DNA of 64,000 nt from an uncultured Ruminococcus sp. Its GTDB lineage: Bacteria; Bacillota; Clostridia; Oscillospirales; CAG-272. Shown piece by piece: positions 1-64,000 of the stretch; positions within the stretch are counted from its first letter, which is position 1; each line of letters opens with the position of its first letter. A model generated the notes under the pieces. That model had not been told where the DNA came from and ran no database searches. It was given only the letters and a program-made list of their open reading frames with translations. The translations under genes were made by a program, and so were the position numbers. The stretch is from contig CAZVYZ010000001.1 in assembly GCA_964630695.1 (NCBI GenBank), forward strand, positions 8,816 to 72,815, in the 5' to 3' direction.

Positions 1-189
1 GAGTGTTACGAAAAAGAAAGCATTTCCTCGGGGCTTCTGGAGTACCCGCAGTATACCCGTCCGTATGAATTTCACGGAGTCAAGGTTCCCGACGTGCTGA
101 TTTCGGGACACCACGGAAATATTGAACGCTGGCGGCGCGAGCAGGCGGAAAAACGCACGCAGGAACGCCGACCGGATTTGCTGAAATAG
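1..189 (+). CDS. trmD: tRNA (guanine37-N1)-methyltransferase TrmD, C-terminal fragment cut by window edge
   Basis: Frame 1 reads ...[52 protein letters not shown], the conserved TrmD C-terminus; stop TAG at 187-189. Confidence 0.85.
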
Positions 190-302
190 CCGCAAATTAG
201 CTTGCCGAATGGGAGTTTTTCACTGACCGACCGCCATCATCTGTCGCCGCAGGTGACGGATGATGGCGTTGCCCAAGCAGATGTTGCGGTAATGGTTTGG
301 TA

Positions 303-537
303 AAATTTATCCCCCCTCATCAGTCGCTGACGCGACAGCTTCCCCCCGAGGGGAAGCCTGTTTTACGCGGTGCATAAACGCAAAAACGGAAATTGAATGC
401 TCATGTGAACATTTGTGTTAGGCGCGGTAGCCCTTTCTTCTTTTTGTAATTTTATGAACCACAAAAGGGGTCTTGCAAAAAGGCTTCCCCTCGGGGGGAA
501 GCTGTCGCGTCAGCGACTGATGAGGGGGGATAAATTT
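303..537. repeat. Inverted-repeat element E1: perfect 53-bp IRs (306-358 and 482-534) around a 123-bp AT-rich core
   Basis: Reverse complement of 482-534 is identical to 306-358 (TTTATCCCCCCTCATCAGTCGCTGACGCGACAGCTTCCCCCCGAGGGGAAGCC). The same IR recurs at 9875/10116 and 58496/58713. Confidence 0.9.
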
Positions 538-669
538 CCACCACCACATAGTCAGTGTCTCATTGTCACAACAATACAAATACAAAAGGCTCCCGCAAAA
601 GCCTCCATCTTCAAGTAGATAGGTGTTGCGGCAGGTGACAGATGCGGGGAGATTTTCATCCTTTATGCC

Positions 670-714
670 CGCCCTTTTACATCTCCTCCGAGGAGGTGTA
701 AAAGGGCGTTTTTT
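670..714 (+). terminator. Strong intrinsic-terminator-like hairpin plus T-run, about 20 nt before the next start codon
   Basis: 18-bp stem CGCCCTTTTACATCTCCT / AGGAGGTGTAAAAGGGCG with one G-U pair, 3-nt loop, then TTTTTT. Confidence 0.6.
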
Positions 715-734
715 CTTTACGGGGAGGTGGCGGC

Positions 735-2459
735 ATGATAACCGAGCGATTGGAACGCGGTGCGGAACGGGTACGCCGCGCGGCGGGGGATAGCGTCCTC
801 CTGAACACGTTCTTTTGCGGCGAACGGACAGAGCGGAAAAACAGGCGCGGAACCCTGCGCTTCCGCATCATGCGGTGGCAGGAGACTTCGTTTGCACGGC
901 AGGCAATGAATTCTCTTTGGGCGGCGCTCCTGCGGTCTTCGGTCGGGAGCCTTGCGGGGGTCCCGTTCGGTGCGGCAGCGAGCGCGCTGATTCTTTACTT
1001 TCTGCGCGGCGGGACGGATTTCACAACCGTATCCGTCACCGTTCCTGCGGTCGTCCTGTTCTCTGTGCTTCCTGCGGTCGGGGAGGAGCGGTCGCTTTCC
1101 CTCTGCCTGCAACGCGGACGGCTGACCGCGCCGTTTCTGTTCGGTTTCTGCGGACTGTCTCCCGATTGCTTCGGGGCAGGGGAGGCAGTCGGCGTGCGTC
1201 GCCGTGCCACACTTCCCGCCGGGCTTGCAATCGGGGCGCTGACGGCTTTTCTGCCACCGCTTGCATTGCCGCTTTTTGCCGCGGCGGTGTGCGTGTGGTT
1301 CCTTTGCCGTGCGGTCCCAGAGTTGAGTGCCCTGCTCCTTGCGCTGTCGTTTCCGTTCCTGCCGCTTCTGCCGCATACCACAGTCCTGCTCGCGTGCGGC
1401 GTGACGCTGTCGTTGGCGGTGTTCTGCGGGAAATGGCTTGTCGGGCGGCGGGACTTCCGCTTCGGAACGGTCGACCGTCTTGCGGCGGCGTTTGCGGTGG
1501 TCTACCTGCTTGCGGGTGGCGCGGCGGGCACGGTGTCAGCACTGCTTGCGTTTGGCGGTTGGTCGGTCTTTCGGAGCATGAGCGGACCGTGGAAACGGCG
1601 GGCGCTCGGCGGGCTGCTTTTTTCGGCTTCCGTGTGTGCGTGTATCGGTATTTTGGAATATGCAAGCGGACGCGCGGCGCTCCGTTGGGTGGATATGAGC
1701 CGTTTCTCCGACATCGGCGGCAGGGTCTGCGCCACCTTTGACAATCCGAACATTCTGGCTGTCTTTTTGCTCGCGGTTTACCCCGTGGCGCTGTGCGGAA
1801 CCGTGCGGTTCGCAAACCGCATGACGCGGTGTTTCAGCGGGGTTGGCGCCGCGTTGATTGCGGGGTGTATGGTGCTTACGTGGTCGCGCGGCGGCTGGCT
1901 CGGGATGCTCGCGGAAACGATCCTGTTCCTGCTTCTGACCAACGCAAAAAGCCTGACGGTCCTGTTTTGCCTGCCGCTTCCCGCCGCGGCGGCGCTCCCG
2001 TATCTGCCGCATACCGTGACGAACCGTTTTGCAAGCATCGGGGAATTCGCGGAAAGTTCGATCCGGTACCGGTTGGAGGTCTGGCGCGGTATCGCGCGGA
2101 TGGTTGCCGCAAATCCGTTCGGAATCGGGACGCGCGAGGCGGATTTCCGCCGCGTCTGGCAGGGATTTGCCGTTGCGGGAACCGAAACGGTCATGCACGC
2201 GCACGCGCTGTTTCCGCAGGTCGCGCTCGAAACGGGACTTGCGGGCGCGGCGGTTTTGGTGGTGTTTCTGTTTGGTCTGATACGGTCGTTCCGCCCGCGC
2301 GGTTGGGCGGTCGCGGGTTTCTCGGCGCTCGGGGGACTGCTTCTGATGGGACTGTTTGACTGCCTTTGGTATGCGCGGGGGATGCTCTGGTTGCTGTTTG
2401 CGGTCTGGGCGCTGATTCCGACGGAGGAGGATACGGAGGAGGATAGAGAAAAAGCATGA
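735..2459 (+). CDS. O-antigen ligase/polymerase family (Wzy_C-like) polytopic membrane protein
   Basis: 574-aa ORF with many hydrophobic helices; ...NPNILAVFLLAVYPVAL...LTWSRGGWLGMLAE... resembles the Wzy_C core; GGAGGTG RBS 7 nt before the ATG. Confidence 0.65.
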   Translation: MITERLERGAERVRRAAGDSVLLNTFFCGERTERKNRRGTLRFRIMRWQETSFARQAMNSLWAALLRSSVGSLAGVPFGAAASALILYFLRGGTDFTTVSVTVPAVVLFSVLPAVGEERSLSLCLQRGRLTAPFLFGFCGLSPDCFGAGEAVGVRRRATLPAGLAIGALTAFLPPLALPLFAAAVCVWFLCRAVPELSALLLALSFPFLPLLPHTTVLLACGVTLSLAVFCGKWLVGRRDFRFGTVDRLAAAFAVVYLLAGGAAGTVSALLAFGGWSVFRSMSGPWKRRALGGLLFSASVCACIGILEYASGRAALRWVDMSRFSDIGGRVCATFDNPNILAVFLLAVYPVALCGTVRFANRMTRCFSGVGAALIAGCMVLTWSRGGWLGMLAETILFLLLTNAKSLTVLFCLPLPAAAALPYLPHTVTNRFASIGEFAESSIRYRLEVWRGIARMVAANPFGIGTREADFRRVWQGFAVAGTETVMHAHALFPQVALETGLAGAAVLVVFLFGLIRSFRPRGWAVAGFSALGGLLLMGLFDCLWYARGMLWLLFAVWALIPTEEDTEEDREKA

Positions 2460-2923
2460 AAAAGCGGTGGAACGTGTTGGATTGGATCCTGCTTGCGTTG
2501 GCACTTGCCGTTCTGGTCGGCGGCGTGTGGGTTGTGCGCGCAAAACCTTGGAACCGCGTGCGGCGTGAGGTGCTGACCTGCACCGTGCGGACCGCGCCGT
2601 TTGACGGAGCAACGCGGGAGGCAGGCGTGCTTCCCCATGCGGGAGATGCGGTGCTGACTGCGGCGGGCGGCGAGACGGTCGGGCGTGTATTGGCGGTTGC
2701 GGTGGTCCCGCAAACCGTCCTGACGGCGGACGGTGACGCGCTGGCACTGACGCCCGTCCCCGACCGTTACGTCGCGGAGGTCACCGTGCGTTTGACGCTT
2801 GCGGAGCGTACCGTCGGCACCCACCGCATCGCGGCGGGCGGCACGGCGGACCTGATTTTCGGCGGCTATTTTGCCGCAGAATGCGGAATTTTGTCGGTGG
2901 AGGTGACGGAATGTGCGGAATGA
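2456..2923 (+). CDS. Membrane-anchored hypothetical protein (DUF4330-like)
   Basis: 155 aa, N-terminal TM helix WILLALALAVLVGGVWVV, ATGA overlap with the upstream gene; family call from memory only. Confidence 0.45.
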   Translation: MKKRWNVLDWILLALALAVLVGGVWVVRAKPWNRVRREVLTCTVRTAPFDGATREAGVLPHAGDAVLTAAGGETVGRVLAVAVVPQTVLTADGDALALTPVPDRYVAEVTVRLTLAERTVGTHRIAAGGTADLIFGGYFAAECGILSVEVTECAE

Positions 2924-3383
2924 ACACGCAACGCGACGATTGAGCGCAACCGATTTCGTCCTGCTGATTCTGTTGGTCCTTTCGGTGGCGGGAATCGGAT
3001 TGCGCGCTGTCCGAGGACGGATGACCGCCGCAGAGGGGACCCCGACCGAGGTCTATGCGGTGTGGCGGGCAACGGACCGACGGAGTGCCGATTGCCTGAC
3101 GCGCGGAGAAATCCTGCGGACTGCGGCAGGAGCGGAATTCGGGGAGGTTATCGGGATTCGCACAGTGGATGCCGTCCGCGCTCTGCAAACCGATTCCGCC
3201 GCGCTGACGGGGACGGTTCCGAATGACCCATTGTGCGACGTGTATCTGACGGTCCGCATCCGATTGACCGAGACGGACGGCATTGTAAGACGGGAAAACG
3301 GACAGCCGCTCCCCGTGGGGGCTTCCTATGAACTGTTTGGGGAACGTACCCGCCTCGTTTTGTCCGTTTTGCGGCTCGGATAG
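2913..3383 (+). CDS. Membrane-anchored hypothetical protein, paralogue-like of the preceding gene
   Basis: 156 aa, N-terminal TM helix FVLLILLVLSVAGIGL, overlaps the upstream gene end; same architecture. Confidence 0.45.
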   Translation: MRNEHATRRLSATDFVLLILLVLSVAGIGLRAVRGRMTAAEGTPTEVYAVWRATDRRSADCLTRGEILRTAAGAEFGEVIGIRTVDAVRALQTDSAALTGTVPNDPLCDVYLTVRIRLTETDGIVRRENGQPLPVGASYELFGERTRLVLSVLRLG

Positions 3384-3471
3384 CGGACTTATTGGGCAAC
3401 GACTCCTCCGGAACTATCCGAAATGCACGAAAAAAAGAGGTGCAATTTGTGAAATTGCGTCAGAATAACTA

Positions 3472-3500
3472 TTGATTTTGGACGCGCTTTTTGGTATACT
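3472..3500 (+). promoter_or_regulatory. Sigma-A type promoter for HPr gene
   Basis: TTGATT, 17-nt spacer, TATACT with upstream TG. Confidence 0.55.
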
Positions 3501-3576
3501 ATAAATGAGAATTTGTCGTGCCTATTTTTGTGCGGCGTGCATCCATATCTTTAAGAAACAGGGGAGCGAATACAGT

Positions 3577-3843
3577 ATGATTTCACGTGAAGTCGTCATC
3601 AATAATACGAGCGGTCTGCACGCCAGACCCGCGACTTTCTTTATCCAGAAAGCGAATTCTTATCCTTGTTCTGTCTGGATTGAAAAGGATGACCGCCGTG
3701 TCAACGCCAAGAGCCTGCTCGGCGTTCTTTCGCTCGGAATTGCCAAAGGAATGACCGTAACGCTGATGGCGGACGGACAAAGCGAGGAAGCCGCGCTGAA
3801 CGGTCTGTGCGAACTGATAGACAGCGGGTTCGCGGAAATCTGA
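3577..3843 (+). CDS. ptsH: Phosphocarrier protein HPr
   Basis: 88 aa; His15 motif NTSGLHARPA and Ser46 motif NAKSLLGVLSLG. Confidence 0.85.
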   Translation: MISREVVINNTSGLHARPATFFIQKANSYPCSVWIEKDDRRVNAKSLLGVLSLGIAKGMTVTLMADGQSEEAALNGLCELIDSGFAEI

Positions 3844-3861
3844 TACAAGCGGAGTTTTACC

Positions 3862-3896
3862 CACATAGCGGCGTGCCGACAGCACGCCGCTATGTG
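3862..3896 (+). terminator. 15-bp-stem hairpin after HPr (no clear T-run)
   Basis: CACATAGCGGCGTGC cgaca GCACGCCGCTATGTG. Confidence 0.45.
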
Positions 3897-4002
3897 TATC
3901 TGAAAGGATGTTTGCGGTTTGGCAGATCTTTCGTTGCAATGTTGTTTCCTGTTGGCTTATGGCATTCTATTGTAAGTCAGCAAGTATCTTTCACCCGAAG
4001 CG

Positions 4003-4290
4003 GAACGACCCGCGTGTCGTTCCGTCCCATTCAACAACTAACTTGAACCATTTCTATCCGGTAGCGGAGATGAGGCGAGGCAACAAGTTGCCGCCGTCCA
4101 AATCCCGCTGGACGGGATTTGGCTCGGAGCAGCCGGAAATAGTAGCACGGCAAATGGCTACACCCATAATCCGCACAACGTAAAGACAGAATCAAAAATT
4201 CAATTGAGTTAAAGGTCTTGAAGGTCCTTAGGGGACTTCTCCTTAAGAAGTCCCCTAAGCAGGGCTTGGGGCAGAGCCACAAGGTCTTTC
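4003..4290 (+). repeat. Structured ~290-bp intergenic module, copy A, ending at the uvrC RBS
   Basis: Collinear with 6238-6620: GGAACGACC.GCGTGTCGTTCC hairpin, CAACAACTAAC.TGAACCA.TTCTATCCGGTAGCGGAG, CCAA(A)TCCCGCTGGACGGGATT(T)GG hairpin, CGGAGCAGCCGGAA, TTAAAG.TCTTGAA, GGG.TT.GGGC...AGGTCTT. Confidence 0.85.
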
Positions 4291-4306
4291 ACAGGAGGAA
4301 AACGCA

Positions 4307-6172
4307 ATGCCACAAAGCGAAAGCACGCGGGAAAAGTTGTTGGAGCGGGCGAATAGCCTGCCGCTATGCCCGGGCGTGTATATCATGCGTGACGCGAGCG
4401 GTAAGGTGATATACGTCGGGAAGTCGCGGAAACTCCGGAACCGCGTCTCGCAGTATTTCCAGAACAGCGAGAAAAACCGAAAAACGGAACGCATGGTCGC
4501 GGCAGTCCGCTCGTTCGATTACTACCTCTGCGATAACGAGATGGAGGCACTGTCACTGGAGAATACCCTCATCAAACAGTATACCCCCAAGTATAACATC
4601 CGCCTGAAAGACGCAAAATCCTATCCGTATATCAAAATTACGGGCGGCGAGTACCCCCGCCTTGTCTTTACCCGCCACCGCGGAGCCGATAAGGCGCGCT
4701 ATTTCGGTCCCTATTCCGGCTCGGGAACCGCGTATGCCCTTATCGGTCTACTGAATAAGACACTGAAACTGCCAACCTGCTCGCGCGTGTTTCCGAGGGA
4801 CATCGGAAAGGAGCGCCCGTGCGTCTATTACCAAATCGGACGTTGTGCGGGGGTCTGCACCGGACAGGTGACGGGCGAGGAGTACCGCGAAACCATGCGG
4901 TGCGCGGCGGAACTCCTGGAGGGCAAAAACAGCGAAGTCAGGCGGCGGTTGGAGGAACAAATGACTGCCTATGCCGAAGAGGAGCGCTTTGAAGCGGCGG
5001 CAAAATGCCGCGATACCCTGCGGGCGCTCGGCGCAATCCGCGAGAAACAGAAAGTCGTGGCGTCTCCCGATACCGAGCAGGACGTTGTGGCACTGTATTC
5101 CGATGACCTCTGTACCTGCGTGTCGGTCTTTTTCATCCGAGGCGGTGTTCTCCACGATACACAGGAGATGATTTGCGGCGCGGACGGTATTCCGGAACCG
5201 GAGGATATGACCGCTTTTCTTACCGATTTCTACCGCTCCCGCGCCTACATTCCAGCAGAGGTCCTTATCGGCTTTGAAATGGCGGACGAGGACTGCGACC
5301 TGCTTGCAGGCAGTCTTTCCGCATTGGCGGAGCGCAGGATTCACGTCCGTGTGCCGGAGAGAGGGTCCAAACATACACTGTGCGAACTGGTGCGCAAAAA
5401 TGCCGCCGAAAAAGCACGGCAGTATGAAGCCGAAACGGGACAAAAGGAGAGCATCCTTGCGGACTTGGCGCATAAACTCGGTCTTGAGGTCCTGCCCGAA
5501 CGGATTGAAGCCTATGATATTTCCAACCTCGGGACAGAGCATCTGACCGCAGGCATGATTGTGTCGGTAAACGGGGCGTTCCGAAAGTCCGACTATCGCA
5601 GTTTCCGTATCCGTACCGTGGAGGGAACCGATGACTACGCTTCCATGCGTGAGGCACTGTCGCGGCGGCTGGCGCACCTCTCGGATGCCTCGGGGTCTTT
5701 CTCCGAGCGCCCCGACCTCATCCTCTTGGACGGCGGGCGGGGGCACGTCTCGGTGGTGCGGGAACTGCTCGGCGAACTGGGACTCGATATTCCCGTGTTC
5801 GGCATGGTCAAGGACGATTACCATAAAACCCGCGCGCTCTGCACGGATACCGACGAAATCAGCATCGCAAAGGACCGCGGACTCTTTACCATGATTTATA
5901 AGATTCAGGAAGAGGTCCACCGTTATACCGTGCGGTGCATGGAGCAGGCGAAATTGCGTACCCTGACCACCTCGGCACTGACGGCAATCCCGGGAATCGG
6001 CGAAGCGAAAGCGAAAAAACTGCTTCTGGCATTCGACGGTCTCGCCGCACTCAAATCGGCGGACGTGACTGCCCTCAAAGCCGTCGCGGGTATCAGCGAA
6101 CGGGACGCGGAAGCCGTGTACGCATACTACCACTCAAACGAAGAGAAAAGCGAAGATTCCAACCGCGAATAA
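4307..6172 (+). CDS. uvrC: Excinuclease ABC subunit C
   Basis: 621 aa; GIY-YIG N-terminus GVYIMRDASGKVIYVGKSRKLRNRVSQYF, UvrBC-interaction region, C-terminal HhH. Confidence 0.95.
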   Translation: MPQSESTREKLLERANSLPLCPGVYIMRDASGKVIYVGKSRKLRNRVSQYFQNSEKNRKTERMVAAVRSFDYYLCDNEMEALSLENTLIKQYTPKYNIRLKDAKSYPYIKITGGEYPRLVFTRHRGADKARYFGPYSGSGTAYALIGLLNKTLKLPTCSRVFPRDIGKERPCVYYQIGRCAGVCTGQVTGEEYRETMRCAAELLEGKNSEVRRRLEEQMTAYAEEERFEAAAKCRDTLRALGAIREKQKVVASPDTEQDVVALYSDDLCTCVSVFFIRGGVLHDTQEMICGADGIPEPEDMTAFLTDFYRSRAYIPAEVLIGFEMADEDCDLLAGSLSALAERRIHVRVPERGSKHTLCELVRKNAAEKARQYEAETGQKESILADLAHKLGLEVLPERIEAYDISNLGTEHLTAGMIVSVNGAFRKSDYRSFRIRTVEGTDDYASMREALSRRLAHLSDASGSFSERPDLILLDGGRGHVSVVRELLGELGLDIPVFGMVKDDYHKTRALCTDTDEISIAKDRGLFTMIYKIQEEVHRYTVRCMEQAKLRTLTTSALTAIPGIGEAKAKKLLLAFDGLAALKSADVTALKAVAGISERDAEAVYAYYHSNEEKSEDSNRE

Positions 6173-6237
6173 TGTATTTCGGTACCGTCAATAAGTATCA
6201 TCAATGGGTTACGCACTTTGCAGGGTCGTAATCCGTA

Positions 6238-6483
6238 GGGAACGACCTGCGTGTCGTTCCGCTCCGTCAACAACTAACCTGAACCACTTCTATCCGGTAG
6301 CGGAGCGAGCGGCGGTAGCCGCTTTGCCAATCCCGCTGGACGGGATTGGACGCGGAGCAGCCGGAATGCGTAGCACTTAAACGGCTACAGAAGAAACGGT
6401 ACCACAAAAAGAAAGGGGGAAAATCCCCCTTAGTTAAAGTTCTTGAAATTCTTAAAAACCTCTTTCAAGAAGTTTTCAAGTGG
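6238..6483 (+). repeat. Structured intergenic module, copy B, upstream of rsmD
   Basis: Same ordered sub-motifs as 4003-4290. Confidence 0.85.
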
Positions 6484-6620
6484 GGTTCGGGGCGACGCCC
6501 CGAGGTCTTAGGGTTCGGGGCGATGCCCCGAGGTCTTAGGGTTCGGGGCGACGCCCCGAGGTCTTAGGGTTCGGGGCGACGCCCCGAGGTCTTAGGGTTC
6601 GGGCAAAGCCCGAGGTCTTA
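6484..6620 (+). repeat. Tandem array, about 4.9 copies of a 28-bp hairpin unit, abutting the rsmD RBS
   Basis: GGTTCGGGGCGACGCCCCGAGGTCTTAG at 6484, 6512 (one substitution), 6540 and 6568, plus a degenerate copy at 6596; no spacers. Confidence 0.9.
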
Positions 6621-6636
6621 CAAAGGAGGAAGCACT

Positions 6637-7212
6637 ATGATGCGGATTATAACGGGCAAAGCAAGAGGCGTTCGGCTCGATACCCCGGAAGGGGAGAATA
6701 CCCGACCCACCGCCGAACGCGCGAAAGAAGCAATCTTTTCCATGCTGCAGTTTGAAATGGAGGACCGCGCGGTTCTGGACCTGTTCGCAGGCTCGGGTCA
6801 ACTCGGTCTGGAAGCGCTCAGCAGGGGCGCGGCGCACGCAGTGCTGGTCGACCGCGATAAGACTGCCGCCGAAATCATCAAAAAGAATACGATAAAAACC
6901 CGCCTCGCACCGGACTGCGAGGTGTACTGCGCGGATTATACCGAATTTTTGCGCGGATGCCGCGGCAAACGGCGGTTCGACTTGATTTTTCTCGACCCAC
7001 CTTATGCCCCGCGGCTGATTCCGGACGCCCTGCGGCAACTGAAAAAGTATCGCGCGCTTTCTCCGCACGCAACGGTGGTCTGCGAAAGCGGCGCGGAGGA
7101 GGACGTGTTCGGCGGGGACGACGCACTTGCGGCACTGTTTGACGTCCGACGCACCGCAAAATACGGCGCGGCATACGTGACGGTACTGGAGTACCGCGGG
7201 GAGGAAGCATGA
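6637..7212 (+). CDS. rsmD: 16S rRNA (guanine966-N2)-methyltransferase RsmD
   Basis: 191 aa; RIITGKARGVRL..RPT..R.KEAIF..L, DLFAGSGQLGLEALSRGA, FLDPPY. Confidence 0.85.
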   Translation: MMRIITGKARGVRLDTPEGENTRPTAERAKEAIFSMLQFEMEDRAVLDLFAGSGQLGLEALSRGAAHAVLVDRDKTAAEIIKKNTIKTRLAPDCEVYCADYTEFLRGCRGKRRFDLIFLDPPYAPRLIPDALRQLKKYRALSPHATVVCESGAEEDVFGGDDALAALFDVRRTAKYGAAYVTVLEYRGEEA

Positions 7213-7703
7213 AGAATCTCGCAATCCTGCCGGGGAGTTTTGACCCGATGACACTCGGACATCTGGAACTGGTCCGCAGGGCGGCAAAGGACTATGCGCA
7301 CCTTGTGATTGCCGTGATGGTCAACCCCGACAAGGAAACCCGTTTCACGCCCGAGGAACGGGTGGAAATCGCGCGCAGGACCGTTGCGGAATTCCCGCAG
7401 GCGGAGGTGCTGTTTGACGGCGGGCTGCTGATTGATTTGTATGACCGCCTCGGCGCCGATGCAGTGGTCAAGGGCTATCGGGACGGTAACGATTTGGCAT
7501 ATGAGCGGAAAATGGCGGCGTGGAACCGCGCGCATAACCGCAACTTCCGAACCGTCCTGCTCCGCTCGGAGGGACCGTATGCGTCTGTCAGTTCGACCGA
7601 GGTGCGGCGGCGGCTCGATACGGGCGGCGACATCCGCGCGCTGGTTCACCCCGCCGCACTGGAGTTGGTTGAAAAGAAGCGGGGCGGGAGGGAACGCAGA
7701 TGA
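7209..7703 (+). CDS. coaD: Phosphopantetheine adenylyltransferase
   Basis: 164 aa; PGSFDPMTLGHLELV nucleotidyltransferase motif; ATGA overlap with rsmD. Confidence 0.9.
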   Translation: MKNLAILPGSFDPMTLGHLELVRRAAKDYAHLVIAVMVNPDKETRFTPEERVEIARRTVAEFPQAEVLFDGGLLIDLYDRLGADAVVKGYRDGNDLAYERKMAAWNRAHNRNFRTVLLRSEGPYASVSSTEVRRRLDTGGDIRALVHPAALELVEKKRGGRERR

Positions 7704-9133
7704 CAACGCGCGGACGCTTCGGAAAACTGTTTTCCGACACCGTAATTCTTGCACTCGGGACGTTCGGTTCCAAATTGCTCGTGTTCCTGCTCATGCCGCT
7801 GTATACCGCGCTCCTGTCCCCGTCGCAGTACGGAATGGCGGAACTGATTACCGGCACGGCAAACCTCATCATGCCGTTTGCCTGCGTGGGCATCACGAGC
7901 GGAATTTTCCGCTTTGCGGCGGAAAAGGGGACTGACCGCGAGGGGGTGTTCTCCTCGGGTGTGGTCCTGCTCGGCGCGGGGCTGGGCGGAACGGTCCTGC
8001 TCGGGGGGATTGCGCTCCTTATCGGCGCGGCGTGGCGGACCGAGATTCTGCTTGTGGTGCTGTACGTTTTGGCTGCCGACTTGCAGGCGGTGTGTGCGCA
8101 GTATGTCCGCGCAATCGACCGCACGCGGCTGTTTGCTGTGCAGGGAATTCTCAATACGCTCGTGACCATTGGGTTCAATATCCTGTTCCTGATGGTGTTT
8201 GACCTCGGCGTAACGGGCTACGTGCTGTCCACAGTGGTGGGCAACCTGCTGACTACGGGGTTCCTCGTTGCGAGCGCCAAGTTGTGGCGGGTGTTCCGCC
8301 TCTCGCGCGTGAGCAGGGCCGCCATGCGGGAACTCTTCCGCTTCAGCCTGCCGATGGTGCCGACGACCATCTGTTGGCTGATTACCGACCTTTCCGACCG
8401 GTATCTGATCACTTGGTTCTGCGGCGAGGCGGTCAACGGCATGTACTCGGCGGCTTATAAAATTCCGACGATTGTCAATCTGGTGTCGGGGATTTTCATG
8501 CAGGCGTGGCAGTTTTCCGCCGTCGTGCAGTCGACCGACGGTGAGGCGTGCAGTCGGTTCTATTCGCAGGTGTTCCGCGGATTCCTGTCGGTCATTTTCA
8601 TCGGGAGCGGGGGACTGATTCTGCTCTCGCCCCTGCTTTGCCGCCTGCTCCTTAACGCGGCGTACCACGAGGCGTGGCGCTATATGCCGACCCTGCTTTG
8701 CGCGGCGGCACTGGAATCCGTGGTGTCGTTCCTCGCAAGCGTTTATATGGTGCGCAAAAAGAGTATGCACTCGTTCCTGACCGCCGTGGCGGGGACGGGG
8801 CTGAACCTGCTTCTCAATTGTCTGTTTATCCCGCGGACGGGGCCGTTCGGCGGCGCGCTCGGCGCTGCAATTGCCACGCTCATCGGCTACGCGGCGGTCT
8901 GGGTATTGCGGATGGCGGACGTGCCGCGACTGCTTCGGTTCCGCCTGTACCTGCCGCGGCAGGTGTGCAGCACCGCACTTCTTCTCGCTGCCGCGGCGGC
9001 AATGACCGCAGGGGCGGGGTGGTCGGTGTATGTGACGCTTGGGCTGTTCCTTGTGTTGGCGGGCATCAATTTTCCGGCGCTTGCCGCCGGCGCGCGGGCG
9101 CTTCTCGGGCATCGGCGCGGCGTGACGGAATAA
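7700..9133 (+). CDS. Oligosaccharide flippase family (MOP/Wzx-like) membrane protein
   Basis: 477 aa, about 12-14 TM helices; N-terminus KLFSDTVILALGTFGSKLLVFLLMPLYTALLSPSQYG is typical of polysaccharide-biosynthesis flippases. Confidence 0.7.
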   Translation: MTTRGRFGKLFSDTVILALGTFGSKLLVFLLMPLYTALLSPSQYGMAELITGTANLIMPFACVGITSGIFRFAAEKGTDREGVFSSGVVLLGAGLGGTVLLGGIALLIGAAWRTEILLVVLYVLAADLQAVCAQYVRAIDRTRLFAVQGILNTLVTIGFNILFLMVFDLGVTGYVLSTVVGNLLTTGFLVASAKLWRVFRLSRVSRAAMRELFRFSLPMVPTTICWLITDLSDRYLITWFCGEAVNGMYSAAYKIPTIVNLVSGIFMQAWQFSAVVQSTDGEACSRFYSQVFRGFLSVIFIGSGGLILLSPLLCRLLLNAAYHEAWRYMPTLLCAAALESVVSFLASVYMVRKKSMHSFLTAVAGTGLNLLLNCLFIPRTGPFGGALGAAIATLIGYAAVWVLRMADVPRLLRFRLYLPRQVCSTALLLAAAAAMTAGAGWSVYVTLGLFLVLAGINFPALAAGARALLGHRRGVTE

Positions 9134-9159
9134 AATCGAAACTTTTTTTGCAAAACCCC

Positions 9160-9188
9160 TTGCAAAAAAAGGGAAAGTATGCTATAAT
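9160..9188 (+). promoter_or_regulatory. Sigma-A type promoter for rplS
   Basis: TTGCAA, 17-nt spacer, TATAAT. Confidence 0.6.
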
Positions 9189-9271
9189 ACTCATGTTGCG
9201 CCCAAAGCGCTGAATTTTAGGGTGGTCCGCTGCAGGCTCGCATGAACATCCGGTATTACAGGAGGACTCAA
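9189..9271 (+). promoter_or_regulatory. Possible ribosomal-protein L19 leader (5' UTR)
   Basis: About 80-nt untranslated leader between the consensus promoter and rplS; Firmicutes are known to carry an L19 leader; structure not verified here. Confidence 0.3.
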
Positions 9272-9613
9272 ATGAATCTCATTGAGGCTTTTACAAACGA
9301 GCAATTGAAGAAAGAGGTCCCGCTGATCCGCGTTGGTGACACCGTGCGTGTCTACAACAAGATCAAAGAGGGCAACCGCGAGAGAATCCAACTTTTCGAG
9401 GGTACCGTAATCGGTAAACACGGCGGCGGAATCTCCGAAACTTTCACGGTACGCAGAGTTTCCTACGGCGTCGGCGTCGAAAAGACGTTCCCGATTCATT
9501 CTCCGAACGTGGAGAAAGTGGAAATCGTCCGCGTCGGTAAAATCAGACGTGCGAAGTTGTACTATCTGCGCGGCAGATTCGGCAAGGCTTCCAAAGTCAA
9601 AGAGCAGATTTGA
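9272..9613 (+). CDS. rplS: 50S ribosomal protein L19
   Basis: 113 aa [47 protein letters not shown]...; AGGAGG RBS. Confidence 0.95.
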
Positions 9614-9870
9614 TTTTGGGGAAAGAAAGACCTTGGAGGGAAAGACCTTGGAGGGAGAGAGGGTCCTCTTGAAAGAGGACCCTCTCTCCCTCCAAGCCTC
9701 CCTCTTACCCCGAGAACTTCCCCACAGAACCCCGTCATGACGGGAGCGAATTTTTGATTCGCTTTCGTTACGGCGGGGTTCTGTGGGGAAGTTTTTTGTT
9801 TTGAGGGAGGGGGACTTTGAAAGGTGCGGCTTCGCGCTCGCTTTGTGGGGGCTTATGACGTTTTGCTGTG
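9614..9870. repeat. Cluster of long perfect hairpin modules downstream of rplS
   Basis: GGAGGGAGAGAGGGTCCTCTT gaa AAGAGGACCCTCTCTCCCTCC; CTTCCCCACAGAACCCCG...CGGGGTTCTGTGGGGAAG; duplicated AAAGACCTTGGAGGG. Confidence 0.8.
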
Positions 9871-9872
9871 CA

Positions 9873-10170
9873 GATTTATCCCCCCTCATCAGTCGCTTGA
9901 CGCGACAGCTTCCCCCCGAGGGGAAGCCTTTTTACAAGATTCCTTTCGTACTATGCACCAAGGCAAATGGATGAAAATTTGATGCGTTGTTCTATTTACC
10001 TCTTGCTCTTACTACTTACTACTTACTACTTACTACTTACCACTTACTGCTTACTGCATGGAATATTTACTTACAACGTGAAGTTGTATTTACTATGTTC
10101 GCACAACATAAAGAAGGCTTCCCCCTTGGGGGAAGCTGTCGCGTAAGCGACTGATGAGGGGGGATAAATC
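9873..10170. repeat. Inverted-repeat element E2: IRs 9873-9928 and 10116-10170 around a 187-bp core, flanked by TGTGCA direct repeats
   Basis: Same 53-bp IR as E1 with one extra T in the left arm and a few substitutions in the right arm; TGTGCA lies immediately outside both ends. Confidence 0.9.
10009..10057 (+). repeat. Heptanucleotide microsatellite (TTACTAC)x4 plus 3 variant units inside the E2 core
   Basis: TTACTAC TTACTAC TTACTAC TTACTAC TTACCAC TTACTGC TTACTGC. Confidence 0.9.
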
Positions 10171-10470
10171 TGTGCATCCTACAGTTATTATACCCGACGA
10201 TAGGTTCTATGCACCCCTCCCTTTGTTAAGGCAACACCGCGCAATTCGCAATCGGCGCACTCGCTCGCGCCTTTCCCGTCATACTTCACAAAAATCCTTG
10301 CCTGTAGCCGCGCTACAGCCTGCGAATTTTTGTATTGTCTGACGAAAAATCCGGCTTCGCGATTTCACCATCGGAATTGCGCGGTATTGCCTTAAAGGTT
10401 TTTGAAAGGGGCAAGGGGAAACTTCTTCCAAGAAGTTTCCCCTTGCACATCCCTCGCATCCCCGCGTCCT

Positions 10471-11307
10471 TTATTTTCTGCACTCCTTGAGGGCGGCAAA
10501 GCGACAGGCGGCAGCGTAGGCGCGGGCGAAGTAGTCGGCATCGTCCATGCTTGCGTAGCGGTCGTTGTCGTGGCGGTTCGGTTTGGAGTCGCGGTTCAGT
10601 TCAAAGGTCAGCGTGCCGTTGTAACCGTGCGCGTTGAGACGGTCGGCAATGTTGTCCCAGTCGGCGATTCCGTCAAACGGGAGCAGGTGCAGGTCGTCTG
10701 TCCATGTAATGTTGCCGTCAAAATTGCTGATGCCCAGATTGTCGTTGATGTGCGTGCAGACCAGACGGTCGCCGTAAAGCGCAAGCATATCCCGACTGCG
10801 GTTGTAGCACATCTCGTGTCCCGTGTCCCAGCAAAAGCCGAGGTTGGGGTGGGAGGGGAAGGCGTTCATCAGCGCGGCGAGGTACTCTTCGCCCTCGGTG
10901 TTCTCCAGCGCCACCGTGACCCCGCATTTCTCCGCTTCCGCAAGAATTTTTGCAAAATTACGCGGACCTTCGGGCGTTGGCGTGTGGTCGCGGAAGCCGA
11001 TAAATGCGTGCATGACCATAATCGGTACCCGAACGGCGGCACAGGCGCGCAGACATTCAATCAGTTCCGATACCACGTCATCCGCTTCGGGACCCGATTT
11101 CCAGAGTCGGTCGGCTTTTCCGAACGGAGCGTGGACCGACTGAAAGTCCAAGCCCAGTTCGTCCGCTTTTTCGCGGAGCGGTGTGAGGTCCATCCCCCGA
11201 TCCCACTCGATGAAGAAGCCCTCAAAGCCGATTTTCTTCCATTCCTCCATGCGCTGTAGCGCAATGGCGCGGTCGTTGATTCCGAGGCAGAGTTTGGTTT
11301 TCCACAT
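10471..11307 (-). CDS. Sugar phosphate isomerase/epimerase, xylose-isomerase-like TIM barrel (AP_endonuc_2 fold)
   Basis: 278 aa from MWKTKLCLG...; GAGGAGGA RBS 8 nt upstream of this ATG; metal-ligand style motifs VHAPF, ALEN, WDTGH; lies 13 nt after the helicase stop. Confidence 0.7.
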   Translation of the reverse strand: MWKTKLCLGINDRAIALQRMEEWKKIGFEGFFIEWDRGMDLTPLREKADELGLDFQSVHAPFGKADRLWKSGPEADDVVSELIECLRACAAVRVPIMVMHAFIGFRDHTPTPEGPRNFAKILAEAEKCGVTVALENTEGEEYLAALMNAFPSHPNLGFCWDTGHEMCYNRSRDMLALYGDRLVCTHINDNLGISNFDGNITWTDDLHLLPFDGIADWDNIADRLNAHGYNGTLTFELNRDSKPNRHDNDRYASMDDADYFARAYAAACRFAALKECRK

Positions 11308-11320
11308 AGCAGAATCCTCC

Positions 11321-13552
11321 TCAGTATTCTTTGAAAATTTCCAGAATTCGCCTGCCTGCTTCCTCTGCATTCAGTTTGTCAACGGCGAACGCGTGACGGA
11401 GCAGGTCGGTCGGAATGTAATCGTCGTATTTTTCAAACAGCGGGACCTCGCCCGAAGAGACCAATTCGTGCGGGTCGATTCCCGTTGCGGCTTGGTCGGC
11501 GAGAACGTGCATCAACTCGTAATCCGTCCCTTTGCTCATCTTGAACGCGATGAAATAGCACCCCTCGTATTCCACGCCGGTGATGCCGAACCGCGCGCTC
11601 TGCCCCTGAATCAGCCGTCGGACCGTGCGGAACGAGCGCGTCCCGAGCCACGGAAAGAGACAGTAGGAGTAGCCGCCGAGGTGAATCAGAGAATGCTCGG
11701 TCAGCCCCGTATTCCGCGCAACGTGGCGCGCCACCTCCAACCGCTTCTGCGCGTTCGGCTTGAGGTAGGGGTAGACCGTGTCCTCGCGCAGGACCTGCCG
11801 CATCCGCTCTGCAATGCGGGTGTGGACCTCGCCGTAGTCGCCGGGCCACGAGACTTCCATTTTACCCTCAACCGGCTGAACGTATATCAGTTTCCGCTGA
11901 ATGTCGAGTTCCTCCACCTCCCAGACCCGCCCTGCAAGTGCGAAACGGTCGCCGACGGGCGGCGGAGTGGTGATGGTCCCGATTTCGTCGGACCCCGCAC
12001 GGACCGTGTAGTCCTCGCTGTCTTTGAACACCGCGTAGAATTTGAAACTTTTCAGAAGCCGCTCGCCCGCAAGTCCGACAATCACGGTTTTCTCCTCGGT
12101 CATTTCCAGAAAATCATTGTTCAGCATGGAGAGGAGCAGAACCTTGTAGTCCTCCTTGCTGACCGCCGCAAACGGGGGGAGCGCCAACACGCGCTCGGCA
12201 AGCCGACGCACGGTCAGTTCTCCCGATGCCGCCAGAACGCTCAGCGTCTGGTGAAAGAGCAGGCTGAACGGCTGTTTCCGCACGATAGGCGGCTCAATGA
12301 AGCGTTCCTCGCGGTACAGTTCGATGATGGCAATCGCCTTGAGCAACTCCCAAGGCATCAGATGCGGCAGGGGCGTGTTCGGGAGCGGGTCCTCCTCGCG
12401 AAAGACCATCATCATCTCGGGCGGCTGTCCGCGTCTGCCCGAGCGCCCGAGCCGTTGCAGAAAACTCGTGACCGAGTTGGGGGATTGGTTTTGCAGGACC
12501 CGCTCCAACTTTCCGATGTCGATGCCGAGTTCCATCGTAACAGTTGCGCAGGTGACGGTTGGGGGACCCTCCTCGTCTTTCATTTTCAGTTCGGCTTCCT
12601 CGCGCAGAGCCGCCGAAAGGTTGCCGTGGTGAATCAGAAAATCATCGGGGTCGCCGCGCAGGCGCGCAATCTGGCGGAACGTCGCGCAGAGGTATTCGGT
12701 CTCCTCGCGGGAGTTGGAAAAGACCAATGCCCGCTTGCCCTGCACGCAGTCGTACATGAACGTGTAGCCCGCGTCGTAAACAATCGGCGCGGGGGAGGGA
12801 GACGGCTCGTCTTTCGGCTCGGTCGCCTGTTCCTCGCGGGGGGACTGAACGTAGAAATGCTCCAATCCCAAGCGCCAACGCAGGGCGCCTTGTGCAATGC
12901 GCGGAATGTCGGTCGACCGTCCCGAGCCTGCCGAGAGCCATGCCGCCGCCAGTTCGGGGTCCCCGACCGTTGCGGAAAGCCCTACGCGGCGCGGGTGGTA
13001 GCCGATGCTCCGACCGATGCGGGCAAGTTGACAGAGAATCTGGTTGCCGCGGTCCGAACCGGTCAGCGTGTGAATCTCGTCTATCACCACGAACCGCAGG
13101 TCACCGAACAGGCGCACGATGTCGTTGCTTCGGTTGATGAGCATCGCTTCCAATGATTCGGGGGTAATCTGAAGAATTCCGCGCGGGCGTTCGAGCAGTT
13201 TCTTTTTGTGGGACTGCGCCACGTCGCCGTGCCAGTGCGTCACGGGAATTCCGCTTTCCTCCAACAGGTCCGCAATGCGCCCGAACTGGTCGTTGATGAG
13301 ACTTTTCAGGGGGGCAATGTACAGCACCCCTATGCTCTCGGGCGGATTTTCACAGAGCAGGGAGAGGATGGGGAAGAACGCCGCTTCGGTCTTGCCGCTC
13401 GCGGTGGAGGAGGTCAGAAGCAGGTTGTTTTCGCTCCCGAAGACGGATTCCGCCGCCGCAACCTGCACGTCACGCAGGGAATCCCAGTTGTGGGCATAGA
13501 TGAATTCCCGGATGAAGTCGGGAAACCGCCCGAAAATCTCGGCTCCTCTCAT
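11321..13552 (-). CDS. sngC: Lhr-like DEAD/DEAH-box SF2 helicase (Shango SngC-type)
   Basis: 743 aa; motif I SSTASGKTEAAF, motif II VVIDEIHT, motif III LSATVG, motif VI QRLGRSGRRG; ATGA start/stop overlap with the upstream ATPase gene. Confidence 0.75.
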   Translation of the reverse strand: MRGAEIFGRFPDFIREFIYAHNWDSLRDVQVAAAESVFGSENNLLLTSSTASGKTEAAFFPILSLLCENPPESIGVLYIAPLKSLINDQFGRIADLLEESGIPVTHWHGDVAQSHKKKLLERPRGILQITPESLEAMLINRSNDIVRLFGDLRFVVIDEIHTLTGSDRGNQILCQLARIGRSIGYHPRRVGLSATVGDPELAAAWLSAGSGRSTDIPRIAQGALRWRLGLEHFYVQSPREEQATEPKDEPSPSPAPIVYDAGYTFMYDCVQGKRALVFSNSREETEYLCATFRQIARLRGDPDDFLIHHGNLSAALREEAELKMKDEEGPPTVTCATVTMELGIDIGKLERVLQNQSPNSVTSFLQRLGRSGRRGQPPEMMMVFREEDPLPNTPLPHLMPWELLKAIAIIELYREERFIEPPIVRKQPFSLLFHQTLSVLAASGELTVRRLAERVLALPPFAAVSKEDYKVLLLSMLNNDFLEMTEEKTVIVGLAGERLLKSFKFYAVFKDSEDYTVRAGSDEIGTITTPPPVGDRFALAGRVWEVEELDIQRKLIYVQPVEGKMEVSWPGDYGEVHTRIAERMRQVLREDTVYPYLKPNAQKRLEVARHVARNTGLTEHSLIHLGGYSYCLFPWLGTRSFRTVRRLIQGQSARFGITGVEYEGCYFIAFKMSKGTDYELMHVLADQAATGIDPHELVSSGEVPLFEKYDDYIPTDLLRHAFAVDKLNAEEAGRRILEIFKEY

Positions 13553-14946
13553 AGGTCAAGTTCGTCGATGGTGTAGGTCTTGGCGGGTGCAGGCTCGGCG
13601 GCGGACGCGTTCTGTTTTTCGTTCCCGTTTCTGTCATCGTCCTCGTCGCTGTCCCCGTGGCGGAGCGTGACCGCACTGCTCACCACATCGTCAAAGGTCG
13701 CCTCGGGGTTCTGCATCAGAATGTTCAGCACCGTCATGTAGTCGCGGAGCATTTCGCGCGGCGTGATGAGGCTGTCGGCGCCCGCGCGGGAGAGACAGAT
13801 TTGCAGAAAGCGTGTCATTTGTTCCTCGTTCACGCGCGGGGAAATCCCGTAATTCTGCGCGTAAAGTCCCGTGATGCGGACAATCAGCGCGTACAACTCG
13901 TCATCCGAGAGACGGCGCAGACGGATGACGGGACCGATGAGGTTTTTGTAGCCCTCGGGCGAAAAACGGCTGTCGCACAACCGACTGCGGAGCGCTTCGT
14001 AACTGAACAGTCCCCGCCGCGTGTCCTCCAGAAACTGCGGGGTTCCGCCGAGAATCAGCGCAAGCCCCGGGGCGCGCCCCTGCAGGGTGTCATTGAACAT
14101 GGAGAGAATCTTTTCGTAGTTGTTCTCGCGGCTCACGCGGTGCGGGATTTTGTAAAGGTTGACGCACTCGTCGATGAAGACCACCAGACCGCGGTAGCCC
14201 ATCACCCGCGCCATGGATGCCCAGAGTTTGAGAAAATCGTACCAGTTGTCATCATCGATGATGACCGACACCGAAAAGCCCAGTTCGTTGCGTGCTTCGG
14301 TTTTGGTGGAGAATTCCCCGCGGAGCCAACGCAGACAGGCGCTCTTGCGCGCGTCGTCCCCCTCCGTGTAGGCGCGGTAGTAAGCGGTGAGAACGTGTGC
14401 GAAATCGAATCCGCCGACTAAGAATTCCACCTCCTGCATCGCATTCAGGACCCGACGGTTCAACTCGGGGGAAAAGCGCGCGTCCTCGGGCGCAATCCCG
14501 CCGGCGGCAATGTCGGTCTGCAGCCCCGTAATCCATCGCGCAATCACGCGCGGCAGAGCGCCGCCGTCGGGTGCGGCTTTGGAGGCAAGGTTTTTCATCA
14601 GTTCGCGGTAGGTCGCAACGCCGCTTCCGTTGCTGCCGTAAAGACGGCGCTCGGGGGAGAGGTCGGCATCCGCAGTCAGAAAGCCGCGTTCCAGAGCGTA
14701 GCCGCGAATCAGTTGCATCAGAAAACTTTTGCCGCTTCCGTATCTGCCGATGAGAAAGCGCATCGACCCGCCGCCGTCATTGACCGCTTCCAGGTCGGAA
14801 AGCAGTGCCGCAATTTCGTCCTTTCTGCCAATGGCAAGGTAAGGCGCGCCCGAACGCGGGACCACGCCCGCCGAAACCGACGCGAGAAGCGAGGACAGAA
14901 TCCGCCGTGGGACCTGCCGGATGTCGGGATTGGTGTTCTGTTCCAT
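13549..14946 (-). CDS. sngB: DUF2791 / BREX-type ATP-binding protein (Shango SngB-type ATPase)
   Basis: 465 aa; Walker A FLIGRYGSGKSF, Walker B LVVFIDE; overall resemblance to the DUF2791 ATPases that accompany TerB-N/TerB-C proteins. Confidence 0.7.
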   Translation of the reverse strand: MEQNTNPDIRQVPRRILSSLLASVSAGVVPRSGAPYLAIGRKDEIAALLSDLEAVNDGGGSMRFLIGRYGSGKSFLMQLIRGYALERGFLTADADLSPERRLYGSNGSGVATYRELMKNLASKAAPDGGALPRVIARWITGLQTDIAAGGIAPEDARFSPELNRRVLNAMQEVEFLVGGFDFAHVLTAYYRAYTEGDDARKSACLRWLRGEFSTKTEARNELGFSVSVIIDDDNWYDFLKLWASMARVMGYRGLVVFIDECVNLYKIPHRVSRENNYEKILSMFNDTLQGRAPGLALILGGTPQFLEDTRRGLFSYEALRSRLCDSRFSPEGYKNLIGPVIRLRRLSDDELYALIVRITGLYAQNYGISPRVNEEQMTRFLQICLSRAGADSLITPREMLRDYMTVLNILMQNPEATFDDVVSSAVTLRHGDSDEDDDRNGNEKQNASAAEPAPAKTYTIDELDL

Positions 14947-14953
14947 ATCAGTA

Positions 14954-16657
14954 TCAGTCTCCTTTCCGTATTTCGGAGAGAATGGTATTCAGTCGGTCGC
15001 GGTAATCGTCAAGGACCCGCCAACCGTCGCCGTTGTCCTCCAGAAGAATATCGCCGGATTCTTCGGCGGAGCGTTCGTTGATTTCGTCCGCGAGCGCGTC
15101 CGGAAGCGTGCCGAGCACCTGTGCCGCCGCGCGGATTTTTGCGTTGTCCTCTTCGCGCACAGCCGAGAGAAAAGCGGCGTAGCGGGCATAGGGGGAGGGC
15201 GTGTCGGATGGCTGCTCCGCCGGCTTTTCCTTTGTCTGCGGTACGACAACAGGGGCGGGAACTTCTGCGGCTGCGACACCGTCCGTCTCTTCCTGCTCAA
15301 ACGCTTCCACAAGCCGCTCAGTCGTGTCCCATGAAGCGCGTTCGATTTCGGCGGCGCGTGCGGGGTCAAGCGGCAGAGCGGGGAGGTCGTAAAGTTTCTC
15401 GTATGCGGGTGGTTCCGCGGGCTTGACGGACCGCCGCGGCGGTTCCTTTTTCGGCAGGCGCGCGGCGCATTCCGCGTCAATCGCTTCGCGCACTTCGGCA
15501 GGGAGCGCATAGACCGTCATGCGGGAGCGGATGCCGAGCGTGGCGCGGAGTTTGTTTTCGGTGTATTTTACGATGTCGGTAACGAGAAAGCGCAATTCGT
15601 GTGAGCGGGAAAAGGAGCAGTAGGTGACTTCCAGTTTCCTGCGGTTTTCCGAGGCGCAGAGCGCGCCGTTGTAGGCAAAGCGCCCGAGTTTGCTGTCGTC
15701 CATTCCAAGACCCGCAAAGAGTTTCCCGTCCCGACTGAGCCGAGTCATCACGGCGGACAGCACGGCGGGAATCAGGCGGTCAAACTGCGGGAGGTTTTCG
15801 GGCGTGCAGAACTTGCTTTTGCGGTAGTCGTAGTTGGAGGCAAAGCAGAGCAGTGCCTGCAGATACCCGTCCTCACCTCCCGCAACGTAGAATTCTTTCA
15901 GGGTACAGTGCCGCATGATTTCCGTGCGTTCCTCGTGGGACAGCGCGGGCGGCGGCAGGCGGTGGATGAGACTGTAGTCGCAAATCCATTCGGGCAGGTA
16001 TCCCGAAAGTTGCGGGTAAGCCGTGCGGTAATTCTGCCAGAGACGGACCAGCACCGCCTGCCCCTCGGCGGTATTCCCGTGTTCCGCAAGGTTGATAATC
16101 TCAAACGCAAGCAGGAGCAGGTAACTGTAGTCGGTCGCGGGACAGACCCCTTTGCGGATGCAGTCCCGCAGGCAAAGATACCAGTCCAGTTGCGAACGGG
16201 TCATCTGGTCGTATTGCGGGACGTAGGAGAAGAACGGAACGGGCTTTGCGGGGCTTCCGTGACGGGTTGCAAGCGTTCGCGCGGTGCGGCAGAACGCGTC
16301 GTAGTAGGTGTGGGAAGCGTGGGGGAGATAGATTGCCACGCGGTGGAGCAGTGCGCTGTCCGGCTCATATTCCGCAATCGGAGCGGGAGCGGGCGGCGGA
16401 GCGGGAAAGACCGAGCGGCGGACCGAAGTTCCGGAAAGCGGGGCTTCGTGCGGGTGGATGACCGTTCCCTCGGGCGGTGGCGGAATCGGCTCCGCACGGT
16501 GGGTCGGCGGCTCGGTTTCGCGCGCCGCTACGGTGACTTCCTCTGCTTCGGTGTTCCGGCTCCGTTCCGGTATTTTTCGAACCGGCAAAAGTGCGTCAAT
16601 GTCCCAGAAACGGTCCAGTTCTGCGGCGCGGTTGCGCTTTTCATCATCCCGTTCCAT
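14954..16657 (-). CDS. sngA: TerB-N / TerB-C domain protein (Shango SngA-type)
   Basis: 567 aa; TerB_N signature FFSYVPQYDQMTRSQLDWYLCLRDCIRKG..DYSYLLLLAFEIINL; C-terminal TerB_C-like LDPARAAEIERASWDTTERLVEAF and LPDALADEINERSAEESGDILLED; GGAGGTG RBS. Confidence 0.7.
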   Translation of the reverse strand: MERDDEKRNRAAELDRFWDIDALLPVRKIPERSRNTEAEEVTVAARETEPPTHRAEPIPPPPEGTVIHPHEAPLSGTSVRRSVFPAPPPAPAPIAEYEPDSALLHRVAIYLPHASHTYYDAFCRTARTLATRHGSPAKPVPFFSYVPQYDQMTRSQLDWYLCLRDCIRKGVCPATDYSYLLLLAFEIINLAEHGNTAEGQAVLVRLWQNYRTAYPQLSGYLPEWICDYSLIHRLPPPALSHEERTEIMRHCTLKEFYVAGGEDGYLQALLCFASNYDYRKSKFCTPENLPQFDRLIPAVLSAVMTRLSRDGKLFAGLGMDDSKLGRFAYNGALCASENRRKLEVTYCSFSRSHELRFLVTDIVKYTENKLRATLGIRSRMTVYALPAEVREAIDAECAARLPKKEPPRRSVKPAEPPAYEKLYDLPALPLDPARAAEIERASWDTTERLVEAFEQEETDGVAAAEVPAPVVVPQTKEKPAEQPSDTPSPYARYAAFLSAVREEDNAKIRAAAQVLGTLPDALADEINERSAEESGDILLEDNGDGWRVLDDYRDRLNTILSEIRKGD

Positions 16658-16693
16658 TTTCGCACCTCCGTTTTCGTGTTTCTTGAATATTTC

Positions 16694-16722
16694 ATTATAT
16701 CATGGTTTCGGACGTTTGTCAA
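16694..16722 (-). promoter_or_regulatory. Consensus sigma-A promoter for the TerB/ATPase/helicase operon
   Basis: Minus strand: TTGACA (16722-16717), 17-nt spacer, TATAAT (16699-16694). Confidence 0.7.
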
Positions 16723-16750
16723 TTCTTTTGCCGATAAAAACAGAAAGAAA

Positions 16751-16789
16751 ACAGAAAAATCTCCCCTGCACGCATCGCGTGCAGGGGAG
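16751..16789 (-). terminator. Rho-independent terminator of ychF
   Basis: CTCCCCTGCACGC atc GCGTGCAGGGGAG followed on the minus strand by a T-rich run. Confidence 0.8.
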
Positions 16790-16793
16790 TCGT

Positions 16794-17888
16794 TTACACG
16801 TTGAATCGGAACAGCACGATGTCGCCGTCCTGCATGACGTACTCTTTGCCCTCACTGCGGAGAACGCCTGCATCGCGCGCGGCGGACATCGAGCCGTATT
16901 TCTTCAAATCCTCAAATGCCAGTACCTCGGCGCGGATAAAACCGCGTTCGATGTCCGAGTGGATTTTGCCCGCCGCCCGCGGGGCTTTGGTCCCTTTGCG
17001 GATGGTCCACGCGCGGCATTCGTCGGGACCTGCGGTCAGAAAACTAATCAGACCCAACAGGGAATAACTTGCCTTGATGAGGCGGTCCAGTCCGCTCTCC
17101 TCAATGCCGAGGTCGGAGAGAAACATTGCCTTTTCTTCGGCACCCAGTTCCGCAATCTCGGCTTCAATCTGACAGCAAATCGGAATGACCTCCGAATGCT
17201 CGCTCTCCGCGTATGCCTTGAGAAGCCGATAGGATTCCAAATCGTTCGGCTCGGTGGCGGCATAGTCCTCGCTGACGTTCGCAACGTAAATGACGGGCTT
17301 CATGGTCAGCAGGGGCGTGTCGGCGAGGCAAGCGCGCTCGTCGTCGGTCAACTCCACTGTCCGCGCACACTTTCCCTCCTCCAACACACGGTAGACCTTT
17401 TCGAGAACTTCCAGTTCGGCGGCGTACTTCTTGTCTGCGCGCATCGCCTTTTTCGTGCGGTCCATGCGGCGCTCCAGAATCTCCATGTCCGAGAAAATCA
17501 ACTCCAGATTGATGGTTTCCAAATCGCGCATCGGGTCAATTTTTCCGTCTACGTGAATGATGTTGTCGTCCTCAAAGCAACGGACGACGTGGAGAATGGC
17601 GTCCACTTCGCGGATGTTTCCGAGGAACTGGTTGCCAAGTCCCTCGCCTTTGGAGGCGCCTTTGACCAGCCCCGCGATGTCGACGAATTCGATTACGGCG
17701 GGTGTGACCTTGGCGGGATGGTGCATCTGCGCCAGATAATCCAACCGTTTGTCCGGTACCGTCACCACGCCGACGTTCGGCTCAATGGTGCAGAACGGGT
17801 AGTTTGCGGATTCGGCACCCGCGTTGGTCAGTGCGTTGAAAAGCGTGCTTTTGCCCACGTTGGGCAGTCCCACGATTCCGAGTTTCAT
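16794..17888 (-). CDS. ychF: Redox-regulated ribosome-binding ATPase YchF
   Basis: 364 aa from [21 protein letters not shown]; C-terminal TGS-like [14 protein letters not shown]. Confidence 0.92.
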
Positions 17889-18163
17889 AGTCCTGTATCC
17901 TTTCCGATTGCGGTATTCCCATATATTATAATACGAAAAAGCGATTTTGGCAAGAGGGCGACGCAAATACGCGAAAAAAATTTCAAAAACATTTGCTTTT
18001 TGGCGGGAAATGTGCTATAATAAGGGAGTGAATATCGCAGTATCCGATTTTTTGACGGAAAAGATGGAAAAAGGAACAGAAAATTCATCTTTCCGTCACA
18101 TAGATACCCCATTGACGCGGTAGAATGAAAAAGGAAAATTATAATTATCGGAGGTCCCGTAAC

Positions 18164-18856
18164 ATGACAGATACAAAAATTCTGATCGTTGATGACGATC
18201 CCAATATCAGCGACCTGTTGAAAATGTATTTTGAGAACGAGGGGTATGACGTCAAACTCGCCGCCGACGGGTCGGAGGGTCTGAATTACTTCAAAATGTA
18301 CGAGCCGGATTTGGTCCTGCTCGATATTATGCTTCCCAAAAAGGACGGTTGGCAGGTCTGCCGCGAGATTCGCGAGATTTCTTCCAAGCCCATTATCATG
18401 GTAACCGCGAAAGGCGAGGTCTTTGATAAGGTGCTGGGACTGGAACTCGGCGCGGATGATTTCGTGACCAAGCCTTTCGATATGAAAGAACTCTCTGCGC
18501 GCGTCAAAGCGGTTCTCAGACGGTATCAGGCACACTCCAGACAGAGTGACGACGAGGTGATCAAGTTTGAGAATATTGAAATCAGCCTGCAGAAATATGA
18601 GTTGAAACTCAAAGGGAAGTCGGTTGACGTTCCGCCGAAGGAACTGGAGTTGCTCTACTTCCTCGCGTCGAACTACAACCGCGTGTTCACCCGCGACCAA
18701 CTGCTCGATAAGGTCTGGGGCTTTGATTACCTCGGGGACTCCCGCACGGTCGATGTTCACGTCAAGCGCCTGCGTGAGAAGTTGGAGGGCGTTTCGGACA
18801 AATGGGTCCTCAAAACGGTTTGGGGAGTCGGCTATAAGTTTGAGTTGCTGAACTGA
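18164..18856 (+). CDS. OmpR-family response regulator
   Basis: 230 aa from MTDTKILIVDDD; receiver motif LLDIMLPKKDGW; winged-helix VWGFDYLGDSRTVDVHVKRLREKL. Confidence 0.9.
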   Translation: MTDTKILIVDDDPNISDLLKMYFENEGYDVKLAADGSEGLNYFKMYEPDLVLLDIMLPKKDGWQVCREIREISSKPIIMVTAKGEVFDKVLGLELGADDFVTKPFDMKELSARVKAVLRRYQAHSRQSDDEVIKFENIEISLQKYELKLKGKSVDVPPKELELLYFLASNYNRVFTRDQLLDKVWGFDYLGDSRTVDVHVKRLREKLEGVSDKWVLKTVWGVGYKFELLN

Positions 18857-18869
18857 ACCTGTCCGGACC

Positions 18870-20342
18870 ATGTTCAAAAGCGTTTTCGCAAAGTATGTCA
18901 CCGCCGTGATGCTGATTTTCGTCATCGGCTTTGCGCTCCTGCTGTTCGTGATGACCTCCATCGTCAATAACACGCTCTCGGAGGGCAGAGTGCAGACGAT
19001 GGAAATCGTTTCGGGACAGTCCGCGGCATTTCTTAAGGAAAAGTTGGGCGAGTGTGGCGGAGACGGATTTCCCGCAAAACTTTCGGAGGTTATGGAATCC
19101 GATTCGGCATTGCTTTCCGCGCTGACGGTAACCGAACCCGACCTGACCTTGTTGCTGTCGGATACTTCCGGAACGGTTCTTTATCGGGTAACGGACGGAA
19201 CCGTGGCAAAGGGAGAGGGCAGTCTCCCGACGGAAGTTTGGGAAGCGGTTCTGAAAAGGAGTCCGTTTCTCGGCGTTGCAACGTGTGAGGACCCATCTGC
19301 CGCGCAGCATCTGATGCGGGCGGATTCGCTCTACGACGGAAACGGGCAGTTCTGCGGCATGGTTGCCGTTGTTTCGGATGACTTTGCCGGCGGAGCCGTA
19401 ACGGAAGAACTGAGTAAAACCGTTGTTTCCGCGGCGCTGTTGGTCCTGCTTGCCATTCTGATTGCGGTCTACTTCATCAGCGACCGCGTAACGAGTCCCT
19501 TGCGGGGAATGTGTACGGCAACGAGACAGTTTGCAAACGGAAATTTTGATGTCCGCGTTCCGGTTCCCGCACACGGCAGGGACGAGGTTTCGCAATTGGC
19601 TTCGGCATTCAACCGGATGGCGGAGTCGCTTGAGCATCTGGAGAACCTGCGGAATACGTTCATTGCAAACGTTTCGCACGACCTCCGTACCCCGATGACC
19701 ACCATTATCGGCTTCATCGAGGAAATTCGGGACGGCATAATCCCGCAAGAGGAACAGGATCATTATCTGGAGATTATCTCCAATGAGGCGCGCAGGCTGT
19801 CGCGGCTCGTGTCTTCGCTTCTGGATATTTCCCGCATTGAGGCGGGGGACCGCAAGTTTACGCCGACACCGTTTGACATCTGCGAAATGGGACGGGTTAT
19901 CCTGATTTCCTTTGAACAGCAGATTGATGAAAAGCATCTGGAGGTCGGGTTTGAATGCGACAGGGAGCGGATGACGGTCTTTGCCGACCACGACGCGATT
20001 TATCAGATTTTTTACAACATCTGCCACAACGCAGTGAAGTTCTCCAAAGCGGGCGGTGTCCTGCGCATTCGCATCCGTGCCGACCGTGACCGCAAGGTGT
20101 TGGTTTCGGTCTATAATGAGGGAGAGGGAATTCCCGAGGCGGATTTGCCGTATGTGTTTGACCGTTTCTATAAAAGCGACAAGAGCCGCGGGCTGGACAA
20201 AACGGGCGTCGGACTCGGAATGTTTATCGCAAAAACGATTATTCAGGCGCACGGGGAGAAAATCTGGGTCGAGAGCGAGGAGGGAAAGAACTGCGAGTTC
20301 TTCTTCACGCTTTCCGAAGCGGATTCACAGTCCGGCGGATAA
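18870..20342 (+). CDS. Sensor histidine kinase
   Basis: 490 aa; two TM segments, HAMP, H-box NVSHDLRTPMT, G-box GVGLGMFIAK. Confidence 0.9.
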   Translation: MFKSVFAKYVTAVMLIFVIGFALLLFVMTSIVNNTLSEGRVQTMEIVSGQSAAFLKEKLGECGGDGFPAKLSEVMESDSALLSALTVTEPDLTLLLSDTSGTVLYRVTDGTVAKGEGSLPTEVWEAVLKRSPFLGVATCEDPSAAQHLMRADSLYDGNGQFCGMVAVVSDDFAGGAVTEELSKTVVSAALLVLLAILIAVYFISDRVTSPLRGMCTATRQFANGNFDVRVPVPAHGRDEVSQLASAFNRMAESLEHLENLRNTFIANVSHDLRTPMTTIIGFIEEIRDGIIPQEEQDHYLEIISNEARRLSRLVSSLLDISRIEAGDRKFTPTPFDICEMGRVILISFEQQIDEKHLEVGFECDRERMTVFADHDAIYQIFYNICHNAVKFSKAGGVLRIRIRADRDRKVLVSVYNEGEGIPEADLPYVFDRFYKSDKSRGLDKTGVGLGMFIAKTIIQAHGEKIWVESEEGKNCEFFFTLSEADSQSGG

Positions 20343-20465
20343 CAAAACAGAAAAGAATTTTCTTTTTCGGGACCTGTTGATAAGACCAATTTTTACGGGC
20401 ACTGTGATGGCGGTGTCCGTCTCCTTTTGAGGTGAGATTTCAAATAAAAGGAGTTGGTGAGATAT

Positions 20466-20867
20466 ATGAAATTCCGCGAGCGGCTTTCCCGCTTCTGGAG
20501 GGGAAGAAACGGAAGCGATACCCTTTATCGCGTGACGGTGTGGGTGATTCTGATTCTTGCAGTGGCAAATCTTTTTCTGCGGAGTCCGATTCTGCTTGCG
20601 GTTGAGACGGCACTGCTGATTTGGTCGATTTTCCGTTGCTTTTCGAGAAATCTTCCCGCGCGACAGCGGGAAAATCGCGCGTTTCTGCGTTTTTTCGGCA
20701 GAATCCGCGGATGGTTTGTATTGCAAAAAAATCGGATACGGGACCGCAAAACCCATATTTATCGGAAATGTCCCGTCTGCCGCAAGGTTCTGCGCCTTCC
20801 GAAGATTATGGGCGCACATACGGTTTGTTGCCCGTGTTGCGGGAAAAAATTCCAATTGAAAGTCTGA
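20466..20867 (+). CDS. Small membrane protein with C-terminal zinc ribbon
   Basis: 133 aa from MKFRERLS; two TM helices; CPVCRKVLRLP...CCPCCGKKF. Confidence 0.5.
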   Translation: MKFRERLSRFWRGRNGSDTLYRVTVWVILILAVANLFLRSPILLAVETALLIWSIFRCFSRNLPARQRENRAFLRFFGRIRGWFVLQKNRIRDRKTHIYRKCPVCRKVLRLPKIMGAHTVCCPCCGKKFQLKV

Positions 20868-20878
20868 GGTATTTTATC

Positions 20879-21406
20879 ATGAAAAAAGAACTCTTGAGAA
20901 AACAAGTCCTGACCGCAATGTTCACCGCGCTGATTTGTGCGGCAACCATGCTGATTCAGATTCCGACGCCCATGACCAACGGATATGTCAACGTCGGAGA
21001 TTGCTTTGTGCTTGCGGCGGGTTGGTTCCTCGGACCGTGGTATGGGTTGTTTGCGGGCGGTGTCGGTTCGGCGCTTGCGGATTTGATTTCGGGATACGCG
21101 CACTATATCCCGGGGACCTTTGTCATCAAAGGACTGATGGCAATGGTTGCGGCGCTCCTGTCGCGGAAGTTGCTCGCGAAACTGCCGATGCGCGTGGGAC
21201 GACTGATTGGCGCGTTGGCGGCAGAACTGATTATGGTGTCGGGGTACTTCCTTTATGCGTGGGCGATTCTCGGGAAAGCCGTTACGGCGGCGGTGACGAG
21301 TATACCGTCGAACCTGTTGCAGGGAACGGTCGGAATTGTCGGCGGAATGATGCTGATTGAAATTCTGGACCGACTGCCGTTTGCAGGACATCACCGTGTG
21401 GTTTGA
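20879..21406 (+). CDS. ECF transporter S (substrate-capture) component
   Basis: 175 aa; LTAMFTALICAATMLIQIPTPMTNGYVNVGDCFVLAAGWFLGPWYG is typical of ECF S components. Confidence 0.7.
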   Translation: MKKELLRKQVLTAMFTALICAATMLIQIPTPMTNGYVNVGDCFVLAAGWFLGPWYGLFAGGVGSALADLISGYAHYIPGTFVIKGLMAMVAALLSRKLLAKLPMRVGRLIGALAAELIMVSGYFLYAWAILGKAVTAAVTSIPSNLLQGTVGIVGGMMLIEILDRLPFAGHHRVV

Positions 21407-21576
21407 AAATTTTTTTCCTTTCTGTACGTTGCCGGAGGACAGCCGTATTTTTTGCGGAAAGCGGTAATCAACCCGTTGCGGTGTTCGTAACCGATGGATT
21501 TCATAATCTGCTCCAGACATTTGAGTGCATTCATACGGCGGCTATTTGTTGAAATCGGGCGGCAAATGGGATACAA
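21391..21576 (-). pseudogene. AraC-family HTH C-terminal stub
   Basis: Only the last ~45 aa, IMKSIGYEHRNGLITAFRKKYGCPPATYRKE; no upstream sensor domain. Confidence 0.55.
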
Positions 21577-21648
21577 TGAAGCCGGAATGCGGGAATCTTG
21601 TTATCCTGTTCCGAATACGAAATTTTTGAAGCAGAAAGGAAAATCGTT

Positions 21649-22368
21649 ATGAAACGAAAACTCACAGGAATCCTCAATCTTTTTGTAATCGGCGCGCTGT
21701 TGCTGTCGGCGGTCCCGATGGCGGTCTGGGCGGATTCGGAAACCGCAACCGTGGATTCGGGCATCGTGTTGACCGACGGCGCGAGCATCCGGTTGGACGA
21801 TAACTACGGAATCCGCTTTGAGGCCACGGTTTCCAAAGCCTTTTTGGAGGCACATCCCCAAGCGACTTACGGAATGCTCATCGCTCCGACCGATAAAATC
21901 ACGGCGGGCAGTGACTTTACCGACAGAGCGATGGCAGAGGGCGATTATGTCAAACAGGACAGTACGAAGTGGGCGGCGGAAAACGGAGACGGAAGCAAGA
22001 CGTTCCGTGTCGCCTTGGTCGGTCTGAATGAAACGGCGACCGCAAAGGTTGCGGCAAACATGGCTTTCTCGGCGCGTGCTTATGCAAAGGACGGAGACAA
22101 GGTCTATTGGTCCGCGTATGATTCCGAGAAAAACTCCCGTGCGATTTCCGACGTTGCGCTTCTGGCAATGCAACTGCTGTTTGCGGAGCGGACCTATGAC
22201 CTTGATTTTGCGATGTATATCACCGGCGTGACGAGCGAGGTCAGTTATAACTTTGCACGCGAGAGAAAGACGGAGGGGCTTTATACCGAACTTTCCGGCC
22301 TGCAAGGCGCCGCGGAAGCCAGACTTGACGATTTCCTGAAAGATTGGAAAACAAACACCAAGGATTAA
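21649..22368 (+). CDS. Secreted hypothetical protein
   Basis: Signal peptide MKRKLTGILNLFVIGALLLSAVPMAVWA; no recognised domain. Confidence 0.5.
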   Translation: MKRKLTGILNLFVIGALLLSAVPMAVWADSETATVDSGIVLTDGASIRLDDNYGIRFEATVSKAFLEAHPQATYGMLIAPTDKITAGSDFTDRAMAEGDYVKQDSTKWAAENGDGSKTFRVALVGLNETATAKVAANMAFSARAYAKDGDKVYWSAYDSEKNSRAISDVALLAMQLLFAERTYDLDFAMYITGVTSEVSYNFARERKTEGLYTELSGLQGAAEARLDDFLKDWKTNTKD

Positions 22369-22383
22369 GGGGGTAAGGGAATT

Positions 22384-23469
22384 ATGGAGCAGAACAGATG
22401 GACAGCGGAGCGCGCGTGGGAATGGTATCGCGCGCAAGGGTGGATTCGCGGGTACTGCGGCTATCCGTCCAATTGCGTGAATCGGATTGCACTCTGGCAG
22501 GAGTACGGACACAAGGCTGTGTTTGAACAATTGGAGCGTGAATTTGCACTGGCAAAAGAAACGGGGTTGAACGCAACGAGGGTATTGGTTCAGTTTGAAG
22601 TCTGGCAGAATCAGCATGACGGTTTCATGAACCATCTGGAGGAATACCTTACCCTTGCGGACCGCTACGGGCTGAAAGTGATGCTCGTCCTCGGAAACGA
22701 CTGCACGGTGGCAAAATCCCGTTGGAAGCCGTTTACGTTCGGCGAACAGCCCGTGGACTGGGGCTATCACAGCGGCATCAAGGGCGGTCAGCATGCAGGG
22801 GACTACCGCGAGGTGGGCTACCAGTTGTTGGATGACCCGACTGTCGAGCCGCTTTACTACGAAATGGTGGCGGAACTGGCGGAAAAATACGGGCAGGACG
22901 AGCGGTTGCAAATCTGGAACGTCTGGAATGAAATCGGCAACAGCAACCGCGGGACCATGAGCGTCCCCGCAATGGAGAAATTCTTTGCCATCCTGCGGGA
23001 GAAGCAGGTCATGCAACCTCTGACCGCCGATGTCTGGTCGTATGACGAGAACATGGAGGTCAATACCGAAGCAGGGAAACGTGCACTGGAACTTTCGGAT
23101 ATCGTGTCCTTTCATTGGTACGGGTCGTTTGCGGACACGGTGCGTCTGATTGCAAATCTGAAAAGGCTCGGTCGTCCTCTGCTTTGCACCGAGTGGCTCA
23201 ACCGCTATGAGGGGAATGACGTGGAACATCTGTTGCCGCTGTTCTGGCTTGAGAACGTCGGCTCTTACCATTGGGGGCTGATGCAGGGGTATTCCCAGAC
23301 GTATGAGCCGTGGGGCGGGTACTTCCTCCGTCAGGAAAAAGGGGAGAACCTCGACCTGACCAAATGGCAGCATGACCTTTACCGCTTTAACGGATTGCCG
23401 TATATCCCGCGCGAGATTGCGGTGTTCCGTCACTTTGCGGAACTGGCAGACAGCCAAGGCAAAACCTGA
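22384..23469 (+). CDS. Glycoside hydrolase, clan GH-A (GH5-like) TIM barrel
   Basis: 361 aa; candidate acid/base NVWNEIGN and nucleophile LLCTEWLN spacing typical of GH-A enzymes. Confidence 0.55.
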   Translation: MEQNRWTAERAWEWYRAQGWIRGYCGYPSNCVNRIALWQEYGHKAVFEQLEREFALAKETGLNATRVLVQFEVWQNQHDGFMNHLEEYLTLADRYGLKVMLVLGNDCTVAKSRWKPFTFGEQPVDWGYHSGIKGGQHAGDYREVGYQLLDDPTVEPLYYEMVAELAEKYGQDERLQIWNVWNEIGNSNRGTMSVPAMEKFFAILREKQVMQPLTADVWSYDENMEVNTEAGKRALELSDIVSFHWYGSFADTVRLIANLKRLGRPLLCTEWLNRYEGNDVEHLLPLFWLENVGSYHWGLMQGYSQTYEPWGGYFLRQEKGENLDLTKWQHDLYRFNGLPYIPREIAVFRHFAELADSQGKT

Positions 23470-23506
23470 GATTGCGAAACTCACCGGCGGCACGTATCAA
23501 TTGATT

Positions 23507-23540
23507 AAGCGGAGCGAACTGTAGTTCGCTCCGCTTTTTG
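23507..23540 (+). terminator. Rho-independent terminator
   Basis: AAGCGGAGCGAAC tgta GTTCGCTCCGCTT then TTT. Confidence 0.85.
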
Positions 23541-23622
23541 TCGTCCGACAGGACCTTTTGGAAAAGTTTCCCGAAAAAGATGGCGAATTGTTGCATATTG
23601 CCCGAAAAGAGGACAGAAAGAC

Positions 23623-23651
23623 TTGAAAAATGTTCCATAATATGGTATACT
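23623..23651 (+). promoter_or_regulatory. Sigma-A promoter upstream of the hsdM remnant
   Basis: TTGAAA, 17-nt spacer, TATACT. Confidence 0.55.
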
Positions 23652-23685
23652 GTAAGATAAGAAGAACAGGACGGAGGACAAAACA

Positions 23686-24297
23686 ATGGCTGAAAAAACA
23701 ACCGCCGACATCGGCTTTGAAAAACAGATATGGGACGCCGCGTGCGTGCTGCGCGGGAATATGGACGCCTCGGAATACAAGAATGTGGTATTGGGGCTGA
23801 TTTTCCTCAAATACATTTCCGACCGCTTCGAGGAGAAGCACCGCGAACTGGTCGCGGAAGGTGACGGCTTCGAGGAGGATATCGACGAGTACACCTCCGA
23901 GGGGATTTTCTTTGTGCCGCAAGGCGCGCGGTGGGGTGACATTGCCGCAAAGGCACACACACCGGAAATCGGGACGGCGATTGACGAAGCGATGCGTGCG
24001 ATTGAGAAGGACAACAAGCGCCTGAAGGACATTCTGCCGAAAAACTTTGCCCGCCCGGAACTGGACAAGCGGCGCCTCGGCGAGGTGGTCGATCTTTTCA
24101 CCAACATCCGCATGATCGAGCACGGGGACGAGAAGGACATTCTCGGCAGAACCTATGAATACTGCCTTTCCAAATTCGCCGAGCAGGAGGGCAAACTGGC
24201 GGGCGAATTCTACACGCCGTCCTGCGTGGTGCGCACATTGGTAGAGGTTTTGCAACCCTATCACGGGCGTGTGTATGACCCCTGCTGCGGGAGCTGA
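23686..24297 (+). pseudogene. hsdM: Type I R-M methyltransferase HsdM, N-terminal ~200 aa only
   Basis: HsdM_N-like [38 protein letters not shown] and [29 protein letters not shown], then stops inside SAM motif I. Confidence 0.85.
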
Positions 24298-24479
24298 CCG
24301 ATATGCTCCGTCGGAACCGCACCATAGACTGGCAGAAGAAAGAGACTGCCCGCGCGGGAATGCGGAAGATGGTCAAGCGGCTACTCAAAAAGTACAAATA
24401 CCCGCCGGAGAAATACGAGGATGCCATTGAAACCGTCATGAGCCAGTGTGAACTTTGGACGGATCAGGCGGTGATGTAA
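24282..24479 (+). pseudogene. hsdR: Type I restriction enzyme HsdR, last ~65 aa only
   Basis: Other frame reads [61 protein letters not shown], the conserved HsdR C-terminal tail. Confidence 0.8.
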
Positions 24480-24499
24480 AAGATTTTGGAGTGTGTGTG

Positions 24500-27241
24500 T
24501 TGGATACGAAAAATAATTTGATCGTAGCAAAAGGGAAGCCGATCACCTCTCATGTGACGCACTGTGCTTACGATCGTAATACAAAAATGTGGAACGTGAC
24601 CTTTCAAAACGGGAAGACCTTCCGTTATAACTATGATAATATTGAATGGCTTAGAAATCCAATCAGGTTGGATCCTAAGTCGTATCATATATCCCATAAA
24701 GGAAAACCTTTTGATAACGTTAGCGCAATTTTGTCGTTTTCGGGAAAAAAAGAGGAGTATTGGCATATATGTTTTTCAAATGGTTATGAAAACGATTATT
24801 CCGTTTGTGAACTTTGCGTTGAAAGGTCTTGCTTGGAAGATGACGGAGCTCAAAAGATATTTTCCTATTTGCGACAGGTTGCGGAGAATACCGATCTGAA
24901 AACAGAGGACGGTGCCACAATTTTGGTGAACCAATATAAAAAAATTGACTTTATCGGTGAAAAAAACGCGCTTGCGGTTTATTTGAATCCCAATCAATAT
25001 TATGCAGAGACCGGGCTTGACGCGAGTTTGCTGATTTTTCCGTTTGGTTGCAATCAAAGTCAGTACCATGCCGTTGAACAGGCGATTCTGAATCATGTGA
25101 GCGTGATCGAAGGTCCCCCCGGTACAGGTAAGACGCAGACCATTCTGAATATTATTGCAAATTTGCTGATTCGTAAAAAGACTGTGCAGGTTGTCAGCAA
25201 CAATAATTCTGCCATAGAAAATATTATTGAGAAGCTTTCTTCTCCGAAATATGGCTTGGATTTTTTTGTTGCGTCCCTTGGGCGAGCGGAGAAAAAACAG
25301 CAGTTTCTTGATTCTCAAACGGCATGCTATCCGGATTTTTCTAAATGGCGAACAAACCGGGGCGGGAAACCAATAAGCAAAGTCGATATTCAGGCCTGCA
25401 GTGTTGCTCTTCAAACTGTTTATGAAAAAAGGGATCGACTTGCAAAGTTGATGGAAGAATCTGAAAATGTAAAAACAGAACAAAAGCACTTTCTTTCCGT
25501 TATGGCTGACTTGGGTGTGAAGGCGGTGGATTTCCCGAAGGACCTCTCGTCGGCGGTGATTTTACGTATCTGCCAAGAGTTCGAAGCGTTCCTGCACGGT
25601 CGAAGCAAGATGGGATTTTGGGGAAAGCTCCGATTTCGATTTATGTATGGTGTTTCGTTCGGTTTTTTTGAAAGTCAAAATGCCGACTCCTTGATTCCGG
25701 GAATGCAGATGGCGTATTATCGAAAAAGACTATCCGAACTCCATGTAGAAACAGCACGATTGCAAAGTGAATTAAAAAAGCTTGATGCCGACAAGTTGAG
25801 CAAGCAATTTGAGGAGGATTCGCTCTGCTATTTTCGGAAAGTTCTTTCGGATCGATATCATGAAAAAGGTGCGCGAATTGTTTTTGAGAAACAGGATCTG
25901 TGGATGGAACCGGAAATATTTCTGAAAGAGTATCCCGTTGTGTTAAGTACAACCTATTCGGCAAGGAGCAGTCTTGGAAAAAAAGCGCAATATGATTATG
26001 TTATCATGGATGAAGCGTCGCAGGTTGATGTAGCTACAGGAGCGCTCGCCTTGTCCTGTGCCCGCCATGCGGTAATTGTCGGAGACTGTAAACAGCTTCC
26101 TAATATCGTCACAAAACAGCAGGAGGAACTGCTTGAGGGAATATTCAAAGCGAATCAGGTTCCAATGGCGTATGATTGCGTAAAATACAGTTTTCTGTCT
26201 TCCATTTGTTCTTTGTTGGAAAAGCGGATTCCAAGGACGATTTTGCGTGAGCATTACCGCTGTGATCCCCTGATTATAGGTTATTGTAATCGAAAATTTT
26301 ATCATAATGAGTTGATCGTTATGACGGAGGCACATGAGGATTCATTGGAACTGGTGACGACTGTTGCGGGAAATCACATGCGAGAGCGAACCAATTTAAG
26401 GCAGGCAGAGGTCATTAAACAGGAAGTTCTTCCGACGCTGACTTGTCCGCATTATGAGATCGGAATCATTTCTCCGTATCGGTCTCAAGCGGAGTTGCTG
26501 AAAAGTGAAATCAATGACCCCGAAATCGAAATTGCTACGGTACATAAATTTCAGGGACGCGAAAAGGATGTTATTATTTTCAGCACCACCGACGATATTG
26601 TATCGGAGTTTTCTGATAATCAGAACTTGTTGAATGTTGCAGTTTCCAGAGCGAAAAAGAAGTTGATCGTGGTTGCATCGGAAATGGAGCAACCGATTGG
26701 AAGCAATGTCGGCGATCTGATTGGATATATCCGATATTATAATGGGGTGGAAACGCATAGCGCGGTAAGTTCTGTATTTGATTACCTTTATTCGCAAAAC
26801 AGGGAAAAACGGTTGGAGTATTTGAAAAAGCACAGGCGCATTTCCGAATTTGATTCCGAAAATCTGTTTTTTTCTTTGATCGAGGATGAATTAAAAAAGC
26901 GGAAAGAGGCACTTGGTGTAATCTGTCATCAACCATTATATTTATTATTCCGCGATTTAAGCAAACTGAATACGGAAGAGACTCGATTTGTCAGAACTGG
27001 ATTGTCGCATCTTGATTTTTTGATTTATAATAATGTTACAAAACGCCCACTTTTGGCGATTGAGGTGGATGGTTATCGTTATCATAAGTCGGACTCCGTG
27101 CAGGGCGAACGTGACCGACTGAAAAATCACATTTTGGAGGTTTATCACCTTCCACTCATCCGATTCAAAACCAACGGCAGTGGGGAACAAGAAATGTTGC
27201 AGGACGCTTTGAATCGGATTTGCGGAGGAAAGAGTGGATAA
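24500..27241 (+). CDS. Upf1/DNA2-like SF1 helicase (AAA_11/AAA_12) with unknown ~200-aa N-domain and C-terminal DUF2726-type PD-(D/E)xK nuclease
   Basis: Walker A IEGPPGTGKTQT, motif II VIMDEASQV, VIVGDCKQLPN, LREHYRCDPLIIGYCNRKFY, VHKFQGREKDVIIFS, LLNVAVSRAKKKLIVV. C-terminus SHLDFLIYNNVTKRPLLAIEVDGYRYHKSDSVQGERDRLKNHILEVYHLPLIRF. Start uncertain: TTG 24500 or GTG 24497 after GGAG; the ORF is open from 24455. GC is much lower than the flanks. Confidence 0.8.
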   Translation: MDTKNNLIVAKGKPITSHVTHCAYDRNTKMWNVTFQNGKTFRYNYDNIEWLRNPIRLDPKSYHISHKGKPFDNVSAILSFSGKKEEYWHICFSNGYENDYSVCELCVERSCLEDDGAQKIFSYLRQVAENTDLKTEDGATILVNQYKKIDFIGEKNALAVYLNPNQYYAETGLDASLLIFPFGCNQSQYHAVEQAILNHVSVIEGPPGTGKTQTILNIIANLLIRKKTVQVVSNNNSAIENIIEKLSSPKYGLDFFVASLGRAEKKQQFLDSQTACYPDFSKWRTNRGGKPISKVDIQACSVALQTVYEKRDRLAKLMEESENVKTEQKHFLSVMADLGVKAVDFPKDLSSAVILRICQEFEAFLHGRSKMGFWGKLRFRFMYGVSFGFFESQNADSLIPGMQMAYYRKRLSELHVETARLQSELKKLDADKLSKQFEEDSLCYFRKVLSDRYHEKGARIVFEKQDLWMEPEIFLKEYPVVLSTTYSARSSLGKKAQYDYVIMDEASQVDVATGALALSCARHAVIVGDCKQLPNIVTKQQEELLEGIFKANQVPMAYDCVKYSFLSSICSLLEKRIPRTILREHYRCDPLIIGYCNRKFYHNELIVMTEAHEDSLELVTTVAGNHMRERTNLRQAEVIKQEVLPTLTCPHYEIGIISPYRSQAELLKSEINDPEIEIATVHKFQGREKDVIIFSTTDDIVSEFSDNQNLLNVAVSRAKKKLIVVASEMEQPIGSNVGDLIGYIRYYNGVETHSAVSSVFDYLYSQNREKRLEYLKKHRRISEFDSENLFFSLIEDELKKRKEALGVICHQPLYLLFRDLSKLNTEETRFVRTGLSHLDFLIYNNVTKRPLLAIEVDGYRYHKSDSVQGERDRLKNHILEVYHLPLIRFKTNGSGEQEMLQDALNRICGGKSG

Positions 27242-27565
27242 TTCAGAAATCCCGAAACAGCGTCTTACCGGGAGAGTTTGGTGCGATTTTTCGCCCGTTC
27301 GCATCCGGAATTTTGCTGTTCAAAATCTGTACCTGAGAACCATTTCTTCGGCATCATGCTTTGCAGCATTCATCTCCTGCGCTCAACGGAGCGGGTCTGC
27401 GGCTTTCAGGGACTCTGTAATGCCTCTTTCGGCTTTCAGGCGGTCAAGGATGAGGACAACCGCTGCTCGCACTTCTGCATCGATTTTGGCAAGTTCTGCG
27501 GCAAGTGTGCCGCTTGTCAGCAGAAAAGTATAGGTTCCTCAGCGATGGCGCTTTAGGTATGCCAG

Positions 27566-27955
27566 GTGCAACTGCCCGTATTTTCCGATTGTAATCGGTT
27601 TCTGTTCCGGCAGGGTAAGGAAGCCGCGCGCAAGAAGGCACGTGACGTCGCAGAAAAGTTACGCTCCATGAGGCTGAATGAGGCAGCCAAAAAGGTGGAG
27701 GACGGCATTGAAGAGACCTTGACGTACATGGATTTCCCGTCACAACACAGGCTGAAGATCCGGACAAACAATGTTATTGAACGTATGAATCGTGAAATAC
27801 GACGCAGAACGAGAGTTGTTGGTACATTCCCTGATGGAAAGTCTGCTCTGATGCTGGTCTGCGCCGGACTGCGGTATGTTTCGGGAAAGGAGTGGGGCTC
27901 AAAGCGGTATCTTTGCATGAAATATTTGACTGAAGCTGCGACAGAAGTGGCATAA
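27566..27955 (+). pseudogene. IS256-family (mutator-type) transposase, C-terminal stub
   Basis: AEKLRSMRLNEAAKKVEDGIEETLTYMDFPSQHRLKIRTNNVIERMNREIRRRTRVVGTFPDGKSALMLV matches the IS256 Tnp C-terminus; the N-terminal ~270 aa are absent. Confidence 0.8.
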
Positions 27956-28137
27956 ACACAGCAACTAAATAGCATCTGCCGTCGACGGAGTCAAGGGTCA
28001 AGATGAACGGTCTTGCGACCGCCCTTGACACCGCCGCCGACAGATGCTTTCAGACAATTAAGCGGAGCGTAGTCGCTCCATCGCCGGAGTATCGGCGCAC
28101 TACTTCATTTTATCAGAAACGAATTTGCGAAAAATAC

Positions 28138-28167
28138 TTGACAGTACCCATAAAACCGTGGTATAAT
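28138..28167 (+). promoter_or_regulatory. Sigma-A promoter with extended -10 for the dfx operon
   Basis: TTGACA, 18-nt spacer, TGgTATAAT. Confidence 0.65.
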
Positions 28168-28195
28168 AAATAAAAAGACATAGGAGGTATTTATT

Positions 28196-28579
28196 ATGTG
28201 TGATAACAACAAGTTTTATATTTGTGAGCATTGCGGTAATCTGATCGGTATGATCCACGATGCCGGTGTTCCCATGATGTGTTGCGGACAGAAGATGACT
28301 AAGCTTGAGCCCGGCGTTGTTGAAGCAAGCCACGAGAAGCATATTCCCGTCGTTTCGATTGATGGAAATATCGTTACCGTAACGATCGGCTCGGTTGAGC
28401 ATCCTATGCTTGAAGAGCATCACATTGAATGGGTATATCTTCAGACCGATAAGGGCGGCCAGCGCAAGTGCTTGGAGGTTGGCAAGCCTCCCGTTGTAAC
28501 CTTTGCGCTCTCCGATGAGAAGCCCATCGCTGCATACGAATACTGCAATCTCCACGGCTTGTGGAAGGCAGACATCTGA
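28196..28579 (+). CDS. dfx: Desulfoferrodoxin (superoxide reductase)
   Basis: 127 aa; N-terminal CEHCGN...CCG centre I, HIPV and EHHIEW...C..HGLW centre II. Confidence 0.9.
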   Translation: MCDNNKFYICEHCGNLIGMIHDAGVPMMCCGQKMTKLEPGVVEASHEKHIPVVSIDGNIVTVTIGSVEHPMLEEHHIEWVYLQTDKGGQRKCLEVGKPPVVTFALSDEKPIAAYEYCNLHGLWKADI

Positions 28580-28599
28580 GCTTAGGAGGATTACATATC

Positions 28600-29112
28600 A
28601 TGATGAATGCGAAAGTACGTGATCTTTTGAATCAGCAGATCAACAAGGAGTTTTACTCCGCATATCTTTACCTTGATTTCTCCAACTATTTCGAGGATGC
28701 AGGTCTTGTCGGCTTTGCCAACTGGTATAAGGTTCAGGCTCAGGAGGAGCGCGATCACGCAATGCTGTTCTATCAGTATCTCCAGAACGAGAACCAGAAG
28801 GTTACTCTCGAAGCGATCGCAAAGCCTGACAAGGTGTTCACCTGCCACATGGATGTTCTGAAGGCTGGTCTTGAGCACGAGGAGTACGTTACTTCCTTGA
28901 TCAACGACATTTATGCAGCAGCGTATGAGGTAAAGGATTTCCGCACCATGCAGTTCCTTGACTGGTTCGTTAAGGAGCAGGGCGAAGAGGAAACCAATGC
29001 AAACGATATGATCACCAAGATGGAGCTGTTCGGTGGCGATCCTAAGAGCCTTTATATGCTCAATCAGGAGCTGGCAGCACGTGTTTACACGGCGCCCTCC
29101 TTGGTCCTTTGA
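28600..29112 (+). CDS. ftn: Ferritin
   Basis: 170 aa from MMNAKVRDLLNQQINKEFYSAYLYL; ferroxidase residues in QAQEERDHA; AGGAGGA RBS before the 28600 ATG (the track ORF start 28561 is rejected). Confidence 0.9.
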   Translation: MMNAKVRDLLNQQINKEFYSAYLYLDFSNYFEDAGLVGFANWYKVQAQEERDHAMLFYQYLQNENQKVTLEAIAKPDKVFTCHMDVLKAGLEHEEYVTSLINDIYAAAYEVKDFRTMQFLDWFVKEQGEEETNANDMITKMELFGGDPKSLYMLNQELAARVYTAPSLVL

Positions 29113-29134
29113 TACATAAAGTAGGAGGTAGAAT

Positions 29135-29293
29135 ATGAAATACGTATGTGATGTATGCGGATGGGAATATGACGAGGAGCTCGGCGATCCGGATAACGGC
29201 ATCGAGCCCGGCACGAAGTTTGAGGATCTTCCCGAAAACTTTGAGTGTCCTCTTTGCGGAGTAGGCAAGGATAATTTCTCGAAAGCAGAATAA
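29135..29293 (+). CDS. Rubredoxin
   Basis: 52 aa [52 protein letters not shown] (two CxxCG knuckles); below the ORF-track length cut-off; GGAGG RBS. Confidence 0.9.
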
Positions 29294-29311
29294 TTTTAGT
29301 TTTAAGCTTAG

Positions 29312-29348
29312 GCGGCAGGGAGAAATCTCTGCCGCTTGTCTTTTAGTT
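29312..29348 (+). terminator. Rho-independent terminator of the dfx-ftn-rub operon
   Basis: GCGGCAG..GAG aaat CTCTGCCGC followed by TTGTCTTTT. Confidence 0.7.
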
Positions 29349-29491
29349 TTTTGTTGTGCATATCTTATTTTGTAAACTATTGTTGACGAAAGACGAAAAA
29401 AGTGGCATAATATTTAGAACAAATTTTCTACTTTTTGCGTTATAATAATTAGCAATTGTAAAAGGGGGCAATATGAAAAAACACAGTAAGA

Positions 29492-29908
29492 ATGCTATTC
29501 AATATAAAAGGGGAGCGTCGCTCAAAAAAATCGGAGGTACTATTACGGTCGATAAGCGCGATCCTTTGTTTGGTGTTCGTTCTTGCTGCGTGCGTCGGTT
29601 GCACCTCATATGCTTCATCTGATGAGGTTGCTACACGGAATGCAGAACTTAACGATGCAATTGCTGAACTTGATTCTCTCAAAGAAGGTTACGAAGCGGC
29701 TCAAAAAGAAATGGATGCCTTAAAGCCCGGTTGGGAAGAGGCTCAAAAGGAGTTAGACGCTCTTAAGACAAGCAACGAAACTGCGCAACAGGAAATTACA
29801 TCATTAAAGACCAGTAACTATAATCATAGCAAAATCATCACTTCACCTATAAGTGATGATTTTATTATATTTCGTTTTCACCCGACGTTTTATTGCAGGA
29901 TCTCTTAA
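29492..29908 (+). CDS. Putative lipoprotein with coiled-coil repeats, probably 3'-truncated
   Basis: Lipobox LAACVGC; repeats EAAQKEMDALK/EEAQKELDALK; the ORF tail reads through a terminator hairpin (about 29831-29863) that belongs to the convergent gene. Confidence 0.35.
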   Translation: MLFNIKGERRSKKSEVLLRSISAILCLVFVLAACVGCTSYASSDEVATRNAELNDAIAELDSLKEGYEAAQKEMDALKPGWEEAQKELDALKTSNETAQQEITSLKTSNYNHSKIITSPISDDFIIFRFHPTFYCRIS

Positions 29909-30771
29909 AGTCGAGAACTTTCAATGATGCTTTTTGCAATATTGAACAGCCTTATACATTCCGCTTCAAACGACTTGTCGTCAAGCGCTGCCGATGGCAG
30001 AGTCTCAAGCGAAAAAACACCGTCGAAGCCGACCTCATCCAAGGAACCTAAAAAAGCCTTCCAATCGATAATTCCTTTAGTAGGGAACATATGAGCGTCC
30101 CGATCTCCCGCGTTGTCGTGAACGTGCAATACTTTGATTTCCGTACCCAGCTTGCGGACGGAATCGGAAACGGATAAATCCGGAAATACCGCAACGTGTC
30201 CCGTGTCAAGACAGATTTTAAAATATGGGTCGTTTATCACTTTTATGAATTCAAGGACCTTTGTCGGGGTAGCCATGGAGAAACGGCGAATGGGCATGTT
30301 TTCAAGGCAGATTGTAACGTTCTGTAATCTTGCGTATTCAAGTAATTCGGACATGAACTCAATGTTAAGTTCCCATGTCTTTTGAGCGTTTTCAGTGCCA
30401 TCCTCCTCAACCCCATAAGGCATGATCGGATGCACCACCCAATATTTGCAGCCGAGCAGTCGTGTGGCAAAAATGGATCTCTTCATTTTTGCCATTCTTT
30501 CTCGTCGCAATTCAGCTGTTGAATCCTGTGGCGGCCATCTCCAAGGTCCGTGAACCTGTGAGATCTCAATATTTGCAAGATCAGCGGCTGCCTTTTCTTC
30601 AAGCATTTTTTCCTTCAGCTCCGAATCGTTTAACTTGTATATTTCGATATCAGTATCCGACATATTGTAGTCTACGGCAGAAAAACCGTGCTGTGCTATT
30701 TTTGCAAATTTTTCGTTGCCGAAGCGGGCATATTCGTTGTTATACGGTTGAAGACAAATACCTATTTTCAT
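29905..30771 (-). CDS. Sugar phosphate isomerase/epimerase (xylose-isomerase-like TIM barrel)
   Basis: 288 aa; QVHGPW, CLENMP, LDTGH, HVHDN motifs. Confidence 0.75.
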   Translation of the reverse strand: MKIGICLQPYNNEYARFGNEKFAKIAQHGFSAVDYNMSDTDIEIYKLNDSELKEKMLEEKAAADLANIEISQVHGPWRWPPQDSTAELRRERMAKMKRSIFATRLLGCKYWVVHPIMPYGVEEDGTENAQKTWELNIEFMSELLEYARLQNVTICLENMPIRRFSMATPTKVLEFIKVINDPYFKICLDTGHVAVFPDLSVSDSVRKLGTEIKVLHVHDNAGDRDAHMFPTKGIIDWKAFLGSLDEVGFDGVFSLETLPSAALDDKSFEAECIRLFNIAKSIIESSRL

Positions 30772-30932
30772 GTTTTTCTCAATCTCCTCCTGAAAACTTA
30801 ATATTACAATGTAGAATTATATCATATTTTAAAAATAAAATAAATACCTTTCAGCAATTTTATTTCTCGTTTTATTAAAAATACAAATGAGCAGAAACGG
30901 TATCGCCATAAGAATATTATCGATTAAAGCCT

Positions 30933-31775
30933 TTATCGGTATTGTTGCCTGTATTCGCGCGGGGTAACGGTCATTTCCTTTTTGAAAATCTGGTAGAAAA
31001 ATGCGGGGTCGGAATAGCCTACGATGTTGGCGATTTCCGCTATGGTTTTGTCGGTCTTTTCCAGAAGTTCGCAGGCTTTTTTGATCCGTACCTTCTGCAG
31101 ATAATCGCGGAAGGTCATACCTGTATTTTTTGTAAAGATGATGCTGATGTTGGAAAGACTGAAATTGACATTTTTACAGATCTCGGAAAGAGAAAGTGGC
31201 TGTGCGTAATTGCTGACAACATAGTTCTTGATATAGCTGGTAATGTCTTGTTTGCCGTCATCTGTAATTTCGTTGCGAACAAGATAAATGAGTGCGCAGG
31301 ATAGGTAGGAGCGAAGAATCTCCGTATACTCCCTATAATGTTCATTGTATTCATCAAGCATTTGTTGCATCAGAAACAAGACTTTTTTGTCATTGTCGTG
31401 GTAGATGTTCCGGGTTGGCTCGTTTTCAAACTCATTATTGTTGAAAGAGATCAGGAATTTGTTGATCATGTCGCTGAACTGATGCGTGTGAACCAACGCA
31501 TTGTCCAGAAAACTCGGAAGGAACATACAGTTGATAATAGAAAATTCCTCTCCAATTGACGCAGAGATGTAACTGTGAGTTCGATTTATGTCAATCAGAA
31601 AATAGTCTCCTTCGTTTATCATAACTTTTTTGTTTTCGAAAGTGTGATATGCCCTTCCTTCAAGTACATAAACGAATTCGAAAAAACAGTGGCTGTGCGG
31701 AGGAGTGGAAATGTGGTGGTCGCACAGCTCCAGACAAATGCCGTCCTGCAAGACTTTTTCGGCGCACTGCTCCAT
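30933..31775 (-). CDS. AraC-family transcriptional regulator (cupin sensor plus HTH)
   Basis: C-terminal LSEICKNVNFSLSNISIIFTKNTGMTFRDYL...IAEIANIVGYSDPAFFYQIFKKEMTVTPREYR; start uncertain (ORF open to 31856). Confidence 0.8.
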   Translation of the reverse strand: MEQCAEKVLQDGICLELCDHHISTPPHSHCFFEFVYVLEGRAYHTFENKKVMINEGDYFLIDINRTHSYISASIGEEFSIINCMFLPSFLDNALVHTHQFSDMINKFLISFNNNEFENEPTRNIYHDNDKKVLFLMQQMLDEYNEHYREYTEILRSYLSCALIYLVRNEITDDGKQDITSYIKNYVVSNYAQPLSLSEICKNVNFSLSNISIIFTKNTGMTFRDYLQKVRIKKACELLEKTDKTIAEIANIVGYSDPAFFYQIFKKEMTVTPREYRQQYR

Positions 31776-31899
31776 CTGGCTATCACAAATGATTACGGAT
31801 ATGTAAGTGCCCGTGAATATGCAATGGTAACGAATGATACGGTACGTACCAATCAAACCTATCCTAAGTTTGATTCCTCGCTCCAGATTATGAAGCCGG

Positions 31900-32090
31900 T
31901 GGAAAACAATGTTATCACCGGTCGTGAAAATTCAGTTGATCACATAACACTTTATAACCATGATTCCCTAAGCGTTAGACTGTTCGGTATAGTTGTTGAC
32001 GATTGCACACTGTCCGCTTCCGACCATTTGCCTATATTTATGGATTTCTCTTTTGGAGAGCCAGAGGGAGATTGGTCTGAATTTTATTGA
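31900..32090 (+). pseudogene. Endonuclease/exonuclease/phosphatase (EEP) family, C-terminal stub
   Basis: SVDHITLYNHDSLSVRLFGIVVDDCTLSASDHLPIFMDF parallels the C-terminus of the intact EEP gene (SVDHILFP...SLATSDHFPVFADF). Confidence 0.65.
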
Positions 32091-32111
32091 TACTCAAGGG
32101 AATACATAAAA

Positions 32112-33320
32112 ATGCAAATTACTTTGGAAAATGAAAAGGTTGGATTTAAACTTTCGTACAGAAAAGAGGACGGATACGAATCAAAAAGACTGACCGTCAT
32201 GCTGTACGATATGTTGAGTCGTTCCAAGAGAACCGAAGAGATACTGAATGGATACTTTATCCGCGTTATTCGAGAGAGTGAAGATCAGACAAATGTTTCT
32301 CCTGCATGCCGTATCAATGTTGATGGGAAGAACATTGATGTTATTGTAGGCGGTATACTCGCAGACGAGACGGCTTTGAAGTATTTTGACAATGTGCTTC
32401 GGAACGGAGAGATTTATTCTGCCGAATTGAGAGGTGATGAGGAGAGCGGCGGTGCAAATGTCTATGCGTTTAAGCGCCGTGGAAATCACAGAATTATGTA
32501 TTACAATATTCTGTGGGATTCCGATCCTTCCCATGCCCCCGGAGAGCGGAATATTATGACTGCAGACATCGTGCGAGAGTTTTCTCCGGAGGTCGTTGGA
32601 TTTCAGGAATGCGGCAGATTTAAAAGAAAACATCTCTACTTCAACGACATCGTAACGCAGATGGAGCGTGTAGGATACCGTGAGGCACCAATTTCAGACG
32701 TGAAAAACAGTTTTCACGATTGCAACTGTACACCGCTCTTTTACAAGGTGTCTGAGGTGAACTTCATTGAGGGAGCGTACCATTGGTATTCGATGCAAAC
32801 TCCCGGTCTTGGAGAAGGTGATGCTTCGTCGAAGTCATTGTCCTGGGGCGTCTTCGAATCAAAAAAGACAGGAGAACGCTTCATAGTAGTGACGACTCAT
32901 TTGTGCACCCAGGTGGAGGATATCCGTGAGCAACAGGCAAAAGAAGCGATAAAACTGTTTGAAGACCTTCATGAACGTTACGGGTTGCCTATAGTTTTGG
33001 GAGGAGATCTCAACTCCAATCACCACGACAAGGGGTACCGTTGTTTCAGAGACTTTGGAAGATATGACAGTGCGGCGGGTTTGGCAAGTGAATATGTTTC
33101 ACCCGAACAGACTTTTCACCCGTATCCGGAATTCTGCCCCGAATTGGGATTGTGTATGCCGGGCGATGGCGTATGGTATGAAACCGAAAAAAGCGTTGAC
33201 CATATTCTGTTCCCGCTGAGAACAGATTCGCTTGATGTAAAAGTGTTTGGCGTTGTTGTAAATTCTCATTCTCTTGCAACCTCGGATCATTTTCCGGTAT
33301 TTGCAGACTTTAATTTTTAA
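32112..33320 (+). CDS. EEP-family phosphodiesterase/nuclease-fold protein with unknown N-domain
   Basis: 402 aa; VVGFQE, TTHL, GGDLNS and SDHFPV motifs of the EEP fold. Confidence 0.7.
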   Translation: MQITLENEKVGFKLSYRKEDGYESKRLTVMLYDMLSRSKRTEEILNGYFIRVIRESEDQTNVSPACRINVDGKNIDVIVGGILADETALKYFDNVLRNGEIYSAELRGDEESGGANVYAFKRRGNHRIMYYNILWDSDPSHAPGERNIMTADIVREFSPEVVGFQECGRFKRKHLYFNDIVTQMERVGYREAPISDVKNSFHDCNCTPLFYKVSEVNFIEGAYHWYSMQTPGLGEGDASSKSLSWGVFESKKTGERFIVVTTHLCTQVEDIREQQAKEAIKLFEDLHERYGLPIVLGGDLNSNHHDKGYRCFRDFGRYDSAAGLASEYVSPEQTFHPYPEFCPELGLCMPGDGVWYETEKSVDHILFPLRTDSLDVKVFGVVVNSHSLATSDHFPVFADFNF

Positions 33321-33461
33321 TTCTTCTGACTCGTAAGGACACAACAGTGTCCTTACGAGACTATTTAAATCAATATGGTAATTGTTTGTAATACATAATT
33401 GCGGACGCTTCTTAGTGATGAAATTGTCTGATGATTGTACGCATCAGAAGGAGGGGGAAAA

Positions 33462-34967
33462 ATGAAAAAGTATGTTTTTTGCCTTTGCTTATGTGTATTG
33501 TTCTTATTGCTTCCACTGTTTACGTCGTGCCGCGGTGATGGTGGGGCGGATACAAATACAGAGCCGAATACCACAACAACCGCTGAGGAAACAACAACAT
33601 CAATCAGAAATGACCAGGAGCCTGAGAATATGCCGCACGATGAAAAATTATTGATTTGCGGCGTCAACATTACTTCGTATCGGATCGTATACGGAAGATC
33701 GCCGCTGACTCGCAGGGCTTCCAATACAGGAAAAACCATAGGAGATGACATCGACAGTTTAATGCAGGGAACCGAGACTGCCTGCGATTTCGATTTTCAA
33801 ACAGCAATTCGCCTGCGTGACCTGATCAAGCAGTATTACAACTATGACGTGGAAGTGGTAAATGATTCCGATGCAAAACACGAAAGCAGATATGAGATCC
33901 TGGTAGGCTATACCGATCGCTATGCTTCTTCAGAGGCGAAAAAAGCATTGAAGGATTCAGCAGATCGTTTCAAGGTGGAGCCAAATCCTTATTCAACTTC
34001 CAAGGAAATGACGCAGTACCTGGTTTGCGGCGGATCGTACGGTGCAACCTGGCATGCTGTGGATGAGATCGAGAAATTTTTGAAAGACAATCAGAATTCC
34101 ACAACAACTGATCTTTCTACACTGAAACAGGATAACGGACAGTATGACTTTACAGTAGTGGCATGCGTAGGCGACAGTATCACCCGTGGGTCGCAGGCAT
34201 TTCCTGACGGACCTTATGCAAACAGCACGGGAATTGCGGCAAAATTCGGTCCTATTGCCGCGCCGATCTACCTTGAACAGTACCTTAGTTATCCCGCAAC
34301 CATGCAGAGAGAACTGTGGAAGGATGCGATCGTCTATAATTTCGGTCGCGGCGCATCTACTGCACGCAACTATGGAAACGATCAATACTATGCAGGAAGC
34401 GAGCAATTTAAGAAGTGTCTCGACACATCCAACAGCAATATTGATTTCGATATTGTTTTTCTGATGCACGGAACAAATGATTCCGGCATGGAAGGAGGGG
34501 CACAAAGCTGGAGTGAGTCAAGCAAGGCGAATTTTAAGTCTGAGATCAAAAATCAAATTGATAAGATCCGCGAGGGCTCTCCGAATGCCTCGTTCGTTTT
34601 GAATCTTGTGCCGCACGCATGCAATGAAGTTAGCAGTTCGTCTGAGAGAGAAAATAAAGAAGCGGTCCGCACAATTCAGAAAAGTCTTGCAAAAGATCTC
34701 AAGGATGCAGGCTATCAGATTCGTCTCTTTGATATGGAGACCTTTATGATAGAAAACCTGAGTTCCGATGGCAAGTGCGGAAGCAATCAGACTGACGAGT
34801 GGGCGGCTCACGAAGCCTATTATAACGTCAAAACAGATACCGGTTCACGTGACCCCCTTCATCCGAATTATCGCGGATACGGAATGATGGCACAGGGACT
34901 TATAAAAGTTGTGGATCATCTTGTGAACAACGCTCCGGCGACAAAATATATGATCAGTATAGAATAA
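33462..34967 (+). CDS. SGNH/GDSL hydrolase lipoprotein
   Basis: Lipobox LFTSC; block I VACVGDSITRG, block III LMHGTNDS, block V DPLHPN. Confidence 0.75.
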   Translation: MKKYVFCLCLCVLFLLLPLFTSCRGDGGADTNTEPNTTTTAEETTTSIRNDQEPENMPHDEKLLICGVNITSYRIVYGRSPLTRRASNTGKTIGDDIDSLMQGTETACDFDFQTAIRLRDLIKQYYNYDVEVVNDSDAKHESRYEILVGYTDRYASSEAKKALKDSADRFKVEPNPYSTSKEMTQYLVCGGSYGATWHAVDEIEKFLKDNQNSTTTDLSTLKQDNGQYDFTVVACVGDSITRGSQAFPDGPYANSTGIAAKFGPIAAPIYLEQYLSYPATMQRELWKDAIVYNFGRGASTARNYGNDQYYAGSEQFKKCLDTSNSNIDFDIVFLMHGTNDSGMEGGAQSWSESSKANFKSEIKNQIDKIREGSPNASFVLNLVPHACNEVSSSSERENKEAVRTIQKSLAKDLKDAGYQIRLFDMETFMIENLSSDGKCGSNQTDEWAAHEAYYNVKTDTGSRDPLHPNYRGYGMMAQGLIKVVDHLVNNAPATKYMISIE

Positions 34968-35004
34968 CGCGTGTTCAATCTGTCAAAAGACGGCGGCGAT
35001 ACAG

Positions 35005-35094
35005 TGCAGTTTAACCGGAGTTTGGGTAACTGTTAATTCTCACTCTTTTGCAACCTCAGATCATTTTCCGGTCTTTTCAGATTTTACGCTTTAG
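35005..35094 (+). pseudogene. EEP family, terminal ~25-aa stub
   Basis: ...VNSHSFATSDHFPVFSDFTL* is nearly identical in pattern to the end of the 32112-33320 product. Confidence 0.6.
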
Positions 35095-35357
35095 ATCATC
35101 AACAGATACGAGTGTTTATAACTGATTTTATCTTCGTGTGACAAACAAAAAACAGCAGTGACGACCCCCGAATTTGGGGGCCGGCACTGCCGGTGCCTCG
35201 GGTGACACTGAATGTGGTCCCCGGGGCTTTATAATAATAAAGTTTGTTATACTGTAATAATAATGACGAAAAAATGGCGTGAAGAATAAATAAAGCACAA
35301 ACAATAGATAACCAAGAAATTGTTAAATGAAAGAATATAAAATATTAGGTGGTTAAA

Positions 35358-37487
35358 ATGGTTGTTCGGGAATGTAGTTTTCAATTTGCAAAGCCCGTAT
35401 GGGAATGCACAACAGAGACTGAGATGAATCGTGTTCTTGTTTTTTCTGCAAACATTGTCGGGGGAGGGCAGGTGTTGTTGCGACTTGCGGGTTCGTCGAT
35501 GTACCGGGTGTTTATCAATCAAAAAATAATACACTGGGGACCTGCGCGTGCTGCAAAAGGCTATTTCCGGGTTGATGAGTTGCAAGTCGGAGATTATTTG
35601 ACTTCCGGAAACAACCTTGTGGAGATAGAGGTCACGGGTTACTACTGTTCCAGTTACGACTGGCTTCGGATTCCATCGTTTTTGTGCGCTGAGTTGTTGC
35701 GTGGCGGTGAGATGATCGCCGCGACCGGTGTGAACGGTTGGAAATGTTGTCATGATGGCAGAAAGATACAGAGGACAGCCAGATACTCATTCCAACGGAC
35801 TTTTTCCGAGGCTTATGACTATCGGCTCGGTAAACTTGAAGAAGTGAAAACCGAAACAGCGCAAGCCGGTTTATTCATTGAAAGAAATGTTCCTGCGCCA
35901 TCGATGATATATGAACCGATACAGAGCATCCCTCAAAGCGGAAAGGTAGCATGGCTTGAGGAGGCGCCCGAGTGCAAAAGTGTCTTTCTGACCAGAGCCG
36001 GAAAAAAGTTTGACGGATATCCGATGGAGATCATTGACGTCAATCAAGTCGGTGACGCTTTGCACCTGTCTTTGTACGATGAAAAGGAATGTTCGTCGGT
36101 ACTTCCGGTTTCAATGCCCGGAAATACGTTTTTAACAGCAAAAATGGCGGGGAACAGAACAGGGTTGATACGCCTGTCTGTTGCGTGCACCGAAGATTGC
36201 GACCTATATCTGACTTTTGATGAAATACTCGTCGACGGAAGGATAGATTTTCTCCGTATGGACTGCGCAAATGTTATACTTTACCGTCTGCGCGGTGGAG
36301 AACGTTACGAGATACTGACAGCGGAACCGTACACCTTACAATATATGAATATTATCCCCGTGGGCGGAGGCATTGTACTTGAGAAAGTGGGAATCGTGCG
36401 TATCGATTTTGATCCCAACGAAATAATTTTTCATGCGGATTTCTCTCCGGATGAAGCGGATATAGAGGAGATCTATGACGCAGCCATAGAAACATTCCGG
36501 CAGAACACACTTGATATTTTTATGGATTGCCCATCAAGGGAGCGTGCAGGCTGGCTCTGTGACAGCTTCTTTACGGGCAGAGTCGAAAAATTGCTTACGG
36601 GAAAAAATACAGTGGAGAAAAACTTCCTCTCCAACTTCATTATGGCAGATGATTTTTCTCCGTTGCCTCAAGGAATGATCCCCATGTGTTATCCCGCAGA
36701 TCATCCCAACGGTAATTATATACCCAACTGGGCTATGTGGTTTATCGTGGAATTGAATGATTATTTTGAACGTACAGGGGATTCGGAGCTTGTTTTACAG
36801 GCGAAGGATCGCGCCTATGGAATATTGAACGCATTGAAAAAATTTGAAAACGCCGAAGGACTTCTGGAGCGTCTTGAAGGTTGGGTATTTATTGAGTGGT
36901 CAAAGAGCAATGCTCTGGTTCAGGATATAAACTATCCGAGCAACATGATGTATTATCTGGTAAAAAAGTTGATGTCACGGCTTTACGGAGATACGGAACT
37001 TGAAAAAGAGGCAGAGCGGCTGCGCAATACGATACGACGGAATAGTCGTTACGGTTTGTTTTTCTGCGATAATTCGATATATCGTGACGGAGTTCCCGTT
37101 CTTTCCGGAGAATGTACGGAAAGTGCGCAATATTATGCTTTTTTCACCGGAGTTGCTACGCAAGAGGAAGACGCGGAACTTTGGAATGTTCTTGTCAGAG
37201 ATTTCGGACCCGACAGAAAGAAAACCGGTCTTTGGAAGGAGATATATTTTTCCAACGCCTTTATCGGAAATTATCTGCGTCTTGAATTGTTGGACCGTGC
37301 AGGCGAACACGAAAAACTGAAAGAGAATATTCGCGGTTACTTCGGATATATGGCAAAGCGTACCGGAACCCTATGGGAAAATGACACCGAAAGCGCAAGC
37401 TGTAATCATGGATTCGCATCGCACGTGTTGGTATGGCTCTCACATTTGGGATACGGACATTGTGAAGAGGAAAAACAATCATTATAA
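35358..37487 (+). CDS. Alpha-L-rhamnosidase-like (GH78-type six-hairpin) glycosidase
   Basis: About 709 aa; MDCPSRERAGWLCDSFF resembles the GH78 catalytic-domain motif; start ATG 35358 after AGGTGG (track start is 35349). Confidence 0.5.
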   Translation: MVVRECSFQFAKPVWECTTETEMNRVLVFSANIVGGGQVLLRLAGSSMYRVFINQKIIHWGPARAAKGYFRVDELQVGDYLTSGNNLVEIEVTGYYCSSYDWLRIPSFLCAELLRGGEMIAATGVNGWKCCHDGRKIQRTARYSFQRTFSEAYDYRLGKLEEVKTETAQAGLFIERNVPAPSMIYEPIQSIPQSGKVAWLEEAPECKSVFLTRAGKKFDGYPMEIIDVNQVGDALHLSLYDEKECSSVLPVSMPGNTFLTAKMAGNRTGLIRLSVACTEDCDLYLTFDEILVDGRIDFLRMDCANVILYRLRGGERYEILTAEPYTLQYMNIIPVGGGIVLEKVGIVRIDFDPNEIIFHADFSPDEADIEEIYDAAIETFRQNTLDIFMDCPSRERAGWLCDSFFTGRVEKLLTGKNTVEKNFLSNFIMADDFSPLPQGMIPMCYPADHPNGNYIPNWAMWFIVELNDYFERTGDSELVLQAKDRAYGILNALKKFENAEGLLERLEGWVFIEWSKSNALVQDINYPSNMMYYLVKKLMSRLYGDTELEKEAERLRNTIRRNSRYGLFFCDNSIYRDGVPVLSGECTESAQYYAFFTGVATQEEDAELWNVLVRDFGPDRKKTGLWKEIYFSNAFIGNYLRLELLDRAGEHEKLKENIRGYFGYMAKRTGTLWENDTESASCNHGFASHVLVWLSHLGYGHCEEEKQSL

Positions 37488-37605
37488 ATAGGGGAAAGTG
37501 TATGCGCTTTGAGATGGCATACATCCACCGACGGTTTGGTAAGTCAATTTAATCGGTTTATCTGAGCGCGGAAAACATGACACAAAAAATAGGGAGATGC
37601 GAAAA

Positions 37606-39372
37606 ATGAAAAAAGAAATGAACGGAATTGCTTTTGATATTGACCTGAACGGACAGAATGCGGAATTTGAAACAGAAGAATTGGAAAGTGAGCCTGCAAT
37701 CAATCTTTATCGCATACGTTTTACACTTTACAAAAAGGCTGTCCCGAAAAAAATAACCCTGCAATTCCATTTTCCGAGAAACGATATTTTTTCCGTTTTT
37801 AAGCCGAATGCAAAGCTGATCTCCGGAGTACTGCCGGATTGGAATCCCGTAAAATCATCCGCTTCGGCGGTTTCGGGTGCTCCTGTGCTCGCACTGATCT
37901 CCAAAGGTGACGCTAACAGATTGACGGTTGCGCTGTCGGATTGCAAAACGCCTTGCTGTATCAAAGCGGGCTTCAACGAAGCGCAGAAGGATATGACGGT
38001 CTGTGTCGAGATCTTTACCTCCGCCGTCAGCCCTTTGTGTGAATATGAAACGGTGCTTCGTCTGGATATGCGCAACATTCCCGCATCCCGAAGCATTTCG
38101 GATGTCACCGTCTGGTGGAAGAGGACAGGATACAGCACCGCATATCTGCCGCAGGCTGCAGCAATGCCTATGTACGCACCATGGTATGCATACCAGCAAA
38201 AATTTACCGATGATATTCTGCTTGAGGAATGCAAGTATGCCAAAAGTCTTGGGATGGAAGCGATTATCGTGGATGACGGCTGGCAGACGGAGGACAGCAG
38301 CGGCGGTTACGCTTTTTGCGGGGACTGGAAAATATGCAGGAATAAGATACACGATATGAAAAAGTTCGTTGCCGATTTGCATCGGATCGGCATGAAGATC
38401 ATTCTGTGGTTTTCCGTGCCGTTTATGGGGAAATATGCAGAATCGGTGGAACGCTTCAGGGGAAAATATCTGTACTTTAACAGTAATCTTGATTCGTATG
38501 TTTTTGACCCGCGCTTTCGGGAAGTCCGGGAATATCTCGTCGGAACCTATGCGGATTTTCTGAAAACATACGATTTGGATGGTTTCAAACTGGACTTTAT
38601 TGATGCTTTCCGTCTGACAGAAGAATCGCCTGAAAACTATGCAGATATGGATCATGTATCGCTCGAGGATGCTGTGGATGCATTGCTTAGTGAAATATGT
38701 AATCGCCTGAAGGAAATAAAGCCGGATATCCTTTTGGAATTCCGTCAGCATTACACGGGAGTAATGATGCAGAAATACGGAAATATGTTTCGTGTCGGGG
38801 ACTGCCCGGGGGATGCAACCACACTTCGCGTCGGTGTTGCCGAGCTGAGAATGCTGACAAGGGGAGTTGCCATACACAGCGATCCGCTCATCTGGAACTA
38901 TCGGGATCCCGTTGAATATGCGGCATATCAGCTGAATCACTCCATCTTCGCTGTGCCACAAATTTCGCTGAAGTTCGGGGAAATCAGTGAACAACACAGA
39001 AAAATGCTGTCATATTACCTTCAATACTATAAAGAAAACAGAGAAATCCTGTTGTTCGGTGAATTGTACGCGGATGGCTTTGAACAGAATTATAAGTCTA
39101 TTACAGCAAAAGGCGCTGATAAAGAGATCACGGTATTGTACGGAAAAAATATTTATGATTATCATTCAAAAAGTAGAATATACATTGATCTGATAAATGC
39201 GACTGCCGGGACAACTGTGTTTATCCGTTCAGAAGCGGAAACTGAGATTTGTATGAAAATAACGGATTGCAGAGGGGAAAATGTTGAAAACAACAAAGTG
39301 GTTCTGAGATCCGGGATGAATGAATTTTGTATTCCGATTTCAGGTTTTATGAATATCAAGAAGATATCGTAA
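37606..39372 (+). CDS. GH36-type alpha-galactosidase family protein
   Basis: AIIVDDGWQ, GMKIILWF and GFKLDFID motifs; start 37606 preferred for spacing from GGGAG. Confidence 0.6.
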   Translation: MKKEMNGIAFDIDLNGQNAEFETEELESEPAINLYRIRFTLYKKAVPKKITLQFHFPRNDIFSVFKPNAKLISGVLPDWNPVKSSASAVSGAPVLALISKGDANRLTVALSDCKTPCCIKAGFNEAQKDMTVCVEIFTSAVSPLCEYETVLRLDMRNIPASRSISDVTVWWKRTGYSTAYLPQAAAMPMYAPWYAYQQKFTDDILLEECKYAKSLGMEAIIVDDGWQTEDSSGGYAFCGDWKICRNKIHDMKKFVADLHRIGMKIILWFSVPFMGKYAESVERFRGKYLYFNSNLDSYVFDPRFREVREYLVGTYADFLKTYDLDGFKLDFIDAFRLTEESPENYADMDHVSLEDAVDALLSEICNRLKEIKPDILLEFRQHYTGVMMQKYGNMFRVGDCPGDATTLRVGVAELRMLTRGVAIHSDPLIWNYRDPVEYAAYQLNHSIFAVPQISLKFGEISEQHRKMLSYYLQYYKENREILLFGELYADGFEQNYKSITAKGADKEITVLYGKNIYDYHSKSRIYIDLINATAGTTVFIRSEAETEICMKITDCRGENVENNKVVLRSGMNEFCIPISGFMNIKKIS

Positions 39373-39394
39373 CCGTAATAAATAACGTTAATAA

Positions 39395-39727
39395 AGTGGA
39401 GAACCGTTACTTATATGTGCCGAAACGACCGGCATAGTAGCAAGGGACTCATACGGATGGTACGCGGACATACCGACAATATTGATACTTCCGATGCCCT
39501 TGAGGTCATATATTATTGCAAATTCATATCAGATCGAAGAACTGAAGCCGATTCTTCATGAGCTGAAATGTATCAGCCGCAATCTCAATCAGCCTACCAT
39601 GCTTTCACATCAGGGCGTGGTGCGGACGGTCAGTCTGACCGAGACGGCGGACGGCATCGGTCGGTGCTATGAGGCAATCAACAGGCTGTACGCCTACACC
39701 GATGCGGTGATACGGGGCGGAGGTTGA
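39395..39727 (+). pseudogene. MobC-like relaxosome protein, stub without a credible start
   Basis: LHELKCISRNLNQPTMLSHQG resembles the MobC IGNN(L/V)NQIA motif; the N-terminal part is missing. Confidence 0.5.
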
Positions 39728-39733
39728 TATTCT

Positions 39734-40189
39734 ATGGCAACCGTTATTTTCATCAAGGAGAGCAAGCAGACACCGAGTGCCATGCGCGGCTGTATCCGTT
39801 ACTGCGTGCAGGAGAAGAAAACGGTGGACGCAGACGGGCGGCAGTATGTCGGCGGGGTCAATTGCCTCGGCGCTCATGCTTACGAGGAATTTATGGCGAC
39901 GAAGAATCTGTACCGCAAGGCATCCGGTGTCTACTTCTACCGGTATGTCCAATCCTTTCGTCCGGGCGAAATCCGGTCTTACGAAGAAGCCCATCGCATC
40001 GGATTGGAGTTTGCCGGGAAGTCTTTTCCGGGATACGAGGTTTTGGTCGCCACGCATCTGGATGCGTATGACGAGAACGGCGCACAGCGCATCCAAAACC
40101 ATTTTATTGTCAACTCGGTCAGCTTTGAGGACGGAAGGAAGATTCACTTTACAGGTTATAGTGAACGGCAATCGATTTTTGAAAATTGA
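39734..40189 (+). pseudogene. MOB relaxase (relaxase/mobilisation nuclease domain), N-terminal ~150 aa only
   Basis: MATVIFIKESKQTPSAMRGCIRYC..., HLD......QNHFIVNSVSFEDGRK histidine-triad region, then a premature stop. Confidence 0.65.
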
Positions 40190-40240
40190 ATATTTGCCTG
40201 TCAGCACGAGCATACTCACAGAAAAAGGAAGGTGAGCCGC

Positions 40241-40480
40241 ATGGAAATACAGGTACACGATGACAAAAAATATGTTTCCGTATGGCTCACAAGGTCCGAG
40301 GCGTCGGATGCCTCGGTGCGCGAACAGCTGAAGCCGCTCTATGGGCAGTACCGTGCACAGAAATATCGCGTGGTGGTGTTCGAGTCCGGAACCGGTGATC
40401 TGCCAACGCTTACGAAAGATTTGCTCCGGCATTCCCTGGAAGTCTGCGCCCGCAGGGAACAGGAGCAGGATTGCCGGTAA
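40241..40480 (+). CDS. Small conserved hypothetical of clostridial mobilisable elements
   Basis: MEIQVHDDKKYVSVWLTRSE...YRVVVFESGTGDL; recalled as a transposon-associated small ORF, function unknown. Confidence 0.4.
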   Translation: MEIQVHDDKKYVSVWLTRSEASDASVREQLKPLYGQYRAQKYRVVVFESGTGDLPTLTKDLLRHSLEVCARREQEQDCR

Positions 40481-40528
40481 AGACGAAAATCGGGCTGTTT
40501 CAATTTCAGTTGAGACAGCCCGATCTAC

Positions 40529-40591
40529 GATTGAGCAAAATCTCCGGATTTGACTGAGCAAAATTTCGGACTTTGACTGAGCAACTTTTTT
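40529..40591 (+). repeat. About 2.7 tandem copies of a 23-bp iteron
   Basis: GATTGAGCAAAATCTCCGGATTT / GACTGAGCAAAATTTCGGACTTT / GACTGAGCAACTTTTTT. Confidence 0.8.
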
Positions 40592-40603
40592 GTGAGTGTC
40601 AAG

Positions 40604-40945
40604 CTACTTGTTTTCCACCCGTGAAATATCAGACAGATCATCCAACTCAACCACGGGCATTTTGATGTCATCACTTTCGATAAACATCAACATATAGATT
40701 GGGTAATAGATCAGATTTCCCTTGACCTCCACATTATAATTGGAAAGGACAAAGCCTTCCTCAATGGCATAATTGGAAATATCCACGATGTTGCTCAGCG
40801 CGGAGTGCCGCTGATAGCTTTTTCCGCTTTTTACTTCAATCGGCAGAACCCGTCCCTTGTATTCGATCACAAAATCCAGCTCTCCGAATTTTCTGTTGTT
40901 ATAGTAGGATTGACACTTTTGCAACAGAAAATTATGCCGTTTTGA
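40604..40945 (-). pseudogene. DUF4143-containing ATPase (COG1373-like), C-terminal stub
   Basis: FGELDFVIEYKGRVLPIEVKSGKSY matches the DUF4143 core; no AAA domain upstream. Confidence 0.6.
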
Positions 40946-41048
40946 CATTTTTTCAATAAGGAACGAACTGAAACTGACACTTTTCAAACATTTTGTCTGT
41001 GATTGCAAGTTGCAAATGATTGTTTTTCCTCTTTCTGTCTGTTTCCCC

Positions 41049-41077
41049 TTGACTTTTCCCACTTCTTGTGATACAAT
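41049..41077 (+). promoter_or_regulatory. Sigma-A promoter with extended -10 for the recombinase
   Basis: TTGACT, 17-nt spacer, TGaTACAAT; AAGGAGA RBS and TTG start at 41112. Confidence 0.65.
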
Positions 41078-41111
41078 ATTATCAATAAAAATAAGAAAGG
41101 AGATAACGATA

Positions 41112-43340
41112 TTGCCGGAGCAATTAAAGATTGCGGCATACACCCGTATTTCGGTTGATTTGGAGTTGGACAAGGACAACACGAGTATCGAAAACCAAAA
41201 AACGATTATCGGGGATTACTGTCGCCTGCATTTCCCGACAAGTACGGTGGATTATTACGAAGACCGCGACCGCTCGGGGTACACCTTTGAACAGCGCCCC
41301 GACTACTGGCAACGACTCCGACCGAAGCTGATGCGCGGGGATTATGATATTTTGATTGTCAAAGACCTGAGCCGATTCTCCCGTCGGACGGGCAAGGGGC
41401 TTGCCGAATTTGAGGATTTGGCGGAAAAGGACATCCGCATCATTGCCATCGGGGATGATGTGGACTACTACCAAGACCACATTGACGACTGGATGAAGAT
41501 CAAACTCTACTTCTTCGTCAACGAAATGCCTGTCACCGATGCCAGCCGCAAGGTGTCCGATGTGATTGCAAGCCGTCAGTCAAAGGGCGAATGGATTTGT
41601 TCGGTGCCTTACGGCTATGTCATTACCAACTCCAAAAAGATGACCTTTGAAGTGGACGAAGCCGCCGCTGAGGTGGTGCGGACGGTGTTCCGGCTCTACA
41701 TCGAGGGATATGGCTACAAAAAGATTGCCAATTATCTGACCGACCGCCACATCCCCACGCCGCGAATGCGGGAAAAGGCGAGGAAAGAAGCCGCCGGAGA
41801 GGAATACAAAGCGAAAACGCGGGAGCAATGGAGCATCATCACGGTTTCGGAGATGCTGAACAACGATTTCTACATTGGCACGCTCCGCGAACGGAAGTAT
41901 CACCGCAGAAAGATCAACGGCGACGATGTGGCGCTGGACAGAAGCGAGCATATCGTCTTTGAAGATCACCACGAGCCGATTGTGGACTACCGTACCTTTG
42001 CCACTGCGCAGGAACTGTTGAAGCAACGCACCAAGAACAATTACCGCGGGGTCAAGAAATACGACAACACCTATGCCGGATTCCTGTTCTGCGGGGATTG
42101 CGGCAGTCCGATGTTTGCCATGAGCCGCAAAGACCTTGCCGAAGCCTACACCTGCGGAACCTACCATGTGCGGGGATTGGCGGGCTGTACCTCCCACCAT
42201 GTGCGGGCGGATTTTCTGGATTCGGTGCTGAAGGAGTATGTTGCCAAGGTACGGGACAATTCTGCCGCCATGCTGCGCATTCTGGAGGAAGTTCTTTCCC
42301 ATGAGGAGCGCTCTGCCGGAAGCGGGAAACGCGCGGCGGAGGATCTGCAGGCGCAGATTGAGGTGGAACGGGCAGAACTGAAAAATCTTGCCCGGCAAAA
42401 GGTGCGGGATATGACACGCCACCCGGACAATGCGGAGATCCTGGAGGAAACCTACGATTCGCTGATTGAAGAATCCAACAGCCGCATTGAGGGGCTGACC
42501 AATCAGCTTGCAATGGTTGCGGATACCACCAACACGATGGTGCGGGTCAATCGGGTGTCGAAAACGGTAATCGAACTGTTTGACGAAATTCTTTCCAAGG
42601 GCAGGCTGGACAAAAACGACCTGCGGCTGATCATCGACCGCATCATTGTCTACGAAGACCACATCGACATCAAACTGAAAGCCGATGTGGACGAGCTGTT
42701 GCGCACCGGAACGATTGCGCACATGAAAACGGATGCGGAAAGCGAAGTACCCGTAAATTTTAACCGCGACACGGGAAATAACGAAAATGCCACGGCGGAA
42801 CCCGCAAAAGTGGCAGTCCAACGCGCCCAAAAGCGGCGCGATAAGGTTTTTCGTGTCAATGTAATCAGTGGCGGCGACCCGCTTGAAATTTATACAGACC
42901 GCGAGGGTAAAGTCATCTTCAAAAAATATTCCCCCATCGGAGAACTTGCGTCCTTTGCGTCCCAATATGCCGAGACGTTGCATCGCGTATGCTCGCTCGC
43001 AGTCATTATCTGCGACCGCGATGCGATTATTGCCTGCTCGGGGGTCCCCAAAAAGGACTACTCCGAAAAGTCCCTCTCGGCTGAATTGGAGCATGTGATG
43101 GAGGGCAGAAATCTGTATTTCCATCGCGAGGGGGATGCCCCTATGCCGGTTCTCGGCGAGGACAGTGCATTTGAGGTCAGTTGCGCCATGCCGATTATCA
43201 GCGAGGGCGATGTAGTGGGATGTGTTGCGTCAGTCGTCGACCGCACCCGTGACACACGCCGCGATGCCCCGACGGGCGAGGTGGAGAAGAAACTGATTCT
43301 TACTGCCGCAGGCTTCCTCGGCAAACAACTGGAGACCTGA
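41112..43340 (+). CDS. Large serine recombinase whose ORF continues in frame into a spoVT 3' fragment
   Basis: Resolvase domain LKIAAYTRISV...SIENQ...DRDRSGYTFEQRPDYWQ...VKDLSRFSRR; recombinase domain; zinc ribbon FCGDCGSPMF...CGTYH...CTSHH; coiled coil. The last ~155 aa are SpoVT-like. Confidence 0.85.
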   Translation: MPEQLKIAAYTRISVDLELDKDNTSIENQKTIIGDYCRLHFPTSTVDYYEDRDRSGYTFEQRPDYWQRLRPKLMRGDYDILIVKDLSRFSRRTGKGLAEFEDLAEKDIRIIAIGDDVDYYQDHIDDWMKIKLYFFVNEMPVTDASRKVSDVIASRQSKGEWICSVPYGYVITNSKKMTFEVDEAAAEVVRTVFRLYIEGYGYKKIANYLTDRHIPTPRMREKARKEAAGEEYKAKTREQWSIITVSEMLNNDFYIGTLRERKYHRRKINGDDVALDRSEHIVFEDHHEPIVDYRTFATAQELLKQRTKNNYRGVKKYDNTYAGFLFCGDCGSPMFAMSRKDLAEAYTCGTYHVRGLAGCTSHHVRADFLDSVLKEYVAKVRDNSAAMLRILEEVLSHEERSAGSGKRAAEDLQAQIEVERAELKNLARQKVRDMTRHPDNAEILEETYDSLIEESNSRIEGLTNQLAMVADTTNTMVRVNRVSKTVIELFDEILSKGRLDKNDLRLIIDRIIVYEDHIDIKLKADVDELLRTGTIAHMKTDAESEVPVNFNRDTGNNENATAEPAKVAVQRAQKRRDKVFRVNVISGGDPLEIYTDREGKVIFKKYSPIGELASFASQYAETLHRVCSLAVIICDRDAIIACSGVPKKDYSEKSLSAELEHVMEGRNLYFHREGDAPMPVLGEDSAFEVSCAMPIISEGDVVGCVASVVDRTRDTRRDAPTGEVEKKLILTAAGFLGKQLET
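42870..43340 (+). pseudogene. spoVT: spoVT, 3' portion (from about residue 31 of about 180) lacking its own start and AbrB-type N-terminus
   Basis: GGDPLEIYTDREGKVIFKKYSPIGELASFASQYAE...VIICDRDAIIACSGVPKKDYSEKSLSAELEHVMEGR...PIISEGDVVGCV...GEVEKKLILTAAGFLGKQLET is collinear with B. subtilis SpoVT EGDPLEIFVDRDGEVILKKYSPISELGDFAKEYAD...ICDRD..IAVSG.SKKDY...TAAGFLARQMEQ (recalled sequence). Confidence 0.8.
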
Positions 43341-43353
43341 TACGGTCCGACAA

Positions 43354-43443
43354 AACGACACACGGGTCGTTCCCTGCAATATCCCTTTTGAAACGGATTC
43401 GTTTTTCAAAAAAGGATTTGCAGGGGATGACCCGTGTGTCGTT
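43354..43443. terminator. Nested 90-bp palindrome between convergent genes (bidirectional terminator or hairpin repeat module)
   Basis: AACGACACACGGGTC ... GACCCGTGTGTCGTT enclosing the CCCTGCAA...TTGCAGGG and ATCCTTTT..AAAAGGAT arms. Confidence 0.6.
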
Positions 43444-43461
43444 TCACGCCGTTTTCAGGTG

Positions 43462-44313
43462 TCACGGCTCGTTTTTTTGGTATTCGTTCGGCTTTTGATT
43501 TCCTTTCTTCCATTGCAGGGGCGTCATTCCGGTGTTTTTTCGAAAGAAAGAATAGAAATAAATCTCATTCTCAAAACCCATTTGGCGGGAAACGTCATGG
43601 ACGCTACGGTCGTCACGTTTCAGTTCGTATTGCGCGATGGAAATCTTGACGTGGATGATGAATTGGTGTATCGAGATGGAAGTGAATGCGCGGAAATCCT
43701 TACTGAGTTTATTGCTGCTGACGAAGAACCGCGCGGCGATGTCGGAGATGCGCAGCGGGGAGCCGATGTTTTCCACGACGTATCGGATGACCTCGGGAAT
43801 ATAACTCGGACTGCAAATGTGAATGATGTCCTGCGGCAGAATCTTATTGTTGATGTTATAATGGTGCAGGTGGCGGAGCAGGTACACGAGCAGGACCTCC
43901 TGCCGGATGGAGCGGATGGCGGTGACGTCGACCAAATCCAGAATCTGCTTCAGCTCGCGGGTACACTGCGGGGTCAGTAGGAAAATGCAGGAATTCTTGC
44001 TTTGCAACATGGGGAGGTCCGAAAGGCAACTCCAATGTTTGGCAAGAAACGCGTCCCCAAAGTAGAAAGAATAGCGGGTGTAGATTGCCTCCTTGTTCTC
44101 CGCAACGTTGGAATGGACCGAATAGGGCGCGAAAAGAATGGCGCAGGGGCGGTCAATCGGAATCTCCTGCCCGTTGAGAATCGCCATGCGGGGGATGGAT
44201 TCAAGGCAAACGTACAATTCATACGCGGGGTGAATGTGCGGTGCAAACAGGGTGTTGGCGAGGTTGCTTTTGATATAGTTGAATTTTTGACCGAAATTGA
44301 CGAAAAATTCCAT
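43462..44313 (-). CDS. AraC-family transcriptional regulator
   Basis: 283 aa; C-terminal ISDIAARFFVSSNKLSKDFRAFT...VHDVSRQMGFENEIYFYSFFRKNTGMTPLQW. Confidence 0.85.
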   Translation of the reverse strand: MEFFVNFGQKFNYIKSNLANTLFAPHIHPAYELYVCLESIPRMAILNGQEIPIDRPCAILFAPYSVHSNVAENKEAIYTRYSFYFGDAFLAKHWSCLSDLPMLQSKNSCIFLLTPQCTRELKQILDLVDVTAIRSIRQEVLLVYLLRHLHHYNINNKILPQDIIHICSPSYIPEVIRYVVENIGSPLRISDIAARFFVSSNKLSKDFRAFTSISIHQFIIHVKISIAQYELKRDDRSVHDVSRQMGFENEIYFYSFFRKNTGMTPLQWKKGNQKPNEYQKNEP

Positions 44314-44499
44314 TTCGTGGAAACTCCTCTTGTGTGTGAAATCTTAGTTTTTTGGGCGCATTTGTACCGTTTGTCGCATTGTTTTTTGCTTTTTTATATG
44401 GTATAATCAGAATCGGAAAGCGAATTGACAAACATCAGTATAAAGGAAAAAGAACGGTTTGTCAAGGGCTTTTGAATATTTTATCGGGAGGATTTTTCC

Positions 44500-45987
44500 A
44501 TGCTGCAAAAACTCGCATCCCTTTTTCTGCTGTTGGGTGTACTGGCAACGCTTGTCGCCTGCGGCGGAAAGAAACCGCCGGCGGACACCGGCGAGAAGAC
44601 CGCAACGGACGAATCGGGCGGGACTGACGGATCGGTCACGGTCCCGACGAACGACCCTTACTACCCGACGCTTCCGTCCGAGATGGATTTTGACGACGCG
44701 GAAATCCGTATTCTTCAACGTAAGGAATACGAAAGCGAAATGAACGCAACCGAGGACGACCCGGACACCATTGCACACGCAATTTGGGTACGGAACAACG
44801 CGGTTGAGACGCAACTGGGCGTGCGCCTGAATTATCTTCCCGCAACGGGAAGCAACAAGACCTATGAGGCAGAGGGTGGAATGCAGTCGGTGCTGGTCAA
44901 CAATATGTCTGCGGGTCCGAAAGACTGCCTCCATCTGATTTCCAACTATGCGGCAAAGGGCGTAATTCTGGTAACGCAGGGCGTCTACAGCGATTTTTCA
45001 AATTTGCCGTATCTGGACACCACGCGCGGATGGTGGGACAGCAGTTATATTGACGCTTCTTCCTACGGCGAAAAAATCTATTCGTTGGTCGGGGCGGCGA
45101 ATACGCTTGCAACCGAGCGACTGCACGTTTGTTTCATCAATTTTGACGTTGCAGCACAGCATTTTCCCGACAGAGACTTTTATCAGACCGTGTTTGACGA
45201 GAAGTGGACGTTTAACGAACTGCTGACCACAATTGCGCAGGTCGGCTATGCCGAATCGAATGGCGGCACATGGGGAATCGGACTGGGGTATAATTCCACC
45301 TCGGCGGACGGCTTCCTGATTGCGCTCGGTGTCAAGATTGTCGAGAAGAACGCGCAGGGCGTGCCGACGCTGGTGATGTCGGACGCGAAAAATGATACCG
45401 TTTGCACCGCGCTCAAGGAACTTTACAACAGCAACGGAGCGGCGGCAAATGACTGGGCTTCCATCAACGGTAAGCAGTACACGGGCAGAACCGCATTCAC
45501 CGAGGGGAAGGCGCTGTTCTATGTAGATACGTTCAGTTATGCACGCAATCGCCTGCGGGATGCGGACTTCCAATATGGTATCATGCCGCTTCCCATGTGG
45601 GAGGAGGGGGACGGCTACCGTACCACGCCGCAGAATGAGTATTCCTGCTTCAGCATCATGTGCAGTCTGCCGCAGGAGATGTACGAGGCGGTCGGCGCCG
45701 TGACGGAATCGTTGGCGTATCACTCCTATGTAACCGTTCACCCCGTGCTGTTTGAGCAGGCGTACCAGTATCAGTATTCGGGCGACAACCCCGAGGCGGT
45801 GCGGATGTACAACCTGTTGGTTTCGAGCCGTGTTTACGATTTCGGTTATATTTATTCCAACGCAATCGGAAAGCCCGTGTTCGTGTTCCGCGACTTTGTG
45901 GTGCAGAATCAATCGGGACTTGCGGATAAGATTGCAGGAAAGAATTTCGGTCCCAAACTGTCCGAATTCCTTGCGTATTTTAAGTAA
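44500..45987 (+). CDS. Extracellular solute-binding lipoprotein (ABC-type sugar binding family)
   Basis: Lipobox LATLVACGG followed by a low-complexity linker; size and composition typical of family-1 SBPs; no adjacent permease genes. Confidence 0.5.
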   Translation: MLQKLASLFLLLGVLATLVACGGKKPPADTGEKTATDESGGTDGSVTVPTNDPYYPTLPSEMDFDDAEIRILQRKEYESEMNATEDDPDTIAHAIWVRNNAVETQLGVRLNYLPATGSNKTYEAEGGMQSVLVNNMSAGPKDCLHLISNYAAKGVILVTQGVYSDFSNLPYLDTTRGWWDSSYIDASSYGEKIYSLVGAANTLATERLHVCFINFDVAAQHFPDRDFYQTVFDEKWTFNELLTTIAQVGYAESNGGTWGIGLGYNSTSADGFLIALGVKIVEKNAQGVPTLVMSDAKNDTVCTALKELYNSNGAAANDWASINGKQYTGRTAFTEGKALFYVDTFSYARNRLRDADFQYGIMPLPMWEEGDGYRTTPQNEYSCFSIMCSLPQEMYEAVGAVTESLAYHSYVTVHPVLFEQAYQYQYSGDNPEAVRMYNLLVSSRVYDFGYIYSNAIGKPVFVFRDFVVQNQSGLADKIAGKNFGPKLSEFLAYFK

Positions 45988-46004
45988 ACAGAGGAGGATT
46001 AAGT

Positions 46005-47342
46005 ATGAAAAAGAGAAACAGAATTCTTTCAATCCTGTTGGCGGTGACGATGCTGACGGGGACCGTTGCGGCAATGCCGCTGTCCGTTGGTGCGGTGGAA
46101 GAAACGGCTTCCGACAACGCATGGTTGAATGTGACGTTTTCGGAGATTCTGACTTCGGATATGACCTCGGATCAGATTGCCGTCAAACTCGAGACGGCTG
46201 GAATTGTACCGAATGCAAACTCCGGAACACCGACCTACTCATTTGCAAACAACAAGCTGAGAATCTCGGCTCCCGATGCCGCTGTGTTTCTGACAATCGA
46301 ACAGGATGACGCGCTGAAAACCGCTTATTCGGAAACGGTTCTCGGCAAGGTTTCGGTGATTTCGCCTATGACGGGAATTGCTTCCGGCAAGACTTCGTGG
46401 GCGTATATGATCTACAGCGGAAAGGACGACAAGAACTGCTACAAGAGCCAGTTCAGAACCACCTCCGATGTCGGAACGAGCGCATATACGTTTGACCCTG
46501 CAGTCAAAGCGGGCGGAAACCATTTGAAGACAGACGGCAAAAACATAGCGAAGGCAATCGGCAACGCTTACACGGAAAAGGTTACAGTTCCCGTGGATGT
46601 CACGGTTCGCATGGACTATGACACCGGAATGTATACCTACATGGGAGAAGTCCTCGTGCAGGATGTGGTGAATTCGGACGCCGCAAAAGAAGCTTGGAAA
46701 ACAAACCGAGACAATGTTTTGTCAAGCAATATCATTCGGCTTGATGTCAGCAAGGGCGCGGCAATCGAGTTGGAATCCATCTGCGTGCGGAGATGGCGCT
46801 TTACCTCCACGCTGACCGACCTTTACGGACGGGAAAGCAAGGTCACGCTTGACATGGGCGCGACACAGACCCTGCCCGTGATTGCGGGTGCGGAATGGAA
46901 GAACGCAAAGGGCGAGACGGTGACGGAAATTGCCGCCAACACCGAGGATACCTACACGCAGGTCACCGACAAGACCGTTGTGTTCTGCGGCGCGCAGGCG
47001 ACCAAGACTTTGACCGACGGGACCTACAGTGTGCGCCTGATTGCGGTGGTGGATTCGATTGATTTCGACGCGGTCGGGTTTGAAGCGACCGTGTCCTACG
47101 GTGACGGCAAGAGTGAAACCGTCAAGGGAGAGTGCCGCTATGTGTACACCTCGATACTCGGGGACGGCGTACCTTACGATGCTACCGATTTCGGCGGCAG
47201 ATACTTCGTGGTCCTGCACGTTGACGGGATTCCCGCTGCAGTGACGCCGGCGGAATGGACGGTCCGCGTTTATACCGTTTCGGGCGGCGCGGAGAGTGAC
47301 GGAATCAGCGGAAGCGTAACGGTGAACGCTCCGCTTGCCTGA
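46005..47342 (+). CDS. Secreted hypothetical protein
   Basis: Signal peptide MKKRNRILSILLAVTMLTGTVAAMPLSVGA; no recognised domain. Confidence 0.5.
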   Translation: MKKRNRILSILLAVTMLTGTVAAMPLSVGAVEETASDNAWLNVTFSEILTSDMTSDQIAVKLETAGIVPNANSGTPTYSFANNKLRISAPDAAVFLTIEQDDALKTAYSETVLGKVSVISPMTGIASGKTSWAYMIYSGKDDKNCYKSQFRTTSDVGTSAYTFDPAVKAGGNHLKTDGKNIAKAIGNAYTEKVTVPVDVTVRMDYDTGMYTYMGEVLVQDVVNSDAAKEAWKTNRDNVLSSNIIRLDVSKGAAIELESICVRRWRFTSTLTDLYGRESKVTLDMGATQTLPVIAGAEWKNAKGETVTEIAANTEDTYTQVTDKTVVFCGAQATKTLTDGTYSVRLIAVVDSIDFDAVGFEATVSYGDGKSETVKGECRYVYTSILGDGVPYDATDFGGRYFVVLHVDGIPAAVTPAEWTVRVYTVSGGAESDGISGSVTVNAPLA

Positions 47343-47497
47343 GGGAGGTAGCAGTATGAAAAGGAGTTACAGTACACCCGTATGTTTCGTAACGGTAGCG
47401 GAAATTGCGGATATTCTGACGCTGTCGCTTGCGGACTATACCAGCGGCAAAACCGACCGGACGACTTGGGGAATTGAGAAACTTTGAGGAGCGGAGA

Positions 47498-48562
47498 ATG
47501 AAACTCAGAAACGTGATTCCGTTTGCTTTGTTGCTTGTCGTGCTGTCCTGCGCCTCCTGCCGATTGCAGAAGGCGCAGGAGAACGGCTCCTCCGCGACCT
47601 CGGCGCGCACGACGGGCGCCGTGACGGAGAACCCCGCACCGACAGGTCCGACCGAGACGGACCCCGAAAGTCCGACCTCAACCGGAAAACCCGAAACGCC
47701 CGAGAAACCCGAATCGCCCGATAAGACCGACGCGACCGATGTTGACCTGATTCTGTTCATGGGACAGTCCAACATGGCGGGGCGTGGAAGTTACGCCGAG
47801 TCGACAACCGTGGGAGAGGGACACGCCTACGAGTTCCGTGCGGTCAGCGACCCGACCAAACTATACCCCCTGCGGGCGAATTTCGGTCTGAACGAAAACA
47901 CCAAAGGCGGAGCGGATGACGGAAGCAAGAAAACCGGCTCGCTCGTTCCCGCGTTCTGCGAGAAGTATTGGCAGGTAACGGGGACGCCCGTGGTGGCGGT
48001 TTCGTGCAGTCAGGGCGGTACGCGGATTGACCAATGGCAGAAGAACGGCGGAAAACTGGAGGATGCGGTGGCAAGACTGAACGCCGCAAAGCAGTTTCTC
48101 GATGCTTCGGAGGACTATCGGATTCGCGGCATTTACATGGTCTGGTGTCAGGGCGAGAGCGACGCGCGCAATCATACGTCGGCGGAGCGCTATCTGGAAC
48201 TGACCAAGGCGATGTACGAGGTGATGCGGTCGGCGGGGGTGGAGCAGTGCTTCCTCATCGGCATCGGCAACTACAACGGCACCGAGGACCCGCAGGATTC
48301 GTTCGTCTACATCCAAGAGGCGCAGAAGAAACTTTGCGCGGAGTCGGCGGATTTTCTGTTGGTCTCTACCGCATTCGCTGACCTGCGGGACCGCATGAAG
48401 GACGATTTCCATTTTTATCAGGACGCATACAATCTGGTCGGAGCCGAGGCCGGCACTTCCGCGGGCGCGTGGGTGCGCGCACGGAATGACGGCGGCGGAC
48501 TGCGCCTCTCGGATTATGACGACGCACACAGGGATTCGGTAACATGGAAACAGAACGGATAA
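47498..48562 (+). CDS. Sialate O-acetylesterase-like SGNH carbohydrate esterase lipoprotein
   Basis: Lipobox VLSCASC, Pro/Thr-rich linker, LILFMGQSNMAGRG motif. Confidence 0.65.
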   Translation: MKLRNVIPFALLLVVLSCASCRLQKAQENGSSATSARTTGAVTENPAPTGPTETDPESPTSTGKPETPEKPESPDKTDATDVDLILFMGQSNMAGRGSYAESTTVGEGHAYEFRAVSDPTKLYPLRANFGLNENTKGGADDGSKKTGSLVPAFCEKYWQVTGTPVVAVSCSQGGTRIDQWQKNGGKLEDAVARLNAAKQFLDASEDYRIRGIYMVWCQGESDARNHTSAERYLELTKAMYEVMRSAGVEQCFLIGIGNYNGTEDPQDSFVYIQEAQKKLCAESADFLLVSTAFADLRDRMKDDFHFYQDAYNLVGAEAGTSAGAWVRARNDGGGLRLSDYDDAHRDSVTWKQNG

Positions 48563-49779
48563 ATGAACTACGTTCAGAACTACGTTCAGAAATACGTTCG
48601 GAACTGCTTTCGTCCGTCGGCACTTTTTCCGCCCTCCGCGCCGTTTCAAGAGGTGCGGTCGCGGCGGAAAGTGTCGGGGACGCGGCAACCTTTGAAAAAA
48701 CGCTCGCGGTACTGACTGCGGGTGGCTATCGGCTCACCGCAAATCGGGAGAGCGGCGGAAATCGTTTCGCCGCTCTTTCGGGCGGAAACCGAAAACTGAC
48801 GGTCGGTTTGTTTGCCGTCGACGGACGCTTACGCGTAACCGTGGAGCAAATGCCGCGTGTGCTGACGCTTGGGGCGCAGGGTCCCGTCCGCTATCCCGCC
48901 GTGACGCTGACGCAGTTTGCCACGCACACCTCCTATTCTACGCGCGTGCGCGGGAGTGCAAGCGGGATGGGGTACGTCCTGCGCCTGCGAGACGGGCGGC
49001 TGATTGTCATCGATGGCGGCTTTCACTTAGCCCCCGATTTCGGGGACGACTATCCGGACTTCCGCGACCTGTTGCGGGAACTCTCGGGCGGCGAGCGCCC
49101 GCAGGTTGCCCTGTGGGTCCTCACCCATGCGCACATTGACCATTACGGGCTGTTGCGGTCGTGGAAGCCCGAGGACGCGGAAATCGGCGCTTACCTTGCA
49201 ACGCTTCCGCCCGACGGCATCAGCGATGCGGCGTGTGCGGATATGGCAGAGAGCGTGCCGTTCTTTGCCGAAAAAACGGTGACCGCGCACACGGGGGACC
49301 TGTTCGACTTCGGCGACGTGCAATTGGAGGTCTTTTACACCTGCGAGGACCTTGCATGGAGCAACCCCGAGGCGCTCTCGCGCGACCTGAACAATCAATC
49401 GCTGATTTTCGCGGTGCGAACGGGCGGGGAGCAGATTCTCTTCACGGGTGACGCGCGCTATCCCGCACTGGACCGCGCCGCGCGGACGGCAGGGGAGCGG
49501 ATTCAATCGGCGGTTTGCCAGATTCCGCACCACGGCAGAACGGTTGCGGGGGACAACGCCGCCATGTCGCGCATTGCGCCGCGCGTTGCGCTGTGGCCTG
49601 CCTGCCGCACGCAGATTGACTACGATTCCTCGCATATCGAGGGAGTCAACGCGTGGATTTTCGGCGCGGACTCCACGGTGACCGACCATTTTGTTGCAAA
49701 CGACGGTACGGTAACGCTGACGCTCCCTTATCGGGCGGTCGGCAGACCCTACCGAAAGGAGGAGAACGAATGCGAATGA
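48544..49779 (+). CDS. MBL-fold metallo-hydrolase
   Basis: VLTHAHIDHYG (HxHxDH) and later HHG; start uncertain. Confidence 0.6.
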   Translation: METERINELRSELRSEIRSELLSSVGTFSALRAVSRGAVAAESVGDAATFEKTLAVLTAGGYRLTANRESGGNRFAALSGGNRKLTVGLFAVDGRLRVTVEQMPRVLTLGAQGPVRYPAVTLTQFATHTSYSTRVRGSASGMGYVLRLRDGRLIVIDGGFHLAPDFGDDYPDFRDLLRELSGGERPQVALWVLTHAHIDHYGLLRSWKPEDAEIGAYLATLPPDGISDAACADMAESVPFFAEKTVTAHTGDLFDFGDVQLEVFYTCEDLAWSNPEALSRDLNNQSLIFAVRTGGEQILFTGDARYPALDRAARTAGERIQSAVCQIPHHGRTVAGDNAAMSRIAPRVALWPACRTQIDYDSSHIEGVNAWIFGADSTVTDHFVANDGTVTLTLPYRAVGRPYRKEENECE

Positions 49780-51908
49780 AGAAACTGTCGGTCTGCGCGC
49801 TTTTGCTGACCGTTTTGCTGTGCCTGCTCGCCGCCTGCCAAATTCCGTCATCCGGCGGCAACACGTCCACTTCGGAGCGAACCGCGGATGCAACGGAAAG
49901 CGCGCCCGCAACCTCGGAGGAGCCGACGGGAACGCTTGTCACAAAGGTCCGCGTGGTGTATTCCGCGAGCGCGACGGAACCCGAAAAGGCGGCGGCAAAA
50001 CGCCTGCGTACGGCGTTGGGAGCCTGCACCGAAACCGAACTTGTGACGGACACGCGCAGCGGACTTGCCGAGGTGTACGAAATCGCGGTGGGGGATACCA
50101 ACCGCCCGCAGTCTGCTTCGGCATTGGAGGGCGTGACCGGAACGCGCTACGTATCCGAGGTCGGACCCTCGGGCGCGGTTCTGCAAGCCTCCAACGATAC
50201 CTGCCTCGATTCCGCCGTGACGTTCCTGCTGACCCGTTACGGGACCGATGCGGGACTGCGGGTCCCACAGGCGACCGAGCGGACCGTCAGCGAACCGCTT
50301 CCCGCACTGGCGCTCGTGCGGAACGGCGCAATGCGGTATCGGCTCCTGTACGACCGCTCACTGACTTCGTCTGTGATGACGGGGGCGGTGCGGACACTTG
50401 CAACCTCGATGAGCGATGCGACGGGATTGCGCGTGGGGACCGAGAGCGCGGGAACCAATCTGCCGCCCGAGCCGTTGTTGCTTGTCGGTTCTGCGGGGGA
50501 CAGCGAGGTCACGAAGGCTTTCTATAACAGCCTTGCACCGAACGAATACGGCATCGTTGCGGACGGGGACCGTATCTGCCTGCTCGGGAAAACCGACCAC
50601 TCGCTGCGGCTCTGCATGGAGCAGTTCGGTCGGCTGTTCCGTTACTCTCTGGAGCAGAACGCGGACGGTGGCTGGGACGTCAGCCTGCTTTACGACGCGC
50701 CGCTCCGCTACACTTACGACGCCTATGCGGCGGATTATCCGCTCTACACCGACGGAACGCTCGCGTGGGTTGACTGCGCGAACGATACGCTCGAATGTAT
50801 CGCAAGCGGGACCACCGAGGCGGCATACGCGACCTACATCGGGCGGCTGATGGACGCGGGATATGCCGTCAATCAGAGCGAGCAGGTCGGCTCCAACCGT
50901 TTTGCAACGCTGACGGACGGAAAGACGGTTCTCGTGGTCAACTACCTTGCGGCGGATTCCTCGGTCCGTATCTTTTCCACTCCGAAAAATCAGGCGGTTC
51001 TGCCGACCGAGAACCCCGTCTCGGGCATCGGACAGGTGACCGACAGCACCCTGACGGTTCTGGCGCTTGACTATCAGGCGCAGTGGGATAACGGATGGGT
51101 CAAGGTCGGGAATAACGGGCTTTCGTTCGTGTTCACGCTCACGGACGGCAGTTACCTGATTTATGATGGCGGTCACGCGGTGGATGCGGGAACGCTATAC
51201 GACTTCCTTTCCGCCAATAATCACCGCAGGGACGGAAAGATTGTGATTGCTGCGTGGGTCCTGACCCACAGCCATTCGGACCATTACGGATGCTTTAAGC
51301 AGTTTGCATCCGACTACGGCAGAGAGGTGTTGCTCGAATCGGTGATTGTCAGTCCCGTTTCCATGTACCGTTGGCGGGACAGCGCGGACGACGCCTATCT
51401 TGCCGAGGGGATAGAGAGCGACATCCGCCGCTTTTCGGGAACGCGCCGGATTGTCATGCCGCACATGGGACAGCGACTGGCGGTCGGGAACGCCACGGTG
51501 GAAATTCTGCTGACCTCGGAGGACGTTTTCCCCTACCGCTTGGAATACGGCAACGAGGGGTGCATGGTCACGCGGGTCACCCTTGACGGAAGCAGCGTGC
51601 TGATGATGGGGGACTGCGAGAATTCGCCGTCCTCAAAACTGATGGACTTCCGGGGCGAAAATCTGTACAGCGACATTTTGCAGGTCCCGCACCACGGGAA
51701 CAGCGGCGGCTCGGAAAAACTTTACCGCTTGGTGAATCCGACGGTTGCAATCTTCCCCACGAGTGCGGTCAGTTATGAGAAATACACCGCCAAGGGATGG
51801 AAAGACGGCTCGGGACACCTGCTGGTCAACGGCATTGCAAAGCGGTCCTACCATGCGGGCGAGACTTTTACCCTGATAATGAAAAATCTGACGGAGAGAC
51901 AGAAATGA
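49770..51908 (+). CDS. Lipoprotein with C-terminal MBL-fold domain
   Basis: Lipobox LLAACQ; VLTHSHSDHYGC and VPHHGNSGG in the C-terminal third. Confidence 0.6.
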   Translation: MRMKKLSVCALLLTVLLCLLAACQIPSSGGNTSTSERTADATESAPATSEEPTGTLVTKVRVVYSASATEPEKAAAKRLRTALGACTETELVTDTRSGLAEVYEIAVGDTNRPQSASALEGVTGTRYVSEVGPSGAVLQASNDTCLDSAVTFLLTRYGTDAGLRVPQATERTVSEPLPALALVRNGAMRYRLLYDRSLTSSVMTGAVRTLATSMSDATGLRVGTESAGTNLPPEPLLLVGSAGDSEVTKAFYNSLAPNEYGIVADGDRICLLGKTDHSLRLCMEQFGRLFRYSLEQNADGGWDVSLLYDAPLRYTYDAYAADYPLYTDGTLAWVDCANDTLECIASGTTEAAYATYIGRLMDAGYAVNQSEQVGSNRFATLTDGKTVLVVNYLAADSSVRIFSTPKNQAVLPTENPVSGIGQVTDSTLTVLALDYQAQWDNGWVKVGNNGLSFVFTLTDGSYLIYDGGHAVDAGTLYDFLSANNHRRDGKIVIAAWVLTHSHSDHYGCFKQFASDYGREVLLESVIVSPVSMYRWRDSADDAYLAEGIESDIRRFSGTRRIVMPHMGQRLAVGNATVEILLTSEDVFPYRLEYGNEGCMVTRVTLDGSSVLMMGDCENSPSSKLMDFRGENLYSDILQVPHHGNSGGSEKLYRLVNPTVAIFPTSAVSYEKYTAKGWKDGSGHLLVNGIAKRSYHAGETFTLIMKNLTERQK

Positions 51909-52564
51909 AGCACGAAGAAACTGTAAAAGCGATAGAAGCAAATAAAATCATCACCATCCTGCGCGGGCTGACCGAGGAACAACTCATCCGCACCTGTGAG
52001 GCAATGGAAAAGGGCGGCATCCGCTTGGCGGAGGTCACGTTCAGCGCGACGGGGGAGCCGTCCGACGAGGTCATCGCGGGCTATATCCGCACGCTTGCCG
52101 CGCATTTTGCGGGCAGTATGCACATCGGCGCGGGAACTGTGCTGACCGAGCGGCAGGTCCGCCTTGCCGCCGAAGCGGGCGCGGAGTTCATCATTTCCCC
52201 CGATACGAATGCGGACGTCATCCGCGCAACGCGGGATGCGGGGTTGGTTTCCATCCCGGGGGCATTTACCCCGAGCGAAGCCACGGCGGCGCACCGTGCG
52301 GGCGCGGATTTCATCAAGTTGTTTCCGAACAGCGAGGTGAAAATTTCCTATCTCAAGGCACTTGCGGTGCCGCTGTCGCACATCCGCTTCCTCGCGGTTG
52401 GCGGCGTGAATGACGGGAATCTGCCCGACTACCTTGCCGCAGGCGCCAAGGGGGTCGGTATTGCGACGGGAATCGTCAACAAAAAGTTGATTGCGGCAGG
52501 GGACTATGACGCTATCACCGCATTGGCGGCACGTTATACGGAGAGAGCGGGGGTCGGAAAATAA
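51905..52564 (+). CDS. eda: KDPG / KHG aldolase
   Basis: 219 aa; IGAGTVL, ISP and FIKLFP (Schiff-base Lys) motifs. Confidence 0.85.
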   Translation: MKHEETVKAIEANKIITILRGLTEEQLIRTCEAMEKGGIRLAEVTFSATGEPSDEVIAGYIRTLAAHFAGSMHIGAGTVLTERQVRLAAEAGAEFIISPDTNADVIRATRDAGLVSIPGAFTPSEATAAHRAGADFIKLFPNSEVKISYLKALAVPLSHIRFLAVGGVNDGNLPDYLAAGAKGVGIATGIVNKKLIAAGDYDAITALAARYTERAGVGK

Positions 52565-53520
52565 TGAACAAACCGATAGTTGCGATGCCGTTCCGGCACC
52601 ATGCAAGCCATGTCTGTGCCGAGGCACGGAAGATGCTGACCGATGCGGGCTTTGCATTGGTCTGCAACGACACGGGAGAAAAACTCTCGCCCGAGGAACA
52701 GCACGGGATGATTCGCGGCGCGTTCGCCGTGATTGCGGGGACCGAGCGCTACGATGACGCGATGCTGGAGGGATGCGACGACCTGCGGGTTATCATGCGG
52801 TTCGGGGTCGGGACCGATAATTTTGATTTGGACGCAATGAAGCGGCGGGGGATTGCGGTCGGTGTGATTGCGAACTACAATGCCGTGGCGGAATTCACGC
52901 TGACGCTGATGCTCTCGGCGCTGAAAAGTTACCCGCGACTGGACCGTGAGGTGCGCGCGGGCGGATGGGGACGCTTCCCGATGCGCGAACTGACGGGAAA
53001 GACGGTCGGACTTGTCGGGTTCGGCAGAATCGGGAAACGACTGGCGGAACTGCTCGGTGGCTTTGGCGTGACTCTGCTTGTCTATGACCCCTATGTGGAT
53101 GCGGAGACCGTGCGGCGGTACGGCGGCGAGAAAACAACGCTTGAATCCCTGCTTGAGCGGGCTGACGTGGTTTCTCTGCATTTGCCATCCACGCCCGAGA
53201 CATACCATCTGATGAACGCGGAACGTCTGGCACGGATGCGGGACGGCGCCTACCTCATCAACACTGCGCGCGGCGCACTGGTGGAGGAAGCGGCTTTGGT
53301 TGCGGCACTGAAAAGCGGCAAGTTGGCGGGCGCGGGTCTGGACGTTTACGAAACCGAACCCGTGACGCCCGAAAATCCGCTGTTTGCGTTTGAGAATACG
53401 GCGTTTGCCCCGCACTGTTCGGCAATCACCTACGAGACGAATTACAACGGCGGCTTGATTTGCGCCGAGTCGATTCTCCGCGTCCGTGACGGCGGAAAGC
53501 CCGTGTACAGTCTGTTTTGA
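52564..53520 (+). CDS. D-isomer-specific 2-hydroxyacid dehydrogenase family protein
   Basis: GKTVGLVGFGRIGKRLA, INTARGALVEE, LDVYETEP, APH. Confidence 0.85.
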   Translation: MNKPIVAMPFRHHASHVCAEARKMLTDAGFALVCNDTGEKLSPEEQHGMIRGAFAVIAGTERYDDAMLEGCDDLRVIMRFGVGTDNFDLDAMKRRGIAVGVIANYNAVAEFTLTLMLSALKSYPRLDREVRAGGWGRFPMRELTGKTVGLVGFGRIGKRLAELLGGFGVTLLVYDPYVDAETVRRYGGEKTTLESLLERADVVSLHLPSTPETYHLMNAERLARMRDGAYLINTARGALVEEAALVAALKSGKLAGAGLDVYETEPVTPENPLFAFENTAFAPHCSAITYETNYNGGLICAESILRVRDGGKPVYSLF

Positions 53521-53568
53521 AAGGGAAAGCAACCCTCGCAATCCGAGTCGGACCGTTGGAATTGCGCG

Positions 53569-53619
53569 AAAAAAGGCGGTTGCCAACAGGATTGAAATCC
53601 TGTTGGCAACCGCCTTTTT
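53569..53619. terminator. Bidirectional rho-independent terminator
   Basis: AAAAAAGGCGGTTGCCAACAGGATT gaa ATCCTGTTGGCAACCGCCTTTTT. Confidence 0.9.
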
Positions 53620-53631
53620 GTGTTCGGAAAC

Positions 53632-55032
53632 TCAGTCTATCATCAGGACTCCCGCGACCGTCCCTTTGAGGCGCTTCACGGTTTCGGTTTCCTTATTCAC
53701 GTCACTGTAGCAGGATACGCCGGCGTGCTCGATTAAAACGACCAAATCGCACTGTCCGACCTTGCCAATCGTATCCGCGTCTGTTGAAACACGGCTTCCC
53801 TGCAAAAATTTCTTTTCGGGCAGAATGGCTTGGAACGCTTCGCAGGCGGTCCGAATGTAGTTCTCCTCCGCACTGCCCGCCACAAGCACGGTCTTTGCTT
53901 CGGGGTAGGCACCTGCCACAAAGGACATTGCCGCTGCATAAACGCCGGTTGCGTCGGTCGTTGTGGAGAGTCCCGCTTTGCTGCGCAACTTCAGATCAAA
54001 CTTTTTCATGGAACCGACTTTTGCGGTATCCGCAGGCAAGGTGCCGAGAATCTTCAGTCCCTGCCGCCGTGCCAAATCATCTGCCGAGTAAATGCGGTTG
54101 CCGGCGGTCATTTTGACGCAGGCGATTGCGCATGCAATCACAAGACCGACAAGCGCGCCAACGATTGCCATTTTGATACTGCTTTTCAGCGCGGTGGTTT
54201 TATCGGTGGCAGGCTTTTTGATTTGCAGGGCTTCCTCTTTCAGTTCGTCGTAATGCTCGCTCTGCTCCGTGAACTGCGTTCTGAGTTCCGACAGCGTATC
54301 CCGTTTGTCCTGCTGCCGCTGCAACAGTCCGCTGTCGACCGTGGTGTAGACGCTGTCGGAGAGTTTTCCGACCGTATGCTCGTCCAACGCACTTTCAATC
54401 AGCGTCTTGTTGGCGGTCACAATGTTATCCAACATACCGAGAATTTTTGTCGCGTCGGCTTCATTGTCGCAGATGACCTGTACGGTAAATGTTCCCGAAT
54501 TGCTGCTCCATGCCGAGACCAATTCTCTGATATAGCGCAACTCCATGTTGAATTCCTTGCCGACAGTCTGAAGATTGCTTTCGCTTGTCAGAATCTGAAC
54601 GTAGGAACTGACGATGGTGCTTGTGTAATCAGGGTTCTGGATTGACATATCCGGCATAATCTGATAGTCCGTTTTCACATAGTAGGTGCGCTTTGCTATC
54701 GCGACCGCATATGGGTCAATCTTCATATAACGGGAATTCTCCACGTACTTTTGCTGCTCGTCAATCTCTTTCGCAATGTCTCCCAGCCGCTCCACGGTGG
54801 CGCGTCTTTCCTCTTTGTTGTTCGCGACCAACGCATTATAGGTTGCTTCCGCCAAGGCAGTTTCCTGCGAGTGGTTTATGGAGTACACCGTCAGCGCAAA
54901 TTTCACAGCGCCCACGAGGACCGCCGCGGCAAGCATCCAACACAGCACCATTCTCCATTTCCTGCAAATGCCCCAAAAGACCTGCGAGAAGTCGATTTCC
55001 TGTTCCGTGTCCTGTTCCATTTCCTGATTCAT
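53632..55032 (-). CDS. Wzz-like polysaccharide chain-length determinant with degenerate BY-kinase-like C-domain
   Basis: 466 aa; N-terminal TM, long coiled periplasmic-type region, second TM IVGALVGLVIACAIA; the C-domain (KTVLVAGSAEENY) lacks a GKS/T Walker A. Confidence 0.5.
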   Translation of the reverse strand: MNQEMEQDTEQEIDFSQVFWGICRKWRMVLCWMLAAAVLVGAVKFALTVYSINHSQETALAEATYNALVANNKEERRATVERLGDIAKEIDEQQKYVENSRYMKIDPYAVAIAKRTYYVKTDYQIMPDMSIQNPDYTSTIVSSYVQILTSESNLQTVGKEFNMELRYIRELVSAWSSNSGTFTVQVICDNEADATKILGMLDNIVTANKTLIESALDEHTVGKLSDSVYTTVDSGLLQRQQDKRDTLSELRTQFTEQSEHYDELKEEALQIKKPATDKTTALKSSIKMAIVGALVGLVIACAIACVKMTAGNRIYSADDLARRQGLKILGTLPADTAKVGSMKKFDLKLRSKAGLSTTTDATGVYAAAMSFVAGAYPEAKTVLVAGSAEENYIRTACEAFQAILPEKKFLQGSRVSTDADTIGKVGQCDLVVLIEHAGVSCYSDVNKETETVKRLKGTVAGVLMID

Positions 55033-55314
55033 GATACCTTCCTCTTCATTATGCTATTGTGATTACGGTTTCGTTTGCACAAATCATGACACCGAAAACA
55101 ACAAAAAAACGGTTATCCCGATTTTTCGCCTTTTTTTACTATTATACCATATGAATGCTATTTTGTCAATACATTTTTGAATTTGTGTTGTGCAGTGCTT
55201 GCAATGCTATCACAGGAGGGATGGCGGACCTGCGAAAAAAATCGGAAAATGTGCTTGCGGGGCTTGAATTCAATGTGATTCTGTGCTATAATATGGAGTA
55301 ATTTTCAAAGGGAG

Positions 55315-56850
55315 ATGAGAAACATGAAGCGACGGGTCATCTTTTGCATGGTGACTTTGTTGGCTTTGCTGGCTGTGTTCGGGATTCCGACCGTCCATGG
55401 TGCGGAGGCGGAACCCGAAATCCGGATTGACAACGGAGGAAAAAGTATAACGGTCACCGAAGCCAACGCGGAGGATGTTTTGGGTGACGGGACCGTTCGT
55501 TATACGGCACCACGCGATGCGGAACCTGCGGTCCTTTCGCTGAGAGGAGCCGAATTCGACAGGTTGTCGGTTGTCGGCGGTCCGCTGATTCTGGAAATAA
55601 CGGGAGAAAATACCGTCAGAGGTGGCATGACCGTGGACGGAAAACTCACCGTGCGCGGTGCGGGAACCCTGACGGTTAAGGGCGGTATTGTTATCTCGGA
55701 AGCGGGGAGCATCACGACGGAAATGCGGGTTCGGGCGGGAAACAGTGAAAACGGGCTGGACGCGCAGGATGCAACGGAGTTTATTGCGGATGCGTCTGTA
55801 TATTTGTCACCGTATGTTCGATTTGAACCAATCTCACACGTTGTGCGGTATCATGACGATACCTGCGATGACAATCCAGTGAGCAGAAAGCACTACAACG
55901 GAATGTCGCTGATTTTGCCCGAAGCATTGTTCGACCGCGAGGGCTATACCCAAATTGGTTGGCGCGACGGAAGGAGCGGTAAAACTTACGAACTCGGAGC
56001 AGAAATAAAAGAAGACGCGGGGACGGACTACTATCCCGTATGGGAGGTCAACCGCTACAAGGTGACCTTTGATTTCGGTGGCGGAGGAGAGAACGTCGTT
56101 CTGACGCTTGCTTACGGCACGGCGATTGAAGTACCTGAAATTCCCGTGTGGGTCGGTCACCGCTTCTGCGGATGGAAAACGCAGATTCCCGATACCGTTC
56201 CCGCCAAAGACCTGACCCTGCAGGCAATCTGGGCGCTGTGTGACCACAGCGGGAATACGGCGGCGCGGTCCTGCGTAACGGAAACGGTCTGCTCGGTATG
56301 CGGCGCCGGATTGGGAAAGGGTTCACACTGCGCGGGGGAGAATGACGGAGACTGCACAACGCCCGTGACCTGTCGGGCTTGCGGCGTGGTTTTGCGGGAG
56401 GCGTGCAACGCGCATCGGCTCTCCGAATGGGAATCCCTGCCGGACGGCAGATGGTATCGCAAATGCGTCAATGCCGGTTGCACTTACGCGGAAACGGAGC
56501 GCGTTCTGCCTCCGCCGACAACGACGAAAGCGAAAACGGGGACGGATTCCACACCGGATTCGGAACCGGTCCCCGCGCCGGTCCCCGAACCTGTTTCCGA
56601 ACCGGATACCGCTCGGACTTCCGAACCGGAAACGACACCCATCGGGAAAACCGAACCGGAGACTTCCACAGACTTGCCTGAGGGCGGAACGACTACACGT
56701 CCGACCGCCGATACGGCGGTATACGGTCCCGCAAAGCCGGATTCGGATGCTTCCCGTCCCAACGAAAAGCATGGGTGCGCCTCGACGCTCCCGAATCTCC
56801 CCGTTCTCCTCGTCCTTGCGGCGTTTTCTCTCTTTCGGAGGAGAGAGTAG
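55315..56850 (+). CDS. Cell-surface protein with Listeria-Bacteroides (InlB B-type) repeats, Cys-rich module, Pro/Thr stalk and C-terminal TM anchor
   Basis: Signal peptide; YTQIGWRD...YYPVW and HRFCGWKT...LQAIW repeat signatures; PEPVSEPDT stalk; LLVLAAFSLFRRRE. Confidence 0.6.
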   Translation: MRNMKRRVIFCMVTLLALLAVFGIPTVHGAEAEPEIRIDNGGKSITVTEANAEDVLGDGTVRYTAPRDAEPAVLSLRGAEFDRLSVVGGPLILEITGENTVRGGMTVDGKLTVRGAGTLTVKGGIVISEAGSITTEMRVRAGNSENGLDAQDATEFIADASVYLSPYVRFEPISHVVRYHDDTCDDNPVSRKHYNGMSLILPEALFDREGYTQIGWRDGRSGKTYELGAEIKEDAGTDYYPVWEVNRYKVTFDFGGGGENVVLTLAYGTAIEVPEIPVWVGHRFCGWKTQIPDTVPAKDLTLQAIWALCDHSGNTAARSCVTETVCSVCGAGLGKGSHCAGENDGDCTTPVTCRACGVVLREACNAHRLSEWESLPDGRWYRKCVNAGCTYAETERVLPPPTTTKAKTGTDSTPDSEPVPAPVPEPVSEPDTARTSEPETTPIGKTEPETSTDLPEGGTTTRPTADTAVYGPAKPDSDASRPNEKHGCASTLPNLPVLLVLAAFSLFRRRE

Positions 56851-57060
56851 GATAAGAGAAAGACCTTGGGGCGTTGCCCCAAACCCTACTTAGGAAACTT
56901 CTTAAAAGAAGTTCCCTAAGAACCCTCAAGAATTTCACCCAAGGACCGGATTCCGCAGGGAATCCGGTCCTTGGGTGAAAGTTTTTGGAGATTTTTAAGA
57001 GACTTTTTTCAAAAAGTCTCTTAAATGGGGTTTGGGGCAACGCCCCAAGGTCCTTCTTTT
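56851..57060. repeat. Compound palindromic repeat block between convergent genes
   Basis: Outer IR AAAGACCTTGGGGCGTTGCCCCAAACCC / GGGGTTTGGGGCAACGCCCCAAGGTCC enclosing three separate hairpins. Confidence 0.85.
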
Positions 57061-57061
57061 C

Positions 57062-58459
57062 CTATTCTTTCTCCCGAAGAAGCGAGAGCGCCTCGTAGAT
57101 GCCCTTGACGGGGACGATGCGGATGTTTTCGATTTCAAGCGGGCGCTTTTCCACATTGCGGTAGGGGACAACCGCCGTCGTGAAACCGAGGCGGGCGGCT
57201 TCCTTGACGCGCACTTCCAGATTCGCGACCGCGCGGCACTCTCCCGCCAGTCCGACTTCTCCGAGCGCAATCAGGTCGTCGGGAATGATGCGGTCGGTCA
57301 CCGAGGAAATCAGCGCGAGCGCGACCGCAAGGTCGGAAGCAGGCTCGTCCAGATGCAGACCGCCGATGACGTTCAGGTAAACGTCGTTCTGGTAGAACTT
57401 CAGCCCGAGCCGCTTTTCCAGAACCGCGATGATGAGACACATCCGGTTGTAGTCAATGCCGTTGGTGGTCCTGCGCGGGGCAGGGAACGAGGTCTGGGTA
57501 ACCAGCGCCTGAATTTCGGCAATCAGCGGGCGGGTTCCCTCCATGGTGCAGACGGCGCAGTTGCCCGAAATGTTGCGCGGTCTGCCCGCGAGCAGCATTT
57601 CCGAGGGGTTTTCCACCTCCAGAAGTCCGCGGTCGGTCATTTCAAAGACTCCGATTTCGTTGGTGGAGCCGTAGCGGTTTTTGATGGCGCGGATGATACG
57701 GTAGGACTGTTGCCGTTCGCCCTCAAAGTAGAGTACCGCGTCCACCATGTGTTCCAGAACTTTCGGTCCCGCGATGCTGCCCTCCTTGTTGACGTGTCCC
57801 ACCATGATGACGGACATACCCTCACCCTTGGCTTTGTTGATGAACGAGAGCGCGGTTTCTTTGACCTGCGTCACGCTGCCCGGGGTGGAGTTGAGCGCCG
57901 CCGCGTAAATCGTCTGAATGGAGTCCACAATGACGACCTCGGGCTTTACGCGGTCGGTTTCGGCAAGAATCTTTTCGATGTTCGTTTCGGTCAGGATAAA
58001 AAGATTGGTTCCGCGCACCCCGAGCCGCTTGGCGCGGAGTTTGAGTTGACCGCCCGATTCCTCGCCCGAGACGTACAGGACCCGCCGCGTTTCTCCCAGT
58101 GCGTCGCAGATTTGCATCAGGAGCGTGGATTTTCCAATCCCGGGTTCGCCCGAAAGCAGGACCACCGAACCGTGGACCAGACCGCCGCCGAGTACGCGGT
58201 CCAGTTCTCCCAACCCCGTATTTTGCCGCATGTAAGCGGGGATTTCGAGGTCGGCGAACCCCACCGCACGGTTGTCCTGTGACGTGGGGACCATTGCAAC
58301 GCGGCGGTTTGGTGCGGGGGCGGTTGCCGCCCCCGGGGTGACCTCCTCCACGTCCTCCGCAAAGGAATTCCACGCACCGCAGTTCGGGCATTTCCCGAGC
58401 CACTTCGGGGTTTTGTAGGCACACTCGGTGCAAATGTAAATGGTTTTCAGTCCTTTCAT
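57062..58459 (-). CDS. radA: DNA repair protein RadA/Sms
   Basis: 465 aa from MKGLKTIYICTECAYKTPKWLGKCPNCGAWNSF; Walker A GEPGIGKSTLL; KNRYG motif; Lon-like C-domain. Confidence 0.95.
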   Translation of the reverse strand: MKGLKTIYICTECAYKTPKWLGKCPNCGAWNSFAEDVEEVTPGAATAPAPNRRVAMVPTSQDNRAVGFADLEIPAYMRQNTGLGELDRVLGGGLVHGSVVLLSGEPGIGKSTLLMQICDALGETRRVLYVSGEESGGQLKLRAKRLGVRGTNLFILTETNIEKILAETDRVKPEVVIVDSIQTIYAAALNSTPGSVTQVKETALSFINKAKGEGMSVIMVGHVNKEGSIAGPKVLEHMVDAVLYFEGERQQSYRIIRAIKNRYGSTNEIGVFEMTDRGLLEVENPSEMLLAGRPRNISGNCAVCTMEGTRPLIAEIQALVTQTSFPAPRRTTNGIDYNRMCLIIAVLEKRLGLKFYQNDVYLNVIGGLHLDEPASDLAVALALISSVTDRIIPDDLIALGEVGLAGECRAVANLEVRVKEAARLGFTTAVVPYRNVEKRPLEIENIRIVPVKGIYEALSLLREKE

Positions 58460-58495
58460 CCGACAATATGCTCCTTTTTGTTTTGGAAGATAAAA

Positions 58496-58765
58496 TTTAT
58501 CCCCCCTCATCAGTCGCTGACGCGACAGCTTCCCCCCGGGGGGAAGCCTTTTTTGTTTTCCGTTTTGCGGATTGATACATAGCCCAAGCCTAAAGCACTG
58601 CAGGCTTCTTCCACCGCTTGGAGGGAGGCTTTTCCGCAAGACGTTTTCATCGTTATATTCATATAACGGTAATTATGCAAGTTGTTGTATATTGTTCGTA
58701 CTGTGTACGGAAGGCTTCCCCTTGGGGGGAAGCTGTCGCGTCAGCGACTGATGAGGGGGGATAAC
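58496..58765. repeat. Inverted-repeat element E3: IRs 58496-58548 and 58713-58764 around a 164-bp core
   Basis: Same 53-bp IR as E1 and E2 with 2-3 substitutions; the core is unrelated to the E1 and E2 cores. Confidence 0.9.
58652..58680 (-). promoter_or_regulatory. Candidate sigma-A promoter inside the E3 core, pointing at radA
   Basis: Minus strand TTGCAT (58680-58675), 17-nt spacer, TATAAC (58657-58652). Confidence 0.4.
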
Positions 58766-58848
58766 TATTATCCGTTCCTATTCAAACGATTCTGTTTTGA
58801 CGATGTATCTTTCACTCTCTACCATTATACCGCAAACGGGACGGAAAA

Positions 58849-59589
58849 TCAAGAGCGGGGCGTGATTTCGTCGGAAATTTTCCCGAGCCCCGCGAGAATT
58901 CCGAGCGCCACCGTTTGCGCAAGTTGTTGGCGGTAGCCGTCGGTGGCAAGCAAAGCCGCTTCGTCGGAGTTGGAAAGGAAGCCGCACTCAATCAGAACGG
59001 CGGGAACAGTGAGGTGATAAAGCAGGTAAATGTTGCTGCCCGCCTGCTTGGTCTTGCGGGTGTTTTCGGGTTGCAGGCGCGTGCGGACCTCCTCCTGAAT
59101 CGCCGAAGCAAGCGAAGCCGAACGCGCGTCGTTGGGCGAGTACCAGACCTGCAAGCCGTGGTACTGCTTTTGCGGGAATGCGTTCATATGAATGCTGACG
59201 AAAACCGCGCTCTCTGTTTCCTCGGCGATTTTCCGCCGCGCCGCCAAATCAAGCGCCTTTTTTCGTCCCTTGTAGTTGACCGTGCGGTCGTAGAGCAGAA
59301 CGTCGGTGTCCCGCGTCAGGACCACCCGCACGCCGCTCGCCTCCAACAGGTCGCGGATTGCCAGCGTGACGGCGAGATTGACCGTTTTTTCCTGCAAACC
59401 GTCTGCGGATACCGCGCCGCCGTCCTCGCCGCCGTGTCCCGCGTCCAGAACCACCGTAAAAGGAGCGGCTTCCGTCGCGGCGGTACGGTTCGGACGTGCC
59501 GAAAGTTGCGGCAGGGCAAAGCCCACGCAAATGCCTGCCAGTGCCAGAACGAACAGCGTAAACCGAAAAGGTCTGTACATTTTCCTCAC
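58849..59589 (-). CDS. cwlD: N-acetylmuramoyl-L-alanine amidase, CwlD-like
   Basis: 246 aa; N-terminal TM; Amidase_3 motif VVLDAGHGGEDGGA; CwlD-like size and layout. Confidence 0.65.
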   Translation of the reverse strand: MRKMYRPFRFTLFVLALAGICVGFALPQLSARPNRTAATEAAPFTVVLDAGHGGEDGGAVSADGLQEKTVNLAVTLAIRDLLEASGVRVVLTRDTDVLLYDRTVNYKGRKKALDLAARRKIAEETESAVFVSIHMNAFPQKQYHGLQVWYSPNDARSASLASAIQEEVRTRLQPENTRKTKQAGSNIYLLYHLTVPAVLIECGFLSNSDEAALLATDGYRQQLAQTVALGILAGLGKISDEITPRS

Positions 59590-59728
59590 CCCCTCCCTCC
59601 AGTTTACGGAAACGGGAGCGCAGATATGAATTCCGAACCGAAAATTTCACGGACCCCTTGAAAACGCAACGGTTTTGTGATAGAATTATGGATGATTCGA
59701 TTTTTTACGTCCGAAAAAGGAGACTGAA

Positions 59729-60520
59729 ATGGAACTGAAACTCTGGGAGCATGAAATTCCGTATCTGACCGAGGGGGCAGAAACCCCGAATGTCCTGCAT
59801 ACCTATCTGATTCCGACCGATAAACCGTTGCCCTGCGTGGTGATTTTCGCGGGCGGCGGGTATCACGTCCGCGCGCCGCACGAGGCGGAACCGTATGCAA
59901 AATCCTTCAACAGCCGCGGCTTGCAGGCGGTCACGGTAGATTACCGCGTTGCACCGAACCGCTTCCCCGCAGGGCTTGCCGACGCACAGCGGGCGGTCAA
60001 ATTGGTCCGCAGTCACGCGGCGGAGTGGGGGATTGACCCGAATCGCGTGGTGGTGTGCGGCTCCTCGGCGGGCGGACATCTCGCCGCGTCCGCGCTGTTG
60101 TACGACGATGTGACGATGCCTGCGGGACACACGCCTGACGCGACCGACGCGGAAAGTGCGCGCCCGAACGGTGCGATTCTTTGCTACCCCGTAATTTCGG
60201 TCGGACCCGAATTCGGTAATGTGGGAAGCGGGAGAGAACTGCTCGGAACGGAGAAATACGAAGCGGAGCGCGAGGCGTTTGACCTGCAACGTAAGGTGAC
60301 CGACGCGACACCGCCGGTGTTTTTGTGGCACACGTCGGACGATTCCTGCGTGAACGTGAAGAACTCGCTCGTGTTCTGTGAGAGCCTGCGGGACCACGGA
60401 GTTCCGTTTGAGTTGCATATCTACCCGCACGGACCGCACGGTCTGGGGTTGGCAGAGGACCGAGAGTACATCCGTGCATGGAGCGGTCTTGCCGCAGATT
60501 GGGTTCTGCGTAACGTCTGA
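59729..60520 (+). CDS. Alpha/beta hydrolase (acetyl esterase/lipase type)
   Basis: FAGGGYH oxyanion region, GSSAGGHLA nucleophile elbow, HTSDD, PHG. Confidence 0.75.
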   Translation: MELKLWEHEIPYLTEGAETPNVLHTYLIPTDKPLPCVVIFAGGGYHVRAPHEAEPYAKSFNSRGLQAVTVDYRVAPNRFPAGLADAQRAVKLVRSHAAEWGIDPNRVVVCGSSAGGHLAASALLYDDVTMPAGHTPDATDAESARPNGAILCYPVISVGPEFGNVGSGRELLGTEKYEAEREAFDLQRKVTDATPPVFLWHTSDDSCVNVKNSLVFCESLRDHGVPFELHIYPHGPHGLGLAEDREYIRAWSGLAADWVLRNV

Positions 60521-60545
60521 TACGGTCTGATTCGGAGGAGAAAAC

Positions 60546-61904
60546 GTGAAAATTCTGATTGCGGGGAGCGGGAAACTCGGCGAAACGCTGGCAAGACAAC
60601 TTTGCGCGGAGGAGCATGACGTGACGCTGGTGGATTCCGACCGGAATGTTCTGGAATCGGGTCTGAACCGATACGACGTCATGGGCGTGATGGGCAACTG
60701 TGCGTCCATGGAGGTGTTGCGGCAGGCGGGCGTGGAGAGTGCAAACCTGCTGATTGCGGTGACGGGGAGCGATGAGGTCAACCTGCTGACTTGCACAACT
60801 GCGCACTACATCAACCCGAAACTGCACACCATTGCGCGCATTCGGAATCCGGAGTACGCCGAGCAGGCGTACTCCATGCGGGACGCGTTCGCGCTTTCCA
60901 TGATTGTCAATCCCGAGCGGCAGGCGGCAACCGAAATCGAGCGCCTGTTGCGCTACCCGGGGTTCCTCAAACGGGATACCTTTGCAAAGGGACGGATGGA
61001 AATTGTCGAACTGAAACTGGATGCCGACAGTCGGTTATGCAATGTCACGCTGAGCAGTCTGAACGTACTGGTCAAATGCCGTGTACTGGTCTGCGCGGTC
61101 CTGCGGGACGGCAGAGCCATAGCCCCTGACGGAAACTTTGTTCTGCACGCGGGGGACCGCATTTTCGTAACCGCACCGACCGAGGTGCTTTCGGAACTGT
61201 TGAAGAATCTCGGCGTTGTGACGCACCGCGCACAGCGTGTAATGCTCATCGGGGGCGGAAAAATCAGTTACTATCTGGCGCAGGCATTGGAGGAGAGCCG
61301 ACTGGACGTCCAGTTGGTGGAAAAGGACCCCGAAGTCTGCGAGCAGATGGCAAAAGCACTGCCGCATGCTACGGTGATTCAGGGGGACGCGACGGACCGC
61401 TCGGTTCTGGAAGTGGAGGGACTGGCGTCCTGCGACGCGTTGGTCACGCTGACGGGACTGGATGAACTGAACATGGTGATTTCGCTTTACGGCGGCGGGT
61501 TCGGTGTCAAGCAGATTATCACGAAGGTCGGGCGCATGGAGGACAGCCGCGTGCTGGACAGCCTGCCGCTCGGGAGCGTCATCTGTCCGCGCAAACTCTC
61601 GTGCAGTACCATTGTGCGGTACGTCCGCGCCATGCAGAAGCAGGCGGGGGCGGCGATTACGGTCCACACCATCGCGGACGGTCAGGTGGAGGCGATTGAG
61701 TTTCCCGTGGACGAACACACCCTGCACTGCGGGGAACCGCTGAAGAAACTGAAACTGCGGGAGAACATCCTGCTCGTGGGCATCAACCGCGGAGTCCATA
61801 CCGAAATTCCGAACGGCGATTCCTGCTTTGCGCGCGGAGACAGCGTAGTGGTCGTGTCCTCCGGAGCCACGGTCCTGATGCAACTCAACGATATTTTTGC
61901 GTAA
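60546..61904 (+). CDS. trkA: Trk potassium uptake protein TrkA (double RCK)
   Basis: 452 aa; GTG start, MKILIAGSGKLGETLA and second VMLIGGGKISYYLA Rossmann motifs. Confidence 0.9.
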   Translation: MKILIAGSGKLGETLARQLCAEEHDVTLVDSDRNVLESGLNRYDVMGVMGNCASMEVLRQAGVESANLLIAVTGSDEVNLLTCTTAHYINPKLHTIARIRNPEYAEQAYSMRDAFALSMIVNPERQAATEIERLLRYPGFLKRDTFAKGRMEIVELKLDADSRLCNVTLSSLNVLVKCRVLVCAVLRDGRAIAPDGNFVLHAGDRIFVTAPTEVLSELLKNLGVVTHRAQRVMLIGGGKISYYLAQALEESRLDVQLVEKDPEVCEQMAKALPHATVIQGDATDRSVLEVEGLASCDALVTLTGLDELNMVISLYGGGFGVKQIITKVGRMEDSRVLDSLPLGSVICPRKLSCSTIVRYVRAMQKQAGAAITVHTIADGQVEAIEFPVDEHTLHCGEPLKKLKLRENILLVGINRGVHTEIPNGDSCFARGDSVVVVSSGATVLMQLNDIFA

Positions 61905-61916
61905 GGGGGAGCGACC

Positions 61917-63371
61917 GTGAACTACAAAATGATCGGGCGCATCTGCGCGCTGTTTCTGGCGGTTGAAGCAATCTTCCTGTTACCCGCGTTCCTGATTTCG
62001 TTCCTTGACGGCGACCTGCGCGCCGCGTTTGCGTTTGCCGTGACGGTCGGCATCATTGCGGCGGTCGCGGTTCCGATTCTGATTCTGACGCGGCGGTCGC
62101 GCGGCGGATTCTATGCCAAAGAGGGACTGGTCAGCGTGGGGCTCGGCTGGATAGTCCTTTCGCTGTTCGGCGGATTGCCGTTCTTTCTCTCGGGCGAGAT
62201 TCCGAATTTTATCGACGCACTGTTTGAAATCGTTTCGGGCTTTACCACCACGGGCGCGTCCGTCGTGCCGGACGTGGAGTCGCTTAGCCGCGGCATTCTC
62301 TACTGGCGGTCTTTCTCTCATTGGCTCGGCGGCATGGGCGTTCTGGTCTTTCTGCTTGCCGTTGCGCCGGTGGGCGGCAAGAGCGAGGGCTTTACCATGC
62401 ACCTGTTGCGGGCGGAAAGCCCGGGACCGAACGTGGGAAAACTGGTGCCGAAAATGCGGCGGACGGCGGCAATTCTCTATCTGATTTATGTGCTTCTGAC
62501 GGTGACTGATTTCCTGTGCCTTCTCCTCGGAAAGATGCCCGTGTTTGACGCAATCTGCACGGCGTTCGGAACGGCGGGAACCGGCGGATTCGGAACCAAG
62601 GCGGACAGCATGGGCGGTTACAGCCCGTATCTGCAGAATGTGACGACAGTGTTCATGTTGCTGTTCGGCGTGAATTTCAGTTGCTACTATATGATTCTTC
62701 TGGGACAAATCCGCAGCGTCTGGCGTGACGAGGAGTTCCGCCTGTATTGGGGAATGGTTCTGGCGGCGGGTGCGGTCATCACGCTGAATATCCGCGGGAT
62801 GTACGACAGCGTGTGGACCTCCATGCGGCACGCGTTCTTTCAGGTGGCGAGCATCTCCACCACGACGGGTTTTGCGACGACCGATTTCAACCTCTGGCCT
62901 ACCTTTTCCAAATCCGTCCTTCTGATCCTGATGGCGGTCGGCGCGTCGGCGGGCAGCACGGGCGGCGGCTTCAAATGCGCGCGCCTGCTCCTGATTCTCA
63001 AAACGCTGAAGCGGAACATTCAGCAGATGATGCACCCGAACAGCGTGCGGGTCATCCGCATGAACGGTCAGCCTGTTGACGAGCGCGTGGTCGCGAACAC
63101 GAACGCTTATCTCGGTGCCTACGTCATCATTCTGGTGGTCAGTTTTCTGCTCGTGTCGTTAGACCGCGTCAGCACGACCACGGCATTTTCCGCCACGCTT
63201 GCCTGCTTCAACAACATCGGACCCGGGCTTGAAGCCGTGGGACCTGCGACAAGCTATGCGGCGTTGCAGCCACTCTCCAAAATCGTGCTGACGCTGGATA
63301 TGCTTGCGGGGCGGTTGGAAATTTTCCCCGTGCTGATTCTGTTCGGCAGAAGCACATGGAAACGCTATTGA
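61917..63371 (+). CDS. trkH: Trk-type potassium transporter membrane subunit TrkH
   Basis: 484 aa polytopic; selectivity-filter-like GFTTTGAS, GTAGTGGF, STTTGFAT, GSTGGGFK. Confidence 0.9.
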   Translation: MNYKMIGRICALFLAVEAIFLLPAFLISFLDGDLRAAFAFAVTVGIIAAVAVPILILTRRSRGGFYAKEGLVSVGLGWIVLSLFGGLPFFLSGEIPNFIDALFEIVSGFTTTGASVVPDVESLSRGILYWRSFSHWLGGMGVLVFLLAVAPVGGKSEGFTMHLLRAESPGPNVGKLVPKMRRTAAILYLIYVLLTVTDFLCLLLGKMPVFDAICTAFGTAGTGGFGTKADSMGGYSPYLQNVTTVFMLLFGVNFSCYYMILLGQIRSVWRDEEFRLYWGMVLAAGAVITLNIRGMYDSVWTSMRHAFFQVASISTTTGFATTDFNLWPTFSKSVLLILMAVGASAGSTGGGFKCARLLLILKTLKRNIQQMMHPNSVRVIRMNGQPVDERVVANTNAYLGAYVIILVVSFLLVSLDRVSTTTAFSATLACFNNIGPGLEAVGPATSYAALQPLSKIVLTLDMLAGRLEIFPVLILFGRSTWKRY

Positions 63372-63378
63372 CGGAGAA

Positions 63379-64000
63379 ATGATGGAACCGAATGAACTGA
63401 ACATACCCGAATATGACCAAGCCGCTCCGGAGCGGTGGGAGGCGTGTATCCGCCGTATTGAGGGCGGAATCGAACACGGCGTGCATTTCGTTTTCCTGAC
63501 GGATGATCACGCCAAGTATAACAGCGGGACCTCGCCGGCACTCATCCGGCATTTGCTCACGCACACGGGACTGACGCACTGCTTTTTCGGCGGCGACGCA
63601 ATCAACCACGAAAGGACGGTTGCAGGCGGATTTCGTGCGCCTGTTCGACTTTGCTCAGCCGGAATTCCATCCGGTCATCGGCAATCACGAATACTATGTA
63701 TGGGAGAAAACACCGACGGAGGGGGAGAAGCCGACAACGGAGCAGGTGTTCGACACCATGTGTTCGCATATCGCCACGAAACTGTCCGCGCGTGGTCCGC
63801 TCGGGAGTTACGTGCTTTGCCGTCTCGAGGAAAAGGTCTGCTATCTCACCGTGCCGTGTGATTTCGACTGCCTGATTTCCGATGACCTGATTGCTTTTCC
63901 GGCGGAGGAATGCCGGAAAATTCCCGAGGGGTATGCCTGCATCGTGGTGGGACACGCGTTTGTCAACAACGATGCGGCACCGTCGGTTATCCTGCACGAC
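63379..64000 (+). pseudogene. Metallophosphoesterase, apparent frameshift near 63600-63625; runs off the window
   Basis: Frame A: VHFVFLTDDHA...FFGGDAIN. Frame A+2: LQADFVRLFDFAQPEFHPVIGNHEYY...VVGHAF. Together they give the ordered D-x-H / GD / GNHE / H motifs. Confidence 0.55.

What the first reader, a model, noticed from the sequence alone, without database searches (positions are those of the whole stretch)
11321..16722. Complete TerB-N/TerB-C + DUF2791 ATPase + Lhr-like helicase operon (Shango-type antiphage system) inserted next to ychF
Three tightly packed minus-strand genes (7-nt gap, then a 4-nt ATGA overlap) follow a consensus TTGACA-17-TATAAT promoter. (i) A 567-aa protein has a TerB_N signature and two TerB_C-like segments. 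(ii) A 465-aa ATPase has Walker A GRYGSGKS and Walker B VVFIDE, of the DUF2791 / BREX-ATP-binding type. (iii) A 743-aa DEIH helicase has motifs I, II, III and VI intact. This is the TerB-associated triad predicted by comparative genomics and later validated as Shango (SngA/B/C). All catalytic motifs look intact, the operon sits right after the ychF terminator, and a second defence-like locus lies 7 kb away. The mechanism of Shango, and the role of its TerB membrane-proximal sensor, remain unresolved.
Basis: partly seen in the sequence, partly recalled or inferred. Interest (0 to 1): 0.65.

Follow-up and report, generated by a model that had tools for sequence, protein, structure and literature searches.

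The report
Intact Shango antiphage operon beside ychF
This is a complete, ordinary-looking copy of the already known three-gene Shango anti-phage defence system (TerB-like protein, ATPase, helicase) in an uncultured pig/ruminant gut Clostridia bacterium; it adds a new host lineage and a few mechanistic hints, not a new kind of system.

Summary
Three minus-strand ORFs (567, 465 and 743 aa; 7-nt gap, then ATGA overlap) follow a 12/12 extended -10 promoter placed after the ychF terminator. PADLOC models identify them as SngA (3e-51), SngB (1.5e-166) and SngC (4.7e-241), so this is a canonical Shango triad. Shango is experimentally validated in E. coli and P. aeruginosa, and its mechanism is still unknown.

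The host is an uncultured Oscillospiraceae-like Clostridia bacterium from pig gut. None of 80 related ychF loci carries Sng genes. Within this species and its sister lineage the operon is fixed and has co-diverged with ychF.

New details:
- SngA evolves 3-7 times faster than SngC.
- None of the three proteins has a membrane segment or a nuclease fold.
- The SngC C-terminus is Lhr/BrxHI-like.
- The SngA C-terminus looks like a winged helix.

- Pfam finds one TerB_C domain, not two.
- The "second defence locus" is an eroded hsdM fragment, an SF1 helicase-DUF2726 gene and a transposase remnant.
- A TIM-barrel gene 13 nt downstream is probably co-transcribed but is a common backbone gene.

Verdict: a new member of a known kind, of modest interest.

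The parts
16761..16789 (-). Intrinsic terminator of the upstream ychF gene (13-bp stem, 10 G-C pairs, T-run). It insulates the Shango promoter from ychF transcription.
16694..16722 (-). Sigma-70-type promoter TTGACA-17-TATAAT with a TGn extended -10 (12/12 match)
16665..16669 (-). GGAGG ribosome-binding site, 7 nt upstream of the sngA ATG
14954..16657 (-). sngA: 567-aa TerB_N + TerB_C protein. It has a conserved N-terminal ELDRFWDIDALLP helix, a Pro-rich disordered linker (about residues 30-90), a confident alpha/beta core (about 90-400) and a TerB_C whose last ~75 residues model as a winged-helix-like fold. It is the fastest-evolving gene of the three.
13549..14946 (-). sngB: 465-aa BrxC_BrxD-family (ex-DUF2791) ATPase, a family described as ORC/Cdc6-type AAA+; Walker A GRYGSGKS (K73), Walker B VVFIDE
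11321..13552 (-). sngC: 743-aa SF2 DEIH helicase of the Lhr/BrxHI type. It has two RecA-like domains with motifs I, II, III and VI, then a winged helix, a small beta-barrel and an alpha/beta C-terminal domain like the Lhr core. No nuclease fold was found.
10471..11307 (-). Adjacent 278-aa xylose-isomerase-like TIM-barrel gene (Pfam AP_endonuc_2). It has its own GGAGG site, starts 13 nt after the sngC stop, and no terminator lies between the two genes. It is probably co-transcribed, but I judge it a backbone gene and not a Shango component.
10111..10170 (-). First terminator-like hairpin downstream on the operon strand (GCTTCCCCCAAGGGGGAAGC + T-rich tail, 10136..10117), inside a ~60-bp high-copy repeat. 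It is the likely end of the transcription unit.

Best explanation
The locus is an intact chromosomal Shango (SngA-SngB-SngC) anti-phage defence operon in an uncultured pig/ruminant-gut Oscillospiraceae-like Clostridia bacterium. A strong, probably constitutive promoter placed just after the ychF terminator drives it. Transcription probably reads through into an unrelated TIM-barrel backbone gene.

Shown here: the identity of the three proteins; intact catalytic motifs; purifying selection on all three genes; operon order conserved in all related loci; patchy distribution across relatives.

Inferred mechanism, about 0.3 confidence on its own. SngB, an ORC/Cdc6-type AAA+ ATPase homologous to BrxD, acts as an ATP-dependent loader or activator. 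Its target is SngC, an Lhr/BrxHI-type helicase, presumably a 3'-5' translocase like Lhr, with winged-helix, beta-barrel and Lhr-CTD-like DNA-binding modules. The pair would act on phage DNA or its replication intermediates. SngA is the fast-evolving TerB_N/TerB_C protein and would be the sensor or specificity adaptor that tells the pair when and where to act, possibly through a C-terminal winged-helix-like module. No nuclease domain is detectable. Protection would therefore come from ATP-driven remodelling or stalling of phage DNA replication, or from recruiting host nucleases, and not from direct cleavage by the system.
For: Identity: PADLOC SngA 3.2e-51, SngB 1.5e-166 (BrxD only 1.5e-51), SngC 4.7e-241 (BrxHI 1.2e-123). 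Pfam TerB_N, TerB_C, BrxC_BrxD, DEAD and Helicase_C are all above cut-off. Motifs are intact and invariant across 13 SngC orthologues.

Operon: 7-nt gap, 4-nt overlap, promoter and ribosome-binding site.

Functionality: dN/dS is 0.02-0.25 for all three genes in five pairwise comparisons.

Accessory status: 0/80 related ychF loci carry Sng genes, while the HK-RR-ychF synteny is kept. SngB relatives lie on 697 plasmids, mostly conjugative.

Order A-B-C is conserved in every sufficiently long locus among the related loci fetched.

Sensor role of SngA: its amino-acid identity falls 84/67/45/37% where SngC stays at 98/91/79/73%. Its dN is 3-7 times that of SngC. tblastn finds SngA on only 4 plasmids, against 697 for SngB.

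Loader-helicase pair: PMC12839542 describes BrxD as an ORC/Cdc6 AAA+ ATPase tightly paired with BrxHI and proposes helicase loading. The SngC C-terminal model (pLDDT 86.9) best matches the Lhr core 5v9x (probability 1.00, TMq 0.49) and shows WH + beta-barrel + alpha/beta CTD.

Anti-phage activity of homologous Shango systems is experimentally shown in E. coli and P. aeruginosa PA14.
Against: No experiment exists for this copy or for any Firmicutes Shango. RNA evidence is limited to a few metatranscriptome contigs inside sngA, and these could be DNA carry-over. The mechanism is inferred from domain homology only, and the literature held here reports no Shango mechanism. The winged-helix assignment for the SngA C-terminus rests on local Foldseek matches with high probability but non-significant E-values (0.2-1). 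Fast evolution of SngA could reflect relaxed constraint on its long disordered linkers and not an arms race. The operon is fixed and has co-diverged with the backbone in this lineage, which is less typical of mobile defence cargo.
Confidence: 0.85

Rival explanations
1. SngA is a membrane-proximal sensor, as the first reader and the literature speculate. On this view Shango watches the cell envelope for phage injection or membrane damage and then triggers the ATPase and helicase, perhaps with abortive infection.
For: Millman et al. suggest membrane surveillance for TerB-containing systems. A 2025 preprint notes that TerB proteins may be amphitropic. Two other Clostridial Shango loci embed cell-wall or glycan enzymes, a polysaccharide deacetylase and a GH39.
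Against: None of the three proteins has a hydrophobic segment (maximum Kyte-Doolittle over 19 residues is 1.27). Pfam detects TerB_N and TerB_C but not the TerB domain itself. The only recurring structural match of SngA is a DNA-binding-type winged helix. The partner proteins are DNA enzymes.
Confidence: 0.15
2. This is a four-gene Shango variant in which the TIM-barrel protein (10471-11307) is a functional accessory or effector. AP_endonuc_2 is the fold of endonuclease IV.
For: The gap is 13 nt, the gene has its own GGAGG site and no terminator intervenes. The gene stays next to sngC in L085, where the upstream neighbourhood differs. Another AP_endonuc_2 gene flanks sngC in L087/L094. dN/dS is 0.08-0.11.
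Against: Its family has 3158 members. Homologues at 57-63% identity sit in unrelated contexts (feoAB, bacA-serA, glycyl-radical microcompartment) with no Sng genes. It is absent from all Shango loci with SngC below 97% identity. The L087 gene is on the opposite strand and too divergent for tblastn to find. No NCBIfam nfo hit exists for this protein; only sub-threshold CbiR and IolE hits do.
Confidence: 0.06
3. This is not a defence system but a lineage-specific housekeeping DNA-repair or replication-restart module built around an Lhr-like helicase.
For: The closest solved relatives of SngC are the repair helicases Lhr and MrfA. The operon is fixed in six metagenomes and has dS equal to ychF. 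No integrase or transposase lies next to it.
Against: NCBIfam Lhr-type equivalogs are far below cut-off (197.6 against 850 bits). It is absent from 80/80 related loci. The family is frequent on conjugative plasmids. Homologous triads protect against phage experimentally. SngC groups with BrxHI, DruE and DpdJ in a defence-specific clade.
Confidence: 0.04
4. This is a remnant of a type 2 BREX (Pgl) system that kept only the BrxD-BrxHI pair.
For: BrxD and BrxHI are the second-best PADLOC hits. Pfam names the ATPase family BrxC_BrxD.
Against: The Sng models score 3-4 times higher in bits. NCBIfam BrxD scores 173.9 against a cut-off of 350. No PglZ, PglX, BrxC or PglW was found in the annotated genes from about 7.6 kb to 40 kb of the window, nor in the gene tables of the sister contigs. 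The TerB_N/TerB_C gene is present and translationally coupled.
Confidence: 0.02

Closest known systems
Shango (SngA/SngB/SngC) of E. coli (Millman et al. 2022) and P. aeruginosa PA14 cDHS1 (Johnson et al. 2023, NAR 51:4995)
   Same: The three protein families are the same, in one operon, with full-length matches to the PADLOC Sng models (SngB 4-425/439, SngC 5-713/720, SngA 81-526/528). The ATPase and helicase motifs are intact.
   Different: The host is an uncultured gut Clostridia bacterium, not a Proteobacterium. SngA is very divergent: tblastn finds no proteobacterial plasmid copy, and the N-terminal 112 residues, including a conserved ELDRFWDIDALLP motif, lie outside the PADLOC model. The operon sits in a single-system slot next to ychF and not in a large defence hotspot. 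It is fixed and vertically inherited in its lineage.
BrxD-BrxHI pair of type 2 BREX / Pgl (Goldfarb et al. 2015; PMC12839542)
   Same: There is a homologous ORC/Cdc6-type AAA+ ATPase and a homologous SF2 helicase with wHTH, beta-barrel and Lhr-CTD-like modules, tightly linked as a pair.
   Different: No PglZ, PglX, BrxC or PglW is present, and a TerB_N/TerB_C protein takes their place. There is no methyltransferase, so no obvious epigenetic self/non-self marking.
Lhr-core and MrfA/YprA DNA-repair helicases (PDB 5v9x, 7lhl, 6znp)
   Same: These are the best solved relatives by sequence (5.4e-27) and by fold for the C-terminal WH/domain-4 region.
   Different: Scores are far below the NCBIfam equivalog cut-offs. 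The operon partners and the accessory distribution are those of a defence system.
TerB-N/TerB-C + DUF2791 + SF2 helicase triad predicted by Anantharaman, Iyer & Aravind 2012 (Mol Biosyst 8:3142)
   Same: This is the same gene triad. The prediction is cited by both Shango papers.
   Different: Nothing substantive; that prediction is what was later named Shango.

Membership tests
Shango (PADLOC / DefenseFinder definition) | SngA: protein with TerB_N and TerB_C domains | tested here: met
   Pfam TerB_N 3.8e-15 (56.6 bits, cut-off 25) and TerB_C 6.7e-11 (43.1, cut-off 26.3); PADLOC SngA 3.2e-51
Shango (PADLOC / DefenseFinder definition) | SngB: DUF2791 / BrxC_BrxD-family P-loop ATPase with Walker A and B | tested here: met
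   PF10923 6.7e-157 over 1-411/414; PADLOC SngB 1.5e-166; GRYGSGKS and VVFIDE present
Shango (PADLOC / DefenseFinder definition) | SngC: SF2 DEAD/DEAH (Lhr/BrxHI-like) helicase with intact motifs | tested here: met
   PADLOC SngC 4.7e-241 over 5-713/720; DEAD 2.4e-26, Helicase_C 1.4e-14; motifs I, II, III and VI invariant in 13 orthologues
Shango (PADLOC / DefenseFinder definition) | All three genes adjacent in one transcription unit | tested here: met
   7-nt gap and 4-nt overlap, a single promoter upstream; the same order in every sufficiently long related locus
Shango (PADLOC / DefenseFinder definition) | Confers resistance to phage infection | not testable with these tools
   Shown only for the E. 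coli and P. aeruginosa PA14 homologues
BREX type 2 (Pgl) | Core genes PglZ (BrxZ), PglX methyltransferase and BrxC, plus PglW, in the locus | tested here: not met
   The annotated neighbours are ychF, a two-component system, a TIM barrel, rplS, a flippase, coaD-like, rsmD-like and uvrC. NCBIfam BrxD scores 173.9 bits against a cut-off of 350.
Ter (tellurite-resistance) stress cluster | TerB domain proper (PF05099) and terZ/A/C/D/E neighbours | tested here: not met
   Only TerB_N and TerB_C are detected at E <= 0.01; there are no Ter genes among the neighbours
Lhr / ligase-associated DEXH repair helicase | Score above the NCBIfam equivalog cut-off over the full length | tested here: not met
   TIGR04121 scores 197.6 bits against a cut-off of 850; PRK13767 scores 168.3 against 849; each covers only about the first half of the model

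The most novel reading that the evidence does not exclude
In gut Clostridia, Shango may have recruited sugar-active enzymes as lineage-specific fourth components. Examples are the TIM-barrel 'sugar-phosphate isomerase/epimerase' coupled 13 nt after sngC here, a polysaccharide deacetylase in L102/L103, and a GH39 glycosidase in L108 and its relatives. The last two are embedded between sngB and sngC with 4-nt overlaps. That would tie Shango sensing or its effector action to glycans, either cell-envelope polysaccharide or sugar-modified phage DNA. Together with the winged-helix-like SngA C-terminus, it would give the first handle on what Shango senses.
Probability: 0.07. Interest if true: 0.55.

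Novelty: new member of a known kind. Interest (0 to 1): 0.27.

Why it matters
Shango is a validated defence system with no known mechanism, and all experimental work so far is in Proteobacteria. This copy shows an intact system, under purifying selection, in an abundant uncultured gut Clostridia lineage. The comparative data give three testable pointers:
- SngA is the rapidly diversifying component, so it is the candidate specificity determinant.
- SngB-SngC is a conserved loader-helicase pair shared with type 2 BREX.
- No component carries a recognisable nuclease or membrane anchor.

None of this changes the classification. It is useful for annotation and as a hypothesis for whoever works on Shango, but it would not surprise a specialist.

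Tried and rejected
1. TIM-barrel gene as a fourth Shango gene. This was suggested by its tight coupling and its persistence in L085. I rejected it after a homologue search (3158 family members) and three context look-ups showed unrelated neighbourhoods, and after finding it absent from the more distant Shango loci.
2. A hidden nuclease in the SngC C-terminus. I modelled residues 400-743 separately (pLDDT 86.9). Only Lhr-core, MrfA and winged-helix matches came up.
3. A known fold for SngA. Foldseek against the PDB and BFVD gave no significant global match, and sequence search of the PDB gave nothing meaningful for SngA or SngB.
4. A recent mobile insertion. I looked for empty-site joints in six metagenomes and found none. 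dS equals that of ychF. There are no integrase or transposase genes at the borders.
5. Phage carriage. There was no SngB match in 50,697 phage records.
6. Transcript evidence. Only four short RNA-library contigs were found, all within sngA, too little to define the transcript.
8. The Rfam scan of the region gave only spurious miRNA hits on a hairpin.
9. The 'second defence locus' as support for a defence island turned out to be a truncated hsdM, an unclassified SF1 helicase-DUF2726 gene and a transposase fragment.
Full report
OBSERVATION. The sngA stop is followed by a 7-nt spacer and the sngB ATG, with an AAGGAGA Shine-Dalgarno inside the end of sngA. The sngB stop and sngC start overlap as ATGA. 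Upstream, ychF ends at 16794 and is followed by a 13-bp-stem terminator at 16789-16761. Then comes a TTGACA-17-TATAAT promoter with a TG extension at 16722-16694, which is the only 12/12 match in the 9.5 kb scanned. A GGAGG lies 7 nt before the sngA ATG. Walker A GRYGSGKS and Walker B VVFIDE are present in the ATPase. Motifs I (GKT), II (DEIH), III (SAT) and VI (QRLGRSGRR) are present in the helicase, and they are invariant in 13 orthologues.

IDENTITY. Pfam gives TerB_N and one TerB_C for protein 1. For protein 2 it gives BrxC_BrxD (the former DUF2791) at 6.7e-157. For protein 3 it gives DEAD plus Helicase_C, with a weak WH_Lhr match. PADLOC's own models are the top hits: SngA 3.2e-51, SngB 1.5e-166 and SngC 4.7e-241, with BrxD and BrxHI well behind. 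NCBIfam has no equivalog above cut-off: BrxD scores 174 bits against 350, and Lhr-type models score about 200 against 850. The neighbours are ychF, a divergent response-regulator/histidine-kinase pair, a TIM-barrel gene, rplS, a polysaccharide flippase and, further on, coaD-like, rsmD-like and uvrC genes. No BREX core gene and no Ter gene is present. This is therefore a canonical Shango triad. Shango was shown to protect E. coli (Millman et al. 2022) and P. aeruginosa PA14 (Johnson et al. 2023). No mechanism is reported in the literature I could search.

HOST AND POPULATION. The closest species-level genomes by YchF (68-88% identity) are uncultured Oscillospiraceae, Eubacteriales and Clostridia MAGs from ruminant and other animal guts. 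The exact locus occurs mainly in pig-gut metagenomes. None of the 80 related ychF loci has an Sng gene within 10 kb, although the HK-RR-ychF arrangement is widely kept. In the nearest relative (L002), the 7.2 kb between ychF and rplS is replaced by 1.85 kb holding a spoIIAA-spoIIAB-sigF-like operon. Within the species, six metagenomes show single contigs running from ychF through sngABC into the TIM gene at flank depth, with no empty-site joint. A sister lineage (L091: YchF 98%, SngA 84%) has the same arrangement. dS of the sng genes (0.43-0.71) matches that of ychF (0.57). So the operon is accessory at the family level but old and fixed in this lineage. SngB relatives lie on 697 plasmids, mostly conjugative, and on no phage record. 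An annotated Firmicutes example sits between a relaxase gene and an IS110 transposase gene on a Clostridium estertheticum plasmid.

EVOLUTIONARY PATTERN. All three genes are under purifying selection (dN/dS 0.02-0.25). SngA diverges much faster than its partners. Across loci, SngA/SngB/SngC identities run 84/94/98, 67/84/91, 58/84/86, 45/78/79 and 37/75/73%. The dN of SngA is 3-7 times that of SngC. tblastn with SngA finds four plasmids, with about 31% identity confined to the TerB_N core, whereas SngB finds 697. The order sngA-sngB-sngC is kept in every locus long enough to show it.

STRUCTURE-BASED HINTS. The SngA model has mean pLDDT 77.5. It is confident for residues about 90-400 and 490-567 and disordered at 30-90 and 458-485. 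It has no significant global match in the PDB or BFVD. The only recurring local match is a winged-helix DNA-binding domain of about 75 residues (LysR-type; probability up to 0.99 but E 0.2-1). By secondary structure this fits the last part of TerB_C: three helices, a beta-hairpin and a final helix. A model of SngC residues 400-743 (pLDDT 86.9) best matches the WH/domain-4 part of mycobacterial Lhr (5v9x: probability 1.00, TMq 0.49). It shows a winged helix, a five-stranded small barrel and an alpha/beta C-terminal domain, which is the order described for BrxHI. No nuclease fold appears. None of the three proteins has a TM-like hydrophobic stretch. SngA and SngB have no solved relative by sequence.

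MECHANISM (inferred). SngB-SngC is homologous to the BrxD-BrxHI pair, for which helicase loading or activation by an ORC/Cdc6-type AAA+ ATPase has been proposed. SngA is the variable partner. I therefore propose this sequence of events: SngA senses the infection cue or the foreign DNA; SngB, using ATP, loads or activates SngC on that DNA; SngC translocation then disrupts phage replication, or exposes the DNA to host nucleases. The parts that are shown are the domain identities, the intact motifs, the selection pattern and the linkage. Everything about order of action, substrate and outcome is inference, and I give that mechanism about 0.3. The main rival is the membrane-surveillance idea, which this sequence does not support but cannot exclude.

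THE FOURTH GENE. A 278-aa AP_endonuc_2/xylose-isomerase-like TIM-barrel gene starts 13 nt after the sngC stop. It has its own GGAGG site, and no terminator lies between the two genes. It stays next to sngC in L085, where the upstream genes differ. I tested whether it belongs to the system, and it does not appear to. Its family has 3158 members, and homologues at 57-63% identity lie in unrelated contexts. It is missing from all Shango loci with SngC below 97% identity. It has no endonuclease IV signal. It is best read as a backbone gene that the operon reads into.

COMPARISON AND VERDICT. The locus meets every testable defining feature of Shango. It fails those of BREX type 2, the Ter cluster and Lhr repair helicases. 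It is a new member of a known kind in a new host clade. Interest is modest. The added value is the context, three corrections (one TerB_C domain, a degraded 'second locus', no membrane signal) and the SngA-as-variable-sensor pattern.

Noticed in passing
window 9871-9933 and 10111-10170; also 305-373/461-535 and 58495-58554/58710-58764: A ~60-bp repeat containing a GCTTCCCC..GGGGAAGC hairpin occurs as inverted pairs about 240 bp apart at three places in the window (86-96% identity). In six gut metagenomes the 9900-10430 stretch has 25-80 times the depth of the adjacent operon, and contigs break there. This points to a high-copy MITE/REP-like element at the downstream edge of the Shango/TIM block.
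   Followed up: partly
window 10226-10395: A self-complementary element of about 170 bp (arms 69.7% complementary) with very high metagenome depth (180-330x on short contigs). It is a second repeated intergenic element of unknown nature.
   Followed up: partly
window 10008-10050 and 10459: A tandem TTACTAC-type heptamer run is one unit shorter in run X5. A 9-nt insertion (CCCCGCGTC) after 10459 is seen in X4 and X5. These are small length polymorphisms in the intergenic region.
   Followed up: no
It holds a 203-aa N-terminal fragment of a type I HsdM methyltransferase (covering 3-200 of a 932-position model), a 928-aa SF1 helicase (AAA_11/AAA_12; only the helicase core matches MkoA/MkoC) with a C-terminal DUF2726, and a Mutator-family transposase fragment. 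The sister contig L082 has the hsdM fragment plus an rve_3 fragment but no helicase, so the region varies between strains and is eroded.
   Followed up: partly
window ~24300-41000: GC content drops from about 0.53 to 0.41-0.47 right at the truncated hsdM and stays low for about 17 kb. That stretch holds AraC-type regulator, GDSL lipase, rhamnosidase-like and melibiase-like genes and a second AP_endonuc_2 TIM-barrel paralogue (29905-30771). It is probably a horizontally acquired carbohydrate-utilisation island.
   Followed up: no
L002 11161-12725: In the closest species-level relative, the slot between ychF and rplS holds a sigma-factor / anti-sigma kinase / STAS anti-anti-sigma operon (spoIIA-like) in place of Shango. 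No homologue of it exists anywhere in the 64-kb window, and it sits at other positions in L011, L017 and L024.
   Followed up: partly
L102/L103 13218-13916; L108/L113/L114/L117 ~13326-14654; L127: Other Clostridial Shango operons carry a polysaccharide deacetylase (PF01522) or a GH39 glycosidase embedded between sngB and sngC, each overlapping the sngC start by 4 nt. In L127 the GH39 gene and sngC are broken into fragments, so that copy is decaying.
   Followed up: partly
L129 10581-13127; L125 15051-17885: A UvrA-like ABC ATPase lacking the UvrA interaction domain follows sngC by 18 nt on a Clostridium estertheticum plasmid. A canonical-looking UvrA follows sngC by 32 nt in L125. This is possibly another recurrent neighbour of Firmicutes Shango.
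   Followed up: no
window 16580-16657 (SngA residues 1-25): An N-terminal motif ELDRFWDIDALLP (W18 and L23 invariant in 29 homologues) is conserved across Clostridial SngA. It lies outside the region matched by the PADLOC SngA model, which aligns only from residue 113. A variable Pro-rich disordered linker follows it.
   Followed up: partly
window 9631-9716: A long near-perfect hairpin lies just after rplS, with a second hairpin at about 9720-9800. It produced a cluster of spurious sub-threshold miRNA hits in Rfam and is probably the rplS terminator region.
   Followed up: no
BFVD entry A0A8S5LZC6 (not in the window): A 43-residue phage protein annotated 'TerB-C domain (fragment)' matches the SngA model locally (36% identity, rmsd 1.7 A, probability 0.98, E 0.5). 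This may be a phage-borne TerB-C piece.
   Followed up: no

Follow-up and report, generated by a model that had tools for sequence, protein, structure and literature searches.

The gene described here encodes, from N to C terminus, two small β-barrels, an SF1B helicase and a DUF2726 nuclease in one polypeptide, and we propose, with a probability of roughly 60%, that this stand-alone helicase-nuclease acts as Hhe and ProA do, protecting its host from phages and from invading DNA of other kinds. An earlier note on the window (the whole 64,000-nucleotide stretch of DNA that was analysed) had put it forward as a candidate single-gene defence system. The patchy spread of the family, the lack of a partner gene, the variable site and the defence- and mobile-type neighbours all fit that proposal, in which the defence activity itself is what we infer.

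The gene and its locus

The reading frame is uninterrupted from 24455 to 27241 on the forward strand and counts 928 aa from its first TTG in the ORF listing. Aligned homologues have N termini that read MDxxxNMIIAKGK; the TTG at 24500 (MDTKNNLIVAKGK, giving 913 aa) is therefore most likely the true start, in keeping with the intact ORF of about 915 aa described before, and residue numbers below refer to this 913-aa form. Full-length homologues measure 906–932 aa. The sharply lower GC content noted earlier is also seen, at 0.419 (42%) for the gene against 0.535 (53.5%) for the window and 0.53–0.57 for the adjacent restriction-modification (R-M) remnants. The features of the locus are as follows.

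23686–24297, + strand: truncated hsdM, reduced to its first 203 codons and a stop (HsdM_N, 110 bits, and the initial 57 positions of N6_Mtase); remnant of a type I R-M operon
24300–24479, + strand: hsdR tail, final 59 codons and stop (T1RH-like_C 72 bits, profile positions 275–328 of 329)
24488–24491, + strand: ribosome-binding site GGAG, 8 nt 5' of TTG 24500, read from the sequence
24500–27241, + strand: helicase-nuclease gene, 913 codons and stop (mechanical ORF from TTG 24455)
24500–24904, + strand: N-terminal module, residues 1–135, two tandem five-stranded β units of ~50 aa followed by a long helix
25037–26749, + strand: Upf1/DNA2-like SF1B helicase core, residues ~180–750, with domain 1A, a long helical insertion (~295–455) and domain 2A
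26909–27238, + strand: C-terminal DUF2726 / Vsr-like PD-(D/E)xK nuclease domain, residues ~804–913, from a Pfam match
27234–27336, + strand: first ~34 codons of the 110-aa ORF of the closest relatives, overlapping the 3' end of the helicase-nuclease; homology ends at 27336
27566–27955, + strand: C-terminal stub of an IS256/Mutator transposase (Transposase_mut 71 bits, profile positions 285–369 of 379)
28131, no strand: right edge of the strain-variable block, where the conserved chromosome begins with a dfx-ferritin-rubredoxin cluster

The type I R-M scar and IS256 stub named earlier as flanks are thus recovered as an hsdM fragment, an hsdR tail and a Transposase_mut fragment. L001 has an intact hsdM to which the truncated copy is 88% identical at the nucleotide level, and there too hsdM lies upstream of a helicase-nuclease homologue (69% identical). 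Ahead of the truncated copy there is a promoter-like site (23623–23651), itself preceded by a strong terminator-like hairpin (23507–23536). The hsdR tail is joined to the hsdM fragment through an internal deletion, and TTG 24500 follows 20 nt past it. At the equivalent position L090 has an hsdR ORF (T1RH-like_C 322 bits) that reaches the contig end after 562 aa or more. Homology between the window and L090 (blastn, 96.8% nt identity) starts at 24287 and stops at 27336. In L090–L092 the 110-aa ORF, for which no Pfam match was found, overlaps the helicase-nuclease end, and since homology to these relatives ends at 27336 the 99-aa ORF of the window (27234–27533) is chimeric. A large serine recombinase follows the 110-aa ORF in L090, and the closest relative thus lies between hsdR and a recombinase. 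On the right, blastn homology of the window to L104, L105 and L107 is confined to 28131/28149–29808/29818, and the stretch 5' of dfx is occupied in other strains by housekeeping genes, by a block of largely hypothetical genes that includes PcfJ, or by a Flg_new gene.

Domains of the helicase-nuclease

The AF2 model of the whole protein is confident (pLDDT 89, pTM 0.84). Its division into an Upf1/DNA2-like SF1 helicase, a DUF2726 nuclease and an unassigned N-domain, as read earlier from the sequence, is borne out by Pfam (AAA_11, AAA_12 and DUF2726, each over its cut-off), by PDB matches and by Foldseek, which agree. The helicase belongs to the Upf1/DNA2-like SF1B group on Pfam, motif and fold tests alike. 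AAA_11 scores 97 bits and AAA_12 89.1 bits, each against a cut-off of 27, while motifs I, II, III, IV, V and VI are all intact. PDB sequence matches by phmmer include DNA2 (2.7e-19), IGHMBP2, UPF1 and SEN1, and Foldseek places the helicase model closest to IGHMBP2 (E 5e-22), then SETX, UPF1 and DNA2. Every helicase and nuclease motif quoted in the earlier note is present, the helicase motifs being GPPGTGKT at residue 205, DEASQ at 504, GDCKQLP at 528, YRC at 586, QGREKD at 685 and VAVSRAK at 713; in an alignment of 70 sequences Walker A, DEASQ, GDxKQLP, YRC, QGREKD and VAVSRAK are invariant.

The nuclease domain matches DUF2726 (PF10881) with 34.9 bits over a cut-off of 24.7 (residues 845–920 of the 928-aa ORF), and MTES_1575 with 25.5 bits, under its cut-off of 38.2. 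Its motifs LDFLI (838) and AIEVDG (853) are present, and the predicted strands 838–845 and 851–857 of the AF2 model bear the conserved acidic residues. The catalytic-residue check proposed for this domain came out in its favour, with D839, E855, D857 and K875, together with G858, Q868, D872 and R888, invariant over 70 homologues and H862 at least 90% conserved. By analogy, the conserved acidic residues of the putative nuclease are presumably catalytic.

The N-terminal domain had been described as about 200 aa that match nothing recognisable. The lack of a Pfam match stands, but the domain is shorter, about 135 aa, with residues ~140–200 forming the lead-in to helicase domain 1A. Structure prediction gave two β-barrel units at good confidence (pLDDT 81–94, AF2 models), although the Foldseek matches to them are non-significant; the top one is the tandem Tudor domain of 53BP1 (E 0.015, TM 0.25). 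A profile search with the N-domain returned 794 cluster representatives (50% identity clusters, E <= 0.001), in which it is always N-terminal in the protein, the short matches being fragments or chimeras. This tandem β-barrel domain is specific to the family of the present protein, and the alignment of homologues reveals conserved aromatic and glycine positions within it.

Spread, neighbourhoods and proposed function

Full-length homologues, at 40–67% identity from end to end, are scattered over Clostridia, Negativicutes, Bacteroidales, Treponema, Fusobacterium, Paenibacillus and Chryseobacterium, and a reference-genome scan gave at least 587 matching stretches. The family is large, its members retain their full length, and Clostridia and Bacteroidales of the human gut commonly carry it; our literature search found no paper describing it. 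Compared with a 96% relative, the gene has a dN/dS of 0.25, indicative of purifying selection. Across 80 species loci we found no synteny and no neighbour family in more than 6, so the helicase-nuclease likely stands alone. Homologues often adjoin restriction genes of type I, II or IV as well as recombinases and other defence-like genes, among them hsdM/hsdS with integrases, two methyltransferases with an endonuclease, and PLD-ResIII-DUF3427, GmrSD and NERD proteins with a serine recombinase. Defence-model matches beside them comprise SoFic, mREase_IV, BrxA, DrmMII, PbeA and HEC-06, although a control set 7–10 kb off is about as rich in defence matches as the nearest neighbours.

A relative in E. 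coli, WP_000256229 (annotated 'AAA domain-containing protein', 893 aa), carries AAA_11, AAA_12 and DUF2726 in the same order and is ~35% identical to the helicase-nuclease over residues 179–910. Its N-terminal ~170 aa have no detectable similarity to the tandem β-barrel domain. It occurs in 648 of 5,426 genomes (12%) as cargo of a tRNA-Ser integrative island, beside antirestriction and toxin-antitoxin genes. The EDL933 copy is frameshifted, and the E. coli protein is itself uncharacterised. The island-borne E. coli relative, the low GC, the position of the closest relative between hsdR and a recombinase and the strain-variable dfx site together argue for a mobile or accessory character of the gene.

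A patchy spread across phyla without synteny is not what would be expected of a DNA-repair or recombination enzyme that acts in a Dna2-like way on the cell's own DNA, at flaps, stalled forks or breaks, with no anti-invader role. Such a role would be in line with the Upf1/DNA2-like fold and with the DNA2 nuclease-helicase among the best PDB sequence matches. It would also agree with the nature of Vsr, a repair enzyme and the founding member among the relatives of the nuclease domain (PMC3424549), and with the several homologues that sit among purely housekeeping genes. Furthermore, all P. aeruginosa isolates reportedly carry, as a core gene, a related protein with DUF4011, a domain of Hhe and ProA (PMC10250203), and therefore such an architecture is not always accessory. 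We nevertheless regard a repair role as unlikely: the E. coli relative is confined to 12% of genomes and to an integrative island, the gene is atypically low in GC and is flanked by R-M remnants and an IS stub at a site that varies between strains, and the closest named relatives are anti-phage proteins.

The repeated linkage to recombinases, integrases and IS elements raises a second alternative, namely that the protein works for its carrier element and not for the host, in replication, transfer, persistence or the exclusion of competitors, e.g., as a nuclease of the addiction or anti-plasmid type. Full-length copies on Bacteroides and Parabacteroides records of a plasmid collection would suit this, as would one relative on a predicted viral contig and the antirestriction and toxin-antitoxin genes next to the E. 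coli island copy. Yet many family copies have no mobility gene nearby, the 80 loci reveal no conserved tie to an element type, a relaxase or a replication gene, and just 3 partial matches were found in 50,697 phage records, so that we give service to the element a similarly low probability. In practice the line between it and defence is blurred, since mobile elements commonly carry defence genes.

The N-terminal barrels bear on a third alternative, modification-dependent (type IV-like) restriction, in which they would act as readers of a modified base or of glucosylated DNA, steering the motor-nuclease to it. Their weak fold likeness to tandem Tudor/SH3-like readers and their conserved aromatic positions hint in this direction, but the fold matches are non-significant (best E 0.015, TM about 0.25) and none of the modification-reading domains SRA, EVE, PUA, YTH and DUF3427 was detected in the protein. 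Neighbours are often type IV enzymes, e.g., GmrSD and PLD-ResIII-DUF3427, and the E. coli relative joins the same helicase-nuclease to a different N-terminal region, as would be expected of a swappable specificity module. On balance, we consider a type IV-like enzyme rather improbable. A broader proposal, tentative and in our view possible but not probable, is that the N-domain is a new sensor that responds to a cue of phage origin, be it a feature of modified DNA, an intermediate of replication or a protein of the phage, and then licenses a minimal Hhe/ProA-type motor-nuclease. The family would thus form a distinct immune system, encoded by one gene and widespread in gut Firmicutes and Bacteroidota, built on a shared chassis with swappable N-terminal sensors. 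Variants with other N-terminal parts exist, both in the E. coli protein and in Toprim/topoisomerase-fused proteins.

Returning to defence by a stand-alone helicase-nuclease, we infer a substrate, a polarity and a role for the N-domain as follows. The SF1B motor would load where invading or replicating foreign DNA exposes single-stranded nucleic acid and translocate 5'→3', like SF1B enzymes, whereupon the tethered nuclease would nick or cut that DNA. The N-terminal barrels may select the substrate or trigger (some feature of a nucleic acid, or else a protein of the phage); alternatively, they may keep the enzyme inactive until the trigger appears. The copy in the window is probably former cargo of a mobile element with a type I R-M operon, in which the R-M genes and the IS decayed while the helicase-nuclease was kept. 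Counted against defence are the housekeeping contexts, the NCBIfam cut-offs not reached, the similarly defence-rich control set and the core DUF4011 relative.

If the proposal is right, it adds a compact single-gene defence family that current annotation misses, as no NCBIfam cut-off is reached and PADLOC v2 sees the helicase only. At half the size of Hhe/ProA and with a confident predicted structure, it would also be a more tractable model of how self and foreign nucleic acid are told apart, and exchangeable N-terminal modules would offer a handle on trigger recognition. Should the protein instead turn out to act in repair or in the maintenance of an element, it would urge caution in inferring defence from a helicase-plus-nuclease architecture alone.

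Comparison with known systems

The helicase-nuclease shares its SF1B fold and motifs with DNA2, IGHMBP2, SETX and UPF1, at only about 14–17% identity in structural alignments. DNA2 likewise couples a PD-(D/E)xK nuclease to an SF1B helicase, but its nuclease is N-terminal and of another PD-(D/E)xK family, and its role is in replication and repair. Nhi is similar in joining an SF1 helicase to a PD-(D/E)xK-class nuclease; in the Staphylococcus protein the nuclease is N-terminal and the helicase C-terminal, opposite to the C-terminal nuclease found here, and the best 25 PADLOC matches include no Nhi model. Nhi and Nhi-like systems employ such a pairing against phages (Ragucci et al. preprint 10.1101/2025.07.10.664194).

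The PADLOC check suggested earlier did yield Mokosh and Hhe matches, though limited to the helicase part. Mokosh has a helicase of the same COG1112/Upf1-like group (MkoC 188 bits, MkoA 159 bits), and its type II (MkoC) is also one protein with helicase and nuclease, type I being MkoA/MkoB. The nuclease of Mokosh is of PLD type, in contrast to the C-terminal Vsr-like PD-(D/E)xK domain here, and no PLD-type family is present among the 19 Pfam matches at E <= 0.1. The best MkoC stretch covers model positions 670–943 of 1136. These being the strongest PADLOC matches, and the nearest solved folds (IGHMBP2, SETX, UPF1) being RNA or RNA/DNA helicases, the protein might instead act on RNA, its Upf1-like helicase detecting or unwinding phage transcripts, as proposed for Mokosh, and its nuclease cutting RNA or acting as an abortive-infection effector. 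This is the least probable of the readings weighed here and, we think, very improbable. The Mokosh matches concern the helicase only, with the PLD domain absent, and Hhe and ProA are closer relatives; to our knowledge, the characterised PD-(D/E)xK domains of the Vsr/DUF559/MTES_1575/DUF2726 group are all DNA endonucleases. Vsr and a homing endonuclease of this group are documented examples (PMC3424549).

Mokosh II and Nhi, the parallels drawn earlier, therefore hold for the MkoC-like helicase but give way to Hhe and ProA, with which the helicase-nuclease core is collinear, and the earlier view that the architecture has no validated counterpart was overstated, both being single-protein anti-phage fusions of an SF1B helicase and a Vsr-like REase. 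Hhe is reported to be active against lambda, T3, T7 and PhiV-1 in a passage of a preprint that cites Gao 2020 (bioRxiv 10.1101/2022.06.16.496414); the paper behind the name ProA was not traced in our literature search. ProA (NCBIfam NF058533) and Hhe (NF042953, PADLOC PDLC02194; Gao et al. 2020) consist of DUF4011, an SF1B helicase, MTES_1575 (a Vsr-like REase) and DUF3320 in a single protein. At about 1,800–1,950 aa they are twice the size of the 913-aa helicase-nuclease, from which DUF4011 and DUF3320 are absent in the Pfam scan, both being present in a ProA/Hhe-type comparator. The nuclease labels differ as well (DUF2726 as opposed to MTES_1575), and the tandem β-barrel domain is the family's own and not that of ProA/Hhe. 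No NCBIfam anti-phage model reached its curated cut-off with the helicase-nuclease: the ProA model gives 138.4 bits against 1500 and the Hhe model NF042953 99.2 bits against 2000, at helicase positions alone, while PADLOC Hhe gives 73 bits, on the helicase only. The Paracoccus comparator scores 2090 bits with the ProA model (cut-off 1500) and 763 bits with the Hhe model.

In common, all three are one polypeptide in which an AAA_11/AAA_12 helicase is immediately followed by a Vsr-like PD-(D/E)xK domain with the core pattern (hydrophobic)-E-x-D-G-x-x-Y-H ... R-D-R. Homology to ProA runs collinearly from helicase motif II through the nuclease end. The Paracoccus ProA-type protein aligns with residues 471–912 (BLASTP E 1e-20, hhalign 98.6%); taken alone, the nuclease domain matches the ProA MTES_1575 domain with E 3e-7. 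Judged by sequence, ProA and Hhe are the closest known kind, closer than Mokosh II or Nhi, and the helicase-nuclease appears as a shorter relative of theirs rather than a wholly new design.

The helicase-nuclease protein and its domains

The helicase-nuclease gene lies in a single unbroken ORF (24455-27241 (+); 928 aa when counted from the first TTG in the six-frame listing), in keeping with the intact product of about 915 aa claimed in the earlier note. Homologues are 906-932 aa long. Because they share an N-terminal start of the form MDxxxNMIIAKGK, and because an in-frame TTG at 24500, which gives the N-terminus MDTKNNLIVAKGK, has a GGAG 8 nt upstream, this TTG is most likely the start codon, with a predicted product of 913 aa. 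All the motifs quoted in the earlier note are found in the protein, and its proposed helicase-DUF2726 fusion is borne out by Pfam, which detects AAA_11 (97 bits), AAA_12 (89 bits) and DUF2726 (34.9 bits, over a cut-off of 24.7); MTES_1575, at 25.5 bits, falls below its cut-off. Across 70 aligned full-length homologues (47-96% identity), every SF1B helicase motif is invariant, as are D839, E855-x-D857-G858, Q868, D872, K875 and R888 in the C-terminal domain, so that the acidic residues expected of the nuclease (D839, E855 and D857) hold on alignment; H862 is conserved in at least 90%. The AlphaFold2 model built from this alignment is confident (mean pLDDT 89, pTM 0.84) and predicts the following organisation.

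Predicted domains of the 913-aa protein (AlphaFold2)
Residues 1-111: two tandem five-stranded beta units, ~50 aa each
Residues 116-132: helix after the beta units
Residues ~180-750: RecA-like domains 1A and 2A
Residues ~295-455: long helical insertion in the helicase
Residues 760-800: helical linker
Residues ~805-910: alpha/beta nuclease domain

The conserved acids are carried on predicted nuclease-domain strands 838-845 and 851-857. Foldseek with the whole model returns IGHMBP2 (E 5e-22), SETX, UPF1 and DNA2, and a PDB sequence search is consistent with this placement among the Upf1/DNA2-like helicases. The nuclease domain alone has no sequence match in the PDB at E <= 10. DUF2726 was classed together with Vsr and DUF559 in the 2012 PD-(D/E)xK nuclease classification (PMC3424549), and Aravind's group has described it as a DNase of the REase fold that occurs in fusion with Abi-type sensor domains (PMC3710099); an RNA-directed mechanism for the protein seems to us very improbable.

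The N-terminal domain (residues 1-135) has no match in Pfam. When modelled separately it reached a pLDDT of 86.5, and since its Foldseek matches in the PDB are all weak (the 53BP1 tandem Tudor, E 0.015 and TM about 0.25, followed by ribosomal eS4 and an endolysin SH3 domain, all Tudor/SH3/KOW-like barrels), we describe it as a predicted tandem small-barrel module and assign no homology to its fold. It is possibly a structural counterpart of the 1B barrel in Upf1-like helicases. A profile of the domain run against 1.84 billion cluster representatives matched 794 proteins at E <= 0.001, and in all 794 the match begins at or near residue 1. Occurrence in other architectures was considered and rejected, because the odd-length matches come from the same family, as fragments, copies with internal deletions or assembly chimeras, one of which joins an N-domain protein to a Lon protease at the Walker A motif. 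From these matches the domain appears exclusive to this helicase-nuclease family, and its alignment is too variable to yield a search pattern. The segment encoding it (24500-24904) is also the most diverged part of the gene relative to L090, a contig encoding the closest relative (96% identity), with dS 0.21 and dN 0.06, about 3-10x the values for the remaining gene; this excess suggests an N-terminal module that is mosaic or recombined rather than uniformly diverged.

A few family members carry a C-terminal extension. In the homologues P0065, P0100 and P0102 (~1,170-1,190 aa), DUF2726 is followed by a Toprim domain and the first ~100 positions of a bacterial topoisomerase domain. Such an extension would give the helicase-nuclease chassis a second module for cutting or binding nucleic acid.

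Flanking remnants and the insertion site

The GC content of the gene is 0.419, that of the window 0.535 and that of the restriction-modification remnants 0.53-0.57, so that the gene does lie in a segment of lower GC, as had been noticed. The flanks had been described as a type I R-M scar and an IS256 stub, and the corresponding pieces are all identifiable.

Gene remnants flanking the helicase-nuclease gene
23686-24297: hsdM fragment, first 203 codons
24300-24479: hsdR fragment, last 59 codons (T1RH-like_C, 72 bits)
27566-27955: IS256/Mutator transposase, C-terminal quarter

Within the scar (23686-24479), hsdM codon 203 is joined nearly directly to the hsdR tail, which points to a single internal deletion that took the rest of hsdM, the entire hsdS and most of hsdR. 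The 96%-identical relative is found on three contigs (L090-L092), to which the window is ~97% identical at the nucleotide level, with the homology limited to 24287-27336. Upstream of the gene in L090 lies an hsdR ORF (T1RH-like_C, 322 bits) that extends for at least 562 aa and runs into the contig end; downstream come a 110-aa ORF and, on the opposite strand, a large serine recombinase. In another locus, L001, a homologue of 69% identity has hsdM and hsdS upstream and integrase and recombinase genes downstream; the intact hsdM there is 88% identical to the window fragment. These two arrangements argue for an ancestral recombinase-borne element in which hsdM-hsdS-hsdR was followed, after 20 nt, by the helicase-nuclease gene. 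The right side in the window would then have been swapped at 27336, with the IS256 stub beyond. The intervening stretch (27337-27565) has a GC content of 0.52 and holds ORFs without a Pfam match.

The helicase-nuclease gene has remained intact, with a dN/dS of 0.25 against L090. Upstream of the hsdM fragment, a strong terminator-like hairpin is directly followed by a promoter-like TTGAAA-17-TATACT with an extended TG; this site, as a consensus match only, could still drive the helicase-nuclease gene. We also considered a function in maintenance of the element or in competition, which we regard as rather unlikely.

Conserved chromosome, consisting of dfx-ferritin-rubredoxin, begins at ~28131. 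Six assemblies encoding a Dfx identical to that of the window (L104-L109) carry differing DNA upstream of dfx: housekeeping genes in L104, a PcfJ-containing block of mostly hypothetical genes in L105, L106 and L109, the same gene block in L108 (whose contig begins past the pcfJ position) and a Flg_new gene in L107. This variation indicates that the helicase-nuclease block sits in a strain-variable insertion site. The right flank (dfx) was the informative one, an empty-site comparison via the left-flank gene having yielded one 3-kb contig only. The dfx-ferritin-rubredoxin block (28131-29818) is all that the window and L104-L109 have in common, and both sides differ. Downstream homology stops at ~29818 within a coiled-coil/Amidase_3 gene of 394-408 aa elsewhere, compared with a 138-aa ORF in the window (29492-29908). 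A perfect 12/12 sigma-70 consensus promoter (TTGACA-18-TATAAT, extended TG) at 28138-28167, just upstream of dfx, coincides exactly with the start of homology to the other strains. In L104, two large genes (908 and 1,016 aa; 1446-7389) without a Pfam family lie a few kb upstream of dfx.

Family distribution and gene neighbourhoods

The best 120 database matches are uniform in length and architecture, and a scan of one genome per GTDB species returned at least 587 stretches encoding a relative. The best 80 of these at least 587 are 40-67% identical over the full length and come from Clostridia, Negativicutes, Bacteroidales, Treponema, Fusobacterium, Paenibacillus, Chryseobacterium and Desulfitobacterium. 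When the 1,194 ORFs of these best 80 loci were clustered all against all, no family of neighbours recurred in more than 6 of the 80, which rules out a multi-gene system with a conserved partner and argues that the gene stands alone, apparently without conserved synteny. The 110-aa ORF that overlaps the gene end in the closest relatives was also considered as a partner; lacking a Pfam match, outside the recurrent neighbour clusters and truncated in the window, it is treated here as dispensable to the helicase-nuclease.

Examples of genes adjoining the helicase-nuclease gene or recurring near it, among the best 80 of at least 587 loci
AAA_14/DUF4143 ATPases: 6 loci
PLD-ResIII-DUF3427 enzymes: 3 loci, at least one of them (L022) with an adjacent NUDIX gene
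GmrSD: 3 loci
NERD proteins: 3 loci
Mrr, C5 methylase, SoFic: present as neighbours
BrxA, DrmMII, PbeA and HEC-06 matches: present as neighbours
Large serine recombinase: present as neighbour

In three species, proteins of ~970-1,050 aa are encoded near the helicase-nuclease (L063 6763-9915, L060 6380-9286 and L022 1582-4578). Those of L063 and L060 were scanned and have the order PLD-ResIII-Helicase_C-DUF3427, the L022 protein falls in the same BLAST cluster, and a NUDIX-like gene of 133-134 aa lies beside the L022 and L060 proteins. The DUF3427 architecture is known among modification-dependent restriction enzymes. That the window protein is itself such an enzyme, a special case of defence, we consider improbable.

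One relative (41% identity) lies on a predicted viral contig after two DNA methyltransferases and an endonuclease; among the matches listed in the first viral-contig scan, which a generic Walker A pattern dominated, one full-length relative was present. Next to another homologue lie an AAA_15/AAA_21 ATPase gene and, after it, a 212-aa ORF with no annotation. Some homologue contexts are plainly housekeeping. When 149 nearest neighbours were compared with 150 genes 7-10 kb away (PADLOC and Pfam), defence genes were present in both sets, the scans giving family-level counts only, and the control genes were about equally PADLOC-rich, with type I R-M, MADS and Cas3b included. Because of this equally rich control set and the housekeeping contexts, the evidence for a defence-type neighbourhood is suggestive and not quantified. 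A role as a repair enzyme acting on the cell's own DNA we judge unlikely.

A more distant E. coli relative (893 aa, AAA_11, AAA_12 and DUF2726; L087 11489-14169, from O157:H7 EDL933, and L089 15001-17682) is ~35% identical over residues 179-910 and has an N-terminus unrelated to the N-domain of the window protein. Of 5,426 complete genomes, 648 have it, as part of a tRNA-Ser island with iha, IS elements, an antirestriction gene and a YeeU/CbtA toxin-antitoxin pair. In EDL933 it is frameshifted into ORFs of 171 and 722 aa, and in many strains it is a single 893-aa gene; the small ORF upstream of the EDL933 homologue, considered as a detached N-domain, has no similarity to it and is the frameshifted gene's own N-terminus. 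A PAPS-reductase/DUF3440 gene adjoins the E. coli relative, followed in L087 by a gene annotated as ParB N-terminal domain-containing (weak ParB_N match, 18.8 bits), at whose position L089 has a partial pseudogene alone. Gene pairs of this kind are also known at other defence loci.

Proposed function and comparison with known systems

We propose, with a probability of about 0.6, that the protein is a stand-alone helicase-nuclease defending against phages or invading DNA in the manner of Hhe and ProA. As judged from sequence, the SF1B motor is intact, the Vsr-like nuclease both intact and conserved, and the N-terminal module conserved and family-specific; the gene itself is under purifying selection, horizontally mobile and partnerless. 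In such a mechanism, the motor would load onto single-stranded nucleic acid where invading or replicating foreign DNA exposes it and travel 5'->3', the tethered nuclease would cut the foreign DNA, and the N-terminal barrels may recognise the substrate or trigger, or may be autoinhibitory. The gene is a widespread, compact and structurally tractable candidate for defence in gut bacteria, with an uncharacterised sensor-like module; helicase-nuclease defence proteins are already numerous.

The family is not named in any of the annotation libraries queried, and no paper was found that describes the AAA_11/AAA_12 and DUF2726 architecture, nor any publication on the origin of the ProA name. The best PADLOC matches are MkoC (188 bits), MkoA, PDC-S37 and Hhe, each to the helicase part only, and the NCBIfam scores all stay under their cut-offs (IGHMBP2 152 against 349 bits, ProA 138 against 1500, Hhe 99 against 2000). 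The most revealing comparison is with a plasmid-borne Paracoccus protein found by tblastn, which at 2090 bits qualifies for the NCBIfam equivalog 'anti-phage protein ProA', also matches Hhe (763 bits) and has the architecture DUF4011 - AAA_11/AAA_12 - MTES_1575 - DUF3320. The two proteins are collinear from helicase motif II through the nuclease end (BLASTP, window protein 471-888 with Paracoccus 1281-1695, E 1e-20; hhalign with the family profile, 471-912 with 1280-1723, probability 98.6%), and the nuclease regions alone align at E 3e-7 (window LLAIEVDGYRYH..RDRLKNHILE, Paracoccus LAGVECDGARYH..RDRIRQAVLE). According to a preprint (bioRxiv 10.1101/2022.06.16.496414, citing Gao 2020), Hhe has a Vsr domain and acts against lambda, T3, T7 and PhiV-1. 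The collinear core, together with the Vsr-like grouping of DUF2726 and the Vsr domain of Hhe, makes Hhe/ProA the nearest known kind.

The parallel first drawn was with Mokosh type II and Nhi, and its helicase-plus-nuclease logic stands; Hhe and ProA are closer, since the Mokosh II nuclease is of the PLD type, which is absent here, and the domain order of Nhi is opposite to that of the window protein. Despite its likeness to Hhe and ProA, the protein belongs to neither: it scores below the curated cut-off of each, has no DUF4011 or DUF3320 domain, is half as long and carries an N-terminal module of its own. It follows the logic of the known helicase-nuclease class, with a catalytic core homologous to those of Hhe and ProA, and is to that extent not wholly new.

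Follow-up and report, generated by a model that had tools for sequence, protein, structure and literature searches.

A recombinase-SpoVT fusion gene as the probable attR junction of a spoVT-targeting island family in gut and rumen Clostridia

In a 64-kb stretch of metagenome-derived DNA (hereafter the window), one open reading frame begins as a large serine recombinase (LSR) and ends, in the same frame, as most of the sporulation protein SpoVT. Such a frame raises the questions of whether a mobile island has interrupted spoVT, whether the gene could be restored, and whether the joined protein has a role of its own. SpoVT acts as a regulator in the forespore; it depends on sigma-G in Bacillus subtilis and is specific to the forespore in both B. 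subtilis and C. difficile, and to our knowledge the characterised elements that interrupt sporulation genes all lie in mother-cell genes, where excision is costless to the element. The original prediction took the restoration of a forespore-expressed gene by excision to be undescribed as far as known, and our literature search (spoVT with serine recombinase, intervening or mobilizable element) turned up no report of an element that interrupts spoVT or another forespore gene. We consider it likely that the frame represents attR, the right-hand end of an integrative island that was mobilizable in origin and whose LSR targets one site in spoVT, and that the copy in the window has decayed.

The open frame extends over 41010-43340, and the start codon is likely TTG 41112, 9 nt downstream of an AAGGAG at 41097-41102 (Table 1). 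Pfam places a Resolvase domain at residues 8-159 of the product (E 3e-12), a Recombinase domain (PF07508) at 184-306 (E 2e-23), a Zn_ribbon_recom domain (PF13408) at 322-377 (E 8e-12) and SpoVT_C at 611-741 (E 1e-36), so that the three recombinase domains originally claimed are all present; together they fit an LSR, and catalysis is predicted, the serine-nucleophile motif AAYTRIS(14)VD being invariant across 11 aligned homologues. A coiled-coil insertion in the zinc ribbon, the fourth feature claimed, may also be present, as alignment with SPbeta SprA over residues 380-513 implies. Matches in the PDB comprise the SPbeta integrase (9DXH), which aligns with residues 54-513, the N-terminal domain of TnpX, and SpoVT (2W1T), whose residues 24-177 match product residues 581-741. 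The NCBIfam model TIGR02851 (spore_V_T) is matched over positions 23-180 of 180 at 148 bits, below the cut-off of 235.9, and by tblastn B. subtilis SpoVT residues 31-177 align to window 42873-43334 at 44% identity (E 1e-36). Pfam, NCBIfam, tblastn and the PDB thus bear out the predicted in-frame passage from LSR to SpoVT residues 31-185, and a read-through of this kind is far beyond chance. The low-complexity tail that had been assigned to the recombinase exists as a stretch, but it is better described as a linker of variable sequence between the zinc ribbon and the conserved ...RDKVFRVNVISG motif, which the attP arm encodes. The spoVT part comprises half of the AbrB-type domain and the GAF-like SpoVT_C domain.

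Table 1. Coordinates of the features discussed, in window positions.
Feature	Position	Strand	Basis and remarks
Island	21391-42872	.	Synteny break vs L011; replaces DNA from ECF-transporter gene to spoVT codon 31
Truncated hsdM, type I restriction-modification methylase	23686-24297	+	Pfam HsdM_N and partial N6_Mtase
Cargo superfamily 1 helicase with DUF2726 nuclease-like C-terminus, defence-like	24455-27241	+	Pfam AAA_11, AAA_12, DUF2726
Truncated MobA/VirD2-type relaxase	39734-40189	+	151 aa; Pfam Relaxase E 2e-22
Conserved small ORF, 82 aa	40232-40480	+	Just 5' of recombinase; 79-80-aa gene in L001, L002-L010
AAA_14/DUF4143 ATPase gene fragment	40604-41182	-	192 aa vs 456 aa in L006; weak Pfam DUF4143 match
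Putative sigma-70-like promoter of recombinase gene	41049-41077	+	TTGACT-17-TACAAT, TG upstream; consensus scan, 10/12 matches
Recombinase::spoVT fusion ORF	41112-43340	+	742 aa; ORF list, sequence
Element-derived part of ORF, LSR residues 1-587	41112-42872	+	Pfam, NCBIfam, PDB 9DXH; ends in conserved ...RDKVFRVNVISG
P arm, last 18 nt of element (GTCAATGTAATCAGTGGC)	42855-42872	+	Conserved across 59 loci
8-bp core GGCGACCC	42873-42880	+	Common to attB, attP, attL, attR; junction alignments
Host spoVT codons 31-185 and stop	42873-43340	+	tblastn, Pfam SpoVT_C; in frame with recombinase

The fusion is widespread. All 120 best homologues (69-100% identity) share its architecture. Among species-representative genomes of Clostridia from gut and rumen (Ruminococcus, Acutalibacteraceae, Oscillospiraceae), 484 loci code for a relative, and the fusion is present at 75 of the 80 best of these (52-99% identity). 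Cultured strains with the fusion include Ruminococcus flavefaciens 007c and ATCC 19208 and Ruminococcus sp. Marseille-P6503. In every relative examined spoVT breaks at codon 31. The two parts of the frame differ in their histories. DNA identity between the window and locus L006 is 97-99% in the recombinase and 86-90% in the tail, between L019 and L021 99.0% in the LSR and 61% in the tail, and between L034 and L041 96% and 61%; since LSR and tail diverge independently, the tail is to be regarded as host DNA captured at each integration. In the window, the spoVT part is 86% identical in DNA to the intact spoVT of L011 (positions 10091-10559), and the fused tail is 95% identical to P0121, the intact SpoVT of a sister species. 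A tail belonging to the recombinase family itself, which might have been found conserved in unrelated contexts, was considered and discarded: identity breaks exactly at the junction, the intact alleles L011 and L017 share the flanks, and the tail, although found throughout the recombinase family, never occurs away from this one site in spoVT and follows the divergence of the host gene. Synteny and this decoupled divergence, with the break at codon 30/31, uphold the earlier view that an LSR-bounded mobile island interrupts spoVT.

Alignment with an uninterrupted spoVT, proposed at the outset as the way to define attB and the crossover, yielded attB from L011, and the remaining att sites could be reconstructed from other relatives: attR from about 59 loci, attL, and an attP-like joint from L182. 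The insertion target is the core GGCGACCC at spoVT codons 31-33. The P arm recurs as GTCAAYGTNRTC... at 59 loci, the recombinases of which share 52-99% identity, and at the attL of L073, L080 and 119 metagenome loci an inverted copy of it serves as the P' arm; the attP of the family is an imperfect inverted repeat consisting of the P arm GTCAAYGTTATCAGTGRC, the core, and a P' arm that approximates the reverse complement of P. It sits in the recombinase gene, within ~30 codons of its end, and reads in the frame of the matching spoVT core at codons 31-33. Short att sites with imperfect inverted-repeat arms about a central dinucleotide, and an attL and attR that are attP/attB hybrids, are typical of LSRs, and the family shows them. 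We infer that crossover takes place at the GA dinucleotide at 42876-42877, because it centres the 16 nt between the inverted-repeat blocks; the L046 junction reads GGCGA followed at the joint by GGC, and in P0241 and P0242, two junction proteins from secondary sites, divergence sets in directly after GGCGA. A crossover ~38 nt further to the right was also considered, L017 and L006 differing in the 38 nt past the core, and was rejected: this stretch diverges like host DNA among the fusions, and L017 is a variant allele.

At the left junction, SpoVT codons 1-30 precede the core and P' arm in 119 of 121 metagenome matches, and in most of these 119 cases the frame stops within 25-31 codons after the attL core. 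That the element carries a replacement 3' part of spoVT at its left end was rejected on this early stop and on the sequence behind the core, which is the recombinase's own tail; such native tails are 25-33 aa long in 73 of 82 distinct examples, with F14, A17, L21, R24 and G26 conserved. L182, the single attP-like case, has a recombinase with its native C-terminus at a P-core-P' joint, and a protein search for native-C-terminus recombinases gave only 11 matches, which were attL ORFs and two secondary-site junction fragments. In L073, L080 and L145 attL and attR lie on one contig and bound elements of 10.0-11.6 kb. As far as sequence comparison reaches, these data show the four att sites, a specific target in hundreds of genomes, separate divergence of the two parts, and no element-borne replacement of spoVT.

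From the position of attP we propose the following. With attP inside the 3' end of the recombinase gene, integration at the central GA would swap C-termini and make two chimeric ORFs. The attR product would be the recombinase minus its native ~25-aa tail and fused to SpoVT 31-185, that is, the window ORF; the attL product would be SpoVT 1-30 plus the ~25-aa recombinase tail, a ~58-aa ORF behind spoVT's own forespore-type promoter. The fusion would then be a by-product of where attP lies and not a designed protein. On excision the recombinase would shed its SpoVT extension, as foreseen in the original prediction, and would also regain the conserved native tail of ~25-28 aa.

Full relaxases adjoin the recombinase in relatives (NikA-like plus MobA/VirD2, or Mob_Pre), and many members of the family are predicted to be mobilizable; no conjugation apparatus was seen in relatives, judged on up to 10 kb of flanking DNA. 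The analysis found no excised circle, which would have attP on a free element, and current mobility is therefore read from distribution only. There were no attP junctions among the 121 metagenome core-plus-P' matches, no free, excised or virus-borne copies in a scan of IMG/VR, and only distant recombinases (<30% identity) in the plasmid collection. The phage collection held two 'Bacteriophage sp.' scaffolds at ~50% identity, of which the one examined, MT836658, was rejected as a phage copy and is another chromosomal spoVT fusion.

In the window the island was delimited by synteny with the uninterrupted relative L011, of which positions 1-7395 correspond to window 14121-21390 and positions 10091-10559 to window 42873-43341; the 5' part of spoVT would be expected at window 21391-24400. 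Between about 24 and 41 kb G+C is low (0.41-0.48). SpoVT residues 1-30 have no match in the 64-kb window even at E = 1000 and word size 2, in agreement with the claim that the first ~30 codons are missing, and the promoter, likewise claimed absent, is missing from the window where synteny with L011 puts it. The search for a spoVT 5' fragment that was to locate attL was run on these 64 kb; it returned no fragment and located no attL, and neither attL nor a P' arm was found in the window by protein search or fuzzy DNA match. Lost with the left end are attL, the spoVT promoter, codons 1-30 and ~2.7 kb of host DNA present in a relative.

The contents of the island point the same way. Relaxases of relatives are 705-713 aa long, with full-length neighbours in L002-L005 and L008, and hsdM is cut after 57 of 311 methylase-domain positions, marking a rearrangement joint near the island's left edge. 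With relaxase, ATPase gene and hsdM all truncated, the window copy is a relic. The small 82-aa ORF, for which Pfam, PHROGs and PADLOC gave no family match, is a candidate accessory or directionality factor, and the cargo helicase matches MkoC (E 7e-56) and MkoA (E 5e-47) in PADLOC. A minus-strand ORF at 23497-24264 was set aside as a wrong call in a region that encodes plus-strand genes. The window element has lost its left end and kept an intact recombinase behind a putative sigma-70-like promoter, probably with no partner site nearby; counting against our reading is that the recombinase ORF and its 155-codon tail are intact while the rest of the island has decayed. With attL, the promoter and codons 1-30 missing, the window locus cannot rebuild spoVT, and the gene there is probably permanently inactivated. 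Of the two outcomes originally considered, restoration by excision is not supported for this genome, given these absences and the decay of the island, and a spoVT that is simply dead fits the locus best. An attL could sit elsewhere in the genome after rearrangement, 64 kb being covered here.

Elsewhere in the family the element could instead be a reversible developmental switch, an intact copy being excised by its recombinase during sporulation and spoVT rebuilt, as in skin/sigK and SPbeta/spsM. SpoVT being active in the forespore, the excised circle would have to survive in the spore and insert itself again on germination if the element is not to be lost from the germ line. There is a precedent in the serine-recombinase elements of sporulation genes (PMC5595907), and in L073, L080 and L145 the gene halves on either side of the element are co-oriented. 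A SpoVT-like N-terminus with its start codon is kept at 102 of 118 attL sites, and a forespore-type promoter motif (GYATAA, 17 nt, AYAMTA) lies upstream of 52 of 74 distinct spoVT 5' ends, where shuffles give an expectation of 0.6. The tails are also open: of the 56 fusion junctions that offer sufficient sequence for reading, not one has a premature stop in the tail, and in the genome sets L085/L088/L093 and L006/L018, in which the recombinase may have diverged together with its host, dS has about the same value in recombinase and tail and tail dN/dS is 0.03-0.06, so that the split gene or the fusion would still be under selection there if the insertion is ancestral. The same conservation, however, could equally follow from recent insertion and selection on intact alleles within one population, and the L006-type species is polymorphic, L017 being its intact spoVT allele. 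Against a switch stand also the lack of attP among the core-plus-P' matches, the failure of Pfam, PHROGs and PADLOC to identify a directionality factor inside the element, and the attL of L080, whose mutated core (GGCGCCCC) and altered codon 30 are as expected of a locked relic; from the window locus, without attL, switching is impossible. We regard such a switch as unlikely, and as more doubtful still its specific version in which forespore-specific expression of the ~58-aa attL peptide, with the conserved ~25-aa C-terminal helix of the enzyme, or ligand sensing by the captured GAF-like domain triggers excision and the circle outlasts spore dormancy and integrates anew at germination. Were that version true, the family would provide the first intervening element that is both reversible and compatible with the germ line, and protein termini exchanged on integration, in place of a separate factor, would set its directionality.

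It is very improbable that the recombinase::SpoVT_C protein is itself selected, whether as a GAF-like module for sensing or oligomerising or as a C-terminal swap that sets the direction of recombination. In-frame joining is universal in the common orientation, the gene has stayed intact where element genes beside it have been cut short or exchanged (in the window, in L006, and in L085 vs L088, which have in common only the recombinase gene and host flank), and protein-level conservation of the native ~25-aa tail implies that the C-terminus matters to the enzyme. Yet the tail is captured afresh in each host and diverges as host DNA, the opposite-orientation members L046 and L141 read into antisense spoVT and have no SpoVT_C fusion, and P0241 and P0242 join the same recombinase end to unrelated sequence at secondary sites. 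Universality is explained by one ancestral choice of frame, which constraint on the P arm as DNA then fixed, and searches with the full-length query favour intact copies. An assembly chimera or a chance read-through of one assembly, a general possibility for any metagenome-derived window, has practically no probability left, being refuted by recurrence of the junction in independent assemblies of many studies, isolate genomes included, and by L001, which reproduces window 39661-53340 at 100% identity.

Taken as the attR junction of a decayed island, the locus can be compared with known systems. The skin/SpoIVCA (sigK), SPbeta/SprA (spsM), vfbin (spoVFB) and gin/GirC (gerE) elements are likewise LSR-bounded and split a sporulation gene, their recombinase gene also adjoins an att site, and their gene halves are co-oriented as in L073, L080 and L145; SprA is the closest solved recombinase structure to the window LSR, and non-phage elements of this kind are known, such as gin (PMC5595907). 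In the window the coding sequence of a sporulation gene is split at spoVT codon 30/31, whereas both halves with flanking attL and attR are found in L073, L080 and L145 and not in the window copy, which is without attL. The family departs from this class in that its target acts in the forespore and not in the terminal mother cell, so that excision would affect the germ line, in having attP inside the recombinase ORF and relaxases in many members, and in that no sporulation-controlled directionality factor was found. Tn4451/Tn4453 (TnpX, Mob protein TnpZ) are also small islands of LSR, relaxase and cargo (here 10-25 kb), but the spoVT family has a single, highly specific target in one conserved gene and a recombinase ORF that spans attP. 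The target choice of TnpX is looser. Relatives with full relaxases beside the recombinase are candidate integrative mobilizable elements; the window copy retains 151 aa of its relaxase.

An att site within the integrase gene is a feature that we take to be present also in int/intX of Myxococcus phage Mx8. In the SSV-type 'suicidal' integrases of archaeal viruses and plasmids att likewise lies in the integrase gene and integration alters the protein, an arrangement described in a review as exclusive to archaea (PMC8371274). Those enzymes differ in being tyrosine recombinases whose gene is split and inactivated, whereas in the spoVT family integration replaces no more than the last ~25 codons and leaves every recognisable serine-recombinase domain intact. 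The window tail resembles SpoVT (PDB 2W1T) from residue ~24/31 on but is not a SpoVT protein: in place of an AbrB-type N-terminal and a GAF-like C-terminal domain in one protein it has residues 31-185 only, without residues 1-30, half of the swapped-hairpin DNA-binding domain, and without a promoter of its own.

The family explains the recurrent ~740-aa 'recombinase family protein' with SpoVT_C in genome annotations and provides an attP/attB pair that is well defined and has many variants in nature. A bacterial serine recombinase with one C-terminus when free and another when integrated would be a natural experiment on the influence of the C-terminal region on directionality. An LSR family specialised for a forespore regulator would mean either that spore maturation is routinely knocked out or that the gene is restored without loss of the element itself, and routine knock-out would bear on the frequent loss of sporulation among gut commensals and on their transmission.

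The original prediction of a large serine recombinase (LSR) reading in frame into the 3' part of spoVT was borne out by Pfam, NCBIfam, alignment to SpoVT and PDB. The open reading frame (41010-43340), whose recombinase probably starts at TTG 41112 with AAGGAG 9 nt before it, ends in a SpoVT_C domain (see table). The NCBIfam SpoVT model covers the product by profile positions 23-180, window 42873-43334 corresponds to residues 31-177 of Bacillus subtilis SpoVT at 44% identity, and in the PDB the product matches 2W1T, a SpoVT structure (residues 24-177), and SprA, the integrase of SPbeta. The first ~30 codons of spoVT are missing, as anticipated, with no match to residues 1-30 in the whole 64-kb window. 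Between the convergent spoVT remnant and an AraC-family gene lies a near-perfect long hairpin (43354-43445, stem ~40 bp, folding energy -68.8 kcal/mol, z-score -9.8 against shuffles), which may act as a terminator in both directions or represent a small repeat element.

Features of the window, its synteny with an intact spoVT locus (L011), and complete elements in relatives
Feature	Location	Strand	Details
Sigma-70-like promoter (pattern match)	window 41049-41077		TTGACT-17-TACAAT, TG upstream; upstream of recombinase ORF
Resolvase	residues 8-159 of 742-aa product		Pfam
Recombinase	residues 184-306 of 742-aa product		Pfam
Zn_ribbon_recom	residues 322-377 of 742-aa product		Pfam
SpoVT_C	residues 611-741 of 742-aa product		Pfam, E 1e-36
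Relaxase	window 39734-40189		cut to 151 aa
DUF4143 ATPase gene	window 40604-41182	minus	cut to 192/456 aa
hsdM	window 23686-24297		ends after 57/311 methylase-domain positions
Left synteny	window 14121-21390; L011 1-7395		82%; YchF, two-component system, ECF-transporter gene
Right synteny	window 42873-43341; L011 10091-10559		86%
Complete element, L073	junction 11753		11.6 kb; spoVT codons 1-30 at 75-164
Complete element, L080	junction 11726		11.1 kb; spoVT codons 1-29 at 543-629
Third complete element, L145			10.0 kb

When a rebuilt full-length SpoVT was used as query, intact 185-aa homologues were found at up to 95% identity (P0121), and the window shows synteny on both sides with the uninterrupted locus of P0121 (L011), in which position 10091 is spoVT nucleotide 91. 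The break point is the same codon, before GDPLEI, in all fusions examined. DNA identity is 97-99% for the recombinase and 86-90% for the tail between the window and the L006 fusion, and the corresponding values are 99.0% and 61% (L019 and L021), 96% and 61% (L034 and L041) and 97% and 72% (L070 and L073). Judged by these identities, recombinase and tail have separate histories, so that close elements have entered very different hosts at one position of spoVT; a tail that is a heritable part of the recombinase is ruled out, since near-identical recombinases carry tails that differ down to 61%. The insertion is polymorphic within at least one species, as L017 (489-1046) holds an intact spoVT allele whose downstream flank is 97% identical to that of the L006 fusion. 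This allele has a variant core, GGAGACCC, with 38 nt of clustered differences directly to its right, and the recombinase may target it less well.

The element's last 18 nt in the window are GTCAATGTAATCAGTGGC, followed by the 8-bp core GGCGACCC and host sequence, and this right end is conserved as GTCAAYGTNRTC... in 59 loci, again followed by the core and host sequence. Both ends are present in the two genome loci first found (L073 and L080), where the core again follows the spoVT 5' fragment and leads into an arm reverse-complementary to the right one; attP therefore consists of the P arm, GGCGACCC and the P' arm. A metagenome scan with the core plus P' arm gave at least 121 matches in at least 120 DNA stretches, and SpoVT codons 1-30 precede 119 of the 121 matches listed. 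The predicted interruption by a mobile island was right, and spoVT is truly split by the element. Crossover probably occurs at the central GA of the core: the inverted-repeat blocks are 16 nt apart, with GA in the middle; in the reversed element L046 the sequence is GGCGA|GGC; and two recombinase fragments (P0241 and P0242) diverge directly after GGCGA into unrelated sequence. After ...VNVISGG(E) these C-terminal fragments of the family run on into a hydrophobic stretch or a YoaP-like domain, and insertion at secondary sites is the probable cause.

In the opposite-orientation elements L046 and L141 the recombinase reads into antisense spoVT, and a SpoVT_C fusion is therefore not required in the family. 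Here the recombinase gene, at its 3' end, meets the spoVT 5' fragment head-on (L046 3480-3700; L141 left end), with the core reading GGCGAGGC on the spoVT strand; L046 and a normal fusion, L024, belong to one genome bin. Seven attL loci (L104, L134, L164, L177, L185, L187 and L196) and protein P0243 have a spoVT 5' fragment cut at codon 10/11, the joint in these loci reading ...KIFGF[YH]LTQA and then DDLGRVVIPKEI...; spoVT may have another site of insertion or deletion here, or a single lineage may have been sampled repeatedly. In L047 (9992), L063 (6772) and L074 (8873) the recombinase start codon is separated from a -10-like TGATACAAT by a sequence resembling an att half-site, RTRATAACAWTGACAG, with three mismatches to the P' arm, which hints at putative binding of the recombinase to its own promoter.

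At attL, most of the matches listed have a spoVT frame that runs on for 25-31 codons before a stop, and the encoded peptide is conserved as protein (GDPxL[TI]TLTPxx[RK]FxxAxxxLxxRxG, derived from those 73 of the 82 distinct tails with a length of 25-33 aa). Since the core is read in one frame by recombinase and spoVT alike, this peptide is the native recombinase C-terminus of the excised form; L182 encodes a recombinase with a native C-terminus at the P-core-P' joint, ending ...DVNVIGDGDPSHTTLTPIDRFCLAIHSVVERAKARH. Integration accordingly swaps protein termini, the recombinase acquiring SpoVT 31-185 and SpoVT 1-30 acquiring the recombinase tail to give an ORF of ~58 aa. No substitute for the displaced part of spoVT is supplied at the element's attL end. 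Upstream of 52 of 74 distinct spoVT 5' ends we find G[CT]ATAA, 17 nt and A[CT]A[AC]TA (0.6 expected from shuffles), a putative promoter motif that we take to resemble those of forespore sigma-F/sigma-G and not sigma-A. Two attL-type modules ~730 nt apart occur in L215 (458-634 and 1192-1368), each with a ribosome-binding site, SpoVT 1-30, core, P' arm and tail, identical upstream and different in their tails, and the L182 recombinase (62-1309) lies 1.3 kb upstream of an attL module (2632-2811); both point to tandem or nested elements, or to element-carried copies of the 58-aa ORF.

The same four domains are present in all 120 best protein homologues (69-100% identity), and, with one genome per species scanned, 484 loci proved to encode a relative. 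Among the best 80 of these (52-99% identity), 75 carry the full fusion, matching through residue 740-742, four are cut by contig ends and one (L046) is the reversed form. Hosts are uncultured Clostridia, Acutalibacteraceae, Oscillospiraceae and Ruminococcus, including the isolates R. flavefaciens ATCC 19208 and 007c and Ruminococcus sp. Marseille-P6503. The best match is Eubacterium sp. CAG:180 (L018), whose spoVT tail has only 89% DNA identity to that of L001, a locus identical to the corresponding part of the window; the source of the window is therefore taken to be related to that species. A distant spoVT-fused recombinase of 700 aa is encoded on a 9.2-kb faecal-sample scaffold labelled 'Bacteriophage sp.' (L218, GenBank MT836658); a phage origin was rejected, its gene content (recN, argR, NAD kinase, a TlyA-like gene) being that of a bacterial chromosome fragment.

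In relatives, either of two mobilization modules lies beside the recombinase, one with a NikA-like gene, a 705-713-aa MobA/VirD2 relaxase and a conserved 80-aa ORF (L002-L005, L008), the other with a Mob_Pre relaxase and an AAA_25 ATPase (L080); flanks of up to 10 kb around the relatives' recombinase genes showed no conjugation apparatus. By gene make-up the family would be one of integrative mobilizable elements, though no relaxase was seen in L073 or L145. Cargo differs even where recombinases are identical (L002, L003 and L004), and defence-like cargo comprises BrxL (L006), an RdRP-like gene (L002), AAA_15/AAA_21 ATPases (L080) and a toxin-antitoxin-like nucleotidyltransferase (L145).

The copy in the window is a decayed remnant. 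Its relaxase, DUF4143 ATPase and hsdM genes are truncated (see table), window 21391-42872 stands in place of ~2.7 kb of host DNA of L011, among it the spoVT promoter and codons 1-30, G+C falls to 0.41-0.48 at ~24-41 kb, and no P' arm was found in the 64-kb window. Rebuilding of spoVT from this locus is impossible, and the suggestion that excision restores the gene is not supported for this genome, whose window lacks promoter, codons 1-30 and P' arm; a displaced attL or a second spoVT may lie beyond the 64 kb. At 23686-27241 the gene directly after the truncated type I methylase gene encodes a superfamily 1 helicase that ends in DUF2726 and matches the Mokosh MkoA/MkoC defence models, and the stretch looks like what is left of defence cargo where a rearrangement took place.

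In the wider family, none of 56 readable fusion junctions has a stop codon in the tail, and in the L085/L088/L093 and L006/L018 sets tail dN/dS is 0.03-0.06 with recombinase dS (0.18-0.34) close to tail dS (0.18-0.43), which implies selection on the split gene or the fusion if these insertions are ancestral. However, L085 and L088 do not share the part of the element that lies upstream of the recombinase, the insertion is polymorphic between L006 and L017, and recent insertion with selection on intact alleles yields the same numbers; for these reasons developmental excision of the element and a functional recombinase-SpoVT_C fusion are kept only as minority explanations.

The serine-recombinase intervening elements of spore formers (skin, SPbeta, vfbin and gin) lie in mother-cell genes (PMC5595907), whereas the present family targets spoVT, a forespore gene. 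A literature search for spoVT with a serine recombinase, intervening element or mobilizable element returned nothing relevant. An att site within the integrase gene is found in Bacteria in int/intX of Myxococcus phage Mx8, a tyrosine-recombinase example. The arrangement was termed exclusive to archaea for the 'suicidal' integrases (PMC8371274), which are likewise tyrosine recombinases, in contrast to the LSR described here. The family joins LSR integration, a known mechanism, with an element type (mobilizable island) and a theme (a sporulation-gene target) that are also known. Two of its traits are unusual: the target is a forespore gene, and integration swaps protein termini.
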